Shown here: positions 1 through 64,000 of the stretch, piece by piece
How positions within the stretch are numbered: position 1 is the stretch's first letter
How the letters are laid out: the number at the start of each line of letters is the position of its first letter
Sequence record: OM632669.1
Source of the DNA: Escherichia phage BEU42
Strand: one strand, 5' to 3'
DNA length: 64,000 nucleotides
Notes under the pieces: generated by a model
The model's input: the letters and a program-made list of their open reading frames with translations, nothing else
Databases searched by the model: none
What the model was told of the DNA's origin: nothing
Program-made: the position numbers and the translations under genes

Positions 1-2526
1 ATGCAAGTAGCTGACTCTACTGAACTGACCACATCAGCAACGTTGGGTGCTCAAGATGCTATGGCCTTCGGTATTTCTGAAGACCCAGCATTCTTCCAAA
101 TACTCAGTGCTAACCTCTATTCTAATCAGAAACTGGCAATGGTACGTGAGACATTGTGCAATAGCTGGGATGCTCATATTGAGGGGGATAAAACAGATAT
201 TCCTATCCATGTAACCATTGATAAAGATGGTTTCCTTATCTTCCGTGACTATGGTTCTGGTATTCCTAAAGATAAGATTCAAGAGGTCTATGGGGTATAT
301 GGTGCATCTACCAAGAAAGCTAATACTGCTTCCACTGGTGGCTTTGGCTTAGGATGTAAATCTCCTATGGCCTATACAGACAGTTTTACAGTCACATCTA
401 TGTGTGACGGAACCAAGACTGTCTATCACATTGCTAAATCTTCTGTTGAGACTAACGGTAAACCAGGGATTATTCCTATCGTTAGCGTACCTACTGAAGA
501 ATCAGGGCTTGAAGTTAAAATTCAGCTTCAGTCAGAAGATATTTTAGAAATTGATTCATATATTCGAGCCATTGTATTACATGGTGAGATTAAATGTATT
601 TACTGCAATCAGTATACAGGACCAAATACAGTAGAGTTATTGCCTGTACTGGGTATGTCTTTTGAACCAGGTAGCTATAACCTAGACCATAACACATGGC
701 ATAAATATTACATGGGCAGTCATTCAATATTTATCCGTTATGGTAATGTTATGTACCCTGCTTTGGATACTCCTGCTACACATGAAGCATTAAAACTGGT
801 TAAACAGTTTATGCAGGTTATTAACTGTAGTCGTATCGTTGTTCAGGCTGCCCCATCATCACTAGCTGTAGCACCTAGCCGTGAAACACTGTCATCTCAA
901 AAAATGACCGAAGACGGTATCGTAAATTTGGCTGTAGCTTTAGTAGATAATATGGAAGCAGATATTAAAGCTCGTCTTCCAAATGCTATTGAATATATTG
1001 GGAAGGCTATTAAAGAATATAGTCCTCACCGTTTTGAAGTAAATAGTTATTTGCCTTACACCAATTTAGTGCCTGATGTTATTGTCAGTCGTTATATGTC
1101 CTCTACTTTATTCAGTAAGCAATATGCCCATCTGTGTAAGAAATGGGGAAATATGGAAATTGACCGTCAACTTGAACATCCTGCACTGGCTCATTTCTCT
1201 GGTTCTCAAAAAGCCCATCTCCGTAAGCATTTAAAGAGGGCTAAGAATTTACGTAATTACAGGGAATTAACTAAAGTATTTACTGATATGGCTATTAAGC
1301 CAATGTTCAAAACCTTTGCTAAATTGGGGATTACTAAAGGTATTTCCCTATTTCATTATCAATACGGTGTTGAACTGTGGCGTAATAATATTGTTAATAG
1401 TGTCCGTAGAATACACTCATTAAACTTCATGACTTATAGTTCTAAGAAGTGCCGTGTATTTGTTACCCCACGTATTACCAATATTGAAGATAGTCTGGCT
1501 GGGTATCCAGAGTTTGATAATCTTTCTACTGAGACACTGGTAAAATATAACTCAATCATTGTCAAAGTTGGAACCAAGAAAGGTGAAGCAGAAGCTATGA
1601 CTAATCTGCTCACTAAAGCAGGATACGAAGTCATTAATATGGCTGAATATCATGAGTGGGATTGTATAGCTCGTAGACGTAAAGAGGAACAAGAGGCTAA
1701 ATTAGCCATTTCCAAATTACAAGCTAAGAAGACTACTAATAAGAAAAAGGTTAGTCCTAATCGTCTTATTAGTATGAATATCCTTGAAATACCAAAAGAG
1801 CATCGTAGCTATTCGAGTGAAGTATGTGGTTCTCACTACGCTTCTCGTTCTCATGACCGAATGGTTGATGTAGATACTCCCCAGTATTACATCATGCAGG
1901 AAGATATTAATAACTACACAGGAAGACTTGGTGTTCTTTCTATGTGGCAATTAACCCCTGCTACCATTAAAGCTGTGACTGTTGTTTGTCGTAATAAAAT
2001 TGAACGTAATAAAGCTATTAAGCGAGGTGCTGTTCATTTGGATGAATGGACTGCTCCGTATATTGCTTCAGTTCTTACATCCAAACAATTCATTAAGTAT
2101 GTCACTAAAGAACGTCAGAAAACGTTAAGTGATATTGGTATTTACTCCAAACACCTCAGATTACTGAGAGAACTGGATATTACATATGCCCCATTGAAAG
2201 GTCTGCGTTATGACCCAGAACTGGAGAATGCTTATCTCTTCTTACAAAGTAGTAGCTACCCTAAGCTACGTGCATTGTTAGGGAAGGGTCTGATTACTGA
2301 AGAAGAGTATTACTTCCTCAGTGATGTTGATGTGCATTGCAAGACTTTCAGTAAGTACTCGGAACTTCGTAGGATACCGAAGATGTTCCTTGATATTGAT
2401 GCTGGGGGTTATATGTTGGCTGCATGTACTGTAGACACATTGCTTCGTGAAATCGAACAATTCCCTGAATCAATCCCTGCAATCAAACTGCTTGTAAAAG
2501 CTGCTCTTAAACGGAATACAGACTGA
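1..2526 (+). CDS. GHKL (HATPase_c) ATPase-domain protein, rIIA-like; may be 5'-truncated at window edge
   Basis: 841-aa ORF starting at nt 1; motifs RDYGSGIP and TGGFGLGCKS resemble GHKL ATP-binding boxes; rIIA-like call is by domain type and size only. Confidence 0.45.
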   Translation: MQVADSTELTTSATLGAQDAMAFGISEDPAFFQILSANLYSNQKLAMVRETLCNSWDAHIEGDKTDIPIHVTIDKDGFLIFRDYGSGIPKDKIQEVYGVYGASTKKANTASTGGFGLGCKSPMAYTDSFTVTSMCDGTKTVYHIAKSSVETNGKPGIIPIVSVPTEESGLEVKIQLQSEDILEIDSYIRAIVLHGEIKCIYCNQYTGPNTVELLPVLGMSFEPGSYNLDHNTWHKYYMGSHSIFIRYGNVMYPALDTPATHEALKLVKQFMQVINCSRIVVQAAPSSLAVAPSRETLSSQKMTEDGIVNLAVALVDNMEADIKARLPNAIEYIGKAIKEYSPHRFEVNSYLPYTNLVPDVIVSRYMSSTLFSKQYAHLCKKWGNMEIDRQLEHPALAHFSGSQKAHLRKHLKRAKNLRNYRELTKVFTDMAIKPMFKTFAKLGITKGISLFHYQYGVELWRNNIVNSVRRIHSLNFMTYSSKKCRVFVTPRITNIEDSLAGYPEFDNLSTETLVKYNSIIVKVGTKKGEAEAMTNLLTKAGYEVINMAEYHEWDCIARRRKEEQEAKLAISKLQAKKTTNKKKVSPNRLISMNILEIPKEHRSYSSEVCGSHYASRSHDRMVDVDTPQYYIMQEDINNYTGRLGVLSMWQLTPATIKAVTVVCRNKIERNKAIKRGAVHLDEWTAPYIASVLTSKQFIKYVTKERQKTLSDIGIYSKHLRLLRELDITYAPLKGLRYDPELENAYLFLQSSSYPKLRALLGKGLITEEEYYFLSDVDVHCKTFSKYSELRRIPKMFLDIDAGGYMLAACTVDTLLREIEQFPESIPAIKLLVKAALKRNTD

Positions 2527-2534
2527 AAATTAAA

Positions 2535-3374
2535 ATGCCTGTTCTTAAAGTGATGTTCCATAAAGACACCAACGTAGCTACTGTACTGGATGCCAGTGGT
2601 AGCCTTAGTGATGGTTCCGTTGAGGTGGGTACTTTCCATCATCCTGATGAAACCTATCCTGATAGTGTAACTATCTATCATGGTGTACGTGACCTGCTGT
2701 ATAAACGCAGTGCTAAAGACCCATCTCAAACTGCTTCTTACCCAAATAACATTATCAATATGCAAGTTATCAGTATTGATATGAAGGCAACTCCTCGCCT
2801 GATTTTGGGTACTGCATTACCTCGTGTAATCTCTACTATTGAAGGCAAAGATGTAACCTGGCATGTAGATGTTGCTGGTGGTAAAGCACCATTGACTTAC
2901 AAGTGGCAGTTTAAAGCTAATACTGTAGGTGCTGCTTTCGCTGATATTGATTCCGGAGAGAATCCTACAGCTAAAACTGCAACTCTTATTAACCATGCAG
3001 TAACTGCTGAATCTGCTGGTACTTATAAAGTCATCGTTACTGATGCTAACGGTACTACTATCGAGAGTTCTTCTCTGCTGGTTGTAGGAGTTCAGGAACC
3101 ACCTGAAGTAGCTTCTATTGTTGCTTATCCAAGTCCACTGGCTCTATCAGTAGCTGATGATATTACTGATGGTAAAACAGTTAAATTTTCTTCCCTGCCT
3201 GCTGGCTCTTTGATTGGTACTCTGTCCATTAAGACCCAGCCTGACAGTGGTAAAGCTACTGCTGAGATTAGTGGTAATGTACTGACAGTTAAACCTGTAG
3301 CCGCAGGTGACACTACTGTAGTGGTCACCAACGGAACCAAGGAAGTAACTGTTACGGTTAATGTTACAGAATAA
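2535..3374 (+). CDS. Ig-like (Big_2-type) domain protein, possible capsid decoration/surface protein
   Basis: 279-aa ORF with ATG; beta-rich T/V/S repeats ending TVVVTNGTKEVTVTVNVTE typical of bacterial Ig-like domains; no hydrophobic segments. Confidence 0.45.
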   Translation: MPVLKVMFHKDTNVATVLDASGSLSDGSVEVGTFHHPDETYPDSVTIYHGVRDLLYKRSAKDPSQTASYPNNIINMQVISIDMKATPRLILGTALPRVISTIEGKDVTWHVDVAGGKAPLTYKWQFKANTVGAAFADIDSGENPTAKTATLINHAVTAESAGTYKVIVTDANGTTIESSSLLVVGVQEPPEVASIVAYPSPLALSVADDITDGKTVKFSSLPAGSLIGTLSIKTQPDSGKATAEISGNVLTVKPVAAGDTTVVVTNGTKEVTVTVNVTE

Positions 3375-3395
3375 TGTGATTGTTTTTATGAATGT

Positions 3396-3418
3396 AGCCC
3401 TCCTTGTGGGGGCTTTTT
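3396..3418 (+). terminator. rho-independent terminator candidate
   Basis: GC hairpin agccc...gggct followed by TTTTT just downstream of the stop at 3374. Confidence 0.45.
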
Positions 3419-3443
3419 AGTATCTATAGGAGAGTAAATAATT

Positions 3444-3758
3444 ATGGCTAATAAGAACCGTCTTCGTGTATGGCATATCCCTCAAGTACCCGGCAAAGCC
3501 TTCTATGTTGAAGTAGATTCAGTAGAAGAAGGTGTACGTATCATTGATATACTAGCCAACTATGACCTATTCCAGTATGAGAACAATATCAAAGGTGATT
3601 ACTGCAATGTCTCTGGTTTACAGATGTATGATGAACATATCACTGATGATGAAATGGAAGAGATGGGTCTGACTGACCGTTGGGTAGACTGGTACTATGA
3701 AGATGACCAGAGCTTTTTTGATAACCCGAAAGAGTATTTGAATAATCTCAAGAAGTAA
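3444..3758 (+). CDS. hypothetical small acidic protein
   Basis: 104-aa ORF, ATG preceded by GGAGAG; D/E-rich C-terminal half. Confidence 0.5.
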   Translation: MANKNRLRVWHIPQVPGKAFYVEVDSVEEGVRIIDILANYDLFQYENNIKGDYCNVSGLQMYDEHITDDEMEEMGLTDRWVDWYYEDDQSFFDNPKEYLNNLKK

Positions 3759-3798
3759 TTTCTTGGGGTTAATGACCCTTATTAATTCCTTATCCTTT

Positions 3799-3821
3799 GC
3801 CCTCCTATGGAGGGCTTTTTT
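3799..3821 (+). terminator. rho-independent terminator
   Basis: 7-bp stem gccctcc/ggagggc, 3-nt loop, then TTTTTT. Confidence 0.6.
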
Positions 3822-3832
3822 ACGGAGTACAA

Positions 3833-4039
3833 ATGTTTAAGTTTTTAGACCTTATCTGGGCAGTCATTTTGCTGGTTGCTACAGGCTTTGTATATGGCTT
3901 CTTGCTCCCATCAATGATGTCTGCTTTAGACAGCATCATTGTTGTTATGGGCTTGATAGTCTGTATTGTGTGGCCTCTTATCGTAGGCCGTATCGTTTAT
4001 CTTACAGTTAAGAAAAGGATGAGAAGAAAACATGTATAA
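3833..4039 (+). CDS. small membrane protein (2 predicted TM helices)
   Basis: ORF track gives 3797 (TTG); ATG at 3833 has GGAG 5 nt upstream; product MFKFLDLIWAVILLVATGFVYGFLLP... is hydrophobic; stop overlaps start of next gene. Confidence 0.45.
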   Translation: MFKFLDLIWAVILLVATGFVYGFLLPSMMSALDSIIVVMGLIVCIVWPLIVGRIVYLTVKKRMRRKHV

Positions 4040-4868
4040 GTACATTGCAGTAGCAATTGCAGGGCTAATCATTGCTCTAAGTTTAACGAGCTGCTATGAC
4101 CGAGTTGAACCAGGTAATGTAGGTATTATCGTTAACCGTCTCGGTGAAGATAAAGGCGTGGAAAATGAGGTTAAAGGTGTAGGCCGTTACTGGCTCACTT
4201 GGAATGAAGAACTTTATACATTCCCAACCTTTAAGCAGATGAAGACCTATGATGGTCTGTTCTACTTCCAACTGTCTGATGGTACTCAGATAGGCCACCA
4301 GATGGCTATCAGCTATAAAGTGAACCCTACTAAGGTAACTAATATCTTCCAGACGTATCGTAAGGGAGTTAATGAAATTACCGAGCAGGATTTACGCCAA
4401 CGTATTGCTGATGTACTTAACAGACAGGGTAACCTGATTAACACTGATACATTTATTGATGGTGGTAAATCTAAGCTACTAGATAGTGTCACTGACACAA
4501 TCCGTAAAGAGATGGAACCAGTGGGGATTGATATTATTGCTATCTCCTGGATTGGTGCTCCTGAATACCCTGATAACGTTAAACGTGCCATTAATGCCAA
4601 AGTAGAAGCTACTCAGAAAACTCTGCAACGTGAGCAAGAGATTCAACAACGTGTAGCTGAAGCTAATATGGAACGTGAACAAGCTAAGGGTGTAGCTGAT
4701 GCTATTCTGATTAAAGCTAAAGCAGAGGCTGATGCTATTCGTTTACGTGGTGAAGCACTCACCGAGAATCCAAATGTAATGCAACTGGAAGCTATTAATA
4801 AGTGGAATGGTACATTACCTACCACAATGATTCCTGGGGCTACTACACCTTTCGTTAATGTGAAATAA
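4032..4868 (+). CDS. SPFH/band-7 (stomatin/prohibitin-like) lipoprotein
   Basis: 278-aa ORF; N-terminal signal with lipobox-like LTSC; SPFH-like core followed by charged coiled-coil segment (EQEIQQRVAEANMEREQAKG...). Confidence 0.55.
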   Translation: MYKYIAVAIAGLIIALSLTSCYDRVEPGNVGIIVNRLGEDKGVENEVKGVGRYWLTWNEELYTFPTFKQMKTYDGLFYFQLSDGTQIGHQMAISYKVNPTKVTNIFQTYRKGVNEITEQDLRQRIADVLNRQGNLINTDTFIDGGKSKLLDSVTDTIRKEMEPVGIDIIAISWIGAPEYPDNVKRAINAKVEATQKTLQREQEIQQRVAEANMEREQAKGVADAILIKAKAEADAIRLRGEALTENPNVMQLEAINKWNGTLPTTMIPGATTPFVNVK

Positions 4869-4874
4869 CTAAGC

Positions 4875-4905
4875 AAACCCACCATTACGGTGGGTTTATT
4901 TTTTG
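4875..4905 (+). terminator. rho-independent terminator
   Basis: 9-bp stem aaacccacc/ggtgggttt then TTTATTTTTT, 7 nt after stop at 4868. Confidence 0.65.
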
Positions 4906-4930
4906 AAGTTATCTAACACTGGGTATTCCT

Positions 4931-5155
4931 ATGAAAGTAAATGTTTTACGTCGTAAGAAAGTTCCTTTCTTTCAAATCAATTGTGGTTCATGTTTTCAAC
5001 ACGATGATGACTACTATATGAAGTGTAGTTATCAATCTAAAGAACACTTCTATGGTGTGAATTTACAAACAGGGCATCTGTTCACATTTGATAATAATGA
5101 CTTTGTTTATCCTGTGACTTTAGAAGCATGTATTCCTGACCCACTTAATAAATAG
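4931..5155 (+). CDS. hypothetical protein
   Basis: 74-aa ORF with ATG; contains CGSC motif; no recognisable domain. Confidence 0.35.
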   Translation: MKVNVLRRKKVPFFQINCGSCFQHDDDYYMKCSYQSKEHFYGVNLQTGHLFTFDNNDFVYPVTLEACIPDPLNK

Positions 5156-5156
5156 T

Positions 5157-5513
5157 ATGGCTCAAGAAAAGAATCGTCGTCAGACACTTATCGAACGTAT
5201 TCAGGCCAGAATCAAATTACAGGACTTAGGCTATACCGTTAATGGTCAGCCTAGCCTCTGTCACATCTGGACTGGTTCACATTCAGGTAATGGACGCGGT
5301 GGGCAATATGGCAGGATTTCCGTGAATGGAGTTACCTCTGCAACTCACATTATTGCCTATACCCATTATCATGGTTATATCCCCAATAAGATGCAAGTAG
5401 ACCATCTCTGTAATAATCGTCTGTGCTGTAACCCTGAACATCTTGAATTGGTTACTCACCAAGAGAACCAGAGAAGAAGGGCTAAGCGTTCTAAATCTAA
5501 AGGAAATAAATAA
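5157..5513 (+). CDS. HNH endonuclease (free-standing homing endonuclease-like)
   Basis: 118-aa ORF; HNH signature VDHLCNNRLCCNPEHLELVTHQEN. Confidence 0.7.
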   Translation: MAQEKNRRQTLIERIQARIKLQDLGYTVNGQPSLCHIWTGSHSGNGRGGQYGRISVNGVTSATHIIAYTHYHGYIPNKMQVDHLCNNRLCCNPEHLELVTHQENQRRRAKRSKSKGNK

Positions 5514-5684
5514 ATGATTAAAAAACTTATTTGTAAACTTATTGCAGCAATCTTAATTAGTATTATTGGTATTGCATGGGTAATTTCTACTCCAGATAAC
5601 GTTATGCAACAAATTTATTATGCTGTATATACATCAACCTCTTTTGTTTGGGTTTATGTAATGTACCGTATTTGTAGCGACTAA
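5514..5684 (+). CDS. small hydrophobic protein (56 aa, about 2 TM), absent from ORF track
   Basis: ATG immediately after HNH stop (taaATG); translates MIKKLICKLIAAILISIIGIAWVISTPDNVMQQIYYAVYTSTSFVWVYVMYRICSD. Confidence 0.35.
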   Translation: MIKKLICKLIAAILISIIGIAWVISTPDNVMQQIYYAVYTSTSFVWVYVMYRICSD

Positions 5685-5713
5685 TACTTAATATAGCTTA
5701 ACTGGAGAGTAAA

Positions 5714-6772
5714 ATGGCTAGTATTGATTCTATTGCCGTATGTAATCCACGGCAGGTACGTAAATTTGTTGAACACTGTATCCGTTCAGGATTGGTTCCA
5801 TTTATCACTTCATCTCCTGGTATGGGTAAATCTGCAATTGTTCATCAGATTGCAGAAGACTTTGGCCTGAAACTGATTGACCATCGTCTGTCTACTTCAG
5901 CACCAGAAGACCTGTCAGGTCTGCCTCGTTTTAAAGAAAATGGTCGTGCTGAATTTGCTCCATTTGACGAGCTATTCCCACTGGAAGGGGATACTGTACC
6001 TGAAGGATTTAATGGCTGGCTTCTCTTTCTCGATGAGTTTAACTCTGCTCGTAAAGAGATTCAGGCTGCTGCTTATAAATTGGTACTCGACCGTATGACT
6101 GGTCAGAAGAAGCTACATCCTTATGTAGCTATCGTATGTGCTGGTAACAAAGCAACTGACCGTGCCATTACTAATAACCTGTCTACAGCTATGCAATCAC
6201 GTCTTATTCATCTGGAAATGGAGACTGATTTTGATGTCTTTATGGAAGATGTAGCTATCCCTAACAAATGGGATGAGCGTGTAATTGCATTCCTGAATGC
6301 TAACCCAAATAAACTGAATGATTTTGAACCAGACCATCAAGAGAAGACTTTCTGTTGTTCTCGTACATGGGAGTTCGTTAACAAGATTGTTTCCATTCTC
6401 CCACCGGGACCGATTGATAGTGAAATGACTCTGCTATTAGCAGGCACTATCACCTCTGGTGTAGCAACATCATTCGTCCAGTTTACTCAGGTCTATAGCA
6501 ACATGGTGTCTTTGAATGAGATTTTGGATAATCCTAAGAAAGCTCGTATGCCTGAAGACAATAACCTGTTGTGGGCTGTAGTCACTTCACTGATTAACAA
6601 TACTGACGAAGATAATCATTCGAAAATCTTTGATTACGTTGAACGTATGCCATTTACGTTCAAGGTTTTGTACTACCGTTCCGTAGGTAGTCTGGTTCCA
6701 GCTTTGGTTAAATTACCGAACTGGCGTGTTGCTGCAATCACATTATCTAAATACGTTCATGGTTCCAATTAA
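5714..6772 (+). CDS. AAA+ ATPase, MoxR-like
   Basis: Walker A SSPGMGKSA, Walker B LLFLDEFNSA; 352 aa; followed by VWA protein as in MoxR-VWA pairs. Confidence 0.7.
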   Translation: MASIDSIAVCNPRQVRKFVEHCIRSGLVPFITSSPGMGKSAIVHQIAEDFGLKLIDHRLSTSAPEDLSGLPRFKENGRAEFAPFDELFPLEGDTVPEGFNGWLLFLDEFNSARKEIQAAAYKLVLDRMTGQKKLHPYVAIVCAGNKATDRAITNNLSTAMQSRLIHLEMETDFDVFMEDVAIPNKWDERVIAFLNANPNKLNDFEPDHQEKTFCCSRTWEFVNKIVSILPPGPIDSEMTLLLAGTITSGVATSFVQFTQVYSNMVSLNEILDNPKKARMPEDNNLLWAVVTSLINNTDEDNHSKIFDYVERMPFTFKVLYYRSVGSLVPALVKLPNWRVAAITLSKYVHGSN

Positions 6773-6938
6773 CAAGAAAGGAGTTACAGACCTCCTGTAT
6801 GTTGCTGGCTTTAACGGTGAAAAAATTACCGTATATGCCCCAAGTCTGGCTGCTGCTAAACAAAAGGCAGTTGAATACTTTCGTCCAAAGAAACGTGTAG
6901 CCCATACCATTTGGGTTCATCTCGCAGAGGAAAACTGA
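6762..6938 (+). CDS. hypothetical small protein (start uncertain)
   Basis: ORF track 6726..6938; in-frame ATG at 6762 (MVPINKKG...) fills gap between AAA and VWA genes. Confidence 0.25.
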   Translation, partial: VPINKKGVTDLLYVAGFNGEKITVYAPSLAAAKQKAVEYFRPKKRVAHTIWVHLAEEN

Positions 6939-6939
6939 T

Positions 6940-8082
6940 ATGTCCATGACAGATGCTCAATTAACCCGTGAATATGACAGATGTCAGGCTAAAGCCTTTA
7001 TGGGCAAAACTGCTGCATTCTTTGGTTCACTGTTATGTTCTCTGAAGTTCCGTTGGGTAAAAGATGGCTGTGATACAGCACAAACCGATGGTGAGCATCT
7101 CGAATGGAATCCTGATTGGTTTGAGAGTCTATTACCTGAATCTCGTGTAACAGTACTCATGCATGAACTATGGCATGTCGGCTTACTGCATTCTGTTCGT
7201 ATGGGTTCTCGTGACCCAGAAGTATGGAATTATGCCTGTGATATTTATATCAACAATCAGCTTATTCAGGATGGCTACAGCTTTATAGGAATCGAAAATT
7301 GCTGGAAAGACTCTAAGTATGCTGGTTGGGCTGAAGAACAAATCTATGATGACCTCATGAGCAAACAGATACGTCCTCCTAAAGCATCAGGTGCTTTTGG
7401 GGCTGGCTCAGGTGGTGACATGAAACCTTCCACTTCGAAGGCTAGTCAGGTAAATATTGTCAATAATGTAGTAAGAGCCATGCACCAACAGAAACTATCT
7501 GGTGGTTCTTTGCCTGGGGTATTACCTGGAAAAATGGAAGAAGTTATTACTCAATTCCTGAAACCAGTAGTACCGTGGCAGGTCTTACTTGAACGCTTCT
7601 TCAATGACCTGCAAGAAACTTACTACTCATGGCAACGGCCTAATCGTAGATACCCTGATATGTACCTACCATCTCCTATGGATGATGACGGTAGACTGGA
7701 ACATCTGGCTTATTTCCTCGATACATCTGGCTCCATTAAACCTAAAGATGCTTTACGCTTTAGCTCTGAAGTGGCCTATGTAAAAGAGAAATACCAGCCT
7801 CAGAAGATGACTCTAGTTCAGTTCACTACAGAGATTGTAGATGAACAAGTCATTGAAGATGGTGATAAGTTTACTGATGTCACTATCAAAGGACGGGGTG
7901 GTACTAGTCTGGTTCCTGTACGTGAGTGGATTATTAAGCATAAGCCTACTGCTGCCATTATCTTTACTGACTTAGAAGTCAGACCGATGGAGCCATTGCC
8001 ATTTGACATTCCTGTCATATGGGTAGTTATTCGTAACCCTGGTGCACAAGTTCCATTTGGGAAAGTTATTAACATTACATGA
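6940..8082 (+). CDS. VWA-domain protein with N-terminal HExxH metallopeptidase-like motif (partner of MoxR ATPase)
   Basis: 380 aa; MHELWHVGLLH motif; MIDAS-like DTSGS motif (YFLDTSGSIKP). Confidence 0.6.
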   Translation: MSMTDAQLTREYDRCQAKAFMGKTAAFFGSLLCSLKFRWVKDGCDTAQTDGEHLEWNPDWFESLLPESRVTVLMHELWHVGLLHSVRMGSRDPEVWNYACDIYINNQLIQDGYSFIGIENCWKDSKYAGWAEEQIYDDLMSKQIRPPKASGAFGAGSGGDMKPSTSKASQVNIVNNVVRAMHQQKLSGGSLPGVLPGKMEEVITQFLKPVVPWQVLLERFFNDLQETYYSWQRPNRRYPDMYLPSPMDDDGRLEHLAYFLDTSGSIKPKDALRFSSEVAYVKEKYQPQKMTLVQFTTEIVDEQVIEDGDKFTDVTIKGRGGTSLVPVREWIIKHKPTAAIIFTDLEVRPMEPLPFDIPVIWVVIRNPGAQVPFGKVINIT

Positions 8083-8088
8083 GGTTTT

Positions 8089-8595
8089 ATGGTTGTTAAT
8101 GGAAAACTATTGTTAGGTGCTATACCCATTAAGGGCATGGTTAACAGTAAACTCAGTTCAGGTGAGACTACATTTGGACTGGGAGAAGCTGGTTATGACA
8201 TCCGTATTAAACAGGATGTTACCTTCTACCGATTTCTTGGTTTGATTCCCTGCATCAAGATTAAGGATGAAGGAAAGACCAAGTGGAAGTTTGGCACTTT
8301 CACATTAGCTTCTGCAATGGAACGTTTCAATGTACCTGCTGGCCTAGTGGGTATTGTCCATGACAAATCTACATGGGCAAGGCGTACATTATCTGTATTT
8401 AATACCGTTATTGAACCAGGATGGTCAGGCTATCTGACTTTAGAACTGGTTTATCACGGTCGTAAAAAACTTCATATCCCTGCTGGTTCAGGTATTGCTC
8501 AGGTCATCTTCCATGAGACAGTAGAGAATACTACCTACAATGGACGATACCAGAACCAGCCTAATCAACCTGTAGCTGCTAAGTCAGCTCGTTAA
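8089..8595 (+). CDS. dCTP deaminase / dUTPase-superfamily protein
   Basis: 168 aa; GYDIRI and beta-rich pattern typical of dCTP deaminase. Confidence 0.5.
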   Translation: MVVNGKLLLGAIPIKGMVNSKLSSGETTFGLGEAGYDIRIKQDVTFYRFLGLIPCIKIKDEGKTKWKFGTFTLASAMERFNVPAGLVGIVHDKSTWARRTLSVFNTVIEPGWSGYLTLELVYHGRKKLHIPAGSGIAQVIFHETVENTTYNGRYQNQPNQPVAAKSAR

Positions 8596-8608
8596 TTAAG
8601 GAAATATC

Positions 8609-8809
8609 ATGTCTATCTTTACTACTAAGGTTAATGGTCAGAAAGTTACTGTTGTTGCTCGTAACGTAGCTTACGTTACTGAAAACAGTGAAGGCCGTGG
8701 TGTAATTACTTTTACTAACGGTGATTCCATTGATACCCAGGTAGGTTATGACTCTATCCGTCGTAACGTAGCTAAAGCACTTGATGGTGCTAAAGACATC
8801 GCAGAGTAA
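8609..8809 (+). CDS. hypothetical protein
   Basis: 66-aa ORF, ATG with AAGGAAA upstream; followed by two hairpins. Confidence 0.45.
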   Translation: MSIFTTKVNGQKVTVVARNVAYVTENSEGRGVITFTNGDSIDTQVGYDSIRRNVAKALDGAKDIAE

Positions 8810-8884
8810 GGTGTTTACAGTAATGGGGCTATATAGTAGCCCCATTTATGGAAATTCCTTTCTCCATTGCTTAGTCCCAACTAT

Positions 8885-8907
8885 GCCCACTTTATGTGGG
8901 CTTTTTT
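8885..8907 (+). terminator. rho-independent terminator
   Basis: stem gcccac/gtgggc then TTTTTT; preceded by a second hairpin at about 8823-8845. Confidence 0.6.
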
Positions 8908-8922
8908 AATTAGAGACTATGT

Positions 8923-9165
8923 ATGAGCAAACTAGGTATACACGTTTACATAGATGAAGCCGAGAAGATATACCCCTATACATTATTTAGTTCCAGTGAT
9001 TTACTTCAGATGAAGGTAAACTCCATCATCGTAAACTACTGGTATAACGATAAGAATTGGGATTACTGGGCTGCACGACAGAAGAGTAAGAACAAGAAAG
9101 ATATATTCAAAAGCAAATCAACTCCACATATGTTTCCTTGGTATCACAGAAACCGGAGATATTGA
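8923..9165 (+). CDS. hypothetical protein
   Basis: 80-aa ORF; weak RBS; stop overlaps next start (TGATG). Confidence 0.3.
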   Translation: MSKLGIHVYIDEAEKIYPYTLFSSSDLLQMKVNSIIVNYWYNDKNWDYWAARQKSKNKKDIFKSKSTPHMFPWYHRNRRY

Positions 9166-9626
9166 TGACAAGAATACCATTTTTAAAACCTAGAAAACGA
9201 ACACCAAAGCTGTATCAAAAGACCTCAGAAGACGGTTTAGCCTTGAACCAGAAAGCTATTAAGGCCGTTAGTACACTGGTTCAAGGTAAACAGGATGCTG
9301 TTGCTTTACGTCTTGTTGTTGAGCAAATCTTAGTTGCTCTGACACTGGCTCAAGTAGCTAAACAAGAAGGTAAACAAGAAACCTGTAAAACAGCATTAGG
9401 TGCTTTGTACTGGTTGTATAAAGACCTTGCTGACAACTTTGAAATGTCTATGGATAAGTGGCAGGGCATTTCTTGTGTACTTGCTCTTAGAGAAGGACAG
9501 GAATTACTGTCTACTCTACCAAAAGCAGAATTTAAACTAGCCTACACTGGAGCACATAAGATTGTTCTTGGTTCCAGTAAGGACATCTTTAACCACCTCA
9601 AGCTATTCAAGGCTTTCTATGATTAA
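9165..9626 (+). CDS. hypothetical protein
   Basis: ORF track start 9138; ATG at 9165 has GGAG 7 nt upstream; 153 aa. Confidence 0.4.
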   Translation: MTRIPFLKPRKRTPKLYQKTSEDGLALNQKAIKAVSTLVQGKQDAVALRLVVEQILVALTLAQVAKQEGKQETCKTALGALYWLYKDLADNFEMSMDKWQGISCVLALREGQELLSTLPKAEFKLAYTGAHKIVLGSSKDIFNHLKLFKAFYD

Positions 9627-10560
9627 TGCAAAAATCCTCGCTGATAGTATTACTCTTTCTGGTGACCGTCTGGTAACAATGGAGCTGGTTTATCCGCGTT
9701 TTATTCATTCAGAATTTATGACTCACCGAGCACTTAATCGTAATGCTTCCAGTAGTCGTGCTATTCCTACCCAACGCCTTATTGAGCAAGTTCGTAATGA
9801 ACCAGTAATGCCAGTACATTGGGGTAAGAACCAGAAAGGAATGCAGGCAAGTGAAGAACTCACTCCTATGGAGATTAAGGATGCTGAGTTCATTTGGGAA
9901 AATGCTGCCTCTGCTGCTGCTGTGTATGCTGAACAACTTCGTCGTGGACAAGTACATAAGCAGATTGTTAATCGTATTCTGGAACCATTCACGCATATCC
10001 GTGTAGTAGTGACAGCTACTCAATGGAATAACTTCTTTGGTTTACGTATCCATCCCGATGCTCAACCAGAGATTTGTGAATTGGCTACTAAGATGAAGGA
10101 ACAGTATGACCAATCAAAACCCCGTACCTTGTTGGCTGGGGAATGGCATTTGCCGTACATTACTAATAGTGATTACCTCGATGCTTACGATTATTGCAAA
10201 CATCAACGAATTACTCGTGATGAACCAAGTAGTGATGAAATTAATTGCCTGTTAGTAAAAATCTCTGCTGCTCGTTGTGCCCGTGCTTCTTATAACAACT
10301 TTAAAGGCACTCCTTCTACTATCGAAGAAGACCTGCGTTTGTTCTCTAAATTGGTTGAAAGTAAGCCTGTTCACGCAAGTCCTACTGAACATCAAGCAAC
10401 TCCTCAGCATGTAATGAGTAAAGGCTTAAATGAGCCTACTGACCCATCTACATGGGAAAATGGCATTAGCCACATGGACAGAAATTTACGTTTATACTCA
10501 GGTAATCTGTGTGGCTGGATTCAATTCCGTAAGCTGCTTGCAGATGAATGCATCCACTAA
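9619..10560 (+). CDS. thyX: flavin-dependent thymidylate synthase (ThyX-like)
   Basis: ORF track start 9562; ATG at 9619 overlaps previous stop (ATGATTAA); ThyX-like motif THRALNRNASSSR. Confidence 0.5.
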   Translation: MINAKILADSITLSGDRLVTMELVYPRFIHSEFMTHRALNRNASSSRAIPTQRLIEQVRNEPVMPVHWGKNQKGMQASEELTPMEIKDAEFIWENAASAAAVYAEQLRRGQVHKQIVNRILEPFTHIRVVVTATQWNNFFGLRIHPDAQPEICELATKMKEQYDQSKPRTLLAGEWHLPYITNSDYLDAYDYCKHQRITRDEPSSDEINCLLVKISAARCARASYNNFKGTPSTIEEDLRLFSKLVESKPVHASPTEHQATPQHVMSKGLNEPTDPSTWENGISHMDRNLRLYSGNLCGWIQFRKLLADECIH

Positions 10561-10605
10561 GTAGGTCTTTTGTGGGTGTAGACCACTCATAATAAACTCC
10601 GCTAT

Positions 10606-10633
10606 TTGCCTCCTACATGGAGGCAATTTTTTT
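10606..10633 (+). terminator. rho-independent terminator
   Basis: 8-bp stem ttgcctcc/ggaggcaa then TTTTTTT. Confidence 0.65.
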
Positions 10634-10657
10634 GATTCCATGTACATAGGAGGCCAT

Positions 10658-10891
10658 ATGGCTAAACCACGTAAATTTCGTATTAAGGGTAAGCCTGTAA
10701 TGGGTAGTGCTGCTGGTCAGTCACATGAGAAAGGAGACATTGTTTATGAATGCCTTCAGTATGATTACGGCGTTGCTCATGATGACACTCGTGCTACTGG
10801 TGTCCCACATACCTCAGTAACTCTTGAGGAAGATGGTAGCTACCCATTCTTCACTGTTCCTACTCATAACCTGGAAGAAATTCATGATTGA
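10658..10891 (+). CDS. hypothetical protein
   Basis: ATG at 10658 with AGGAGG 5 nt upstream (ORF track start 10640 lacks RBS); 77 aa. Confidence 0.4.
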   Translation: MAKPRKFRIKGKPVMGSAAGQSHEKGDIVYECLQYDYGVAHDDTRATGVPHTSVTLEEDGSYPFFTVPTHNLEEIHD

Positions 10892-11210
10892 CCCAAATAT
10901 CATCCATGCCAAAACAGGCGAATCCCATAAGCTGTCTGAATATTCCAAAGTAGAAGATATTGCAGTTTGTCCTGCAAATATTGCTTCTCTTTGTATCTGT
11001 ATTGCAGAGCTATCTAAAGAACGCCAACTATGGCTATCTCCTAATAAAACAATGGTTCAGGCAGGTCTGGCAGAAGTACAACGTATGCTGGATGAATGGT
11101 CTGAAGACCAGATGTTCATTGATGGCAATGCAGAAGCAATAACCGATGACATGGCCTCTGATATGGCTGTGTTTGTATTACAAGCAATGGCTGAAAAGCG
11201 TAGTAGTTAA
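10884..11210 (+). CDS. hypothetical protein
   Basis: ATG at 10884 overlapping upstream stop (ATGATTGA); 108 aa. Confidence 0.4.
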   Translation: MIDPNIIHAKTGESHKLSEYSKVEDIAVCPANIASLCICIAELSKERQLWLSPNKTMVQAGLAEVQRMLDEWSEDQMFIDGNAEAITDDMASDMAVFVLQAMAEKRSS

Positions 11211-11234
11211 TTAATAATTTACTGGAGAAAATTC

Positions 11235-13325
11235 GTGAAACGAAATTATCTCGCCATTATTGCCCTGTCAGTAGACAGTCGTAACCTCACCTTATGGCAA
11301 CCAGATGGTTCTACTATGGTCATCCCCCAAGGGGATGCCCGTGTACCACGTATTGTTGCTGAAGCAAAAGAAAAGAATCTTACCCCAGGTAAGATTATCG
11401 AAGTGGATGTCACTATCGAAGCTCAGATTCGTCAGGAGTTTCTGGACGCTGAACGTGATACAGGTGGCTTTGTTAAATTCTTCCGTATTACTAAGAAGAG
11501 GCTACAAGAGTTCTTCTTAGGGGAAGAGGAAGAACAAGTCCCTTATGTATCACCTGTAGAGTTAGGTGCTAAACCCACTGCTTTCAATGCTTTTATTGCT
11601 AATGCTGTAGGCAAAACTCTTGCTGTACAACATGCATCATTAAAAGCACCTGAACCAGAAATGACAGTTACTCATGAGCGTTTTTACGGTAACTATGCTG
11701 TATGGATTACAGATGTAGACCCACGGAATCATCGTATTGAGGTTATTCATGTTATCCGTGAAATCTCAGGAAGAACCAGTGAATATGTCAATAACCTGCT
11801 GGCTCAACCAACCCCATTCAAAGTATTTGATTGGCTCACAGAGACGCAGGCTAAAGAGTTTGTAAGACGTCTGAATAACACTCAGGGTGTTATCTCTGTC
11901 TATAACAAACTGGAAGACGGTATTCCTGCTAAGGTTGCTGTAAAGGCCACAAAGCCAACCAATAAGGAAAAGCTGGAAGCTGCATCAACTAAGCTGAAAG
12001 CTATGGGTGCTGTCGCTACTGATGCTTATGAGTTTCATACTGACTTGAATGAGAATGAAGAGACTATTGTAGCTGTAGTGAATGATAAGGTGGTTCCTGA
12101 TGTTCAGAACCTACACCGCCACATCCGTCAATCTGCAAACCTGAAAGACTATAAAGGCTTTACTAAGTTCCTTGAACGTCTGTCTACTGTAATTGATAAA
12201 CGTCGTCACTCTGTTGAAGACCTGATGAAGTTTATGGAAAAAGGTGACCTGCCAATTGCAGATGATGGCTCCATTGTTATCTTCAAACGTCTGGAAAGCA
12301 AAGACAATCCTGAACATCTCAAAGACGTAATGGATGATGTATTTGTTGATTGCCATTCTAGGAAGATTGAGCAATGCGTTGGTATGCGTGTAATGGTTAA
12401 AGAAAACCTTGTAGACCAGAACCGTCGTAAAGACTGTTCTCATGGTTTGCACGTAGCTTCTCTGCAATACATTCGTAATTTCTCAGGCAACGTAACCATT
12501 ATTGGTAAAGTTGCTCCAGAGGATGTATTTGCAGTACCAGAATACGATGTTACTAAGATGCGTGTATCTGCTTATCACATCATTACCAAGCTACCTGATG
12601 CTATTCGTGACCATGTTAATAATGGCAATCCAATCTCCACCATTGAGGGTGGTACGGAAATCCTGAACATGGTTCTCAGTGGTAATCACCCTGAACCTTC
12701 CCGTCAGGTACTGGTTGGTGGTCATTATGGAACCAATCTGACTTATTCAGAACTCACCCGTAATTATCTGGATGATGAGGAAGACATCGTTATTCCAGAT
12801 GAACCAGTAATTAAGAAAACTGCCTTGAATATGGAAGAGAGCTTTACGGCAACTAATCCTAAAGCTGAACCAGTGAAGGCAACGGATGTTAAACCTATTA
12901 AGAAGACTAAGATGGAAATTCTTAAAGACCTTTGGAACCAGTTCCTGAAAGCAGAGACTTCTAATGAAGCTATTACACTGGCTGATGAAATCATTGCTGC
13001 TAAGGGCAAATGTAAGAAGTCATGGGCTTCTTTAGGCTTCAGTGGTGACATGGTTCAGAAACTGATTGATGCTCGTGCTAATAAACCTAAGCCAGAAAAA
13101 GTAGTCAAACAGGATAAAACTGTTGCACCTAAGAAAACTACAATCACTCGTAGTCGGAATGCTGATGTTATTCGTAGCTATCTGAATGACAAAGGTATGT
13201 CTGATTACTGTAAAGCTCATGCCATTCACGATGTGAAACGTGCTGCTAAGAAATCTTATGCTGCACTGGGTCTGACTCCTGAAGAATGCAGCCAAATTGA
13301 TAAACTGAAGCATCATTTGAAGTAA
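11235..13325 (+). CDS. conserved hypothetical protein (696 aa), GTG start
   Basis: long ORF beginning GTG with GGAG 8 nt upstream; no motif recognised. Confidence 0.5.
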   Translation: MKRNYLAIIALSVDSRNLTLWQPDGSTMVIPQGDARVPRIVAEAKEKNLTPGKIIEVDVTIEAQIRQEFLDAERDTGGFVKFFRITKKRLQEFFLGEEEEQVPYVSPVELGAKPTAFNAFIANAVGKTLAVQHASLKAPEPEMTVTHERFYGNYAVWITDVDPRNHRIEVIHVIREISGRTSEYVNNLLAQPTPFKVFDWLTETQAKEFVRRLNNTQGVISVYNKLEDGIPAKVAVKATKPTNKEKLEAASTKLKAMGAVATDAYEFHTDLNENEETIVAVVNDKVVPDVQNLHRHIRQSANLKDYKGFTKFLERLSTVIDKRRHSVEDLMKFMEKGDLPIADDGSIVIFKRLESKDNPEHLKDVMDDVFVDCHSRKIEQCVGMRVMVKENLVDQNRRKDCSHGLHVASLQYIRNFSGNVTIIGKVAPEDVFAVPEYDVTKMRVSAYHIITKLPDAIRDHVNNGNPISTIEGGTEILNMVLSGNHPEPSRQVLVGGHYGTNLTYSELTRNYLDDEEDIVIPDEPVIKKTALNMEESFTATNPKAEPVKATDVKPIKKTKMEILKDLWNQFLKAETSNEAITLADEIIAAKGKCKKSWASLGFSGDMVQKLIDARANKPKPEKVVKQDKTVAPKKTTITRSRNADVIRSYLNDKGMSDYCKAHAIHDVKRAAKKSYAALGLTPEECSQIDKLKHHLK

Positions 13326-13392
13326 GTAGGTTAACTATTCAAGTAGCTCCGGTTGAAATATACTGGAGCTATCTTTGAAGAGGATACATACT

Positions 13393-13788
13393 ATGGCCAA
13401 AGTTTATCGTGCTAACCGTAAAGCCCATGATGACGATATTATTCGTATGAATGCAGTCGGTTTATCATTGGGAACCATTGCTAAAACACTGGGTGTTCAC
13501 CCCACTACAGTTACCTTACGATTACGCTCTCTTGGTATTGAACCAGCCGACACACGTCGAACATTTATGGAGAACGTACTAGCACCATTACCTACTCACG
13601 TAGCTGATTGGTTATCAGAACAAGTAGGACCAAAGTATGAGATTCGACAATACGTCCGAGACTTATTACTAGAAGCCTACAATAATCGTCATAATCATAA
13701 GGAAACTGCTCATGAACGATTCCTCAAAAGATACGTTGGTACAAACTCAGAACTGGTTTCTGAAGGCAGTACCCAGTCCAACGAGTAA
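13393..13788 (+). CDS. helix-turn-helix DNA-binding protein
   Basis: ATG at 13393 with AAGAGGA upstream (track start 13375 is TTG); HTH-like LSLGTIAKTLGVHPTTVTLRL. Confidence 0.4.
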   Translation: MAKVYRANRKAHDDDIIRMNAVGLSLGTIAKTLGVHPTTVTLRLRSLGIEPADTRRTFMENVLAPLPTHVADWLSEQVGPKYEIRQYVRDLLLEAYNNRHNHKETAHERFLKRYVGTNSELVSEGSTQSNE

Positions 13789-14173
13789 AAACATTAGTAC
13801 TCAGATTGGTTGTCATCTGGAAGAAGTAGTTGAGATGCTGGAAGAATTGGCTCCAAATTCTGAAGAAGCATACGATACACTTCATAATGCCATTGTAGCT
13901 TTAACTGAATTGTCAGAATTAATGAAATCCTCTGATAAAGAAGTTTATGCACCTAACAGCAATCGCTTAGCTATTCTGGATGCACTGGCAGACCAGATTG
14001 TTACAGCAACTGGCATCGGTACTTTCTTGGGTATGAACGTACCTGGAGCACTCACTGAAGTGAACCGTTCTAATTATTCAAAATTTGAAGATGGTGAGCC
14101 TGTTTTCAATGAGAATAAGAAAGTAATGAAAGGTAAGGATTACACTCCGCCTGATTTAACCCCATTCATTTAA
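13712..14173 (+). CDS. MazG-like nucleotide pyrophosphohydrolase (tentative)
   Basis: 153 aa; EE-rich helix HLEEVVEMLEEL resembling MazG EExxE motif; overlaps upstream gene by 77 nt. Confidence 0.35.
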   Translation: MNDSSKDTLVQTQNWFLKAVPSPTSKNISTQIGCHLEEVVEMLEELAPNSEEAYDTLHNAIVALTELSELMKSSDKEVYAPNSNRLAILDALADQIVTATGIGTFLGMNVPGALTEVNRSNYSKFEDGEPVFNENKKVMKGKDYTPPDLTPFI

Positions 14174-14177
14174 AAGA

Positions 14178-14201
14178 GCCGCCCATATAGGGCGGTTTTT
14201 G
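14178..14201 (+). terminator. rho-independent terminator
   Basis: stem gccgccc/gggcgg(t), loop atata, then TTTTT. Confidence 0.6.
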
Positions 14202-14215
14202 TATCTGGAGAACTC

Positions 14216-15535
14216 ATGTATAAAAGTACTACTAAGCTGCCACTAAATCCTGGTCAAGAGGCAGCGGCAGAAGGTTTCTTCGACTTTCTGCTCGACCCCA
14301 ATGCTTCTGAACTTCGTATTAGTGGACCTGGTGGTACAGGCAAGACATTTACAATGGCTCATATGATTGACGAGATTATGCCTCGTTATCATGAGACATG
14401 TAGTCTGATGGGAATCCCTGCTCTCTATAACGAAGTTATTATGACTGCTACTACTAATAAGGCAGCAGAAGTATTAGCCCGTGCAACAGGACGTCCTACG
14501 TCTACCTATCATTCCTTTCAAGGTCTGACAGTACGGAATAACCTGAAGACTGGGGAAGCAGACCTGATTCCATCTAAGTCCTTCAGTATCAAAAAGAATA
14601 AGGTCATTTTTATTGATGAAGCATCAATGATTGACCGTAAACTGAAGAAGTTCATTAACGAAGGTACTCACCAAAGTAAGATTGTTTACTTAGGTGATAA
14701 ATGCCAATTGTTACCTGTAAAGGAAACTTCTTCTCCTGTCTACAATGACAGTAGCATTAAAGAGTTTATGCTGACCCAGCAGATGCGTACTGATGTCCCT
14801 GAACTCCATGCACTGCATGAACAGCTTCGTGGAACCATTGAAGGTAAGCATGGATTCCTGCCTATTAAAGCAGTTCCAGGTATTATCGACTGGATTGAAG
14901 ATGGTGATGAAATGAGAAAAGAAGTCGAAGGTCATTTCATGACTAAGACTGACACTCGTATTGTTGCCTATACCAACCAACAGGTTGTTAACTATAACAC
15001 CTTCATTCGAGCTATGAATGGATTCCACGGGGAGTTCTGTATTGGTGAAGAGTTAGTAAGTAACTCTGCTATTCAGATTGGTGCTGGTGATCGCCTTAGT
15101 ATTGAACAGGAATGCCAGATTGTTGACCAGGATTCTGCTACTCGTAAGATTCTGATTGATTCCTCTGGCATCGAATTAGAAGTACGTGATTGCACCCTGG
15201 ATACTGGTTATGGTGGTGTCTTTGAAGGTATCCCTATTCCGGTAGATATGGATTATTTCATTCGTTTGCAAAAGTACTATGCACACCAAAAGAACTGGGA
15301 ACGTCACTTCTATTTGAAAGAAACATTCCCTGAACTTCGAGCATTACATGCTTCTACTGTGCATAAGTCTCAAGGTTCTACCTACGACACCATCTTTATT
15401 GATGCTACTGATTTATCTACTTGCCGTCAGCCTGATGTAGTAGCACGTCTGCTTTATGTAGCAGTATCTCGTGCTCGTCATCGTGTTGTGTTCTATGGCT
15501 CTTTGGCAGAGAAATTTGGTGGTCTGGTTCGCTAA
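14216..15535 (+). CDS. SF1 DNA helicase, Dda/RecD-like
   Basis: Walker A GPGGTGKTF, Walker B VIFIDEASM, C-terminal TVHKSQGST and YVAVSRARHR motifs. Confidence 0.8.
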   Translation: MYKSTTKLPLNPGQEAAAEGFFDFLLDPNASELRISGPGGTGKTFTMAHMIDEIMPRYHETCSLMGIPALYNEVIMTATTNKAAEVLARATGRPTSTYHSFQGLTVRNNLKTGEADLIPSKSFSIKKNKVIFIDEASMIDRKLKKFINEGTHQSKIVYLGDKCQLLPVKETSSPVYNDSSIKEFMLTQQMRTDVPELHALHEQLRGTIEGKHGFLPIKAVPGIIDWIEDGDEMRKEVEGHFMTKTDTRIVAYTNQQVVNYNTFIRAMNGFHGEFCIGEELVSNSAIQIGAGDRLSIEQECQIVDQDSATRKILIDSSGIELEVRDCTLDTGYGGVFEGIPIPVDMDYFIRLQKYYAHQKNWERHFYLKETFPELRALHASTVHKSQGSTYDTIFIDATDLSTCRQPDVVARLLYVAVSRARHRVVFYGSLAEKFGGLVR

Positions 15536-15544
15536 GGAGAACTT

Positions 15545-16072
15545 ATGCAACTGGGTGAAAAACAAATCCGTGAAATGACTAATAGTAGTGAACTAGTTCA
15601 GGAATTATTCTTAGCCGAGTTACGTCGGCTAGATAAAGTGCTGGATAGTATCATTACACGTAATGGGGAAACATTCGCTGTATACAACTCAACAGGGTTT
15701 CTGTATTTAGGGGAGTTCTATTCGAGTTCCCGTTCATCACAACAACCCCCTTCTGGTCATCGTCTGGCTCTGGCTAATCACCTACTGGATGATATGCGGG
15801 AGTATCTGGAACAAGCAGGTAAACTTCTGCTAGAAGTCCATATGGTGAATCAGATGGTCTTTCGTCTGGTTCAGGGCTGTAAGACTTATCAAGACGTTCG
15901 TGATGCATTGCCAGAATGCCTCATTGCTATGGATAAACAGGGTCATCTGAAATCCTTACAGAGAACCAGAAAGGCAGCATTTACTCTGGATAATGATGCT
16001 ATGGCTCTCCGTCAGTATGAGAAAATCTTGCCGATTATCGAATACTATGCGGGAACCCATCTTATCTTTTGA
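15545..16072 (+). CDS. hypothetical protein
   Basis: 175-aa ORF with ATG and GGAG upstream. Confidence 0.45.
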   Translation: MQLGEKQIREMTNSSELVQELFLAELRRLDKVLDSIITRNGETFAVYNSTGFLYLGEFYSSSRSSQQPPSGHRLALANHLLDDMREYLEQAGKLLLEVHMVNQMVFRLVQGCKTYQDVRDALPECLIAMDKQGHLKSLQRTRKAAFTLDNDAMALRQYEKILPIIEYYAGTHLIF

Positions 16073-16079
16073 GGTCTGT

Positions 16080-18044
16080 ATGCGTCACATTACATTCAAC
16101 AATGAGGGTATCTACCCTATTGCTATCCTTACTACAACGTTACGTAAGGATGATATTGTCAAAGCATACATGGAACCCTGGGATGTAGATAAAGATTCAG
16201 TAATGATTCTTGAACTTCATACAGCCCCAGGGAAAAAGAAAACTCCTGCTAAAGAGATGCAGGAGTTTATTACCCAAGAATTAGTGCCAGCATTCGAAGC
16301 AGCACAAACTCAGTATATCATCTGTGGTGATTCTGAATATTACAAACAGCTAACCAAACAAGGTAAAGCTGATGCCAATATTGGCTATGTAATGGATTGT
16401 GCTTATGGGAACCAGAAAGTTATTTACGTTCCCAATTACAGACAAATCTTTTATGACCCGGATAAGGTAAAGACTAAGATTGCTTTATCCATGCAGGCTC
16501 TGATTGATTATGTCTCTGGTTCTTATGTTGAGCCAGGAACTAAGATTATCCACTATGCTGATTATCCATTAACTCCAGAAGCTATATCTAAGTGGTTAGA
16601 TAAGTTACTGGAGATGAATGTTCCATTAGCAGTAGATATAGAAACCTTCAGTCTGAAGCATTATGACTGTGGTATAGGCACTATTACATTCTGCTGGAAC
16701 AAGCATGAAGGGATAGCATTCCCTGTGGATTATGAACCAATTGAGGGGGCTACTGAAGCTCCTTATGGTAGACAAGTTCACAACATGCTTGTTCGTTCTA
16801 TGCTCAGAGACTTTTTTATTAAGTATCTGAACAGGCAGATGTATCACAATATTGCCTTTGACGTATATGCACTCATTTACCAGTTATTTATGACAGACCT
16901 TCTGGATACGGAAGGGTTGTTGCATGGCATGAGTATCATGCTAAGAAACTGGGATTGCACTAAGTTAATTACCTATCTGGCTACTAACTCTTGTGCGGGT
17001 AATAAGCTAAGTCTTAAAGACCAGGCTCAGGAATATGCTGGTAACTATGCTCAAGAAGAAATCAATGACATTACCAGAATCCCATTAGCAGAGTTGTTGG
17101 AATACAACTTAGTGGATGGATTATGTACCTGGTATGTCTATGAAAAGCATTGGGATACTCTGGTTAATGACCAACAGTTAGATGTTTATACAAACATCTT
17201 CAAACCTGCATGTGAAGATATTATTCAAATGCAGTTAACTGGTATGCCTATCAATATGAAGACAGTATTGGAGGTAGAAGAGGCATTAACCCAAGACTAT
17301 AACAATGCGTTAAAAACAATTGCTGACAGTAAAGTAATCAAAGATTTCACCCGTCTTCTTAATGAAGAATGGGTAGAAAAACAGAACCAGATTCTGAAGA
17401 AGAAACGAGTGACTTTAGCTGATGCTAAAGAACAGTTTAACCCAAACTCAGGTATTCAATTACAGAAGCTACTTTTTGAGTTTCTGGAGTTACCTGTACT
17501 TGGTTTGACTGCAAGTAAACTACCTGCTACTGGCAGTGGCATACTCAAGTCTTTGAAGAACCATACCCAAGATACCAGTATTCTGGAAATTCTTGATGCT
17601 CTGATTGATTACAAAGCTGTAGATAAAATTCTGACAGCATTTATTCCAGCATTAAAAAATGCCAGACAAGGACCAGATGGTTGGCATTATCTCTTTGGTA
17701 ATCTGAACTTAGGTGGGACTGTATCAGGCCGCCTATCCAGTAGTGAACCAAACCTACAGAACCTACCTTCTGGTTCCAGATATGCCAAGATGATTAAAAA
17801 ATGCTTTGAGGCTCCTCCTGGATGGATATTCTGTGGGCTAGACTTTGCTTCTCTCGAAGACCGTATATCTGCTTTAACAACCAAAGACCCTAACAAGCTG
17901 AAGGTGTACATGGGTGTGACTGTTTATACAGTTACTATAGAAGGAGTTGACCATCATATCCGAGATGATGATACAATCGTTTATGATGGTAAAACTTATA
18001 CCGGTGAGGAGTTCTATGACGCTTTTACCCGTGGCCTTCTATGA
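16080..18044 (+). CDS. family-A DNA polymerase, N-terminal fragment (3'-5' exonuclease plus palm up to motif A)
   Basis: ORF track start 15993; ATG at 16080 follows upstream stop; exo motif LAVDIETFSL; PolA motif A GLDFASLEDRI; ORF stops about 60 codons after motif A. Confidence 0.75.
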   Translation: MRHITFNNEGIYPIAILTTTLRKDDIVKAYMEPWDVDKDSVMILELHTAPGKKKTPAKEMQEFITQELVPAFEAAQTQYIICGDSEYYKQLTKQGKADANIGYVMDCAYGNQKVIYVPNYRQIFYDPDKVKTKIALSMQALIDYVSGSYVEPGTKIIHYADYPLTPEAISKWLDKLLEMNVPLAVDIETFSLKHYDCGIGTITFCWNKHEGIAFPVDYEPIEGATEAPYGRQVHNMLVRSMLRDFFIKYLNRQMYHNIAFDVYALIYQLFMTDLLDTEGLLHGMSIMLRNWDCTKLITYLATNSCAGNKLSLKDQAQEYAGNYAQEEINDITRIPLAELLEYNLVDGLCTWYVYEKHWDTLVNDQQLDVYTNIFKPACEDIIQMQLTGMPINMKTVLEVEEALTQDYNNALKTIADSKVIKDFTRLLNEEWVEKQNQILKKKRVTLADAKEQFNPNSGIQLQKLLFEFLELPVLGLTASKLPATGSGILKSLKNHTQDTSILEILDALIDYKAVDKILTAFIPALKNARQGPDGWHYLFGNLNLGGTVSGRLSSSEPNLQNLPSGSRYAKMIKKCFEAPPGWIFCGLDFASLEDRISALTTKDPNKLKVYMGVTVYTVTIEGVDHHIRDDDTIVYDGKTYTGEEFYDAFTRGLL

Positions 18045-18561
18045 ACAACGGTATAAGATTTCCGATGAAGGTTTCATCTTAAATCTTGCAAACAATCAAC
18101 CCCTAAAACCGACTCTCAATCCTAATGGATACCTTAAGGTTGGATTAGCTAATGGCGATGGTACACATCACCAAGAGCTACTTCATATTCTGGTAGCTAA
18201 ACACTTCATCCCTAATCCTTATGGCTATGAACAGGTAAACCATAAAGACGGTAATAAACTGCATTGTCATAAGGATAATCTGGAATGGTGCTCTGCTACT
18301 CAGAATGTTGAACATGCACTTAAAACAAAGCTACGTCCTGGTTACATGTCTGCTGACGATAAAGAGAAGTATCTCTTTGAGGTGCTGGCAGGTAAGCAAG
18401 TTAAAGACATTGCTTTTGAAATAGGTAGGCGTCCTGAAACTTTGCATAAGATGCTCAGAACTACTGCTGACCGACTTGGTGTTCGAAATGAGTGGGATGA
18501 TGTTATGAGGAGAAATAGAAAAGATGTTGCTTTACGACAGCTTGCCAAAATCAACTCATGA
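18016..18561 (+). CDS. HNH homing endonuclease inserted in the DNA polymerase gene
   Basis: ORF track 17947..18561; likely ATG at 18016; YKISDEGFILN start typical of homing endonucleases; HNH core VNHKDGNKLHCHKDNLEWCSATQNVEHA. Confidence 0.75.
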   Translation: MTLLPVAFYEQRYKISDEGFILNLANNQPLKPTLNPNGYLKVGLANGDGTHHQELLHILVAKHFIPNPYGYEQVNHKDGNKLHCHKDNLEWCSATQNVEHALKTKLRPGYMSADDKEKYLFEVLAGKQVKDIAFEIGRRPETLHKMLRTTADRLGVRNEWDDVMRRNRKDVALRQLAKINS

Positions 18562-37400: not shown

Positions 37401-38991
37401 CATCAGTTGCTTCAACAGCATCACGAATAGTAACTTCTGCTTCTGGTGCTTGAGCCATAGCTTCTTGTGCTGCCTGTGCAACATAGTCATCAGCAACAGG
37501 AGATGCTTCTTCATTCTGCTTCATAACCCGCTCACCACGAGCTACCAAAGTGTTCTTAATAGGGGAAACAACCTTACCTGCTACACTACCAGCAGCTTTA
37601 ACACCAGCCATTGTGGTACGCAATACAGGAGCAGTTGCAGCACCTGCTAAACGAGCAGCACCAGCCGGAGCCTGTACAACACCAGCAGAACCAAAGCCAT
37701 AAAGAGCACCTAAACCAGCTTGTGTACCGACACCTTTAAGCAAGTCTTGGTTCTTATCAATGTTTTGTTGCTGTGCAATATTCTGAGCCAGTTGGCCTGT
37801 AGCACCCTGAACACCTTCTTCCACTGTTTCACGGGCAAGGTTCATACCTACAGCACCTAAAGAACCAGCACGGAAAGGAGCCATCTCAAAACGAGATACC
37901 AGAGGACCAGTTGCAGCAGCAATAGGTAATTGAATAGCAGCAGCAGTAAGACCAGTTTCAGATGCAGTCTGACGACGAGCCTGTTCTGGAGACATACCAT
38001 CTTTAATATGTTGCTGATAAACAGGAGACTTCTCTAAGTCTTTAAGACTCATCTTCATAATTTCATCAGCAGTTTGTTGGTATGCACCACCAGCTTCCAT
38101 TACACCAACACCAACCATACCTGGTGCAGCTCTGCCTACAGTAGAAGCAATACGAGCCAGGGACTGAGTACCAGTACCTGCATCAATAGCACCAGCCAAT
38201 GCAGCACTACGAAGAGTATTTGCTGGAACAACTGCTTTACCCAGTAAAGATGCACCCTTTAATACAGGACCAGCACCTAATAGAGAACCTACCCCTTCTG
38301 CTAACCCATCAGAAATAATAGAGTCAGTTTGAGCAGCATTCTCAATTGAACCTACAAAATCACGTCCAAATTTAGATAAGGAAGCTACTATGTCATTAGT
38401 GCCTTCTTTCTTATCTGTTTGATACTGACGTTCACTCTCTACCTCACTCATTAAGTTACGAGCAGCGAAGAGCTTACGTTTATCTTGTAATGCTTGGCTT
38501 TGGGTAGCATGGACAGCATCATTAAACTTACTCAATTGTTGAGCAACAACAGCACCTGCGTCATCGTTGAGTAAGCCTGCCCCAAGAGCACCAATGCCCC
38601 CAAGGGTATTAACAAAACCAAGACCAACACCAGTAGCAATATCCCCCAGTTCTTCCCCAGGAGTTCTTGTAGTAACTGAATCATTGAATACCTGGTTCCC
38701 TGCATCAGCACGAGCGTTGATAAGTTGTAAGCCTTGCTCAACCCCATACTTATTCATGATTTGCATTGGAGTCAGATTCATGAAATCTGATTGCACTGTC
38801 CCTGGTTCAAATGCATTAGCCCCAACATTACCAGTACGGGCAGCTTGCATTTGATAAGCAGCATCAGGAGAAACAAGAGGAGTAGTGACACCTTGTTCAG
38901 CTTTCTTCTGGGCGGTTGCAGTAGAGACGTCAACTTGCTTTGCATTGGTTACGCTGTCTGCGAACCCAGCCAGTCTATCAAATACTGACAT
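28489..38991 (-). CDS. giant virion-encapsidated RNA polymerase (N4 vRNAP-like)
   Basis: continuous ORF over 10.5 kb; ORF track start 39009 is TTG; first ATG at 38991 has AGGAAA upstream and gives exactly 3500 aa; a protein this size is a hallmark of N4-like phages. Confidence 0.8.
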   Translation of the reverse strand: MSVFDRLAGFADSVTNAKQVDVSTATAQKKAEQGVTTPLVSPDAAYQMQAARTGNVGANAFEPGTVQSDFMNLTPMQIMNKYGVEQGLQLINARADAGNQVFNDSVTTRTPGEELGDIATGVGLGFVNTLGGIGALGAGLLNDDAGAVVAQQLSKFNDAVHATQSQALQDKRKLFAARNLMSEVESERQYQTDKKEGTNDIVASLSKFGRDFVGSIENAAQTDSIISDGLAEGVGSLLGAGPVLKGASLLGKAVVPANTLRSAALAGAIDAGTGTQSLARIASTVGRAAPGMVGVGVMEAGGAYQQTADEIMKMSLKDLEKSPVYQQHIKDGMSPEQARRQTASETGLTAAAIQLPIAAATGPLVSRFEMAPFRAGSLGAVGMNLARETVEEGVQGATGQLAQNIAQQQNIDKNQDLLKGVGTQAGLGALYGFGSAGVVQAPAGAARLAGAATAPVLRTTMAGVKAAGSVAGKVVSPIKNTLVARGERVMKQNEEASPVADDYVAQAAQEAMAQAPEAEVTIRDAVEATDATPEQKVAAHQYVSDLMNATRFNPENYQEAPEHIRNAVAGSTDQVQVIQKLADLVNTLDESNPQALMEAASYMYDAVSEFEQFINRDPAALDSIPKDSPAIELLNRYTNLTANIQNTPKVIGALNVINRMINESAQNGSLDVTEESSPQEMQNVALAAEVAPEKLNPESVNVVLKHAADGRIKLNNRQIAALQNAAAILKGAREYDAEAARLGLRPQDIVSKQIKTDESRTQEGQYSALQHANRIRSAYNSGNFELASAYLNDFMQFAQHMQNKVGALNEHLVTGDADKNKSVHYQALTADREWVRSRTGLGVNPYDTKSVKFAQQVALEAKTVADIANALASAYPELKVSHIKVTPLDSRLNAPAAEVVKAFRQGNRDVASSQPKADSVNQVKETPVTKQEPVTSTVQTKTPVSESVKTEPTTKESSPQAIKEPVNQSEKQDVNLTNEDTIKQPTESVKETETSAKESTVTEELREGIDAVYPSLVGTADSKAEGIKNYFKLSFTLPEEQKSRTVGSEAPLKDVAQALSSRARYELFTEKEVANPAFNGEVIKRYKELMEHGEGIADILRSRLAKFLNTKDVGKRFAQGTEANRWVGGKLLNIVEQDGDTFKYNEQLLQTAVLAGLQWRLTATSNTAIKDAKDVAAITGIDQALLPEGLVEQFDTGMTLTEAVSSLAQKIESYWGLSRNPNAPLGYTKGIPTAMAAEILAAFVESTDVVENIVDMSEIDPDNKKTIGLYTITELDSFDPINSFPTAIEEAVLVNPTEKMFFGDDIPPVANTQLRNPAVRNTPEQKAALKAEQATEFYVHTPMVQFYETLGKDRILELMGAGTLNKELLNDNHAKSLEGKNRSVEDSYNQLFSVIEQVRAQSEDISTVPIHYAYNMTRVGRMQMLGKYNPQSAKLVREAILPTKATLDLSNQNNEDFSAFQLGLAQALDIKVHTMTREVMSDELTKLLEGNLKPAIDMMVEFNTTGSLPENAVGVLNTALGDRKSFVALMALMEYSRYLVAEDKSAFVTPLYVEADGVTNGPINAMMLMTGGLFTPDWIRNIAKGGLFIGSPNKTMNEHRSTADNNDLYQASTNALMESLGKLRSNYASNMPIQSQIDSLLSLMDLFLPDINLGENGALELKRGIAKNPLTITIYGSGARGIAGKLVSSVTDAIYERMSDVLKARAKDPNISAAMAMFGKQAASEAHAEELLARFLKDMETLTSTVPVKRKGVLELQSTGAGAKGKINPKTYTIKGEQLKALQENMLHFFVEPLRNGITQTVGESLVYSTEQLQKATQIQSVVLEDMFKQRVQEKLTEKAKDPTWKKGDFLTQKELNDIQASLNNLAPMIETGSQTFYIAGSENAEVANQVLATNLDDRMRVPMSIYAPAQAGVAGIPFMTIGTGDGMMMQTLSTMKGAPKNTLKIFDGMNIGLNDITDASRKANEAVYTSWQGNPIKNVYESYAKFMKNVDFSKLSPEALEAIGKSALEYDQRENATVDDIANAASLIERNLRNIALGVDIRHKVLDKVNLSIDQMAAVGAPYQNNGKIDLSNMTPEQQADELNKLFREELEARKQKVAKAKAEVKEETVSEKEPVNPDFGMVGREHKASGVRILSATAIRNLAKISNLPSTQAATLAEIQKSLAAKDYKIIYGTPTQVAEYARQKNVTELTSQEMEEAQAGNIYGWTNFDDKTIYLVSPSMETLIHELVHASTFEEVYSFYQGNEVSPTSKQAIENLEGLMEQFRSLDISKDSPEMREAYADAIATIEGHLSNGFVDPAISKAAALNEFMAWGLANRALAAKQKRTSSLVQMVKDVYQAIKKLIWGRKQAPALGEDMFSNLLFNSAILMRSQPTTQAVAKDGTLFHSKAYGNNERLSQLNQTFDKLVTDYLRTDPVTEVERRGNVANALMSATRLVRDVQSRGFNMTAQEQSVFQMVTAALATEAAIDPHAMARAQELYTHVMKHLTVEHFMADPDSTNPADRYYAQQKYDTISGANLVEVDAKGRTSLLPTFLGLAMVNEELRSIIKEMPVPKADKKLGNDVDTLLTNAGTQVMESLNRRMAGDQKATNVQDSIDALSETIMAAALKRESFYDAVATPTGNFIDRANQYVTDSIERLSETVIEKADKVIANPSNVAAKGVAHLAKLTAAIASEKQGEIVAQGIMTAMNQGKVWQPFHDLVNDIVGRTKTNANVYDLIKLVKSQISQDRQQFREHLPTVIAGKFSRKLTDTEWSAMHTGLGKTDLAVLRETMSMAEIRDLLSSFKKVKDEISTLEKEIQNQAGRNWNLVQKKSKQLAQYMITGEVGNNLLRNAHAISRLLGERITNGPVADVAAIDKLITLYSLELMNKSDRDLLSELAQSEVEGMEFSIAYMVGQRTEEMRKAKGDNRTLLNHFKGYIPVENQQGVNLIIADDKEFAKLNSQSFTRIGTYQGSTGFRTGSKGYYFSPVAARAPYSQGILQNVRNTAGGVDIGTGFTLGTMVAGRITDKPTVERITKALAKGERGREPLMPIYNSKGQVVAYEQSVDPNMLKHLNQDNHFAKMVGVWRGRQVEEAKAQRFNDILIEQLHAMYEKDIKDSNANKSQYVNLLGKIDDPVLADAINLMNIETRRKAEELFGKDELWVRRDMLNDALGYRAASIGDVWTGNSRWSSSTLDTVKKMFLGAFGNKAYHVVMNAENTIQNLVKDAKTVIVVKSVVVPAVNFLANIYQMIGRGVPVKDIAVNIPRKTSEINQYIKSRLRQIDAEAELRAAEGNPNLVRKLKTEIQSITDSHRRMSIWPLIEAGEFSSIADAGISRDDLLVAEGKIHEYMEKLANKLPEKVRNAGRYALIAKDTALFQGIQKTVEYSDFIAKAIIYDDLVKRKKKSSSEALGQVTEEFVNYDRLPGRFRGYMESMGLMWFYNFKIRSIKVAMSMIRNNPVHSLIATVVPAPAMFGNVGLPIQDNMLTMLAEGRLDYSLGFGQGLRAPTLNPWFNLTH

Positions 38992-39050
38992 AGTAGGTTT
39001 CCTATACAAACTTATATCTATTAGAAATCACACTATACCTAGTGTAAGGA

Positions 39051-39074
39051 CGAGAAAAAAGCCCCGAAGGGCTT
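39051..39074 (-). terminator. rho-independent terminator (minus strand) upstream of vRNAP gene
   Basis: minus strand reads aagccc-ttcg-gggctt then TTTTTT; between stop at 39092 and vRNAP start. Confidence 0.55.
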
Positions 39075-39091
39075 TTGTATTATGGTAGAAA

Positions 39092-41026
39092 TTAACGAGG
39101 AAATATATCAGGGATACCCAATCGACGTCCGGCATCTCTGCCTAAACTTCTCCGGTTTGCCTCGCTCTCTTCCTGTTTAATATTTTGTAGGCTCTTAATA
39201 TCCAAATTCTGAGGGTCAGCAGCTACAGCACTACGAGCACCATCAAGAAGACGTTTAGCAGTATTAACTCGCTCCTGATAGCGAGGTAGTACACTTCTAA
39301 GGTTTTCCTGACCGGTCTGAATACGACGCTGTACTTCACGTAAATCAGCAAGTGCAGTATCTAACGTATTCTGTGCTGCATAGATGTTTGATTGAATTTG
39401 TGCAGTAAGCTGATTACGAGCATTCTGTTCAATAGCAGTACCAGTAGTTGCAAGTTTTGCATTTGCTTCTACGGCTGCTTTATCCAGTTGGTAATCACCA
39501 CCCAAATCAATAACATCAGTATCAAAGGCATTTCGAATACCACTAAACCATCCCTCTGGTTTACCAGTGATACTGCGTTGAATGATTGCTCCTGCCATAG
39601 CGGGAGAAATAGCATTCTGTTTTGCTACCTCATTGATTTGTCGAACCAGTGCACCTTGGTTAATGCCTTTCAGTTCATTGTTATCAATAATACGTTTAGC
39701 CACCTGACCAGTCGTAGAAGGGTCAACAGTAGCAGCTTGGTATTCAGGCAGCAGAGTATTACCAATATTCTGCATATTACGAGTACCAACAGTATTACCA
39801 GCAACAGAAGTGAATGCTTGTTCCTGTAATGGATTAATAGAATTACCTGTTTCTGCTTGAGCAATGTAATCCTTCATTTCATCCCATGACAGGTTCTTAT
39901 AAGCACCCGGAGTATCATCTGGTAAAGCAGCCCATGTACTCTTCAGATTGCCATTCTTACGAGCATTAAAAATAGCTTCACCCAGTTTGTCTTGGTTCTC
40001 CGGAGACATAGGGATGTTCTGCCAATCTTCACCAAATACCTTTGGAGCAAAGTCTTTAAGGGTATCTTGGTTAATCTGGTATGCACCAACAGGAGAAGCA
40101 CCTAGTGTCTTCTTCATAGTGTCTTGATGCTGAACCACCTGACCTAAGTTCATCTGAGTAATAGGTACATCAGTTGGTGTGAACTTATAGGTAGTGTCAT
40201 ATGCAGAACCATTCCGAGTACCCTGAGTACCAGGAGGAGATAGAGATGCAGAACCAGTTCCCGGAGTATATGCACCTGGGTATGCTCTATCTAACTGAGA
40301 TAGTGCACGACTTACTGCTCCTGGTGACATTTGGTCGAACGTACCCTCTGCAAGCATACGAGCATCGTCAGCACTGTATGCACCACGACGAATATTATTC
40401 AGTAACTGCATAGCAGCCTGAGTATCCGCATCGTTACGCATATCAACACCTAAGTTGAATAAGCTGCGACGTTGACCAATACCAGCAGTACCCTGTCCTT
40501 GAAGGTTGTTCATGTAGTCCATAACAACACCAGCAGGAAGGGTTTTTAATACGTCTCCATACTGAGCCTGTGCTGCCTGAACCTTTCTTGGGTCACCAGA
40601 TTGATAAGCCAGAGCCAATTCCTGCAATGCAGGAGCAGCAGCATCAGTAGCTGCATTTACCTTCATGGTTCTGTCATTACTGTATCGAGTGAAATCCAGA
40701 TTTTGTTGTTTAGATGCTTGGTCTAACAGATTGCCAGCACGATTATCTAAGTTCTCCATAGTACGAGAAGAAATTAGAGAAGGGTCATAGCCAGCAAATA
40801 ATGCTCCAGAAGCTAAGGCATTACGATACTCATTAGGGTCTTGGTAACGCATGGCTTCAGCCATAATTGCATCACCAGCTTGCTGTCTTGCAGAGTCTCG
40901 AAAATCACCTAATGCATTACTCAATCCGGCAGTGGCATTACCCAGCATATTGGAGAAAGTACGAATACTATCCCCAACACCAGAGAAAGAAGGAGCATCA
41001 ACATTACGCCATGTAATTTGAGCCAT
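39092..41026 (-). CDS. virion-associated protein candidate (unknown function)
   Basis: 644 aa, Q/N/A-rich; within late structural block. Confidence 0.4.
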   Translation of the reverse strand: MAQITWRNVDAPSFSGVGDSIRTFSNMLGNATAGLSNALGDFRDSARQQAGDAIMAEAMRYQDPNEYRNALASGALFAGYDPSLISSRTMENLDNRAGNLLDQASKQQNLDFTRYSNDRTMKVNAATDAAAPALQELALAYQSGDPRKVQAAQAQYGDVLKTLPAGVVMDYMNNLQGQGTAGIGQRRSLFNLGVDMRNDADTQAAMQLLNNIRRGAYSADDARMLAEGTFDQMSPGAVSRALSQLDRAYPGAYTPGTGSASLSPPGTQGTRNGSAYDTTYKFTPTDVPITQMNLGQVVQHQDTMKKTLGASPVGAYQINQDTLKDFAPKVFGEDWQNIPMSPENQDKLGEAIFNARKNGNLKSTWAALPDDTPGAYKNLSWDEMKDYIAQAETGNSINPLQEQAFTSVAGNTVGTRNMQNIGNTLLPEYQAATVDPSTTGQVAKRIIDNNELKGINQGALVRQINEVAKQNAISPAMAGAIIQRSITGKPEGWFSGIRNAFDTDVIDLGGDYQLDKAAVEANAKLATTGTAIEQNARNQLTAQIQSNIYAAQNTLDTALADLREVQRRIQTGQENLRSVLPRYQERVNTAKRLLDGARSAVAADPQNLDIKSLQNIKQEESEANRRSLGRDAGRRLGIPDIFPR

Positions 41027-41036
41027 GTGATACCTC

Positions 41037-41489
41037 TTAACGAGTTAAGCGATTAGCTGCAATGTAAGCATCAGCCGTAGATTGGTCACGATTTTCTGCA
41101 ACAGCACGACTACGAGCACGGTCTTCCAGAGCAGTGTTATAGGACTTAATCTGGTTATTCAGATTAGTGTTAGTAACATCTTTAGCAAAAGAGAACTGAC
41201 TCTTAGCTAACTTGTTAGCCTGTAATGCACCATAGATATTACCCAGTGCGTTAAGACCACCTAACCCCAACTGGAAGGTAGGAATGTTCAGACCCAGTTG
41301 GTCAGTAAGCCCTTGAGTCTGCCCACCGGTATTCCCTGTAGCACCACCAGTAATATTCTGAAGCCAATCATTACTAAGGATGCCGGATTGCATAGGGTTA
41401 TAGTTCATGGTTGGGGTATTAAAGGAACCATACCCATAGCCAAAATTGCTTTGTGCAGATGGGGTTCCAAAAAGGAAATTAGTATCCAT
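41037..41489 (-). CDS. hypothetical structural-module protein
   Basis: 150 aa; G/N/T/Q-rich. Confidence 0.4.
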   Translation of the reverse strand: MDTNFLFGTPSAQSNFGYGYGSFNTPTMNYNPMQSGILSNDWLQNITGGATGNTGGQTQGLTDQLGLNIPTFQLGLGGLNALGNIYGALQANKLAKSQFSFAKDVTNTNLNNQIKSYNTALEDRARSRAVAENRDQSTADAYIAANRLTR

Positions 41490-41502
41490 AAGGATTCTCC
41501 TG

Positions 41503-44058
41503 TTACGTATCTAAATCAAGCTGCAACGTTATATCTGCAAAGTTGGTAATCATGTTGTTAGACATGTCAGCTATATCATGACCAGTCATAAGAGTACGGT
41601 TAAGGAATGAATCCAATGGCTCAAATTGTTGGCCTACATTAGTTAGGTTCATTGGGTCAATGTAACCCATGCCCTCAGTGCCAAACATTTCCTCGTACTT
41701 TTCCTGAATGGTTTTCATCTGGTCACGGTACTCTGCCATAAGTTTCTCTGTCTTTTTGACAGTTTCCATAGCAGAAGCATTGATGTAATCACTTATGCCA
41801 TTTCCTACAGATGAAGTGAGTTTAATGATGTTATCTGCTTTCATCATTTCACCCAGCATCGTAGACATGGATGAACCAGTGGATAAAGCTGTACCAACAT
41901 TCATGGCTACCATAGAGGCAATGGTAGCAACAATGATTCCAATCTTATCCCCAAGCAGACTAACAGAGACTGTTTGAATAATGGACATCAGAATCATAGC
42001 TGCAATGGCATTAGCCACAGCCCCAACGATAATAGCAGCTAACCCTGCAAAACCTAATGCAGCACCAATAGAAGCAGCAGTACCCATTACCCCAGCACCA
42101 GCAGCAGGAGTAAAGAACACAGACACTACTACTGCAACAACAACCACTACTACTTTAAAGATGCCAGACTGATACCATTTCTTCTTAACTTTCTTATATG
42201 AGTTAAGAACCAGATAACAACATGCAGTAGATAACTGAGTACCATTTACCAAAGACATACTACGATAAATGTTGTTATGAAGAGGGATGATAAATCCGGA
42301 CTCTTCATCATCATTTAGTGCATCTACACCAGAAATGCTTACAGATTTATTCTTGTAAACATTATTGTTATGGTTCAGGCCATAGACAGAAATCTTCCTC
42401 CATGAATTATCCCCATCCTGCCAATACATTGTTATCTTATCTAGCCTGTAGATATTAAACCCAACTTTGTCATTACCCTTTTCAGAGTACATAACGGCTT
42501 TCTGCATAAGGACTACAGTACCTTCATAAGCAAACTTGAGCTGCCCTTTCTTGGCTCCAGAGAATGCTTTTCCCGAACCAACTGACTCTTCAATGAAGTT
42601 CCAACTAATAGTCATGTTGTAACGGTATCCACCGTTAGAACGAATATTAATGGATTTAGAAGGTATTGTTGGATATACGGGTCTTTTAGGGGGTTTCCCT
42701 ATGGGAATATCCCTATTACCACTACGAGATTTCCACCATTCCTGGTAGGCATCAAAGTCCCTGTTAGCCTGAGCAAAGCCTTCTACCAAAGCATCCATAG
42801 TTGGGTAGTTTGGGTCAGCAGGCATTGACTGATTCACTAACTGGAAGAACCTGTATATAATGTCAGAAATCTTACCCCCTGTAGCCTTCTTAAAGGCTTT
42901 CTTACAAAGAGTATATGTAGAACCAGAAATCCAGTTCTTATCACTACGGATAGGGATGAATGAATAGAATCTGTTATTGGTTGTTTTATTAATAAACAAA
43001 GCATCAAGAACAGCATTACCACTATTCTGTTTATAAATAAACAGTTGAGGCATACCACCAGCAGACAGAGTAGTAACTACATCTGTATTCTGATAAGACC
43101 ATGTATAACCTAAAGTATCTGTAGTTACTGTAGTAGTTCTGGTTTCAGTAACCCCACCACCTAAATCAATAACTTCAGTGTTTGTAGTGGAACCAGTAGA
43201 TACAGTACCAGTCTGTACCTGGGTCATTGTAGTCTTACGAATAATGATTAAGCCTACTTCACTTGGTTCACGAAATTCTTTCTCGTAAACATCTGAGAAG
43301 TTAGTCCAACTAACCTGTTCTTCTTCAGTATTGGTACTTTCCTCATCAGGTCTACCATCAGAGAATACACTCTTAATATGAGTAACTGTCTTCAGAGTAG
43401 CTGACTTAGGGGTATGGTTCTGAGATACCTGAGTCCATTCAGAAGTAGAAGGTAAGTCATCAGCAGATGATACAGATACAACAGGATGAACCACTGGGTC
43501 TGCAACACTAGTAGGCTGTATGTAGTAATAATTCACATACAGATACATTGCATCCTGACTGTAATTCTTTGGATAAAAGGATAACTCACTACCATCAGTA
43601 GCAGTGAGTACAATCCTGTCATCATCCATGATGTCTATTTCAAACTCTTCAGTAATACGGTCTGGATAATTCTCATAGAGGAATTTATCAGCCCATTCCT
43701 CAAAATCACCAAATCCAATCCTACTGCTCTGAACCTGTACCTCATAACCTGCTTTTTGAGGAACTTGCCATTTAACTACTTCAGGGTCTATCTGAGACAG
43801 TACTGACAAGTTCCCATAAGCAATACCAATTGAAGGGTCATAGTTAGTTGCAGCCCAACCAGGGAATCTACGTAAACGAATACCAGGTCCATTTAAATAA
43901 GAGTCAGTGATGGTATCACCCATACTAAAGTCAGATTTACTGACGATGTTACCAATCACCGTAGTCTTTAAATAATTTGGACGTTTATGTATATCCCCTG
44001 CCAAATTGTAGACAGAGGATGCTACGTAGATTTTAGTCTTACTGCTAAACAGTCCCAT
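41503..44058 (-). CDS. large virion protein with C-terminal cluster of transmembrane helices (ejection/channel protein candidate)
   Basis: 851 aa; hydrophobic run VVVVVAVVVSVFFTPAAGAGVMGTAASIGAALGFAGLAAIIVGAVANAIAAMILMSII... Confidence 0.45.
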   Translation of the reverse strand: MGLFSSKTKIYVASSVYNLAGDIHKRPNYLKTTVIGNIVSKSDFSMGDTITDSYLNGPGIRLRRFPGWAATNYDPSIGIAYGNLSVLSQIDPEVVKWQVPQKAGYEVQVQSSRIGFGDFEEWADKFLYENYPDRITEEFEIDIMDDDRIVLTATDGSELSFYPKNYSQDAMYLYVNYYYIQPTSVADPVVHPVVSVSSADDLPSTSEWTQVSQNHTPKSATLKTVTHIKSVFSDGRPDEESTNTEEEQVSWTNFSDVYEKEFREPSEVGLIIIRKTTMTQVQTGTVSTGSTTNTEVIDLGGGVTETRTTTVTTDTLGYTWSYQNTDVVTTLSAGGMPQLFIYKQNSGNAVLDALFINKTTNNRFYSFIPIRSDKNWISGSTYTLCKKAFKKATGGKISDIIYRFFQLVNQSMPADPNYPTMDALVEGFAQANRDFDAYQEWWKSRSGNRDIPIGKPPKRPVYPTIPSKSINIRSNGGYRYNMTISWNFIEESVGSGKAFSGAKKGQLKFAYEGTVVLMQKAVMYSEKGNDKVGFNIYRLDKITMYWQDGDNSWRKISVYGLNHNNNVYKNKSVSISGVDALNDDEESGFIIPLHNNIYRSMSLVNGTQLSTACCYLVLNSYKKVKKKWYQSGIFKVVVVVVAVVVSVFFTPAAGAGVMGTAASIGAALGFAGLAAIIVGAVANAIAAMILMSIIQTVSVSLLGDKIGIIVATIASMVAMNVGTALSTGSSMSTMLGEMMKADNIIKLTSSVGNGISDYINASAMETVKKTEKLMAEYRDQMKTIQEKYEEMFGTEGMGYIDPMNLTNVGQQFEPLDSFLNRTLMTGHDIADMSNNMITNFADITLQLDLDT

Positions 44059-44061
44059 GTA

Positions 44062-44970
<909 letters not shown>

Positions 44971-44980
44971 TCATTGGTTC

Positions 44981-45020
44981 ATTAAAAGAAAACGGCTCAC
45001 GGTTTTACCCAGTGAGCCGT
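44981..45020 (-). terminator. rho-independent terminator candidate (minus strand)
   Basis: 9-bp stem acggctcac/gtgagccgt with 11-nt loop; on minus strand followed by TTTTCTTTT. Confidence 0.45.
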
Positions 45021-45040
45021 GCTGACTTACAGATTAACTC

Positions 45041-45667
45041 TTATTGAGAGTCTACGCTACCAGCAGCAATCTGAGCAGCAGCCAGAGTTTGTAATTCTTC
45101 CTTAGTCAGTGGAGGCAGAACTTCAATGGCAAACTCACGTACCCATGCAGACGTAATATTAGGCTGACCATTCTTACCTTTGGTAACTCGAATGTTCAGG
45201 AACTTACGTTCTTTGAGGAAATTATAAATACAGTAAGGGATGTGATAGCCCTCATCAGTAGCTTCACCAAATGGAACGAATTTACGAACAGTACCAATAT
45301 ATTCGTTAGCTACTGTAATAATCTCACCAGGCAGGTCTTTCTTCTTAGGGTCAAGGTTCTGAATACGTACTCGAACCAGCTTTAATTGTTCTAAGCGTTG
45401 CTGGTGACGTAAAGAAGTTGCCGTAGTTACTGTACCTGTAGACAGAGCCAGAGGATTAGGCTGAGGTTCTACTGGTTCCTGAGCTTTATTTTCCTGTGCT
45501 GCTTCAATCTTCTTACGAAGAGTTTCAGCACTAATATTATTTGAGTATGAAATACCCATCATATTAGCTCGTTGTTTCAGCAGAGAAAGTTCATCAACCT
45601 TAACTTCATCAACGGTGTCATCGTTGCCCTGAGTTAAATCAGCGGTCGGTTTATCGTTAATGCTCAT
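45041..45667 (-). CDS. hypothetical structural-module protein
   Basis: 208 aa. Confidence 0.4.
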   Translation of the reverse strand: MSINDKPTADLTQGNDDTVDEVKVDELSLLKQRANMMGISYSNNISAETLRKKIEAAQENKAQEPVEPQPNPLALSTGTVTTATSLRHQQRLEQLKLVRVRIQNLDPKKKDLPGEIITVANEYIGTVRKFVPFGEATDEGYHIPYCIYNFLKERKFLNIRVTKGKNGQPNITSAWVREFAIEVLPPLTKEELQTLAAAQIAAGSVDSQ

Positions 45668-45681
45668 GTGTATATATCCTA

Positions 45682-45711
45682 TTCATAAAGTAAGGGGAGG
45701 TTTCCCTCCCC
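45682..45711 (-). terminator. hairpin/attenuator downstream of major capsid gene (minus strand)
   Basis: 7-bp stem ggggagg/cctcccc; on minus strand followed by TTACTTTAT. Confidence 0.4.
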
Positions 45712-45729
45712 CTGATGTTAGCCCAACTA

Positions 45730-46935
45730 TTACAGCGGAGCTACAGTTTTAATAAGAGCCAGACGTTCTGGACGTTTAACCAGAATACCGTAGTACCATT
45801 TGATGCTGGAGAAACCAGTTTCACCATATGGGTCATTACGGTCAGCAGTTTCTTTACCAGGCATCTTAGTCATAACGGTAAATTTAAGTGACTTACCATC
45901 AGTCTGGAAGCCAATAGAGGTAAAGGAATCATCACCTACTACCAGCATTGGGTAAACGTCATAGTGCTCCTGACCAGATACCATAGAGGTACGGTAACCA
46001 GGGTTAGCTCCAGTAGCCTGTGCACCAGCACCTGCCCAGTGCAGCATCTCCGGAACCTGAATGATACGGAACTTATCAATAGAACCGACTTCACCATTCA
46101 TGATAGTACCTGCATCAGCATAGTGCTGAGTTTCGATAAAGGCTTTATTACCGAACAAGTCTCTCATTGCTTTCAGTTCTGGAACCAGTTCAGAACCTAC
46201 ATACATAACACGAGTAGCACCGATGACTTTAGTATCAATCATACGGGAACCAGTGATGATGGTAGTCTGAGTAGGAGTACGGTTCTCTGTCAGAATCTGG
46301 TCAAGACGCATCAGGTTCTTATAAGAAACGATAGACGGAGTAGAACCTTCACCAGTGATGGTGGCATCAGAAGTAGCAGCACCAGCATACAGAACAGTAC
46401 CAGCAGCAGCCAGCAAGTCTTTTTGCAGTACAGCTTCAGTAATCTGAGTAGCACCATTCATCAGTTCACGGGACAGGTGTTCCATCAGGCCATCGTCAGA
46501 ATCGAAATCAATAGATTCCTGAGTGAACTCATAGAAGAAGCCAAACTTGTGAATAGAACCTTCACGAGCAATACGAGTAAAACCAACACGGTTAACTCGA
46601 CCGCCGTTTTCAGTCAGTAGAGGCAATTTGGAAGTAATGTTACCGATGTCTTTGCTGGAACCATACAGGTTACCGTTAACGATGGTAGCACCACTTGCAT
46701 CAATACCCTGGTCATTGATGTTACGGTCATCCAGCAGAGGAACATATTCATATACCTTGATGGTCTTACCGTAATGCTTCGGCATGTTAGTTACAGAGGC
46801 CAGTGGCATGAAGTACTGCTCTTTACGGGCAGTGATGATTGCTTTCTTCAGCCAGAAGAAGGTTTGCATCTGGTCAGAGTTAGCACCATCAATACTAGAT
46901 TTCTGACCGTCAGTAGGAGCGTTATAGTTCAACAT
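45730..46935 (-). CDS. major capsid protein candidate
   Basis: 401 aa; sits between scaffold-like and portal-side genes; size matches N4-type capsid protein; strong terminal hairpin downstream. Confidence 0.55.
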
Positions 46936-46946
46936 GTCTCAATTCC

Positions 46947-48164
46947 TTATAGGCCGTTCAGCCGAGGTAGTTTCATAAAGTCCTCGTCACTCATTGCAAG
47001 AGGATTAACAAGGACTTCTGTCTTACGCGGTGTAACCCGTGATGGGGATGCCGCTGCTGCCTGTTGAGTATTAGTGATTTCAGACTTAGGAGTTGCAACA
47101 CGAGTTGCTACTGGCTGAACCACTGGTTTAGGTTGTTCAACAGGTTTCTGCTTAATCAAATCATTAAAACCACCATTAGCAGCAAGGTAGTTACCGACTT
47201 GATTATAAGCATCCAGGAATGCTGTACCGATTGGGATTTGGCCTAAGATTTTGAGTCGTTCAATTTCAGAAACAATACGGTCGTAAATACCGTTAGCTTT
47301 CTGTTCAACGATGGTATTAACCAGACCACGATTTTCCAGCAATGCCTGTTTGCTGTGGTCATCCCACGTAGTCGAAATTAACTGAAGAGTAGCTTGTCCT
47401 TCTGGAGTGGATTTAGCATCTTCCAGTTCGGTTGCAAATGCTGCTTCAGCATCTGACACACGGTGATTACCAGCTTGGTATTTAACTTCCTCTTCCGGAT
47501 TAATATCCAGAACATCAATACCAGATTCTTTAACCAACTTCTTAATAGCATCAGGATTCCCTTTAACTAAATCGATAGCATAAGAGAGTTGCCCTTCATC
47601 TAATAATCCGTTGTTTTCTAACATCAGGAGATACTTACGATACGGCTGAATCTCCTGCATTTTACGGGTATAGTTAGCTCCCATTTGCATCAGGCTAATG
47701 ACCTCTTCAGGACTTTGAGGAGTAATCATTTTGCCGTTAGCTTTAAACGGAGCCATTATCCGTTCATAACCAGCCTTATAGTCGAAGTCAGTTTTCTGGT
47801 CTGATACCTGCTTGTCTTCTTCTACTTTTGCTTGGCCTTGCTCAGTAGTAGAAGGTGCATTATCAGTAGCAGGCTTACTGTTGCTGTCAACCTTATTTGG
47901 GTCAACTGTAGCACTATCATTACCAGTTGTGAATGCATCTGAATTGCTTTCTGATTCAGAAGTATTTTCTACTTCAGTTGGTTCAGTAGTTACTTCTGGT
48001 TCATCAGTTTGTTCAACTTCAACAATTGGGTCTGGTTGTGCAGGAGTATTATTTTCTACCGGTTCCGGGTTGTTCTGAATGCTTGATGGACCAGGCATGT
48101 TCAGAATCTCTTCATCCGACATTTTAAAAATGTCGGAAGCTGTTTTTGCAGCTTCCGTAGTCAT
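46947..48164 (-). CDS. scaffolding-like protein candidate
   Basis: 405 aa; acidic, low-complexity N-terminal half; immediately upstream of capsid gene. Confidence 0.3.
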   Translation of the reverse strand: MTTEAAKTASDIFKMSDEEILNMPGPSSIQNNPEPVENNTPAQPDPIVEVEQTDEPEVTTEPTEVENTSESESNSDAFTTGNDSATVDPNKVDSNSKPATDNAPSTTEQGQAKVEEDKQVSDQKTDFDYKAGYERIMAPFKANGKMITPQSPEEVISLMQMGANYTRKMQEIQPYRKYLLMLENNGLLDEGQLSYAIDLVKGNPDAIKKLVKESGIDVLDINPEEEVKYQAGNHRVSDAEAAFATELEDAKSTPEGQATLQLISTTWDDHSKQALLENRGLVNTIVEQKANGIYDRIVSEIERLKILGQIPIGTAFLDAYNQVGNYLAANGGFNDLIKQKPVEQPKPVVQPVATRVATPKSEITNTQQAAAASPSRVTPRKTEVLVNPLAMSDEDFMKLPRLNGL

Positions 48165-48189
48165 GGGAGTATCTCCGAGTTAGGATTAA

Positions 48190-48537
48190 TTAAACTTCTT
48201 CAGGTTCACCACGAGCAACATCCAATGCATTCTCAATATCTGATTGGACACCTACCAGTGTTTCTGCTTTCTGAAGAGTAATTTCCAGATAACGTTTTAA
48301 ACAACCAGCAGCTTGAGCCATAGCAAGAGCATCAGCACGTTGACGGTCTTCAAGTAATGGGTCACAGGATTCTTGTACATAACGAGCACAGTCTACAGTA
48401 CAGAATTGCTCAAGAATTACTTTACGGAAAAGGGAATTACCCATCAGCTTACGAACATCTTCTGCATAAGCACGAGCAGCTTTAATACCCTTCAGTTGGT
48501 GTTCCAGTCCTTCAATTTCTTTTTCTTTGCTGTACAT
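48190..48537 (-). CDS. hypothetical protein
   Basis: 115 aa. Confidence 0.4.
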   Translation of the reverse strand: MYSKEKEIEGLEHQLKGIKAARAYAEDVRKLMGNSLFRKVILEQFCTVDCARYVQESCDPLLEDRQRADALAMAQAAGCLKRYLEITLQKAETLVGVQSDIENALDVARGEPEEV

Positions 48538-48539
48538 AA

Positions 48540-51323
<2,784 letters not shown>

Positions 51324-51343
<20 letters not shown>

Positions 51344-51950
51344 TACACCTCTCCAGAGGGACATTACCAATACGGTTAGCAATCCATCCTGTAGTGTACT
51401 CAGGCATATTAAGAGATAAATAGTAGTTTAACTGTTTACCATCCAGAGACTTCAAAATGAGCTTACAGGCTTCTACTTTGCCTCGTTTATTCTGAAGGCT
51501 CTTATATGCACTTAGAGTTCCAGAACCGACTTTACCATCAACTTGTATTTTAGGGTAGTCTTTGCCATTTCTGGAGAAAGCATTAAGAGATTCTTGTAAC
51601 CAACGAGATGGTCTTGCAGGTCCAGTATTAACACCAGCATCTACTAGTTTTTCTGTTACCGCCGGTGATACATCTGCAAACTTAACAAAGCCAGGCTTCA
51701 AGATGTAATCGTTGTAATAAATACTTGATGCCATTTCCTGAGTTAAGTTCTTCATTGAACCATCCCAGTTATACATCGACTCTAGTTCTTGCTTATGCTT
51801 TTGAGCAACCTGAATAGTTACACCATGATTAGTTTCACCTCCTGGGTCTTTGGGGTCATTAACGTATCCACCCTCAACAGCAAATACAGCAGCAATGATT
51901 GCTGCAATAACTCCTCCAACACCACCAACTTTCTTCTTACTTATTGCCAC
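51324..51950 (-). CDS. GH108-family lysozyme (N-acetylmuramidase-type endolysin) with N-terminal hydrophobic Gly/Ala-rich segment
   Basis: EGGYVNDPKDPGGETNHGVT matches GH108 signature; GTG start with AAGGAGG 6 nt upstream; residues 8-25 VGGVGGVIAAIIAAVFAV look SAR-like. Confidence 0.7.
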
Positions 51951-52200
51951 ACCAATCCTCCTTTGGTTTCAAACGAACCAGTCGGCAAATAATATTCAGC
52001 ACAAAGAGTGCTATAGCAATGTTATTGCCATGTGGAATATCTTTGAGGATATGTTGGGGTAATGCAGAGAAAGAACTGGATAAGGCATCCACACAAGAGA
52101 AGAACAATATTGCTAATGTGCTAATCTGAATAGATGCCCATTTCCAACAACGTTTCCAATTAGGAACCATTTCCACATGTTTGGTTAACTTGCGAACCAT
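51937..52200 (-). CDS. holin-like protein (2 TM)
   Basis: ATG at 52200 with GGGAGA 7 nt upstream; two hydrophobic helices; directly upstream of endolysin. Confidence 0.35.
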   Translation of the reverse strand: MVRKLTKHVEMVPNWKRCWKWASIQISTLAILFFSCVDALSSSFSALPQHILKDIPHGNNIAIALFVLNIICRLVRLKPKEDWCGNK

Positions 52201-52517
52201 GCAAAAATCTCCCGTCTGGCAGCAGCCAGTATACCAATAATGATACCTGCTCCAGCCCATACCCATTTACCAAACAATCCAGCACCAACAACTTTATGTT
52301 TGATGGTAATGAACTCTTCAATAGTAGGGGCAGACTCAGCCAGAGACTTTTCTACATTCTCCAGTCGAGTGTCCATCTTATTAATAGACAGTTGAAGGTT
52401 ACGTACAGCATCATCTAAATCTTGCCGAGATTTAGCATCACGGGCATTATTTTCGAAGAGTGTCTTCATACGTTCCTCCATTCGAGCTAGGAGCACCTCT
52501 ACGGATTCATGACTCAT
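52185..52517 (-). CDS. membrane-anchored coiled-coil protein (lysis regulator candidate)
   Basis: 110 aa; N-terminal helical region, C-terminal TM VVGAGLFGKWVWAGAGIIIGILAAA. Confidence 0.35.
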   Translation of the reverse strand: MSHESVEVLLARMEERMKTLFENNARDAKSRQDLDDAVRNLQLSINKMDTRLENVEKSLAESAPTIEEFITIKHKVVGAGLFGKWVWAGAGIIIGILAAARREIFAWFAS

Positions 52518-52529
52518 GCTAAATCCTTA

Positions 52530-52554
52530 TTGAAAAAGCCGGGTATCCCCGGCT
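52530..52554 (-). terminator. rho-independent terminator (minus strand)
   Basis: 7-bp stem agccggg/cccggct; on minus strand followed by TTTTTC. Confidence 0.5.
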
Positions 52555-52620
52555 CTGTTAGTCCTAATGAACAGAGAGTGTGTTTATACACCCGTCAAAT
52601 AGTACCGATATTTACTAGTA

Positions 52621-53877
<1,257 letters not shown>

Positions 53878-53906
53878 TTAATACCCCCATTGCTGGGGGT
53901 TCCTTG

Positions 53907-60480
<6,574 letters not shown>

Positions 60481-62073
60481 TCACACAATATATGAAGAGA
60501 GTGGGTTAACACTTCCAGTATCATCACCATCATCCCACAATGGGTCACCTGATGTATTAACTGGAACCATACCTGCTTGTGGTTTCCACGGGTTCAGGTA
60601 GCCAAGCATTGAAATGGTATCAATACAGTCATCCTTACCTTTAAGACCATTGATAGTGGCTAAACGAATTTGCCCCATAAAGAGTGTCATGATTGGGCTA
60701 TCTTTCATCTCAGCAGGAAAATACATCTTACCAGCTTTGAACCAGGGAACCACGAGGTTAAACCTTGATAGCTTACTGGTTACAGGATGAATACCCGGTT
60801 GGCCTCCACGACTGGATGCAAAGTTAAAGAACACATTACGGTTAAGCATTTCCTTCTGAAGAAGAGAAATAAAACCACCTTGCTGTCCGGTAGTTTCTAC
60901 ACCAACTTGTTGTGGTTGGTATTCCTGAACCAGACGGAATAAGTCATCAAAGTTCTTATCCATAGTTTGACGGCAAGCAATACCATCTACCCAGAACCAG
61001 TCACCGTTAGAACCATATGCCCATACTGATATTACAGAGTAGTCAGATACCTGCTTCTCACTAGTAGCAAAGTCAGTAGTGATATAAAAGTTATAACAAG
61101 AACGTAGACGTAATAGCTGCGTACGGGAATACCATTTAATCTCTGAATCTTGAATCAGACGTTCATCTTCAGAGCTGATACGTAACATCAATTCCTGATA
61201 AAAGGATGCCAGCTTACCTGTCTTCAATGCCATCTGGTATTGGTCATTGATGTAGTCATAGGAGAAACGGTCTTCCCAAGCACCTTGAAATTCTTCTCGC
61301 GTACATGGGAATTTCTCACATACAGGCCATACGTTGACATCCCAAGCACCGGATTCAACTGCTTCAATAAGAATATCTTCCTTATTAAAGGGAGTACCAT
61401 TAAAGATTACCTTACGTCTTGTTGGGTCGAGAGCATGGTTCACACCCTTATATACCGTGTCTTTAATGGCTTCCATTGATGTACGTGAGCGAGCATCATC
61501 ATCACTAACTAAGTCATCCAGTACACACAGAACAGGACGTTTACCAAAAATCTTAGTACCGCGAAGACCCGTCTTAGCACCAAACATCTTCACACCAAGA
61601 CGGTGACCTTCAGCATTTACAAACTCAAGGTAGTTATCTGTGAAGGTAGCTTTAGGAATCCATTGTTGCAGGAATGGTGAATTGTTGTATCGAAACTCAA
61701 TGTTCTTACGGGCAGACTTAACACCGTTATCCATAGAGTCAGACACATAAATCATTCCTTCTACTTTACCCAAGCTAGGTAGATGCCCAAACACTGCTAA
61801 GAACAAAGTAAAGTATTCCATGAACAGAGTTGTCTTTGCTGCACCACGGAAACATAAGTTAGCAATGTACTGATTCTTACTGGTTATCTTATCCAGCATT
61901 TTTAAGTGAACAGGAGGGGTTTTGTTTGATTCCCCCTCCTTACCATTAACCAGCTTAATAAAGTTAGCAAAGGTCAGTGCAAACTCGGTTGGTATATACG
62001 TAGGGGTATTCAGAACGGAATAGTCCACTTGGTCTAGCCATTCATCCAACTCCTGTTTAATTAGTTCAGACAT
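60481..62073 (-). CDS. terminase large subunit
   Basis: ORF track start 62115; ATG at 62073 (MSELIKQ...) lies 4 nt after upstream stop with GAGGA upstream; Walker A-like FRGAAKTT, Walker B VLCVLDDL, acidic nuclease region. Confidence 0.65.
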   Translation of the reverse strand: MSELIKQELDEWLDQVDYSVLNTPTYIPTEFALTFANFIKLVNGKEGESNKTPPVHLKMLDKITSKNQYIANLCFRGAAKTTLFMEYFTLFLAVFGHLPSLGKVEGMIYVSDSMDNGVKSARKNIEFRYNNSPFLQQWIPKATFTDNYLEFVNAEGHRLGVKMFGAKTGLRGTKIFGKRPVLCVLDDLVSDDDARSRTSMEAIKDTVYKGVNHALDPTRRKVIFNGTPFNKEDILIEAVESGAWDVNVWPVCEKFPCTREEFQGAWEDRFSYDYINDQYQMALKTGKLASFYQELMLRISSEDERLIQDSEIKWYSRTQLLRLRSCYNFYITTDFATSEKQVSDYSVISVWAYGSNGDWFWVDGIACRQTMDKNFDDLFRLVQEYQPQQVGVETTGQQGGFISLLQKEMLNRNVFFNFASSRGGQPGIHPVTSKLSRFNLVVPWFKAGKMYFPAEMKDSPIMTLFMGQIRLATINGLKGKDDCIDTISMLGYLNPWKPQAGMVPVNTSGDPLWDDGDDTGSVNPLSSYIV

Positions 62074-62758
62074 CAATAATATCCTCGTCTTCTCGAACCA
62101 GTGTGGAACCTGCAATTACTTTAGTAGGTGTACCAGCTTCAATAGCTGCTTTCTGAGCTTCAGCCAACTGGGTTAGTGTATTCTTGAGTTCAGTCAATCC
62201 AGAGTTTTCTCTCAAATCCAGATTGATATTAGTAACAGCATCCTTCGGTTTCTGGAGGTGAGTAAGGATAGAGTTGGCAGCATCACACTGTACCTTCTCA
62301 CTGGTAGCATTCTTCATGAGCCATGCCTGATGGTTCAATGCTTCCTGAAACAAATCCTGATTAACAATCCATACTGGAATCAGTGATTGTTCCATAATGA
62401 GGTTTACTAACTTACCTCTATGGTAAGCAGATACATAAGCAGAGATGTCCTTCTCACTGGTTCCTCTTGCTACTAATTCAGCTTGTCTGTTGGGGAATGT
62501 TTTGAAATAAGCATCTTTGTTACTATACCCCATGTGTTTGTAAGTAACATATTGAACAGCATTAAGATAATCCTGGGTCTTAAACTTCCCATCCTTCATC
62601 ACCCCAGCATAAGTCACAAAGTTATTTCTAATTTGCTCTGCTGCTGTCTGGTCTTGGGTCACATTGTTAATCATGTTTACCAGTTGGTCAGTAACACTGC
62701 TTTTAAACTGGGGAGGCAATGCAGAAACAATGTCTTTCTTAGTCAGTAGTGTGCTCAT
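62066..62758 (-). CDS. first gene of late operon; small terminase candidate by position only
   Basis: 230 aa immediately upstream of large terminase; no motif recognised. Confidence 0.3.
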   Translation of the reverse strand: MSTLLTKKDIVSALPPQFKSSVTDQLVNMINNVTQDQTAAEQIRNNFVTYAGVMKDGKFKTQDYLNAVQYVTYKHMGYSNKDAYFKTFPNRQAELVARGTSEKDISAYVSAYHRGKLVNLIMEQSLIPVWIVNQDLFQEALNHQAWLMKNATSEKVQCDAANSILTHLQKPKDAVTNINLDLRENSGLTELKNTLTQLAEAQKAAIEAGTPTKVIAGSTLVREDEDIIDV

Positions 62759-62885
62759 AGTCTTCCTACAAATTATCTAGAGTGAAGAGGATTCTTTTCT
62801 TGGGGTTAGCACCCCTTGCAGAAACCTATACATAGATTTAGACTTTAGACTTTCTTTAGTCTCCTTACAATAGTAAGACAGAGAC

Positions 62886-63227
62886 ATGGGGAGCCTATTG
62901 CCCAAAGGAACCAGTAACATGAGGCTATTCTATAGTTTTGACGGTAATGACCAATGGAATGAGATAGACTTCAGTAAAATAGGTGGAGCTATCCCAGTTG
63001 GAGGGGCTATACCAGGTGACCATATCTTATGTCACGATGAGGAGTCTTTCCATTACATCTCAGGTATGATGTTAATCAATAACGTCACTGGGTTTACTGT
63101 CCATAAACCTGCACCAGTACGTGTCATTACCAAGCCTATCGAGGGTCTTGCATTCTTTACAAGAATACCTCAAAGTATCTCTATCAAACGACAGCGTGAC
63201 GCCATCGAGATGACCGTGGTTGCTTGA
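62886..63227 (+). CDS. hypothetical protein
   Basis: 113-aa ORF with ATG; weak RBS. Confidence 0.35.
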   Translation: MGSLLPKGTSNMRLFYSFDGNDQWNEIDFSKIGGAIPVGGAIPGDHILCHDEESFHYISGMMLINNVTGFTVHKPAPVRVITKPIEGLAFFTRIPQSISIKRQRDAIEMTVVA

Positions 63228-63390
63228 TAAGCCATTGCCCGCCCAGGAGTTGGTGGCGGGAAACAGGGAACTGTTTGAATAACCACTTCAGCTACATTCA
63301 CCTATCTCCAAGACACCTTTGTTATCTGCCATTGGGTGATGAGTAGTATCAGAGAGAACTGATTTAACAAACACACTCGGTATAGGAATT

Positions 63391-63416
63391 GGGAGCCATT
63401 TGGCTCCCTTTTTCTT
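63391..63416 (+). terminator. rho-independent terminator
   Basis: stem gggagcc/ggctccc then TTTTTCTTTT. Confidence 0.55.
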
Positions 63417-63437
63417 TTATGAACCAAGGAGTTCTAT

Positions 63438-63770
63438 ATGAACATTCGTCCTAATGAAGTCTATGGTATCAACCTAGAGTACACTACAAACAAACCTGCT
63501 CTATTTCACTGTGGTTCCACCAATCTATTCCATGCTATGTGTGGTAATACCAAACCTCTTTACTTACCTGAATCGGATGATACCCATGCTCTACTAGGTA
63601 ACTGGTTCTTAGAAGGTAAAGACATTAGTACCATTCTTCTTGAACCAAGGAAGAAAGTGGCAATACCTACTAATGCATGGAATAACGAAGTCATTTACTT
63701 CCTGGCACCAAAAGGCTTTGAACCAGTGGTAGAACAGAATCACTTTAATCATGCCCTTCTCTACAGATAA
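63438..63770 (+). CDS. hypothetical protein
   Basis: 110-aa ORF; AAGGAG 6-7 nt upstream of ATG. Confidence 0.45.
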   Translation: MNIRPNEVYGINLEYTTNKPALFHCGSTNLFHAMCGNTKPLYLPESDDTHALLGNWFLEGKDISTILLEPRKKVAIPTNAWNNEVIYFLAPKGFEPVVEQNHFNHALLYR

Positions 63771-63910
63771 TTTCCCTGAAGAACCTGATTATGTAATTTC
63801 ATTTATTTATGACTTACATGATGGCTCAGAACCAAGTGAATTGGCTATGAGTCAATGGAAATCCAGAAGACCTGTATATGCATTTCAGGTAGTTAAATCA
63901 AGGAGTTAAC

Positions 63911-64000
63911 TATGTTAGGTGATAACACTAATGCTCTGTTTGGGGTGTCAGCCAGACCTATTATCATTGTTAATAAACATCATGGTAAAAAGGGTGAATA
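63911..64000 (+). CDS. hypothetical protein, 5' fragment running off window end
   Basis: ATG at 63911 with AAGGAG upstream; open to window end. Confidence 0.3.

Follow-up and report, generated by a model that had tools for sequence, protein, structure and literature searches.

The window, i.e. the entire stretch of 64,000 nucleotides analysed from Escherichia phage BEU42 (OM632669.1), was assigned to the genus Enquatrovirus (coliphage N4-like) by megablast, with 100% identity to the records of Escherichia phages BEU5, BEU13, BEU14, BEU44 and BEU51 and 98–99% identity to coliphage N4. An ATG-initiated open reading frame, which spans exactly positions 2535–3374 of the plus strand, encodes a product of 279 amino acids. 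It corresponds to N4 gp17 (YP_950495; N4 6759–7598), which is annotated in NC_008720 as 'Hoc-like head decoration' or '32 kD VP'. The locus displays the following features, the domain boundaries being approximate:

2535–3374, plus strand: gp17 CDS, 279 amino acids and stop; N4-type capsid decoration protein, '32 kDa virion protein'
2535–2798, plus strand: DI (about residues 1–88), conserved capsid anchor at the quasi-3-fold axes (role from PMC11768535)
2799–3086, plus strand: DII (about residues 89–184), I-set/Ig_3-like Ig domain on the P-domain of the major capsid protein (role from PMC11768535)
3108–3371, plus strand: DIII (about residues 192–279), Ig-like domain that is flexible, exposed to the solvent and hardly in contact with the capsid
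3396–3422, plus strand: terminator-like hairpin (3396–3414) and T-run (AGCCCTCCTTGTGGGGGCT + TTTTT), 22 nt past the gp17 stop codon
3444–3758, plus strand: gp18, superinfection-exclusion protein (P22 gp17-like; PF17420, E 2.4e-56; phrog_1510), native downstream neighbour of gp17

The entire product is matched by phrog_2973 'Hoc-like head decoration' (residues 1–279 against positions 1–310 of the 310-position profile, E 4.5e-95). A search of PDB sequences revealed identity of all 279 residues to chain 9e99_J, the N4 '32 kDa protein' gp17, and the same sequence is present in entries 9lbz and 9ld7. Chain 9d7z_J, an orthologue of 273 amino acids, was found with an E-value of 1e-89, and two chains named 'Decoration protein', 8zvi_a and 5lxk_A, which we take to be pb10 of phage T5, weakly match DII (E about 1e-3). 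At the level of the gene, DNA identity to N4 and the BEU phages amounts to 98.9–100%. All 11 nucleotide differences from N4 gp17 are synonymous and none is non-synonymous, a pattern that points to purifying selection. The profile match in combination with the purely synonymous divergence from N4 indicates that the reading frame is a real gene and did not arise by chance. Given this validated plus-strand product and the purely synonymous divergence, minus-strand reading frames of 59–118 amino acids lying over gp17 were dismissed as spurious. The protein has a calculated mass of 29.2 kDa and a pI of 5.2 and contains no cysteine. The preliminary description of this DNA had stated that the product lacks membrane segments, and this holds, the highest Kyte-Doolittle mean over 19 residues being 1.18.

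Profile searches with the whole protein place Ig-like character in the middle of gp17. Residues 96–182 (approximately) match Ig_3 (PF13927) with 23.4 bits against a gathering score of 30 (E 2.9e-5) and I-set (PF07679) with 18.8 bits against 23.7 (E 0.0056). Scanned alone, DII reaches 24.9 bits for Ig_3 and 17.2 bits for I-set, both again under the gathering scores, and neither DI nor DIII matches any Pfam family at E≤10 when scanned in this way. Since the G7C orthologue attains 24.9 bits for I-set, DII appears to be a divergent I-set-like domain. By tblastn, it resembles Ig-domain structural and tail-fibre proteins of Salmonella and Klebsiella phages of about 155 kb (35–44% identity). Big_2 (PF02368, gathering score 22.8 bits) is matched neither by the whole protein at E≤1 nor by the three separate domains at E≤10; as positive controls, the homologues of Pokken and Kpn16-P2 scored 150.5 and 52.9 bits, respectively. 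The earlier designation 'Ig-like, Big_2-type' is thus borne out in its first half, albeit weakly by HMM and for the middle of the protein, and has to be abandoned in its second. An AlphaFold2 model calculated from the single sequence (pLDDT 32.9, pTM 0.19) was too poor for a fold search, and the Ig fold of gp17 therefore rests on identity to the solved chain together with the weak Ig_3 and I-set matches.

The reading frame of rIIA ends at position 2526, 8 nt before the ATG of gp17, and this neighbourhood had initially been considered notable. The adjacency is literally present in the window, yet the junction is non-native and was encountered in none of the related records searched. Mapping of the window onto N4 by blastn gave the following arrangement:

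1–2526, plus strand: displaced rIIA CDS (N4 gp33; phrog_2979, E 1.6e-262), equivalent to N4 15460–17985, with its limits precisely at the ATG and the stop codon; natively located between gp32 and rIIB
2526/2527, no strand: non-native junction, end of rIIA joined to N4 position 6751
2527–11235: equivalent to N4 6751–15459, gp17 to gp32
11235/11236, no strand: excision scar, gp32–rIIA spacer joined straight to rIIB
From 11236: equivalent to N4 from 17986, rIIB onward

The junction reads rIIA-stop|AAATTAAA-ATG-gp17, so that gp17 is deprived of its native GAGG Shine-Dalgarno sequence, of the terminator of gp16 and of a conserved element that precedes it. At the scar, where the window has ...GAGAAAATTCG|TGAAACG... 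and N4 has ...TTCGATGCAAG... and ...GACTGATGAAACG..., the ATG of rIIB lost its A and now reads GTG. None of the phage records in the collection searched spans the rIIA–gp17 junction; the junction string is absent from IMG/VR, in which the native gp16–gp17 string was found once, in N4. Native order is retained in 15 other Enquatrovirus records, and BEU5 is a clean rotation beginning at rIIA. However, two records of the same batch, BEU51 and BEU44 (GenBank OM632672 and OM632670), both flagged UNVERIFIED_ORG, display the same cut-and-paste of rIIA. BEU51 consists of the rIIA CDS followed by N4 1–15459 and 17986–48208, whilst in BEU44 the reverse complement of the rIIA CDS comes first, and the contig behind it, which is devoid of rIIA, runs in reverse orientation. 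Gene order in this batch is therefore not to be trusted.

Because the breakpoints coincide exactly with the ATG and the stop codon of rIIA and sibling records carry the same cut-and-paste, comparison of the sequences argues with high, though not absolute, confidence for a record-processing artefact. In a step intended to let the record begin at rIIA, the sequence would not have been rotated; the rIIA CDS by itself would erroneously have been moved to the first position. The alternative is a genuine rearrangement, by which rIIA was transposed upstream of gp17 and gp17 came to be co-transcribed and translationally coupled with rIIA. The junction is, after all, physically present, and the source is a distinct variant, the in-frame deletion of 34 amino acids in gp53 relative to BEU5 looking biological. 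Nevertheless, a transposition would have had to take the first and the last base of the rIIA CDS as its limits, to deprive gp17 of its GAGG Shine-Dalgarno sequence and to alter the start codon of rIIB, and it is confronted with two sibling records bearing the same CDS pasted at the start, in one of them as the reverse complement, with the native order of the 15 other Enquatrovirus records and with the absence of the junction string from IMG/VR. A genuine rearrangement is accordingly regarded as very improbable. The adjacency appears to be an artefact, which affects sibling GenBank entries as well, and no biological reading of it is warranted.

Further deviations from the reference genomes were observed elsewhere in the window. 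In gp53 (41503–44058, minus strand), an in-frame deletion of 34 amino acids with its junction near 42857 removes residues 401–434 of N4 gp53 relative to both N4 and BEU5, which is identical in other respects; outside the deletion, 842 of 851 residues are identical. The preserved reading frame suggests that the deletion is a true variant and not a mistake of assembly. At position 63754, 3709 bp of BEU5 and N4 are missing (N4 69891–70153 plus 1–3446), a segment that extends from the end of gp71 through gp72 and the genome termini and across gp1 to gp10 into part of gp11. A phage without gp1, gp2 and the early promoters should not be viable, and the gap, which falls on the physical ends of the genome, therefore probably arose during assembly or preparation of the record. 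The family-A DNA polymerase (N4 gp39; 15993–19354, plus strand) is distributed over two reading frames, 15993–18044 and 18524–19354, which are separated by an insertion of about 700 bp that is absent from N4 and present in BEU5. The insertion carries a reading frame for a homing endonuclease of 204 amino acids with HNH_3 and NUMOD4 domains (17947–18561). Rfam models detected no group I intron in the split polymerase at the gathering threshold, which leaves two readings, an intron that escaped recognition and a polymerase that is truly encoded in two parts. Four tRNA genes (Asn-GTT, Ser-TGA, Thr-TGT and Pro-TGG; 26418–27096, plus strand) are located at the end of the rightward arm. The counterpart of N4 gp25 (6940–8082, plus strand), which adjoins the AAA ATPase gp24, is named 'HNH endonuclease' in RefSeq and PHROGs. 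By Pfam it contains a DUF2201_N putative metallopeptidase domain (E 2.6e-86) and a VWA-like domain (E 1.4e-46), and the 'HNH' name looks like a mis-annotation.

In its native context, gp17 directly follows the RNAPII gene gp16, and rIIA is located 8.7 kb downstream. RNAPII genes followed by a terminator-like hairpin, the gp17 homologue and another hairpin are found in N4, G7C, the Erwinia phage Frozen, the Stenotrophomonas phage Pokken and the Klebsiella N4-like phage Kpn16-P2, which represent five genera, and the position after RNAPII has been described as 'usual for N4-like phages' (PMC6950046). The general observation that a head protein is encoded away from the structural module is correct: its gene belongs to the early/middle arm, which points rightward, and the late structural genes, which point leftward, are far removed. 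Downstream of gp17 the window keeps the N4 order from gp18 to gp25, and upstream rIIA stands in place of gp16. The hairpin behind gp17 has its N4 counterpart at 7620–7638, and the records of G7C and Pokken annotate a stem-loop or terminator after the gp17 homologue.

Owing to the rearrangement, the conserved element in front of native gp17 lies outside the window. In N4, the segment preceding gp17 (6680–6758) comprises a strong terminator hairpin with T-run, the motif TCATAAT-N3/4-TAGGCA and a GAGGA ribosome-binding site, and this arrangement of terminator, motif and Shine-Dalgarno sequence is common to N4, G7C and a Klebsiella N4-like phage. Judged by its sequence, the upstream element may be a private promoter or a regulatory site that sets timing. 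The motif TCATAAT-N3-TAGGCA has one exact copy in N4, before gp17, and elsewhere only chance-level matches with two mismatches; on account of this single copy, a recurring promoter class was rejected. Promoter-like sigma-70 matches around gp17 do not exceed chance expectation, and with Rfam neither a group I intron nor any other RNA family was detected near gp17 or in the split polymerase, the four tRNAs being the only hits. The literature searched contains no statement on the transcription class of gp17 (middle or late) or on transcript mapping. Natively, gp17 forms a one-gene unit between terminator-like hairpins immediately behind the RNAPII genes, and its putative expression from a conserved upstream element of its own would make it independent of the late operons.

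The place of the identical protein in the virion has been described in detail, based on a map of the N4 capsid at 2.45 Å (Viruses 2024, 17:19; PMC11768535). N4 gp17 is composed of three Ig-like β-sandwich domains, DI to DIII (PMC11768535; PDB 9E99). Each asymmetric unit of the T=9 head carries three copies, which are arranged flat about the quasi-2-fold axes and across the capsomer interfaces; every quasi-3-fold axis holds one DI, and DII rests on the P-domain of one major capsid protein subunit (PMC11768535). DIII, which was placed as a rigid-body fit of an AlphaFold3 model rather than built de novo, is flexible, has minimal capsid contact and was ascribed an 'uncertain, non-structural function' (PMC11768535). 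According to the account given in the same paper, gp17 had already been made the decoration protein in 2008 by a study combining cryo-EM and mass spectrometry. The copy number is 175 per capsid (PMC3715699), and the homologue of phage KP8 was found in virions by MALDI-TOF (PMC6950046). According to a review, gp17 leaves infectivity unaffected and contributes to stability, also when DNase I and EDTA are applied (PMC7602432); unpublished stability experiments with mutants lacking gp17 suggested a cementing role (PMC11768535).

It can be concluded that the product is almost certainly gp17 of an N4-type coliphage, a monomeric capsid decoration or 'cement' protein, with an adjacency to rIIA that stems from a faulty record start. 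About 175 copies would be bound to the outer surface of the mature T=9 head, with DI plugging the quasi-3-fold axes, DII sitting on the P-domain of the major capsid protein and DIII projecting into the solvent. The protein would be dispensable for infectivity and would stabilise heads against stress, a stabilising role that derives in part from mutant experiments unpublished as of PMC11768535. The preliminary description had thus been correct in proposing a capsid decoration protein encoded outside the structural block, as is evident from the N4 capsid structure, and the checks it suggested (virion proteomics, cryo-EM of a deletion mutant and a test for the Ig fold) are already published for gp17. 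For N4 and relatives, the protein has already been published along with its fold, its capsid position and the unusual location of its gene. The locus consequently holds little discovery value and yields mainly corrections, which concern the adjacency to rIIA, the names of homologues and the Big_2 label.

Alignment of gp17 with four homologues (G7C, Frozen, Pokken and Kpn16-P2) revealed that DI is the only part conserved in all of them, with the motif G(T/S)FxHPDxxYP(D/G)SxxI(Y/F)HGVR, which in the window is represented by HPD..YPDS..IYHGVR. In line with this, tblastn matches in Klebsiella, Stenotrophomonas and Xanthomonas phages are confined to residues 1–56 or 1–101. According to the alignment, I-set-like DII and DIII are common to N4, G7C and Frozen, and conservation of DIII is limited to Enquatrovirus, Gamaleyavirus and Erwinia phages. 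The homologue of Kpn16-P2 (171 amino acids; extracted locus 3501–4016) contains one true Big_2 domain (E 3.5e-14), and that of Pokken (348 amino acids; extracted locus 3501–4547) contains three (E 1.2e-44). Since these domains occur in Pokken and Kpn16-P2 and none is present in the window protein, the 'Big_2' label fits the cousins of gp17, not gp17 itself. The distribution of domains suggests a design in which a conserved anchor is combined with exchangeable cassettes.

Databases list homologues of gp17 as 'neck whiskers protein', 'fibritin (wac) protein', 'tail tube protein', 'structural protein' and 'hypothetical protein', names that conflict with the solved capsid location.

Two other functions have to be weighed against that of a cement. 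Together with the 'tail fiber' names of Ig-domain matches, the whisker, fibritin and tail tube names could be taken to indicate a neck whisker/fibritin (wac) or tail fibre protein. However, the model of PDB 9E99 places the identical protein on the capsid shell, and the matches to tail-fibre proteins cover only DII (residues 89–181, 35–44% identity). The probability of a whisker, fibritin or tail fibre identity is therefore practically nil; it is refuted by the capsid structure, and the names represent propagated mis-annotations. More has to be said for a surface-adhesion module similar to T4 Hoc, which would primarily tether virions to host surfaces or mucus glycans instead of acting as a cement. 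Such a role would agree with the solvent exposure, flexibility and minimal capsid contact of DIII and with its 'uncertain, non-structural function' (PMC11768535), and a review lists 'stability, host adhesion' for gp17 (PMC7602432). Moreover, the swapping of the outer Ig modules (I-set-like versus Big_2) under retention of DI is what would be expected of a module facing the environment. On the other hand, DI and DII lie flat and bridge the capsomers at every quasi-3-fold axis (PMC11768535), particle stability falls when gp17 is lost (PMC11768535, PMC7602432), and neither a reported ligand nor an adhesion assay was found in the literature searched. A primarily adhesive function is thus conceivable but unlikely, and the two roles are not mutually exclusive.

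A related and rather doubtful proposal is that the gp17 family represents a modular display scaffold, in which DI serves as the anchor for interchangeable, environment-facing Ig cassettes and DIII of N4 is adhesive rather than part of the cement. If true, DIII of N4 would be an adhesion module for host-surface or mucus glycans, and the gene would be an insulated one-gene cassette that, by means of its private TCATAAT-N3/4-TAGGCA element, is exchanged and timed independently of the late operons.

Comparison with known systems identifies gp17 of coliphage N4 (YP_950495; PDB 9E99, 9LBZ and 9LD7) as the closest relative of the decoration protein in the window. Both share 279 of 279 residues and the downstream neighbours gp18 (superinfection exclusion), gp19 and gp20. 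They differ by the 11 synonymous substitutions and by the upstream region, where the window has the displaced rIIA instead of gp16, terminator, conserved element and Shine-Dalgarno sequence. Another close relative is gp17 of the Gamaleyavirus G7C (PDB 9D7Z_J, 'Ig-like domain-containing protein', 273 amino acids, E 1e-89), which has the same three-domain layout and likewise follows RNAPII; phages of the G7C group display 64–73% identity to gp17. In contrast to the window protein, G7C gp17 possesses a shorter loop in DII, and its DII passes the I-set gathering score (24.9 versus 23.7 bits), below which the window protein remains. Pokken gp024 (Pokkenvirus) and, from Klebsiella N4-like phages, KP8 gp26/Kpn16-P2 gp33 share the N-terminal DI anchor and the locus after RNAPII. 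In Pokken and Kpn16-P2, however, true Big_2 modules replace the I-set-like DII and DIII of N4.

Outside of the N4-like phages, T5 pb10 displays weak similarity to DII in its Ig-like domain (E about 1e-3), and none beyond this single Ig domain. Like gp17, it decorates the head, is Ig-like and has been ascribed a stabilising function (PMC11768535), but it comprises two domains and binds to the hexamer centres (PMC7602432). T4 Hoc resembles gp17 as a non-essential, monomeric head decoration protein with multiple Ig domains, a likeness reflected in the PHROG name 'Hoc-like'; among the PDB sequence matches of gp17 at E≤0.01 there is no Hoc chain. Hoc is located at the hexamer centres, from which it extends as an outward fibre, and is bound to the capsid by a C-terminal domain (PMC11768535), whereas gp17 lies flat around the quasi-2-fold axes and is anchored by its N-terminal domain DI on the quasi-3-fold axes.

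Follow-up and report, generated by a model that had tools for sequence, protein, structure and literature searches.

The window analysed here, 64,000 nucleotides of Escherichia phage BEU42 (OM632669.1), carries a two-gene module in which a small membrane protein with two transmembrane (TM) helices, gp19, is encoded directly upstream of an SPFH lipoprotein, gp20, an adjacency that recurs in phages and bacteria far beyond chance. With moderate confidence, we propose that the two proteins assemble 1:1 into an SPFH cage that faces the periplasm on the inner membrane, is of cellular origin, has been captured by phages and may serve membrane control.

SPFH proteins (stomatin, prohibitin and flotillin, as well as HflK/C) are found in every domain of life, and most bacterial members have, to our knowledge, no known function. 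The module is unusual for this class in that the SPFH protein is predicted to be a periplasm-facing lipoprotein, its partner is a hairpin of ~65 residues instead of NfeD, and phages carry the pair whole. The initial annotation knew of no described function for such a module in N4-like phages, and the literature bears this out: no paper on N4 was found that links gp19 or gp20 to a function, and CRISPRi-ART and a phage transposon-mutagenesis preprint both contain no N4 data. N4 is genetically tractable and has an unexplained lysis-inhibition and superinfection response, and deletion of these two non-essential genes could reveal a phenotype for this SPFH class for the first time; if the deletion had only a mild fitness effect, the finding would be that of a well-annotated accessory module. 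The gp19-gp20 complex would also be a compact target for cryo-EM.

Gene organisation and predicted products

The products encoded at positions 3833-4039 and 4032-4868 are identical to gp19 and gp20 of phage N4 (NC_008720 annotation). As originally noted, the stop of the upstream gene overlaps the start of the downstream one, the two sharing 8 nt (ATGTATAA; Table 1). The pair is a discrete unit between two terminator hairpins, of which the first closes the gp18 unit directly upstream of gp19, separating gp18 from gp19 in N4, and the second closes the gp19-gp20 unit; 11 terminator-like sites were found in the region against 2.8 expected. The unit lies among the middle-class genes of the N4 left arm. 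The P22 gp17-like gp18 was rejected as an obligate third component, as it adjoins the pair only in N4 and Kuttervirus and is not beside it at any other locus sampled, N4-like Klebsiella and Erwinia contigs among them. The rIIA gene at positions 1-2526 of the window was likewise set aside as meaningful context, being an artefact of record construction.

Table 1. Features of the gp19-gp20 region (positions in the window)
Feature	Position	Strand	Details
Terminator-like hairpin GCCCTCC-TAT-GGAGGGC then T6	3799-3821	+	7-bp stem, 6 GC pairs
Shine-Dalgarno GGAG	3824-3827	+	5 nt before gp19 ATG; read from sequence
gp19 ORF	ATG 3833 to TAA 4037-4039	+	68 aa; predicted two-TM hairpin
gp20 ORF	ATG 4032 to TAA 4866-4868	+	278 aa; predicted SPFH lipoprotein precursor
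gp20 signal peptide and lipobox L-T-S-C	4032-4094	+	Cys21 codon 4092-4094, Tyr at +2; read from sequence
gp20 SPFH/Band_7 domain, residues 24-210	4101-4661	+	Pfam PF01145
gp20 long helix, residues 181-245	4572-4766	+	AlphaFold model, DSSP H181-245; predicted cage wall
gp20 C-terminal signature K-W-N-G-T-L-P, residues 257-263	4800-4820	+	Invariant alignment columns
Intrinsic-terminator-like hairpin AAACCCACC-ATTAC-GGTGGGTTT then ATTTTTT	4875-4904	+	Closes the gp19-gp20 unit

The initial annotation described gp20 as an SPFH lipoprotein with a coiled coil, and each of these elements was recovered. gp20 matches the Band_7 family of Pfam (PF01145) with E=1.7e-23 (84 bits, cut-off 23.6) and, in a PHROG profile search, phrog_200, 'lipoprotein', with E=6.8e-95. 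It covers positions 80-359 of the 379-position phrog_200 profile, an offset that could reflect members with a fused partner in the profile. The lipobox follows a hydrophobic stretch at residues 5-20 and fits the pattern used here, [LVI][ASTVI][GAS]C ending an N-terminal signal peptide; its Cys is conserved to at least 90% in a diverse alignment. Consistent with the SPFH superfamily, an N-terminal anchor is followed by the SPFH domain and then by a long C-terminal helix. The coiled coil matches those of prohibitin-2 and HflC in a PDB profile search, and the length of the helix among gp20 relatives differs by -11, 0 or +11 residues, that is, through 11-residue indels.

The top 36 Foldseek matches of the AlphaFold monomer model of gp20 (pLDDT 73.9) are all full-length cage-forming SPFH proteins, comprising prohibitin (8rrh), HflK/C (7vhq and 7wi3), stomatin (9oh9), erlin, flotillin and QmcA (8z5g). 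W258, G260 and P263 of the C-terminal signature are invariant from N4 to a Lak megaphage and phiCbK. The best NCBIfam match of gp20 is hflC, although this is weak, and gp20 was rejected as an HflC orthologue on a score of 19.6 bits for the hflC equivalog TIGR01932 against a cut-off of 134.4.

gp19 contains two hydrophobic segments, residues 1-29 and 30-59 (Kyte-Doolittle), and ends in the tail KKRMRRKH with a charge of +6. It matches phrog_1130, 'membrane protein', with E=2.7e-20; a word-based search with gp19 returned 2 clusters only. Its motif YGFLLPSMMSALDS, in which P26 and S30 are nearly invariant among partners, sits at the periplasmic end of TM1. gp19 is predicted to be a hairpin with both ends in the cytoplasm (N-in, C-in), because natural fusions of the two proteins run from partner through a basic linker, signal peptide and lipobox to SPFH domain. 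Its identification as NfeD was rejected, since it has no OB-fold domain and is only 68 aa long, and no Pfam family above threshold, NfeD (PF01957) included, matched any of 16 diverse partners. Of the two domains for which the initial annotation proposed a profile search, Band_7/SPFH was thus found in gp20 and NfeD was not found in gp19.

Distribution of the module and its cellular counterpart

That gp19 and gp20 belong together, as first proposed, gains support from their conservation across phyla and from naturally occurring fusions. In 86 of the 88 close loci, a homologous small two-TM ORF stops where the SPFH gene starts; among these loci are N4-like phages, SSU5-like phage-plasmids and integrated polA prophages. 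The same arrangement is found in the P2-like phage P88, a motif-bearing partner is also present in GAP31, D14B, Piffle, OLIVR5, Mx1, Lak-B5, cr106_1 and phiBtTUL1a, and a homologous P-x-h-h-S partner lies directly 5' of the SPFH gene in most of the distant phages sampled. In bacteria, where loci were located by scanning genome contigs with the SPFH alignment, a two-TM partner with the motif lies directly 5' of the SPFH gene in 32 of 36 loci. The module can be defined as a two-TM partner of 49-90 aa containing (Y/F)G-x-h-x-P-x-h-h-S-(A/S)-x-(D/S/T), encoded directly 5' of an SPFH lipoprotein containing KW-x-G-x-LP; gp19 with YGFLLPSMMSALDS and gp20 with KWNGTLP belong to it, as do the phage, bacterial and fused members.

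Among the top 150 cluster representatives (50% identity), about 14 are fusions of partner and SPFH protein. The two proteins are also fused in P0074 of a P1-like phage-plasmid, the AlphaFold model of which has a pLDDT of 51-76 in the partner region. The order within the fusions places partner and SPFH protein in the same membrane.

Relatives of gp20 occur in 641 out of 50,697 phage records. Of the 5,426 complete E. coli genomes, 720 (~13%) carry relatives of the cassette, on prophages and phage-plasmids. All 15 sequenced Enquatrovirus records have an intact pair, with a DNA identity of at least 98.6%. Gamaleyavirus, the sister genus, does not have the cassette, and one N4-like contig carries a truncated copy; any benefit is therefore dispensable.

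The upstream gene is not always homologous. Non-homologous small TM proteins precede the SPFH gene in TL (gp11), Kayvirus (MbpV), Pasto and Kuttervirus, and in ST-3 there is no small TM protein upstream. The Kayvirus pair (Staphylococcus phage K/MSA6) resembles that of N4 in that a small TM gene lies directly 5' of the SPFH gene and overlaps it, and MbpS is a relative of gp20 with about 30% identity. MbpV, however, is unlike gp19, being 102 aa long with one TM helix and without the P-x-h-h-S motif, and the pair is situated in the lysis region of a phage whose Gram-positive host has no outer membrane. The function of MbpS and MbpV has only been speculated on (PMC7150955).

The bacterial chromosomal pairs (Leptospira, Dyella/Rhodanobacteraceae, Bacteroidota and others) are homologous to the N4 pair in both genes and have the same gene order; they share with it overlapping or adjacent starts, the lipobox and the partner motif, and their SPFH proteins are 35-45% identical to gp20. 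The contexts in Leptospira and Dyella are of a housekeeping kind without phage genes: the Leptospira copy, a core chromosomal locus, adjoins sdhCAB, has no phage gene closer than 6 kb and is syntenic across five species, and the neighbours of the pair in Dyella are genes for BlaR1/BlaI and ribonucleotide reductase. We know of no characterisation of these chromosomal operons of a two-TM protein and an SPFH lipoprotein. The pairing of partner and SPFH protein is ancient, and these comparisons show the pair to be a cellular operon captured by phages of many families. The initial annotation had seen in the phage genes a mimic of the bacterial operons of a small membrane protein and stomatin; a bacterial two-gene counterpart does exist, but the phage pair is homologous to it rather than a mere mimic, and the counterpart is not of the NfeD type.

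The SPFH-NfeD operons, such as those of E. coli QmcA-YbbJ (8z5g) and archaeal stomatin PH1511/NfeD PH1510, likewise combine two genes, one for an SPFH protein and one for its small membrane partner, with the partner gene adjoining the SPFH gene in the same orientation, as in N4. They differ in that what defines an NfeD partner is its soluble OB-fold domain, which gp19 does not have, while the gp19 family has a signature of its own, P-x-h-h-S-(A/S)-x-(D/S). With a partner that has neither an OB-fold nor a Pfam match, the N4 pair is therefore not a classical NfeD-stomatin operon. Orientation differs as well. Stomatin faces the cytoplasm. QmcA, which assembles with YbbJ at 1:1 (26:26), also faces the cytoplasm (PMC13086221), whereas gp20 carries an export signal.

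A candidate periplasm-facing cage on the inner membrane

The orientation of gp20 is implied by its signal: the lipoprotein signal peptide would export gp20, and its body is therefore predicted to be periplasmic. Lipidation on Cys21 and retention in the inner membrane are inferred from the sequence, the latter from the residue at +2 of the lipobox. Tyr or Trp at this position reportedly keeps lipoproteins in the inner membrane, a rule attributed to Seydel et al. 1999, although no support for retention through Tyr was found in three papers citing that work. Asp occupies +2 in 50 of the 120 closest clusters and Tyr in 55, with Trp and Glu in 1 each; the remaining 13 have no lipobox Cys, the Cys itself being missing in 11. 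Asp or Tyr/Trp is thus found in 106 of the 107 close relatives that carry the lipobox, and Asp at +2 is an established Lol-avoidance signal (PMC4623201, PMC5727369). Taken together, Tyr at +2 of gp20, under the reported rule, and Asp at +2 of its close relatives argue for inner-membrane retention. In the wider family +2 is mostly Ser or Thr, which under the E. coli rule would direct the protein to the outer membrane, away from its inner-membrane partner; sorting rules vary between phyla, however, so that Ser or Thr at +2 does not fix the location across the whole family.

Two known complexes resemble gp20 in architecture. In HflK/HflC-FtsH of E. coli, both the SPFH body and the coiled coil point into the periplasm, with an anchor in the inner membrane, HflK and HflC forming a cage, and HflC/HflK chains are among the best structural matches of gp20 (7vhq_G, E=7e-13). 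HflK/C is nevertheless a hetero-oligomer of two paralogues with N-terminal TM anchors, whereas gp20 would be a lone lipoprotein whose two-TM partner is a distinct protein. Prohibitin (PHB1/PHB2) provides the best overall match in both sequence and fold (8rrh_B, E=7e-13; coiled coil E=6e-4). At 272-299 aa it is close to gp20 in length, and the predicted size of the gp20 assembly, about 22 subunits, is similarly compact; prohibitin is, however, eukaryotic, mitochondrial, heterodimeric and TM-anchored, and only 16-18% identical to gp20.

Every solved full-length SPFH protein known to us forms a cage. A cage of gp20 is inferred because of its SPFH homology and the 11-residue periodicity of the helix indels. 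Its size may be estimated from the relation between SPFH subunit number and CC1 length, y=0.1782x+10.22 (PMC12624060), in which the 65-residue helix of gp20 gives the figure of about 22 subunits.

In the proposed mechanism, gp19 and gp20 would be two subunits of one membrane complex with coupled translation. gp20 would be exported, lipidated on Cys21 and anchored in the inner membrane's outer leaflet, so placing the prohibitin/HflC-like SPFH body, the helix of ~65 residues and the KWNGxLP tail in the periplasm, where the P-x-h-h-S-A-x-(D/S) motif of gp19 could meet the membrane-proximal face of gp20. Assembly at about 1:1 would produce a closed cage of roughly 20-24 subunits that encloses part of the inner membrane, and the gp19 hairpins would form the transmembrane palisade missing from an SPFH protein that has a lipid anchor. 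For N4, the benefit may lie in controlling either the integrity of the inner membrane or membrane-protein clients over the course of its long infection; this is speculative, although it is the likeliest benefit, and a phage-specific receptor block is less likely than membrane control.

Alternative roles during infection

The initial annotation had suggested superinfection exclusion among the possible roles, alongside lysis timing and protection of the inner membrane. During lytic growth, the complex could enclose or occlude the inner-membrane entry of DNA from later phages in the manner of T4 Imm, which we consider unlikely. The predicted location, facing the periplasm at the inner membrane, fits such a role, and T4 Imm/Sp and T5 Llp are likewise small envelope proteins that infected cells produce and whose site of action is the inner membrane or the periplasm. 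T4 Imm is a two-TM protein of a size similar to that of gp19. The genes around the cassette are not late genes, and temperate relatives carry it within the lytic early operon. gp18, the neighbour of the pair in N4 and Kuttervirus, is homologous to the 'superinfection exclusion' protein gp17 of P22, but it is unlinked to the pair in most lineages. In the main text of a preprint on N4 lysis, lysis inhibition is proposed to answer superinfection and no exclusion gene is assigned (10.1101/2025.11.12.688109).

Sequence and profile comparisons detected no similarity of gp19 or gp20 to T4 Imm/Sp or T5 Llp, none of which has an SPFH domain, and the Pfam Imm, Sie and Cor families gave no match for either protein. 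Membership of a defence system was rejected for gp19 and gp20, the PADLOC defence models having no matches for gp18, gp19 or gp20. Exclusion proteins are usually lineage-specific and fast-evolving, whereas gp20 relatives are 60-65% identical across unrelated phage types. The pair also forms a stable chromosomal operon in Leptospira and Rhodanobacteraceae without phage context, and its basic activity is therefore cellular rather than anti-phage.

It is similarly doubtful that the cage mimics HflK/C, capturing FtsH hexamers or competing with HflK/C and thereby altering the turnover of membrane or phage proteins. HflK/C is the only bacterial SPFH complex known to us with a periplasm-facing body. 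This body encloses FtsH (PMC13086221), and the HflK/C structures 7wi3 and 9cz2 are among the top matches of gp20. The best sequence matches, HflC and prohibitin-2, are both partners of AAA proteases, the weak best NCBIfam match points in the same direction, and the universality of FtsH fits the wide host range of the module. The hflC equivalog score nevertheless falls far below its cut-off, identity to the HflC/HflK chains in structural alignments is only 15-17%, and no linkage to or co-occurrence with ftsH was seen in the bacterial loci. gp20 moreover has no TM helix, whereas in HflK/C it is the TM helices and N-termini that touch FtsH.

Less probable again is a role in lysis timing, also raised at the outset, in which gp19 would act like a holin or antiholin and gp20 would corral gp19 or the true pinholin, the pair contributing to the long lysis inhibition of N4. 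gp19 does resemble a class II holin or pinholin in its 68 aa, two TM helices, predicted N-in/C-in topology and basic tail, but its match to Phage_holin_3_6 (E=0.044) is below threshold, at 14.3 bits against a cut-off of 28.4. Elsewhere the genes can be found near lysis functions: Kayvirus mbpS and the holin-like mbpV are flanked by lysK and tgl (PMC7150955), Kuttervirus has a spanin gene 2.4 kb upstream, and a peptidoglycan hydrolase gene follows in the crAss-like cr106_1. In N4 and most phages, however, the pair is located among replication and nucleotide-metabolism genes and not lysis genes, and the chromosomal operons of Leptospira and Dyella also speak against this role. Lysis of N4 is explained by gp60-63, with gp63 as the pinholin, and the more than 60 rapid-lysis mutants map to gp63, gp61, gp50, the terminal repeat or singletons, according to the main text of the preprint, which makes no mention of gp19 or gp20 (10.1101/2025.11.12.688109).

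A bolder and still more improbable proposal joins exclusion with lysis inhibition: gp19-gp20 would be the missing superinfection module of N4, its cage intercepting the DNA or ejection proteins of later N4 particles and the basic tails of gp19 relaying the event to the pinholin gp63 to induce lysis inhibition, and the family would constitute a hitherto unrecognised SPFH system of two components, reporting or controlling what happens at the periplasm-facing side of the inner membrane in bacteria and phages.

Least probable of all is that the pair is neutral cargo, a mobile and self-contained cassette kept by horizontal transfer without a measurable role in the N4 cycle: it is flanked by terminators like a moron, is absent or truncated in the N4 relatives named above and lies in accessory regions of P1-like phage-plasmids, but its intactness throughout Enquatrovirus, the presence in nearly all close loci of an intact SPFH gene at whose start a partner ORF ends, its wide occurrence in phage records and E. 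coli genomes and the conservation of key residues across phyla indicate purifying selection in phage backgrounds.

The gp19-gp20 unit and its predicted fold

Across window 3400-5200, the Escherichia phages BEU5, BEU13, BEU14, BEU44 and BEU51 are 100% identical and phage N4 is 98.7% identical. Two ORFs in this interval, gp19 (a small membrane hairpin protein) and gp20 (an SPFH lipoprotein), overlap by 8 nt and are flanked by strong terminator-like hairpins, with no hairpin of comparable strength between the two genes, where there are two weaker consensus matches, inside the ORFs. They therefore form a single discrete unit with coupled translation. Terminator-like sites are frequent in this 4.6-kb region (11 versus 2.8 expected), and only 10 nt separate the end of the gp18 hairpin from the gp19 ATG, so that transcription of the pair must rely on read-through or on a promoter further upstream. 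The gp22 homologue of Klebsiella N4-like contigs precedes the pair rather than following it, which marks window 4931-5684 as a shuffled accessory region.

Features of the N4-like locus (window coordinates) and related loci (locus coordinates)
Feature	Coordinates	Details
gp17	2535-3374	Hoc-like decoration protein
Hairpin after gp17	3396-3420	strong, terminator-like
gp18	3444-3758	P22 gp17 homologue; PF17420, annotated 'superinfection exclusion'
Hairpin after gp18	3799-3821	strong, terminator-like
gp19	3833-4039 (+)	68 aa; ATG 3833, TAA 4037-4039; GGAG 5 nt upstream of ATG
gp20	4032-4868 (+)	278 aa; ATG 4032, TAA 4866-4868
Hairpin after gp20	4875-4904	strong, terminator-like
gp21	4931-5155	74 aa, Cys/His-rich; weak zf-UBP match, E=1e-3
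gp22	5157-5513	HNH homing-type endonuclease
gp23	within 4931-5684	56 aa, hydrophobic; downstream of gp19-gp20
gp24	5714-6772	AAA ATPase
Missing or wrong-strand annotation	L104 2809-3027	
Missing or wrong-strand annotation	L097 1259-1444	
Missing or wrong-strand annotation	L099 1304-2262	
Missing or wrong-strand annotation	L102 1170-1421	

The feature at 3833-4868 is real and had been read correctly in the initial annotation, which described a lipoprotein signal, an SPFH-like core and a coiled coil, preceded by a two-helix membrane protein whose stop overlaps the gp20 start. The N-terminus of gp20, MYKYIAVAIAGLIIALSLTS followed by Cys21, forms a lipobox, and the protein matches Pfam Band_7/SPFH (E=1.7e-23, 84 bits, cut-off 23.6) and phrog_200 (E=7e-95), whilst gp19 consists of two hydrophobic segments and a C-terminal tail of +6 and matches phrog_1130 (E=2.7e-20). 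The AlphaFold model of gp20 (pLDDT 73.9) contains a β-sheet (29-97), helices (99-164), a strand (166-178) and a single long helix (181-245), followed by a disordered tail. All of the top 36 Foldseek matches in the PDB are full-length cage-forming SPFH proteins, the best being prohibitin 8rrh (E=7e-13), together with HflC/K (7vhq, 7wi3, 9cz2), stomatin 9oh9, erlin, flotillin and QmcA-YbbJ 8z5g. Searched against PDB sequences, a profile built from gp20 relatives retrieved the HflC coiled coil and that of prohibitin-2 (E=6e-4). Assignment of gp20 as an HflC orthologue was rejected (19.6 bits versus 134.4 for the equivalog model).

In a diverse alignment the lipobox Cys, (P/A)G-x-x-G, YR, NAK and a C-terminal KW-x-G-x-LP are (nearly) invariant in the gp20 clade. 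The long helix differs in length among relatives by exactly −11, 0 or +11 residues, as expected if helical phase must hold in a packed wall. Extrapolating a published regression of subunit number on CC1 length (y=0.1782x+10.22; PMC12624060), the 65-residue helix would correspond to ~22 subunits; this is no more than an estimate, since CC1 and CC2 may be fused in the monomer model.

A conserved pair of cellular origin

The main result of the analysis is that the pair is conserved. When 1.84 billion cluster representatives were searched exhaustively with HMMER, 169 relatives of gp20 passed E<=1e-30, 963 passed E<=1e-10 and 2,981 passed E<=1e-3. Relatives of 62-65% identity sit in settings unrelated to N4: between an Enc34-type ssDNA-binding protein and DNA polymerase A in an integrated prophage, between RecA and a DUF1281 gene in SSU5-like phage-plasmids of ~110 kb, within the early operon of the P2-like phage P88, and in P1-like phage-plasmids. 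In every one of these four settings a gene of 63-78 aa finishes at the SPFH start, and the small proteins are homologous to gp19 (25-45% identity), with the common motif YG-x-L-x-P-x-h-h-S. Such a partner ORF ends at the SPFH start in 86 of 88 loci with SPFH proteins 62-100% identical to gp20.

Among distant phages (SPFH 24-48% identical to gp20), a motif-bearing two-TM partner is found upstream in GAP31, D14B, Piffle, OLIVR5, Mx1, Lak-B5, crAss-like cr106_1 and phiBtTUL1a, directly so in all but GAP31, which has one small ORF in between. In TL, Kayvirus MSA6 (MbpV), Pasto, phiCbK and Kuttervirus FEC14 the SPFH gene is preceded by a different small TM protein, and in ST-3 by none. In Kuttervirus FEC14 and PhiSH19, where both SPFH protein and partner are very divergent, a gp18 homologue is once more the gene immediately before the small two-TM ORF and SPFH lipoprotein (L104 2501-3818); this trio was not found in the other lineages checked.

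By tblastn, 641 of 50,697 phage records contain gp20 relatives, including Kayvirus, Bruynoghevirus, Vequintavirinae, Ounavirinae, phiCbK-like, Lak megaphages and crAss-like phages, and 720 of 5,426 complete E. coli genomes carry a relative of the cassette (417 chromosomal and 394 plasmid places). The sister genus Gamaleyavirus retains gp17, gp18 and gp24 and lacks gp19-gp23. Homologues of N4 gp17, gp18, gp19 and gp24 also occur on a contig that had been placed in an 'archaeon' MAG and is thus a mis-binned N4-like phage contig (L145 4482-6300); its gp19 is kept (62% identity), but only the first 84 codons of gp20 remain, directly ahead of gp24, and this lineage is on the way to losing its SPFH gene. 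The cassette thus belongs to the accessory genes and lies outside the N4 core.

A scan of one genome per species identified 38 bacterial loci, in Dyella, Luteibacter, Rhodanobacter, seven Leptospira or Leptospirales, Bacteroidales, Saprospirales, Flavobacterium, Actinobacteria and Fibrobacteria, and the two-TM partner is upstream in 32 of the 36 analysed. The pair in Leptospira sp. 'Mane' adjoins sdhCAB, an ArsR regulator, an AHSA1 protein, a beta-lactamase-fold protein and a YkuD transpeptidase; phage genes are absent within 6 kb, and the flanks are syntenic in five other Leptospira. The pair of Dyella marensis neighbours BlaR1/BlaI, peptidase S9 and ribonucleotide reductase. Given these non-phage contexts, the N4 pair is a homologous copy of a bacterial operon type; the module is of cellular origin and phages of many lineages have acquired copies. 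Where mimicry of a bacterial small-membrane-protein/stomatin operon was initially proposed, the pair is more than a mimic. As in the known arrangement, an SPFH protein accompanies a small membrane partner; here, however, the SPFH protein is a periplasmic lipoprotein, the hairpin is not of NfeD type (16 partners matched no Pfam family, NfeD included) and a cellular module has been widely captured by phages. The SPFH stop in Leptospira is followed after 3 nt by the start of a 157-aa ORF without a Pfam match (L132 6828-7301), which is kept in the syntenic loci and could be a third part of the cellular operon; nothing comparable follows gp20 in N4.

Fusions, topology and function

Natural fusions fix the topology of the partner. 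The 347-aa protein P0074, seen in two samples and encoded on a P1-like phage-plasmid, runs from partner through a basic linker, signal peptide and LTGC lipobox to SPFH. N-terminal extensions of at least 55 residues occur in 16 of the top 150 gp20 relatives, ~14 of them being the same fusion (motif and two extra TM helices), and the phrog_200 profile exceeds gp20 by ~80 N-terminal positions. Since signal peptides always begin in the cytoplasm, the partner is N-in/C-in and its conserved motif falls where TM1 reaches the periplasm; the fusions also place both proteins in the same membrane, and overlap and fusion together imply equal numbers. The P0074 gene belongs to the accessory region of a P1/P7-like phage-plasmid (L106 6001-8304), ~700 nt upstream of a Tad2-like gene; the Tad2 family comprises Thoeris anti-defence proteins. 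In another prophage (L005) a TIR-domain gene lies ~2 kb downstream of the pair, just past the DNA polymerase gene.

Judged by its export signal, the body of gp20 is periplasmic. At the position after the lipid-bearing Cys (+2), the 120 closest clusters have Asp (50), Tyr (55), Trp (one) or Glu (one); the other 13 lack a lipobox Cys, 11 of them with the Cys missing and two through a point change or N-terminal deletion. Aromatic +2 residues, like Asp, reportedly retain lipoproteins in the inner membrane (a finding ascribed to Seydel et al. 1999). Asp at +2 is a documented Lol-avoidance, inner-membrane signal (PMC4623201, PMC5727369). This pattern, with an inner-membrane partner, makes the outer leaflet of the inner membrane the likelier site of the enterobacterial versions; the wider family has mostly Ser or Thr at +2, so this location is not generalisable. 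The 11 clusters missing the Cys (…GIIG-YDRVEPG) are SSU5-like phage-plasmid variants (within P0081-P0120) that keep the partner gene, and the lipid anchor is therefore not strictly required; their SPFH proteins would either stay attached through an uncleaved signal or be free in the periplasm.

Building on the SPFH identity and fold, periplasmic orientation, pairing and cellular origin established here, gp20 would be lipidated, held at the inner membrane and assembled with gp19 into a 1:1 cage of ~20-24 copies, gp19 hairpins forming a transmembrane fence. The benefit to N4 is speculative; the preferred reading is that the pair controls the integrity of the inner membrane, or membrane-protein clients, over the course of the long infection, because the bacterial module is a housekeeping-type operon, temperate relatives occupy lytic early operons and not lysogen-expressed positions, and the carriers infect unrelated hosts. 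Superinfection exclusion by the pair at the DNA-entry step is improbable, and an HflK/C-like hijack of FtsH equally so. Control of lysis timing is more doubtful still: a direct lysis role is weakened by a study of N4 lysis in which the rapid-lysis mutants fall in gp63, gp61, gp50 and the terminal repeat and gp19/gp20 go unmentioned (10.1101/2025.11.12.688109). Neutral cargo is very unlikely.

Previous descriptions and record structure

That gp20 is an SPFH protein or lipoprotein is already known from public records; the N4 reference labels gp19 'membrane protein' and gp20 'lipoprotein', and other records name gp20 'SPFH domain protein' or 'serine protease'. SPFH genes have been noted in Kayvirus (PMC7150955) and Bruynoghevirus (PMC8540360) phages, their role being called unclear, and the prophage-encoded HflK/C-like protein PM0222 of Pasteurella has been studied only as a virulence factor (PMC9872710). 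A non-exhaustive literature search found no description of the hairpin partner, the fusions or the chromosomal counterparts. The partner ORF is unannotated in several public records, including Kuttervirus FEC14 and crAss-like cr106_1; the Lak-B5 record is without any annotation, and for the Burkholderia phage phiBtTUL1a all annotation in the region is on the other strand, which hides both genes.

The window itself starts with the exact rIIA coding sequence (1-2526; N4 15460-17985, ATG to TGA), joined at 2526/2527, 8 nt upstream of the gp17 ATG, to sequence beginning at N4 6751. The normal rIIA place between gp32 and rIIB is empty (junction 11235/11236), leaving rIIB with a GTG start at 11235, and the arrangement differs in each record of the BEU relatives; the displacement looks like an artefact of record construction or re-linearisation, not biology.

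Follow-up and report, generated by a model that had tools for sequence, protein, structure and literature searches.

The window analyzed here, a 64,000-nucleotide stretch of DNA from Escherichia phage BEU42 (sequence record OM632669.1), comes from an N4-species coliphage. BEU phages are 100% identical to the window, with Escherichia phages BEU5, BEU13, BEU14, BEU44 and BEU51 showing 100% identity over positions 4000–7000, and Escherichia phage N4 matches the same interval at 98.0% identity. When the window was compared with the whole N4 genome using blastn, N4 6751–15459 proved collinear with window positions 2527–11235, and the surroundings of the two genes considered here are therefore intact. 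The identities of these genes are certain. Positions 5157–5513 (plus strand) hold N4 gp22 (YP_950500/ABK54391; 9381–9737 in N4), a 118-residue HNH_3/His-Me finger endonuclease with an I-PpoI-like fold that is labeled 'endonuclease' in both N4 records, and positions 5514–5684 (plus strand) hold N4 gp23 (YP_950501/ABK54392, annotated in EF056009/NC_008720), a putative small membrane protein of 56 residues. The original prediction had placed a canonical, free-standing HNH endonuclease at 5157–5513, followed through a taaATG junction by a small hydrophobic ORF, and both genes are indeed found at these positions; it was also right to count this as the second HNH gene of the window, the other (17947–18561) lying in the DNA polymerase gene. 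Its description of the 56-residue ORF as unannotated was mistaken: both genes have been part of the N4 reference annotation since deposition, and gp22 homologs are routinely listed in papers on N4-like genomes.

The gene preceding gp22 is N4 gp21 (4931–5155, plus strand; YP_950499), which encodes a Cys-rich protein of 74 residues with no function assigned (phrog_7431, E 2.2e-24) and differs from its N4 counterpart by one synonymous change. The gene following gp23 is N4 gp24 (5714–6772, plus strand), encoding an AAA+ ATPase; this Schitoviridae signature gene served as the anchor for our comparative survey. Genes in this neighborhood are packed end to end. The gp22 start lies 1 nt past the gp21 stop with no Shine–Dalgarno sequence of its own; gp23 starts directly after the gp22 stop and does possess one, a Shine–Dalgarno-like AAGGAA within the 3′ end of gp22 (5500–5505, plus strand), 8 nt before the gp23 ATG; and gp24 starts 29 nt past gp23, with GGAG upstream. 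A terminator-like hairpin with a T-run (4875–4897, plus strand; a 9-bp stem, then ATTTTTT) follows gp20, which encodes an SPFH protein, and is the likely upstream boundary of a gp21–gp22–gp23(–gp24) transcription unit. Other plus-strand hairpins of this kind follow gp17 (3396–3414) and gp18 (3799–3815), and no terminator-like site was found between 4898 and gp24. As far as spacing and signals go, gp21 to gp24 read as one unit with translational coupling, so gp22 and gp23 would both belong to a tightly packed unit of the middle region, which is presumably transcribed by the phage RNAPII as are N4 middle genes. A scan for sigma-70 promoters was uninformative (7 matches versus 12 expected). The searchable literature on N4 gp21, gp22 and gp23 consists of genome-description papers, with no report on expression, essentiality or function, and the core-genome paper of 2014 makes no mention of an endonuclease. 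On a larger scale, the genes from gp17 to gp24 form a variable accessory island. What it contains is not the same in N4, Moo19, KP8 and G7C-like phages, and it also houses membrane- or exclusion-type genes, namely gp18 (P22 gp17-like), gp19 and the SPFH gene gp20. NCBIfam holds no model that matches gp21, gp22 or gp23, and tblastn revealed no paralog of any of the three in the window.

Fold and active site of the gp22 nuclease

The gp22 ORF begins with ATG, and its product matches Pfam HNH_3 (PF13392) over residues 62–106 with an E value of 8.6e-20 (70.6 bits against a cut-off of 24.8), in addition to matching Pfam zf-His_Me_endon and phrog_1872. Its amino-acid sequence is 100% identical to that of N4 gp22, with the same length and the same place between gp21 and gp23; the two genes are separated by three synonymous nucleotide changes and no nonsynonymous change. 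The AF2 model of the protein (pLDDT 93) adopts the ββα-metal fold, and its closest folds are those of homing enzymes, as it superimposes on both I-PpoI, a His-Cys box homing endonuclease (PDB 1a73/1a74), and I-HmuI, an HNH homing/nicking endonuclease of Bacillus phage SPO1 (PDB 1u3e). In a profile search of PDB sequences, the gp22 motif D82-H83-L-C85-x4-C90-x4-H95...N104 (codons at 5400–5468, plus strand) aligns with S97-H98-L-C100-x4-C105-x4-H110...N119 of I-PpoI, a match that is weak (E 0.08; overall identity only ~17–20%) and usable only together with the fold match. In I-PpoI, the aligned positions serve as general base, as metal-binding Asn and, in three cases, as ligands of the first zinc. 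H83 and N104 of gp22 coincide with I-PpoI H98 and N119, and C85, C90 and H95 coincide with C100, C105 and H110. By this correspondence H83 would be the general base and N104 a metal ligand, and C35, C85, C90 and H95 would form a single structural Cys3His zinc site in which C35, as the probable equivalent of I-PpoI C41, provides the fourth ligand. Among 92 homologs, C35, D82, H83, C85, C90 and H95 are invariant and N104 is conserved in at least 90%. A single-sequence search of the PDB with gp22 brought up nothing but plasminogen kringles, which are chance matches.

Judged by fold and active-site residues, gp22 looks catalytically intact and would work as a compact endonuclease of the I-PpoI/I-HmuI type. 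The likeness to I-PpoI has limits. I-PpoI carries a second, C-terminal zinc cluster (C125/C132/H134/C138), whereas gp22 has no Cys or His past H101 and ends in a basic helix (residues 101–116); because this second cluster is absent, we leave gp22 outside the His-Cys box family in the strict sense, I-PpoI-like though its working may be. The genetic settings differ as well, as I-PpoI is encoded by an intron in nuclear rDNA and gp22 is a free-standing phage gene. I-HmuI possesses extra C-terminal DNA-binding modules and is encoded by an intron in a DNA polymerase gene, and gp22 shares neither feature. Pfam detects no NUMOD-type DNA-binding module in gp22; I-PpoI likewise has none.

Constraint and inheritance of gp22

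Within the N4 species, gp22 is fixed. The gene occurs in 15 of 15 records at 100% amino-acid identity, with the region collinear in one piece in every record, and thus shows no presence/absence polymorphism in this sample. The claim that the endonuclease is mobile finds little support in this comparison, and the observation named in advance as refuting it is made within the species, where gp22 occupies the same locus in all 15 records, and also in the sister genera of Moo19 and KP8. The other HNH gene of the window, which was found through collinearity with N4, provides an internal contrast. This ORF (17947–18561) belongs to the same Pfam family, HNH_3, and resides in the same genome; however, it carries a NUMOD4 module, splits the DNA polymerase gene by means of a 702-bp insertion relative to N4 (17909–18610), is carried by 11 of the 15 N4-species records but missing from the other 4, and is found again at the identical site in the phages Pollock, SP5M and PD205. 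It is truly mobile and serves as a positive control for gp22, which has none of these attributes: no NUMOD4 module, no split essential gene, no polymorphism within the species and no recurrence of this kind across genera.

When genera are compared, gp22 and the flanking core genes are equally divergent at synonymous sites. For the pairs N4–Moo19, N4–KP8 and Moo19–L011 (an HNH-carrying locus), pS of gp22 is 0.58, 0.80 and 0.45, compared with 0.63, 0.64 and 0.50 for gp16 (RNAP2) and 0.65, 0.67 and 0.53 for gp24. Extending the comparison to 32 loci (496 pairs) gave a median pS(gp22)/pS(gp24) of 1.13 and a minimum of 0.71, with no outlier and no pair suggesting recent transfer, although most inter-genus pS values lie near saturation (0.6–0.8), such that the test excludes only transfers younger than the genus splits. 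The distance matrices of gp22 and gp24 are congruent (Mantel r = 0.54; 0 of 2000 permutations reach this value). There is accordingly neither the lowered divergence relative to flanks nor the incongruent phylogeny that horizontal movement would leave, with the proviso that both comparisons have little power beyond saturation. By several independent tests, gp22 does not appear to be mobile now.

In contrast to its unremarkable synonymous divergence, the nonsynonymous divergence of gp22 is approximately three-fold lower than that of the flanking core genes. Its dN/dS of 0.02–0.08 is the lowest among nine genes tested (neighbors, 0.10–0.33) and falls below those of the core genes gp16, gp24 and gp25. 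In terms of identity, gp22 reaches 85–89% within Enquatrovirinae where gp24 reaches 63%, and 61–63% across subfamilies where gp24 reaches 50–53%, and it is the most conserved gene of the gp17–gp24 interval. In N4 and its relatives, gp22 would therefore be a fixed and vertically transmitted gene under very strong purifying selection, and selection of this strength implies that the phage gains from the nuclease activity, or at least that losing the gene is costly. Possible benefits may lie in cutting the DNA of co-infecting relatives that lack the HNH gene, or in processing phage DNA. A more specific proposal, which we regard as tentative, is that gp22 is a domesticated, minimal I-PpoI-like nuclease with a job that serves the phage, rather than a selfish element. 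That job could be to cut or nick phage DNA at a specific site, during replication or during formation of the 3′-overhanging genome ends; alternatively, gp22 could be a weapon against co-infecting HNH-less N4-like phages. If true, domestication would explain why gp22 is more conserved than signature genes in phages whose hosts range from Escherichia to Xanthomonas and roseobacters. The broader reading that we prefer, of a resident nuclease gene transmitted vertically under strong selection, must also account for the distribution of gp22 across the family.

Patchy family distribution and an ORF-exact indel

Among 63 gp24-anchored N4-like loci from an IMG/VR survey, 30 carry gp22. In 27 of these a gp22 homolog (51–100% identity) lies 0.02–6.4 kb upstream, and in 3 more the gene is found across the permutation point of the contig. 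A further 29 loci are without gp22 although 8.7 kb or more of sequence lies upstream in each, a call based on ±10 kb loci and on a pattern-based scan that keeps 80 of 109 matches, such that a divergent copy elsewhere could escape; the remaining 4 loci were unassignable. Half of the family does without gp22, and the published signature genes, among which gp24 is counted (PMC7650795), do not include it, which shows that an N4-like lifestyle does not in general require the gene. Neither a replacement nuclease nor a co-occurring partner emerged when 2080 ORFs from 54 loci were clustered and HNH-minus loci were compared with HNH-plus loci; the only skewed clusters were clade-specific small ORFs, with nothing relevant in Pfam. 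The position of the gene also varies, as gp22 in other lineages directly precedes rIIA, gp24, the dCTP deaminase gene (dcd) or unrelated genes, and in roseophages its homolog comes after rIIB (PMC2784036). A patchy distribution and a varying position are, in the long term, also what a still-active homing element leaves behind, an observation that runs against a vertical reading.

The G7C-like loci, which by gp24 are the nearest relatives of the Moo19 lineage, lack gp22 in 7 of 7 cases and permit the boundaries of the indel to be defined. In a nucleotide alignment of L011 with four HNH-minus loci, the gp17 stop, the terminator hairpin and the GGAGC ribosome-binding site are kept in both classes. 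The HNH ORF of L011 starts at the exact position of the next gene's ATG in the HNH-minus loci and ends in an ATGA overlap that restores the start of that next gene. Because this alignment is clean, the indel between L011 and the G7C-like loci is exactly one ORF, situated between a shared Shine–Dalgarno sequence and the next ATG, and the comparison with HNH-less relatives that had been proposed for defining insertion boundaries thus gave a precise answer. An indel of one ORF is what a free-standing endonuclease cassette would produce, whether by its arrival or by being lost precisely. Of the two, loss by the G7C lineage would be the more parsimonious, because the same pair of HNH gene and small gene occurs in Erwinia phages of another subfamily.

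At this wider scale, gp22 shows the sporadic occurrence and ORF-sized intergenic indels of a mobile gene, and family patchiness together with the ORF-exact indel fits an ancient mobile origin. The patchy distribution, and the absence of exactly this ORF from G7C-like phages, argue that gp22 is probably a homing-type cassette of old standing whose inheritance is now vertical; most likely it started out as a free-standing cassette of the kind that inserts between a ribosome-binding site and the start codon that follows. We consider it unlikely that gp22 is a currently active, selfish homing endonuclease that spreads from one co-infecting phage to another by cutting HNH-less genomes near its insertion site. 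Such activity would agree with the homing enzymes as closest folds, with the label 'putative homing endonuclease' given to gp22 in the literature (PMC2784036), with its occurrence in about half of the N4-like loci at intergenic positions that differ between lineages, and with a presence/absence difference of exactly the ORF. However, it would not predict a gene without polymorphism in 15 N4-species records in which the polymerase-gene HNH is polymorphic, with synonymous divergence equal to the flanks in all 496 pairs, with distances congruent with those of gp24, and with a dN/dS below those of gp16, gp24 and gp25; the missing NUMOD-like module points the same way, though I-PpoI is without one too. 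The notion that a mobile endonuclease marks this region as a hotspot for mobile DNA therefore needs to be divided. The variable gp17–gp24 island, the patchiness in the family and the ORF-exact indel agree with it, whereas the fixation of gp22 in the species and a pS equal to that of the flanks do not, and the statement is at best one about deep history. Vertical inheritance of a formerly mobile gene remains the reading we favor for gp22.

gp23, its adjacency to gp22 and the reading of the locus

The ATG-initiated gp23 ORF encodes a hydrophobic product (GRAVY 1.01) that matches phrog_23946 over its full length (E 3.9e-37; residues 1–56 of a 56-position profile). It has the same position and length as N4 gp23, with which it shares 54 of 56 residues, the two differences being the conservative substitutions I24V and I34L. 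One robust transmembrane segment is predicted at residues ~5–24 (5526–5585, plus strand; maximum KD 19-mer 2.62, Hessa sum –1.4 kcal/mol). The second half of the protein, rich in Tyr, Trp, Thr and Val, forms a helix that is marginally hydrophobic (KD19 0.9, Hessa +6.0 kcal/mol) and is not predicted to insert into the membrane alone. So few homologs exist that no deep alignment could be built, and the AlphaFold model is therefore a single-sequence prediction; it shows a helical hairpin (residues 2–25 and 29–55; pLDDT 79), and the homolog in KP8 is annotated there as a 'putative 2 transmembrane helical domains containing protein'. The two-helix membrane peptide of the original prediction is thus borne out in part: two helices are plausible and the first would span the membrane, but two membrane spans are not secured. 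Overall, gp23 would be a small protein of the inner membrane in which an N-terminal transmembrane helix is followed by a second helix that is aromatic and conserved; it is probably translated from its own Shine–Dalgarno sequence.

The gp23 family is confined to Enquatrovirus and KP8-like phages. An exhaustive HMMER search of 1.84 billion cluster representatives yielded 3 real members and one probably spurious match of 592 residues, and a word-indexed search yielded one cluster. Relatives likewise annotate the gene, as a hypothetical protein. The homologs from KP8-like Klebsiella phages (KP8 gp031, itself a match to phrog_23946 with E 2.6e-33, and relatives) are 43–53% identical to gp23 with in-frame gaps and keep the motif WV.S.P.N.MQQIY.AV..ST. 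Against them, gp23 gives pN 0.41 and pS 0.72, a dN/dS of 0.24 with saturated synonymous sites. These properties suggest an independent, fast-evolving accessory gene of two genera.

Adjacency invites the view that gp22 and gp23 are a functional pair, with gp23 as a membrane partner or immunity factor of the nuclease, or that gp23 is an exclusion or host-takeover factor traveling with the endonuclease. The TAA-ATG juxtaposition and the shared transcription unit are in keeping with this view, as are the membrane- and exclusion-type genes gp18, gp19 and gp20 of the same island and, in several N4-like phages (enterobacterial and Erwinia), a 4-nt overlap between the HNH stop and a small transmembrane ORF. 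However, the ORF abutting the HNH gene in Moo19, KP8 and Ea9-2 is of a different family, phrog_7508 rather than phrog_23946; its product is small, with an N-terminal transmembrane helix and a tail of the form C..CV..F.PEK, and the gene is absent from N4. In KP8, the gp23 counterpart gp031 is the second gene after the HNH gene, with another gene between, and G7C-like phages keep the phrog_7508 gene with no HNH gene at all. A small transmembrane ORF adjoins the HNH gene in only 9 of 67 gp22-anchored loci, compared with a background of 12.7% among raw ORFs of 40–100 residues, and gp22 spans many genera where the gp23 family spans two. The proposed link between mobile endonuclease and small membrane ORF is consequently lineage-specific, and a functional pair is improbable. 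Because few lineages place gp23 behind the HNH gene, the two do not constitute a conserved two-gene module, and they would adjoin one another because genes in this variable accessory island are tightly packed. That gp23 serves in host takeover or exclusion is pure conjecture.

It is similarly doubtful, to a degree that makes it a poor account of the data, that gp23 is a chance open frame in the AT-rich spacer between gp22 and gp24. In shuffles of the local sequence 2.5% of positions show a stretch of 56 open codons, and on the non-coding strand 8.5% do; such a stretch is in itself weak evidence for a gene. Furthermore, the comparison with N4 (2 synonymous and 2 nonsynonymous changes) is uninformative, Pfam and NCBIfam give no match, and the searchable literature holds no expression data for gp23. 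It is the comparative evidence that makes this ORF a real gene: the frame is intact in KP8-like phages with its motif conserved and pN below pS, the family has its own PHROG entry, a Shine–Dalgarno sequence stands at the right spacing, and the neighboring genes are otherwise packed end to end. Finally, a packaging-associated role for gp22, as an HNH protein of the HK97 gp74 or GVE2 type that helps terminase to cut concatemers, is the least credible alternative: terminase-associated HNH proteins are common in phages and gp22 is small (118 residues), free of extra domains and strongly conserved, but it lies in the middle, DNA-metabolism region ~57 kb from the terminase gene gp68 (N4 9381–9737 versus 66617–68209 on the other strand) and is absent from half of the N4-like genomes, all of which have the same packaging genes.

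The account that we favor, with a rough probability of 0.6, is that gp22 is a resident, vertically inherited and catalytically intact homing-type endonuclease of ancient cassette origin, held under strong selection, and that gp23 is an unrelated, lineage-restricted small membrane protein. As a discovery this matters little, both genes having long been annotated. The useful outcome is a correction, namely that a free-standing HNH gene alone is no evidence of recent mobility, and the window illustrates how a fixed, constrained HNH gene and a polymorphic one in the same genome can be separated by simple population and dS tests. The mildly surprising point is the strength of the constraint on an accessory nuclease, and a dN/dS of 0.02–0.08 makes gp22 a reasonable, low-cost candidate for knockout and mixed-infection experiments in the N4 model system.

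An endonuclease gene within the DNA polymerase gene

Comparison with N4 reveals a 702-bp insertion at window positions 17909-18610, which contains a NUMOD4+HNH_3 endonuclease gene (ORF 17947-18561) and interrupts the DNA polymerase gene (gp39), leaving it as two ORFs, at 15993-18044 and 18524-19354. The insertion is present in 11 of the 15 N4-species records and absent from the other 4, and the same site is occupied by the polymerase-gene endonuclease in phages Pollock, SP5M and PD205. The inserted gene encodes a truly mobile homing endonuclease, and one that was already known, being annotated in the records of relatives.

A divided gene was also observed in L041, a G7C-like contig from IMG/VR, in which the AAA+ ATPase gene gp24 (contig region 8932-10852) occurs as two ORFs, 8932-9138 and 10178-10852, separated by ~1 kb that holds a 215-aa ORF (9148-9795). 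This interruption may be a further case of mobile DNA inserted into a core gene.

The 'HNH endonuclease' label given by RefSeq to N4 gp25 (window 6940-8082), and likewise to its homologs in Moo19, KP8, Philippe, phiAxp-3 and Ea9-2, is a propagated mis-annotation. Pfam detects no HNH domain in gp25; its matches are to DUF2201_N, a putative metallopeptidase (E = 2.6e-86), and to the VWA-like DUF2201 domain.

Organization of the record relative to N4

The window opens with the ATG of the rIIA-like gene (window 1-2526; N4 15460-17985), which adjoins gp17 (N4 6751 onward) at junction 2526/2527, with rIIB coming later, at 11236. Simple circular permutation of N4 does not yield this gene order, and neither does that of the BEU5 record, which also begins at rIIA; the rIIA/gp17 order at window 1-2527 looks like a rearrangement of the record or assembly rather than biology. 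At window position 63754, N4 coordinate 69890 is joined directly to 3447, so that this position lacks the terminal repeat and the early genes gp1-gp10; the junction probably has the same origin, as an artefact of assembly or permutation. Two further differences from N4 were observed: replacement of ~140 nt in the gp35/gp36 area (window 13848-13987; N4 20599-20728), and deletion of 100 nt within gp53 at window 42857 (N4 48893-48992).

Gene content around the gp22 endonuclease gene

Upstream of gp22, the gp20 gene (window 4032-4868) encodes an SPFH/Band-7 lipoprotein in N4 and Moo19, and roughly the same position is taken by a ClpP-like protease in Philippe (2531-3280 of its locus) and Ea9-2 (3411-4199). 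In bacteria, genes for SPFH proteins often share an operon with genes for NfeD/ClpP-type proteases, and the alternation may for this reason be meaningful. Third-position GC in gp23, the small membrane protein gene at window 5514-5684, is 0.19, markedly below the 0.33-0.36 of gp20, gp22 and gp24, which is compatible with either a separate origin or a strong amino-acid composition bias.

Members of phrog_7508, a conserved family of small single-pass membrane proteins, combine a TM helix at the N-terminus with a tail of the form C..CV..F.PEK. In Moo19, in KP8-like phages and in N4-like phages of Erwinia, the family's gene comes next after HNH and overlaps it at ATGA (locus positions 4174-4344 in Moo19, 4430-4621 in KP8 and 4760-4936 in Ea9-2); it is kept without HNH in G7C-like phages (for example, 9269-9457 in locus L013) and is absent from N4. 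The small proteins Moo19 gp34 (locus positions 4341-4538) and KP8 gp028 (3902-4105) are homologs of one another. The HNH pair precedes their gene in Moo19 but follows it in KP8, a difference in position that demonstrates local gene shuffling around HNH.

Follow-up and report, generated by a model that had tools for sequence, protein, structure and literature searches.

What does an N4-type coliphage do with a MoxR-class AAA+ ATPase whose gene lies beside that of a VWA protein carrying a putative zinc-peptidase motif? The DNA analysed here (the window, 64,000 nucleotides) comes from such a phage, being 100% identical to phage BEU5 and 98% identical to N4, and the two genes are those of N4 gp24 and gp25, which are non-structural proteins. 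The pair is already catalogued: N4-like phages share only 14 core genes, of which gp24 and gp25 are two (PMC4193335), and jumbo phages have been reported to encode the same MoxR/VWA-peptidase pair; the genome scan has thus correctly re-discovered two genes that were already annotated. The original prediction held its role to be generally unknown, and the literature agrees. Searches on DUF2201, DUF3150, PRTRC, N4 gp24/gp25 and Schitoviridae metallopeptidases returned only genome descriptions and a jumbo-phage comparison, the two phage functional-genomics papers examined do not mention gp24 or gp25, and no functional study of the pair was found.

The gene block

Both reading frames lie on the + strand exactly where they had been predicted, that of gp24 (352 residues, annotated in N4 as an ATPase) at positions 5714..6772 and that of gp25 (380 residues) at 6940..8082. 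They are part of a block of genes, gp21 to gp27, flanked by terminator-like hairpins on the + strand, one upstream (4875..4897) and one downstream (8885..8901); both come from a consensus scan and agree with terminators annotated in phage AL25, the downstream one at the matching place. The pair has been assigned to the middle transcripts (PMC4193335); the opposite strand carries the late structural genes. The immediate neighbours of the pair are nucleotide-metabolism genes (dCTP deaminase and ThyX); the neighbourhood also includes a superinfection-exclusion gene and rIIA/rIIB, and the gene for the head decoration protein gp17 lies 2.3 kb upstream. Each protein of the pair keeps 50–60% identity to its counterparts across genera, and conservation of the two exceeds that of most of the genome.

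A 59-residue open reading frame between the two genes ('gp24.5'; 6759..6938, + strand) had been overlooked. Its start overlaps the end of gp24 and its stop lies one base ahead of the gp25 ATG. It matches phrog_19202 at 1.5e-33 and is annotated in phage AL25, but not in the N4 RefSeq record. A distant 74-kb contig has an open reading frame at the corresponding place that shares 49% identity with it; of 69 other viral loci, only 5 contain it.

The gp24 ATPase

gp24 consists of an α/β core, a lid and about 90 extra C-terminal helical residues. The translation places Walker A (SSPGMGKS) at residues 33–40 (5810..5833, + strand) and Walker B (LLFLDE) at residues 103–108 (6020..6037, + strand). Sensor-1 N145, the arginine finger R163 and a probable sensor-2, R217, are all invariant. 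Across 36 N4-like sequences K39, D107/E108, N145 and R163 do not vary, and they are conserved in 73 phage-type and 64 bacterial homologues, with E108 replaced by aspartate in 16 of the bacterial proteins. G38 and K39 are found in every aligned homologue (72/73 phage-type and 62/64 bacterial, the remainder being gaps). Conservation of the catalytic residues (Walker A and B, N145, R163 and R217) extends across about 137 homologues.

The original prediction named AAA_3, AAA_5 and DUF2201 among the families by which HMM searches should recognize the pair. This held for gp25, which matches DUF2201_N and DUF2201, but not for gp24, which remains below the Pfam cut-offs for AAA_5 (19.3 bits, cut-off 22) and AAA (19.6 bits, cut-off 21.2) and does not match AAA_3; HMM search alone is therefore equivocal for this protein. 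In PHROG, gp24 belongs with the ATPase family phrog_1297 (1.3e-136) and weakly matches the phage CobS-type family phrog_249. NCBIfam gave no usable match for it, and sequence and profile searches of the PDB gave nothing significant (midasin, E 0.0034). Bacterial gp24 homologues, by contrast, exceed the AAA_5 cut-off (24–29 bits).

The AlphaFold2 (AF2) model of gp24 (pLDDT 86.8) contains a β-hairpin (strands 70–73/79–82) inserted after helix 2, between β2 and β3, and a pre-sensor-1 β-hairpin (strands 132–134/138–145) ahead of N145. Its closest match in the PDB by Foldseek is NorQ (E 2.5e-8, TM 0.66 on the target), followed by CbbQ2 (3.4e-8), further NorQ chains and, at rank 35, cso-CbbQ; MCM, dynein, midasin and the MoxR protein CHU_0153 rank lower. 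Sequence identity to NorQ is only 15–18%. Because the predicted fold, the conserved motifs and the passage of the bacterial homologues over the AAA_5 cut-off all agree, we assign gp24 to the MoxR class, as had been predicted.

The gp25 partner

gp25 has two domains. Residues 10–245 (6967..7674, + strand) match DUF2201_N, a putative metallopeptidase domain (Pfam E 2.6e-86), and residues 256–380 (7705..8079, + strand) form a VWA-like domain (DUF2201, 1.4e-46; supported by Foldseek). This architecture corresponds to the predicted VWA partner with a possible metallopeptidase-like N-terminal domain. All of the motifs on which that prediction relied, namely Walker A and B in gp24 and DTSGS (7720..7734, + strand) and HELWHVGLLH (7162..7191, + strand) in gp25, are present in the translations, far beyond chance, and the MoxR–VWA interpretation is supported.

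HELWHVGLLH contains the putative zinc site (H75, E76, H79 and H84). In the AF2 model (pLDDT 84.7), H75-E76-x-x-H79 lies on a predicted helix (residues 66–81) and H84 follows five residues on. Among phage-type homologues at least 82 of 85 keep the three histidines, as do 76 of 77 bacterial ones. Every one of the 83 phage-type homologues aligned at the next position has E76 (the other two of 85 have gaps), and so do 66 of 76 aligned bacterial ones; the remaining ten have replaced it and retained the histidines, so not every family member would be catalytic. The MIDAS of the VWA-like domain is complete (D261, S263, S265, T322 and D344; DxSxS, T, D). Its residues are invariant in N4-like phages and conserved in 85/85 phage-type and at least 75/77 bacterial homologues. 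Counting phage and bacterial homologues together, the zinc ligands and the MIDAS are conserved in roughly 160 proteins.

The VWA-like domain is short (125 residues) and has only two helices in the AF2 model. Its half of the model matches the integrin αL I domain, the CLCA1 VWA domain and BatB (Foldseek E 5e-4 to 2e-3, TM about 0.49 on the target), and family members show weak VWA_CoxE matches. A 'finger' hairpin that enters the MoxR pore has been proposed to be general for MoxR partners (PMC9976466); residues 307–324 of gp25 are coil in the AF2 secondary-structure summary.

For the N-terminal domain, some family members give weak peptidase matches (PhageMetallopep 7e-4, SprT-like 4e-3 and M48 6e-3, as well as M56 and M78). 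PDB searches returned no significant match of this domain to a solved peptidase, gp25 matching selecase MJ1213 (E 0.3) and the integrin αX I domain (E 0.2) weakly, and peptidases are absent from the Foldseek PDB matches of the whole gp25 model. The case for proteolysis consequently rests on the motif and these weak family matches; we consider it an even question whether gp25 would cut proteins.

Distribution of the gene pair

The predicted pairing of the ATPase with the VWA protein is borne out by strict adjacency of their genes. Wherever enough upstream sequence is available, a gp24 homologue lies directly upstream of the gp25 homologue and in the same orientation; this holds for 67 of 69 viral loci and 71 of 72 loci from the genome collection. 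The family is large, with more than 14,000 clusters in a protein library clustered at 50% identity (E ≤ 0.001), and tblastn finds gp25 homologues in the jumbo phages K64-1, Munch, WPEC3, GAP32 and Paride. Virion-protein genes adjoin the gp24/gp25 homologues in roseophage N4-like genomes; the homologues themselves are not among the 13 virion proteins identified by mass spectrometry in roseophages RPP1 and RLP1.

The present analysis adds two observations to the catalogued pair. First, the adjacency of the ATPase and DUF2201 genes extends to bacteria, with at least 70 such loci, located on conjugative plasmids and other mobile elements. Second, these loci usually contain a third, DUF3150-like gene (about 300 codons), which is present in 53 of 56 loci that retain HExxH and missing from those in which the catalytic glutamate has been lost. 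Only these three genes recur across loci. No PDB or PHROG relative of the DUF3150-like protein was found, and no such gene was detected in the N4 window (best E 0.071). In some marine viral contigs the ATPase and DUF2201 genes are separated by one for a protein of about 220 residues; a relationship of this protein to DUF3150 was considered and rejected (hhalign probability <2%).

The mobile-element context was taken from the best 80 of more than 572 loci with crude gene calling; loci were located with a closer alignment, that of diverse representatives being too divergent for the purpose. Among 150 sampled neighbour proteins, the leading families are Sipho_Gp157, phage integrase, N6 methylase, RNase H, VirB4, VirB11 and TrbL. 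On a MOBH conjugative Burkholderia plasmid, the module lies between PRTRC genes and type IV secretion genes. An apparent Acinetobacter 'plasmid' match encodes an N4-type RNA polymerase, identifying it as an N4-like phage genome, and was excluded from the plasmid evidence.

Comparison with known MoxR–VWA systems

CbbO, the adaptor of the CbbQ–CbbO Rubisco activase, is a large protein. CbbQ–CbbO (6l1q, 5c3c), the second-best fold match of gp24, combines a MoxR ring with one VWA adaptor; CbbO is not known to carry a peptidase domain, and its client, Rubisco, is absent here. NorQ–NorD (9qh4, 9qhd; CGN subfamily) is built as we model the N4 pair, from a hexameric MoxR protein and a MIDAS-bearing VWA adaptor, and serves to insert iron into nitric oxide reductase (PMC13036017). 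NorD differs from gp25 in having another N-terminal domain and a long linker, no HExxH, and a VWA domain of 33 kDa compared with about 14 kDa.

Closer counterparts are found in viruses and bacteria. Group 2.2 jumbo phages, like N4, encode a MoxR AAA+ ATPase beside a vWA protein with an N-terminal metallopeptidase domain (PMC7824862). Iyer, Anantharaman, Krishnan, Burroughs and Aravind (2021) proposed a role in virion assembly for that pair and did not discuss N4 gp24/gp25 (PMC7824862), whereas the plasmid and integrated-element homologues described here point elsewhere. The Acidianus two-tailed virus (ATV) also has a MoxR/VWA pair, p618/p892, for which PMC7824862 and PMC7159879 cite a demonstrated role in extracellular tail development; p892, from an archaeal virus and with no peptidase domain, is a weak structural match of the VWA half of gp25 (E 4.7e-5). 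The bacterial DUF2201 modules, annotated 'AAA family ATPase / hypothetical protein / VWA-like domain-containing protein', share with N4 the orthologous ATPase, the DUF2201 protein, the gene order and the catalytic residues, and differ by the DUF3150-like gene that N4 lacks. Finally, the VMAP, iSTAND and related ternary conflict systems (Kaur et al. 2020, PMC7159879) have the same MoxR and vWA core, with a metallopeptidase occasionally fused to the vWA protein, but their defining third components are absent from N4.

A model for gp24–gp25 action

The mechanism worked out for NorQ–NorD (PMC13036017, PMC9976466) provides a template for the N4 pair. By analogy, gp24 would most likely assemble into a MoxR-class hexameric ring, and gp25 would use its VWA domain to dock there. 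An acidic residue on a target protein would be captured by the MIDAS metal, and ATP hydrolysis would pull or twist the adaptor; the remodelled target may then be cut by the HExxHxxxxH zinc site in the N-terminal half of gp25. We are confident of the architecture and of this general MoxR/VWA mode of action.

Conjugative plasmids and other mobile elements carry the two-gene core as well, next to genes for replication and transfer. From this we infer that the pair works intracellularly and that its target is not a part of the virion but a protein, of the host or of an element, that incoming mobile DNA encounters. Candidate settings are establishment, replication or counter-defence. This choice of target class is tentative. 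Taken as a whole, an MoxR/VWA motor coupled to proteolysis of an intracellular, non-virion target is the explanation that we mildly favour.

Alternative roles

The alternative that survives best makes the pair a virion-assembly chaperone and maturation protease for a tail component or the 3,500-residue virion RNA polymerase. It builds on the proposal for the group 2.2 jumbo phages, which cites the ATV precedent (PMC7824862), on the appearance of ATV ORF892 among the structural matches of gp25, and on the universality of the pair in phages whose defining feature is the packaging of a giant RNA polymerase. The nearby gp17 gene and the virion-protein genes beside the roseophage homologues also make the middle-region location compatible with assembly; set against this, the genes are of the middle class, the late structural genes are on the other strand and the immediate neighbours in N4 serve nucleotide metabolism. 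Conjugative plasmids and integrated elements have no virion, yet they carry the two-gene core beside type IV secretion and replication genes. A purely virion-assembly role is therefore the least likely of the three roles originally suggested (assembly chaperone, host protein remodelling and counter-defence), and the bacterial loci and third-gene pattern argue weakly against a role specific to assembly. Overall, we regard the assembly reading as unlikely.

A second alternative, to which we give a small chance, is metal-centre insertion or enzyme reactivation of the NorQ–NorD, CoxD–CoxE, CbbQ–CbbO or CobS–CobT type, in which the gp25 histidines would hold or deliver a metal to a phage or host metalloenzyme and no peptide would be cut. 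NorQ and CbbQ are the nearest solved folds of gp24, and the weak matches to CobS-type phrog_249 and VWA_CoxE point the same way. The ten bacterial homologues that keep H75, H79 and H84 and replace the glutamate are what a non-catalytic metal site would lead one to expect; in the rest of the family, however, E76 is retained as in the signature of hydrolytic zincins, and the weak family matches are all to peptidases. Furthermore, no conserved enzyme that could be the client accompanies the pair from locus to locus.

A third alternative is a mobile-element conflict system, providing superinfection exclusion or anti-phage defence of the MoxR–vWA kind against competitors. Several predicted conflict systems are built around MoxR–vWA pairs (PMC7159879), the bacterial homologues are located on mobile elements, and the superinfection-exclusion gene and rIIA/rIIB lie near the N4 pair. 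PADLOC, however, gave no defence-model match above noise (IetA, E 0.026 over 27 residues), and the defining third components (VMAP, iSTAND, FtsH and β-propeller) are missing. Universal and highly conserved core genes of strictly lytic phages would also be atypical as accessory defence cargo, and we consider such a system very improbable.

Finally, we give practically no credence to gp25 being an HNH endonuclease, the product name in RefSeq N4 and many phage records and the label of PHROG 1314 (which gp25 matches at about 1e-136, as closely as gp24 matches its own family): the label is refuted at the level of sequence families, as Pfam yields DUF2201_N and DUF2201 alone with no HNH-family match even at E ≤ 5, the histidines belong to the HExxHxxxxH zincin motif, the C-terminal half has a VWA fold, and the genuine HNH protein nearby, gp22 (HNH_3 at 8.6e-20), looks quite different.

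Implications

N4 is a tractable model phage, and a function found there would annotate the whole family and reveal what a MoxR motor does with a protease-bearing adaptor. Close relatives of the pair are also found on conjugative megaplasmids and integrated elements. More speculatively, and with low probability, the pair, joined in bacteria by the DUF3150-like protein, may be a single ancient 'establishment' module, common to conjugative plasmids, integrated elements and lytic phages, that would work as a protease driven by ATP and targeted by its MIDAS to a conserved host protein. If so, it would remove a defence factor or a DNA-bound protein upon entry of foreign DNA, and would represent a new class of counter-defence or takeover machine, essential in all N4-like phages.

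Identity of the gene pair

The pair consists of two ORFs on the plus strand, gp24 (5714-6772, 352 amino acids) and gp25 (6940-8082, 380 amino acids), at the positions originally reported. Direct translation reveals Walker A (SSPGMGKS) and Walker B (LLFLDE) motifs in the ATPase and HELWHVGLLH and DTSGS motifs in its partner, confirming the observation. Over the 4 kb around the pair, the sequence matches Escherichia phages BEU5, BEU13 and BEU14 at 100% identity and the type phage N4 at 98.1%, the RefSeq equivalents in N4 being gp24 ('ATPase') and gp25; both ORFs therefore correspond to genes already named in a classical model phage. For N4, Zhao et al. (2009) listed a putative AAA ATPase (gp24) and a vWFA protein (gp25), giving the function of both as unknown. 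Both belong to the 14-gene core of N4-like phages, where they were called middle transcripts (Chan et al. 2014, PMC4193335). The same architecture, a MoxR gene beside a gene for a vWA protein with a metallopeptidase domain, is known from group 2.2 jumbo phages, for which a role in virion assembly has been proposed (Iyer et al. 2021, PMC7824862). No experimental work on the pair was found in the literature searched. gp24/gp25 is an already known, annotated gene pair of unknown function; only its distribution on mobile elements and the link between a third gene and the catalytic glutamate, both described below, go beyond that literature.

Domains and predicted structure of gp25

gp25 matches two Pfam families, DUF2201_N ('putative metallopeptidase domain'; 2.6e-86) and DUF2201 ('VWA-like domain'; 1.4e-46). 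Among 34 N4-like gp25 sequences, H75, E76, H79, H84, D101 and N105 are invariant, as are the MIDAS residues D261, S263, S265, T322 and D344; the majority of the conserved residues are still invariant or nearly so across 47 sequences with identity down to 34%. The structural model (pLDDT 84.7) places the HExxH motif on a long helix after a small sheet, in a zincin-like arrangement, with the C-terminal 125 residues forming a reduced α/β domain. This domain resembles integrin I domains, the CLCA1 VWA domain and BatB; viral models similar to it include many 'metallopeptidase / VWA-like' proteins, with a weak match to ORF892 of Acidianus two-tailed virus. A Gly/Pro-rich loop at residues ~140-200 (7357-7540) is modelled with low confidence. 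Its D160 ('GGDM') is invariant in N4-like phages; of 76 bacterial homologues, 36 align a D here and 39 lack the loop.

RefSeq (NC_008720) and many GenBank phage records name gp25 'HNH endonuclease'. This name is unsupported because members of the gp25 family give peptidase and VWA matches (weakly to PhageMetallopep, M48, SprT-like, VWA_2 and VWA_CoxE in Pfam) and none to an HNH profile; it is a mis-annotation that has propagated, apparently from PHROG 1314's label.

Assignment of gp24 to the MoxR class

gp24 matches phrog_1297 ('ATPase') at 1.3e-136. Profile searches bore out the expected DUF2201 domains of gp25 but not, at curated thresholds, the AAA_5 assignment of gp24, for which both AAA_5 and AAA scores fall below the Pfam cut-offs; bacterial gp24 homologues clear that for AAA_5. 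NCBIfam, PADLOC and PDB sequence searches returned nothing significant for either protein. In an alignment of 36 gp24 homologues, K39, D107/E108, N145, R163 and R217 are invariant. The segment following strand 2, RLSTSAPEDLSGLP, appears from its sequence to resemble the MoxR helix-2 insert region, and in the AlphaFold model (pLDDT 86.8) hairpins 70-82 and 132-145 occupy the positions expected for the helix-2 and pre-sensor-1 inserts. A Foldseek search of the PDB with this model ranked NorQ (2.5e-8) and CbbQ2 (3.4e-8) highest, followed by more NorQ chains; cso-CbbQ ranked 35th, and MCM, dynein, midasin and another MoxR protein scored lower. These alignments span ~256 of the 352 residues, leaving ~90 C-terminal residues outside the matches. 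We accept gp24 as a MoxR-class ATPase nearest the NorQ/CbbQ group. The original interpretation, a MoxR-VWA pair with a possible N-terminal metallopeptidase-like domain, is supported and agrees with published annotation.

Genomic context and distribution

The pair's gene block runs between two terminator-like hairpins (4875-4897 and 8885-8901) and also includes an HNH gene and a dCTP deaminase gene. The former, gp22 (5157-5513, plus strand), lies two genes upstream of gp24 and encodes a genuine HNH_3 homing-type endonuclease (8.6e-20). Just upstream of the first hairpin, gp20 (4032-4868, plus strand) encodes an SPFH/Band 7 protein (Pfam, 1.7e-23), variously annotated as lipoprotein or serine protease. 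Between gp24 and gp25, a 59-residue ORF (6759-6938, plus strand) that is unannotated in the N4 RefSeq record matches phrog_19202. It shares 49% identity with the same-position ORF of a 74-kb contig so distant that the gp25 homologue there has only 33% identity, and only 5 of the 69 other viral loci carry it.

The gp25 family comprises 14,141 clusters of a 50%-identity library (E ≤ 0.001). It occurs in 669 phage records, which among the matches listed are mostly genomes of 70-78 kb, the size of N4-like phages, and include jumbo phages, rV5-like phages and one cyanophage. It also occurs in 65 plasmid records, chiefly from Burkholderia, Paraburkholderia and Cupriavidus, 29 of them typed as conjugative. 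One entry filed as a non-mobilizable plasmid, the 75-kb Acinetobacter baumannii pRBH2-3 (locus L165; NZ_CP110465.1), encodes an N4-type RNA polymerase together with the pair and thus looks like an N4-like phage genome. Scanning one genome per prokaryotic species yielded at least 572 loci. Of the best 80 of these, 72 have enough upstream sequence, and 71 of the 72 carry a gp24 homologue immediately upstream in the same orientation; among 80 viral contigs, 67 of the 69 with room do so.

On the MOBH conjugative plasmid pBcp895-1, this ATPase-DUF2201 module is flanked by a PRTRC cassette and type IV secretion genes, and a Rhodovastum plasmid carries it after the gene for a toprim protein. In Acidobacteria and Paraburkholderia, PRTRC_E, ThiF, RNase H, Sipho_Gp157, VirB4, VirB11 and DnaN are among the conserved neighbours; in a random sample of 150 proteins, the commonest neighbours were Sipho_Gp157, phage integrase, N6 methylase, RNase H, VirB4, VirB11, TrbL and TraI_2. 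Given these plasmid, integrase and transfer-gene neighbourhoods, the bacterial copies are carried on mobile elements.

Third genes and the catalytic glutamate

In 60 loci of the genome collection, a third gene encoding a DUF3150-like protein of ~280-315 amino acids (for example, L015:6991-7929) accompanies the module, usually between the ATPase and DUF2201 genes; N4 has none. Its Pfam DUF3150 matches are weak, and no relatives were found in the PDB by profile search or in PHROGs with the members tested. Among bacterial loci L006-L082, 53 of 56 with an intact DUF2201 HExxH have the gene, as against none of the 10 with T, I or L in place of the catalytic Glu (HT/HI/HLxxH; Fisher p 1e-9, ignoring shared ancestry). 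The latter are of Desulfobacter and Thiotrichaceae types and keep the three histidines. One or two evolutionary events probably account for the association. From this co-occurrence we infer that the third protein may be tied to the proteolytic activity, as substrate, regulator or adaptor.

Some environmental viral contigs from IMG/VR (L138-L164) carry a ~220-residue protein between the ATPase and DUF2201 genes (L138:3267-3950) and its ~300-residue paralogue downstream (L138:5042-5965), both with a conserved LLGDD tail; no relation of either to DUF3150 was detected. Speculatively, this acidic C terminus might be a MIDAS ligand.

Proposed mechanism and target

In cryo-EM structures of NorQ-NorD, a VWA finger lies inside the hexamer pore, the NorD C terminus forms a second contact, and ATP drives remodelling of the adaptor's linker (PMC13036017); earlier mutagenesis pointed to acidic client residues as what the MIDAS binds (PMC9976466). 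By transfer, gp24/gp25 would be an ATP-driven, MIDAS-targeted machine, the gp25 adaptor additionally bearing a putative zinc hydrolase. Alternatively, the gp25 histidine cluster may hold or deliver metal instead of cutting peptide, a reading given some support by the Glu-less bacterial variants.

As to the target of the proposed machine, the module is common to plasmids and integrated elements, is middle-expressed, and its homologues were not among the virion proteins identified by mass spectrometry in roseophages RPP1/RLP1, which together weakly favour an intracellular, non-virion target; the preference is only weak because roseophage virion proteins and the N4 head decoration protein gp17 are encoded near the pair. 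The catalytic residues of gp24 and gp25 are all under strong purifying selection in phages, and on this sequence evidence the ATPase and hydrolase activities are both likely to be used there.

Follow-up and report, generated by a model that had tools for sequence, protein, structure and literature searches.

A conserved element between gp69 and gp70 of N4-type phages is likely a bidirectional promoter of the late operon and the right-end unit

The noncoding region between gp69 and gp70 of N4-type phages is probably (with a probability of about 0.6) a back-to-back sigma-70-type promoter, common to the leftward late operon and to the rightward gp70 unit, in which a tandem TTTAGAC repeat provides the -10 core. 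Judged from its sequence and from those of its relatives, the element is of an ordinary kind and unusually conserved, i.e., likely a bidirectional promoter of the late genes and of the right end.

The window analyzed here is the whole stretch of 64,000 nucleotides of Escherichia phage BEU42 (OM632669.1). It is of the N4 type: the 2 kb round 62759-62885 are 100% identical to Escherichia phages BEU5, BEU13, BEU14 and BEU44 and 98.4% identical to coliphage N4 (EF056009). Position 62000 of the window corresponds to N4 68136, and 62759-62885 to N4 68895-69021, which is a gap without annotation, flanked by gp69 (minus strand) and gp70 (plus strand). The neighbours of the gap are the following.

62066-62758, minus strand: gp69 homologue, with which the leftward late/packaging operon begins (100% to N4-type phages; N4 annotation; phrog_2109)
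62919-63227, plus strand: gp70, 102 aa (N4 annotation; phrog_7213, unknown function)
63391-63418, plus strand: intrinsic terminator closing the promoter-leader-gp70 unit (terminator scan; annotated terminator in phage Jura)

The large terminase, gp68, comes after gp69 in the late operon. The amino acid identity among relatives is 62-86% for gp69 and 27-41% for gp70, and no Pfam domain is found in gp69, gp70 or gp71. The unit of the gp70 homologue is also closed by a terminator in JWAlpha and PhAPEC7. ARAGORN detects no tRNA or tmRNA in the region; the only tRNAs of the window are four, at 26418-27096.

The original prediction had described a gap of 127 nt. On the minus strand its limit is exact, the ATG of the first late gene being located at 62758-62756. 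On the plus strand an ORF from the ATG at 62886 exists mechanically, but the true start of gp70 is at 62919: (i) N4 annotation places the gp70 start at the equivalent position; (ii) the N-terminus M-R-(L/I/V)-F-Y is kept from 62919 in six relatives; (iii) relatives have no ATG at the position of 62886, or a stop comes after it, and this ATG was rejected as the gp70 start. The true intergenic gap is thus 62759-62918 (160 nt). The proximity of a genome end, which had also been put forward to explain the region, is not supported: in the 70153-bp N4 record about 1.1 kb separates the gap from the right end, and the N4 left-end sequence, sought in the window, is absent from it.

When the 2 kb are compared by megablast, only one short segment is found outside the N4 genus, 62838-62912, with 92% identity in Pseudomonas phage inbricus and Achromobacter phage Axy13, both from another subfamily. 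With more sensitive searches the block is found at 79-86% in the Klebsiella KP8-like phages, JWAlpha/JWDelta, phiAxp-3 and Axy04, Axy10, Axy11, Axy12, Axy22 and Axy24. It is without annotation in the record of almost every relative. The nucleotide identities of the element (74 nt, 62839-62912) and of the two flanking genes, all with reference to N4, are given below.

KP8: element 82%, gp69 gene 77%, gp70 gene 48%
inbricus: element 91%, gp69 gene 66%, gp70 gene 41%
JWAlpha: element 84%, gp69 gene 61%, gp70 gene 39%
phiAxp-3: element 79%, gp69 gene 63%, gp70 gene 42%
Axy10: element 69%, gp69 gene 60%, gp70 gene 42%
PhAPEC7 (G7C-like): element 43%, gp69 gene 72%, gp70 gene 47%

The G7C-like phages retain only the core and a CCTATT box. 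A lack of conservation among relatives had been named in advance as an argument against the region; on the contrary, the region is more conserved than the genes that flank it.

For a wider comparison, 80 IMG/VR loci were fetched through their gp69 homologues, since the alignment of gp70 is too divergent for locus finding, and GenBank records were added. From these, 19 diverse sequences were anchored on the core, position 1 being position 62839 of the window. The 19 sequences are mutually related, and the counts given hereafter thus overstate their independence. The features of the core and of the two predicted promoters are as follows.

62837-62843 and 62844-62850, no strand assigned: tandem repeat of TTTAGAC, shared -10 core of both predicted promoters (repeat analysis)
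62839-62844, plus strand: -10-like TAGACT (hexamer 1) of the rightward promoter, with hexamer 2 at 62846-62851 (comparison with relatives)
62816-62821, plus strand: -35-like TTGCAG of the rightward promoter (TTGCAG-17-TAGACT)
62842-62847, minus strand: -10-like TAAAGT of the leftward late promoter (TAnnnT in 19/19 relatives)
62865-62870, minus strand: -35-like TTGTAA of the leftward late promoter (TTGTAA-17-TAAAGT)
62759-62835, minus strand: predicted 5' leader of the late mRNA (start placed 7 nt downstream of the -10; fold z = -1.2)

The tandem repeat had been read as two copies of an 8-mer. It is present, with a unit of 7 nt, TTTAGAC, used twice (tagactt-tagactt-t). A third and imperfect copy, CTTTAGTCT, is located at 62854-62862 and carries the inverted AGTCT. 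Within one sequence alone a 14-nt tandem repeat is short and unremarkable. The repeat and the GC hairpin discussed below are therefore non-random only through their conservation, their single-sequence signals being unremarkable. The core TAGACTTTAG shows little or no variation among 19 diverse Schitoviridae: T1, A2, A4, C5, T6, T8, A9, G10 and C12 are invariant, T7 is nearly so, and positions 3 and 11 vary. T1, A2 and T6 fit a plus-strand TAnnnT (TAGACT), while A4, T8 and A9 fit a minus-strand TAnnnT (TAAAGT). C5, G10 and C12 are invariant yet not accounted for by sigma-70 contacts; nor is TTTAG at positions 17-21, which is half conserved.

The region had been proposed as a candidate late promoter, and the minus strand supports this: TAAAGT lies within the repeat, and a TTG stands 17 nt upstream of it. 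Of the 19 relatives, 17 retain such a minus-strand TTG, at 17 nt from TAnnnT (18 nt in one of them). Expressed by position, CAA (i.e., the minus-strand TTG) is found at position 30 in 16 of the 19 sequences and at any other offset in two at most. It is missing in the G7C-like phages and in L084. On the late side of the core the first late gene always starts at a distance of 30-85 nt, regardless of which gene holds this place: gp69 in N4, KP8 and G7C, a gp49-like gene in inbricus, JWAlpha and Axy10, small ORFs in phiAxp-3 and Philippe. Host RNA polymerase acting on TTGTAA-17-TAAAGT would thus produce the leftward late mRNA from about 62835.

In N4, late transcription runs leftward and relies on the sigma-70 polymerase of the host together with N4SSB, which is reported to activate late promoters without a need for DNA binding (PMC4496689). 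In LUZ7, the mapped late promoters look like sigma-70 promoters (PMC9163698). By analogy with the other late promoters, the one predicted here would need activation by N4SSB in N4. It resembles the known late promoters of N4 and LUZ7 in being leftward, at the head of the late region, with weak-to-moderate sigma-70-like -10 and -35 hexamers and of the host-polymerase type (PMC4496689; PMC9163698). On the other hand, a deep conservation of the core across subfamilies and an overlapping promoter of opposite direction are not mentioned for late promoters in these two papers. A literature search for the sequences of N4 late and middle promoters gave no coordinates, the late-promoter mapping papers of the 1990s being outside its reach.

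On the plus strand a correctly spaced TTG is found for hexamer 1 in 11/19 sequences, for hexamer 2 in 6/19 and for either of them in 16/19. The offsets of TTG peak at -23 (10/19) and -16 (5/19), which correspond to 17 nt from hexamer 1 or hexamer 2, respectively. Other offsets are used two times at most, save -40 and -38 with four each (CTTGGGG of the Enquatrovirinae hairpin). The sequences of the spacers are unrelated between relatives while the spacer length holds. A spacer of fixed length and free sequence between conserved hexamers is a signature of sigma-70 promoters. It must be noted that the hexamers are moderate with reference to the consensus (about 7-8/12) and that the promoter scan did not list them. 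The best N4 match of that scan, TTTAGA-16-TACAAT, is disfavoured since it is kept in only 4/19 relatives.

The -10 hexamers of opposite strands thus overlap in one core: 62839-62844 (plus), 62842-62847 (minus) and 62846-62851 (plus). In the rightward direction TTGCAG-17-TAGACT, with either copy at the -10, would direct a start near 62851-62858, and the predicted RNA would comprise a two-tier hairpin, a CCUAUUG box, gp70 and the terminator at 63391-63418. Since two -10 hexamers overlap, one polymerase at a time could occupy the core, and it is proposed that the two transcription units are coupled in this way.

E. coli has many bidirectional promoters in which the -10 region is shared, and their starts are typically 18, 10 or 23 bp apart (PMC12825309). 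The element shares with bacterial bidirectional promoters (Warman et al. 2021; PMC12825309) overlapping TAnnnT motifs of opposite strands, a short AT-rich core and a -35 on each side. For the published promoters, divergent mRNAs and mutually exclusive binding of polymerase are documented (PMC12825309), while the same properties are here predicted from sequence. The predicted start sites are separated by 16 bp with hexamer 1, which is not among the common classes of 18, 10 and 23 bp, and by 23 bp with hexamer 2, so that hexamer 2 plus TAAAGT has the 23-bp geometry. Moreover, unlike in the published cases, the core is tandemly duplicated and the copy provided with a properly spaced -35 differs by lineage.

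The orientation of the core is not the same in all lineages. In L088, L113 and L122 the core of about 25 bp is unambiguously inverted with reference to the late operon, 20/23 bases matching the N4 plus strand. It is also inverted in L087, L091 and L109, where the flanking sequences of the leader side are in the N4 orientation. In the inverted cores (L087, L088, L122) a -10 hexamer is still found on each side; e.g., L087 reads TGaTAGAGT in the direction of the late operon and TTGTCT-17-TAAACT in that of the leader side. Both directions have promoter-like elements in L087, L091 and L109, and a two-way core accounts for this better than a signal of one strict direction would.

Tolerance of either orientation between lineages is also what cassettes of binding sites can show, and the repeats may be considered as operator half-sites (TTTAGAC/TTTAGAC/TTTAGTC) through which a phage or host regulator would switch the divergent units. 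Two direct copies and a further TTTAG box (with the inverted AGTCT), with start-to-start spacings of 7 and 10 nt, and the invariance of C5, G10 and C12, unneeded by sigma-70, are in line with that. This explanation is nevertheless improbable. There is no candidate DNA-binding protein (gp69, gp70 and gp71 being without Pfam domains), N4SSB is reported to work without DNA binding (PMC4496689), and the third box is only half conserved. An operator alone does not predict that TTG tracks the core at 17 nt on both sides.

The occurrence of the element elsewhere was examined in three ways. (i) A pattern scan of IMG/VR for TTAGACTTTAG followed by CCTATTG gave 47 matches, of which 38 are chance matches, and the real ones are already known phages only. 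(ii) No match to the element is found in 5,426 E. coli genomes, and a host origin is thus not supported. (iii) The motif is absent from the gp86/gp87 gap of LUZ7.

On the late side of the core a second feature adjoins the plus-strand -35.

62802-62815, no strand assigned: GC hairpin, between the plus-strand -35 and the gp69 start

The GC hairpin is as originally described: GGGGT (62802-62806), TAGC (62807-62810) and ACCCC (62811-62815), followed by TTGCAG, i.e., without a T-tract. The terminator scan gives nothing at 62802-62815 on either strand; the sole terminator that it gives nearby is at 63391-63408. As DNA, the hairpin folds with z = -1.4 (plus strand) and -1.9 (minus strand). GGGG-loop-CCCC recurs at this place in Enquatrovirinae; it is found in the G7C-like phages, L063 and L134, with loops that vary, and is weakened in KP8. 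Since the stems never vary in sequence, there is no covariation evidence for this hairpin. In the predicted leader of the late mRNA it would form a stem-loop, from about +21 to +34.

It had been suggested that the GC hairpin deserves a look as an early promoter of the N4 type. Promoters of the virion RNA polymerase (vRNAP) are defined by a stem of 5-7 bp and a 3-nt loop with a central purine (PMC4496689; PMC6027278). N4 P1 is GTTGCTTCGCAAC-TTATGGA (stem-loop GTTGC-TTC-GCAAC) and N4 P2 is GAAGCTCCGCTTC-TTTTGGA (stem-loop GAAGC-TCC-GCTTC), both with a 3-nt loop. The hairpin reads GGGGTTAGCACCCC-TTGCAGA, with neither the GC-rich heptamer nor TTxTGGA. It is like the N4 vRNAP promoters (P1, P2, P3) in that it is a short GC-containing DNA hairpin of 5 bp in an intergenic region of N4, and differs from them by a 4-nt loop, by the absence of the conserved vRNAP sequences and by its location at the right end of the genome instead of the left one, inside a unit predicted to be transcribed by the host polymerase. 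The suggestion is thus not retained.

More generally, the hairpins of the region could be promoters for a phage polymerase (N4 virion RNA polymerase or RNAPII), and this is highly unlikely. Polymerases of the N4 family do use DNA hairpins. In LUZ7 the middle promoters are hairpins, with a start at a G about 15 bp downstream of them (PMC9163698), and transcription of its right-end genes takes place at the middle stage; here the 62859-62885 hairpin is followed by a conserved GGGGA run that starts at 62888, about 17 nt beyond the centre of the loop. However, neither hairpin has the 3-nt loop of P1/P2, a centre of the GC(T/C)CGC type or TTxTGGA. The vRNAP promoters all lie within the left 10% of the genome, and those of RNAPII are described as AT-rich from -7 to +2, with consensus motifs, and located in the left half (PMC4496689), while the site is at the right end. 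LUZ7 lacks the motif. Furthermore, second copies of TTAGACTTTAG and GGAGCCTATTGCC were searched for in the window and none is above chance; the element is single-copy, unlike a polymerase-specific consensus, and a repeated promoter consensus of that kind was rejected.

A single-copy, highly conserved and repeat-bearing noncoding element that adjoins the gp69/gp68 terminase genes, tolerates either orientation and coincides with a change of sign of the GC skew could also be a replication origin or a packaging (pac) site near the genome end. This is highly unlikely: no AT-rich unwinding region is present (GC of 0.37-0.45, like the genome average), the repeats are short and only 2-3 in number, the physical end is about 1.1 kb off, and the skew changes where the gene direction changes, which is also the case at about 28 kb. 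The TTG-17-TAnnnT geometry seen on both strands is not expected from an origin or pac site.

The conservation of the block extends beyond the core on the gp70 side, where two features are found.

62859-62885, plus strand: two-tier hairpin GTCTC-CTTAC-AATA-GTAAG-ACA-GAGAC, where the gp70 transcript is predicted to begin (RNAalifold)
62894-62900, plus strand: invariant CCTATTG box inside the gp70 leader (C-TATT in 13/13 diverse sequences; single copy in the window)

The two-tier hairpin covaries. Over eight sequences 98.6% of the cells are paired and four pairs carry compensatory changes; 0-1 of 500 shuffles attain the observed values. L087 adds two further compensatory pairs (CTTCA/TGAAG vs. 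CTTAC/GTAAG). The G.U pairs of the hairpin in the KP8-type phages, JWAlpha and Axy12 are valid in the plus sense only. The fold of 62859-62885 has z = -3.3; that of the gp70 leader has z = -1.3, with values from about -3 to +1 in relatives, i.e., a modest thermodynamic support. The CCTATTG box is located at a variable distance from the core, and in many relatives a hairpin of variable sequence comes next. A long-range pairing between the loop CAAUAG and CUAUUG, checked by eye across relatives, was rejected, being broken in inbricus, Axy10, L084 and L094. A covariance model of hairpin plus box finds three more convincing instances (L079, L109, L087), which are too few for covariation power. Rfam gives no match over 62759-62918, even at E <= 10, and no significant match for any of ten related loci.

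In L114, L115 and L084, a stretch of 190-300 nt devoid of any convincing ORF separates the element from a strong terminator. L134 resembles them by eye and has no convincing ORF either. Terminated units without an ORF suggest that the RNA itself may matter.

It may thus be asked whether the conserved block is primarily a structured RNA, either a cis-leader of gp70 or the 5' domain of an sRNA, whose hairpin and CCUAUUG box would bind a protein or an RNA and control expression or stability, the hexamers being secondary or coincidental. The covariation and the plus-sense G.U pairs are in favour of this, as are the ORF-less terminated units, the invariance of CCTATTG in spite of its variable distance from the core, and L087, whose core is inverted but whose hairpin and box are not. 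Moreover, N4 and inbricus are 91% identical over the 74-nt element and only 41% over their gp70 genes, and the conservation of positions 33-75 is not covered by a promoter and needs an RNA leader. On the other hand, no Rfam family matches, the thermodynamic signals are weak (z = -1.3 for the leader) and the covariation comes from eight related sequences. The most invariant bases (1-12) would be located upstream of or at the RNA 5' end, and TAnnnT fits them better than pairing. As the primary function of the block, a structured RNA is thus rather unlikely. It complements the back-to-back promoter more than it opposes it, since the RNA still needs a promoter.

A stem-loop at the 5' end can stabilise an mRNA of bacteria or phages, as in the ompA leader. 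The likeness is that both hairpins of the region would be located within the first 35 nt or so of the predicted transcripts. The 62859-62885 hairpin differs from ompA-type leaders in being conserved in sequence as well as in pairing, with the invariant CCUAUUG box next to it, and this suggests a specific ligand in preference to a generic protection of the 5' end. The rightward unit can only tentatively be regarded as a new RNA family of the Schitoviridae, made of a promoter-proximal two-tier hairpin and CCUAUUG, which would lead into gp70 in N4 and be free-standing, with about 190-300 nt, in L114, L115, L084 and L134; this proposal stands well below the promoter in probability.

Neither the conclusions on the leader RNA nor those on the promoter alter a paradigm. 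N4 is nevertheless the model of a large family of phages in which three RNA polymerases act in succession, and its GenBank record has no regulatory annotation at the gp69/gp70 gap. If the promoter is as predicted, (i) the late promoter at the head of the operon would be pinned to a few bases; (ii) it would be conserved from phages of E. coli to those of Achromobacter, Pseudomonas, Stenotrophomonas and Erwinia; (iii) a consensus would be ready for the annotation of late promoters in hundreds of Schitoviridae genomes; (iv) a defined template would be available for examining the mechanism of activation of the N4SSB type. The overlap of the two directions would suggest a built-in competition between the late operon and the small right-end unit. 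The conserved leader, with its hairpin and CCUAUUG box, marks an unexplored RNA element; if it does form an RNA family, an RNA made from the shared core could regulate the middle-to-late switch or packaging, or bind a phage protein.

Some lineages carry the proposed promoter core (about 25 bp, lying between gp70 and gp69, the first gene of the late operon) in reverse with respect to that operon, as in the following IMG/VR loci fetched with gp69 homologues:

L088, 257-290 (+), inverted core
L113, 75 (+), inverted core
L122, 2226 (+), inverted core
L087, 1821-1843 (+), inverted core
L091, inverted core
L109, inverted core

Despite its inverted core, L087 has the leader hairpin and CCTATTG box in unchanged orientation; this suggests that the core on the one hand, and the hairpin plus box on the other hand, are two separable modules.

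In a comparison with L004/L003, the conserved block (window 62838-62912) of N4 is 92% identical to that of inbricus and Axy13, which belong to a different subfamily, and 85% identical to that of KP8, which belongs to the same subfamily. This closer match to the other subfamily could reflect a segment exchange between lineages, or differences too few to tell.

The ATG at 62886 would lengthen the gp70 ORF by 11 codons (window 62886-62918). It was rejected as the gp70 start since it is not kept in relatives: the equivalent position in inbricus opens a 9-codon ORF followed by a stop, and the matching position lacks an ATG in both KP8 and JWAlpha. The conserved start is 62919, in agreement with the N4 annotation.

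On the minus strand, a second match, TTGAAG-16-TAGACT, is found at window 50904-50931. The late ORF of 763 aa starts at 50831, some 70-100 nt downstream of this site, which may thus serve as an internal late promoter with the same -10 hexamer (TAGACT). Between window positions 44000 and 63999, sigma-70 consensus matches are fewer than expected (23 vs. 46 ± 6.7 from shuffles) and terminator-like sites are in excess (31 vs. 13 ± 3.8).

Collinearity with N4 ends at window 63754 (N4 69890), thus the gp71 C-terminus and the gp72 region are unlike N4; the final 246 nt (63755-64000) match BEU51 (100%) and phage 'nithesis' (78%) instead. Four clustered tRNA genes (Asn, Ser, Thr and Pro; 26418-27096) lie immediately before the point where the late region begins on the minus strand.

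Some distant N4-like contigs have, after the conserved element, a stretch of 190-300 nt devoid of any convincing ORF, then a strong intrinsic terminator:

L114, 1798-2105 (-), ORF-less unit
L115, 1632-1843 (-), ORF-less unit
L084, 2257-2573 (-), ORF-less unit
L134, ORF-less unit (read by eye)
L087, reverse strand, ORF-less unit

These units have no match in Rfam. Such a terminated stretch resembles a unit for a small noncoding RNA, located where gp70 lies in N4.
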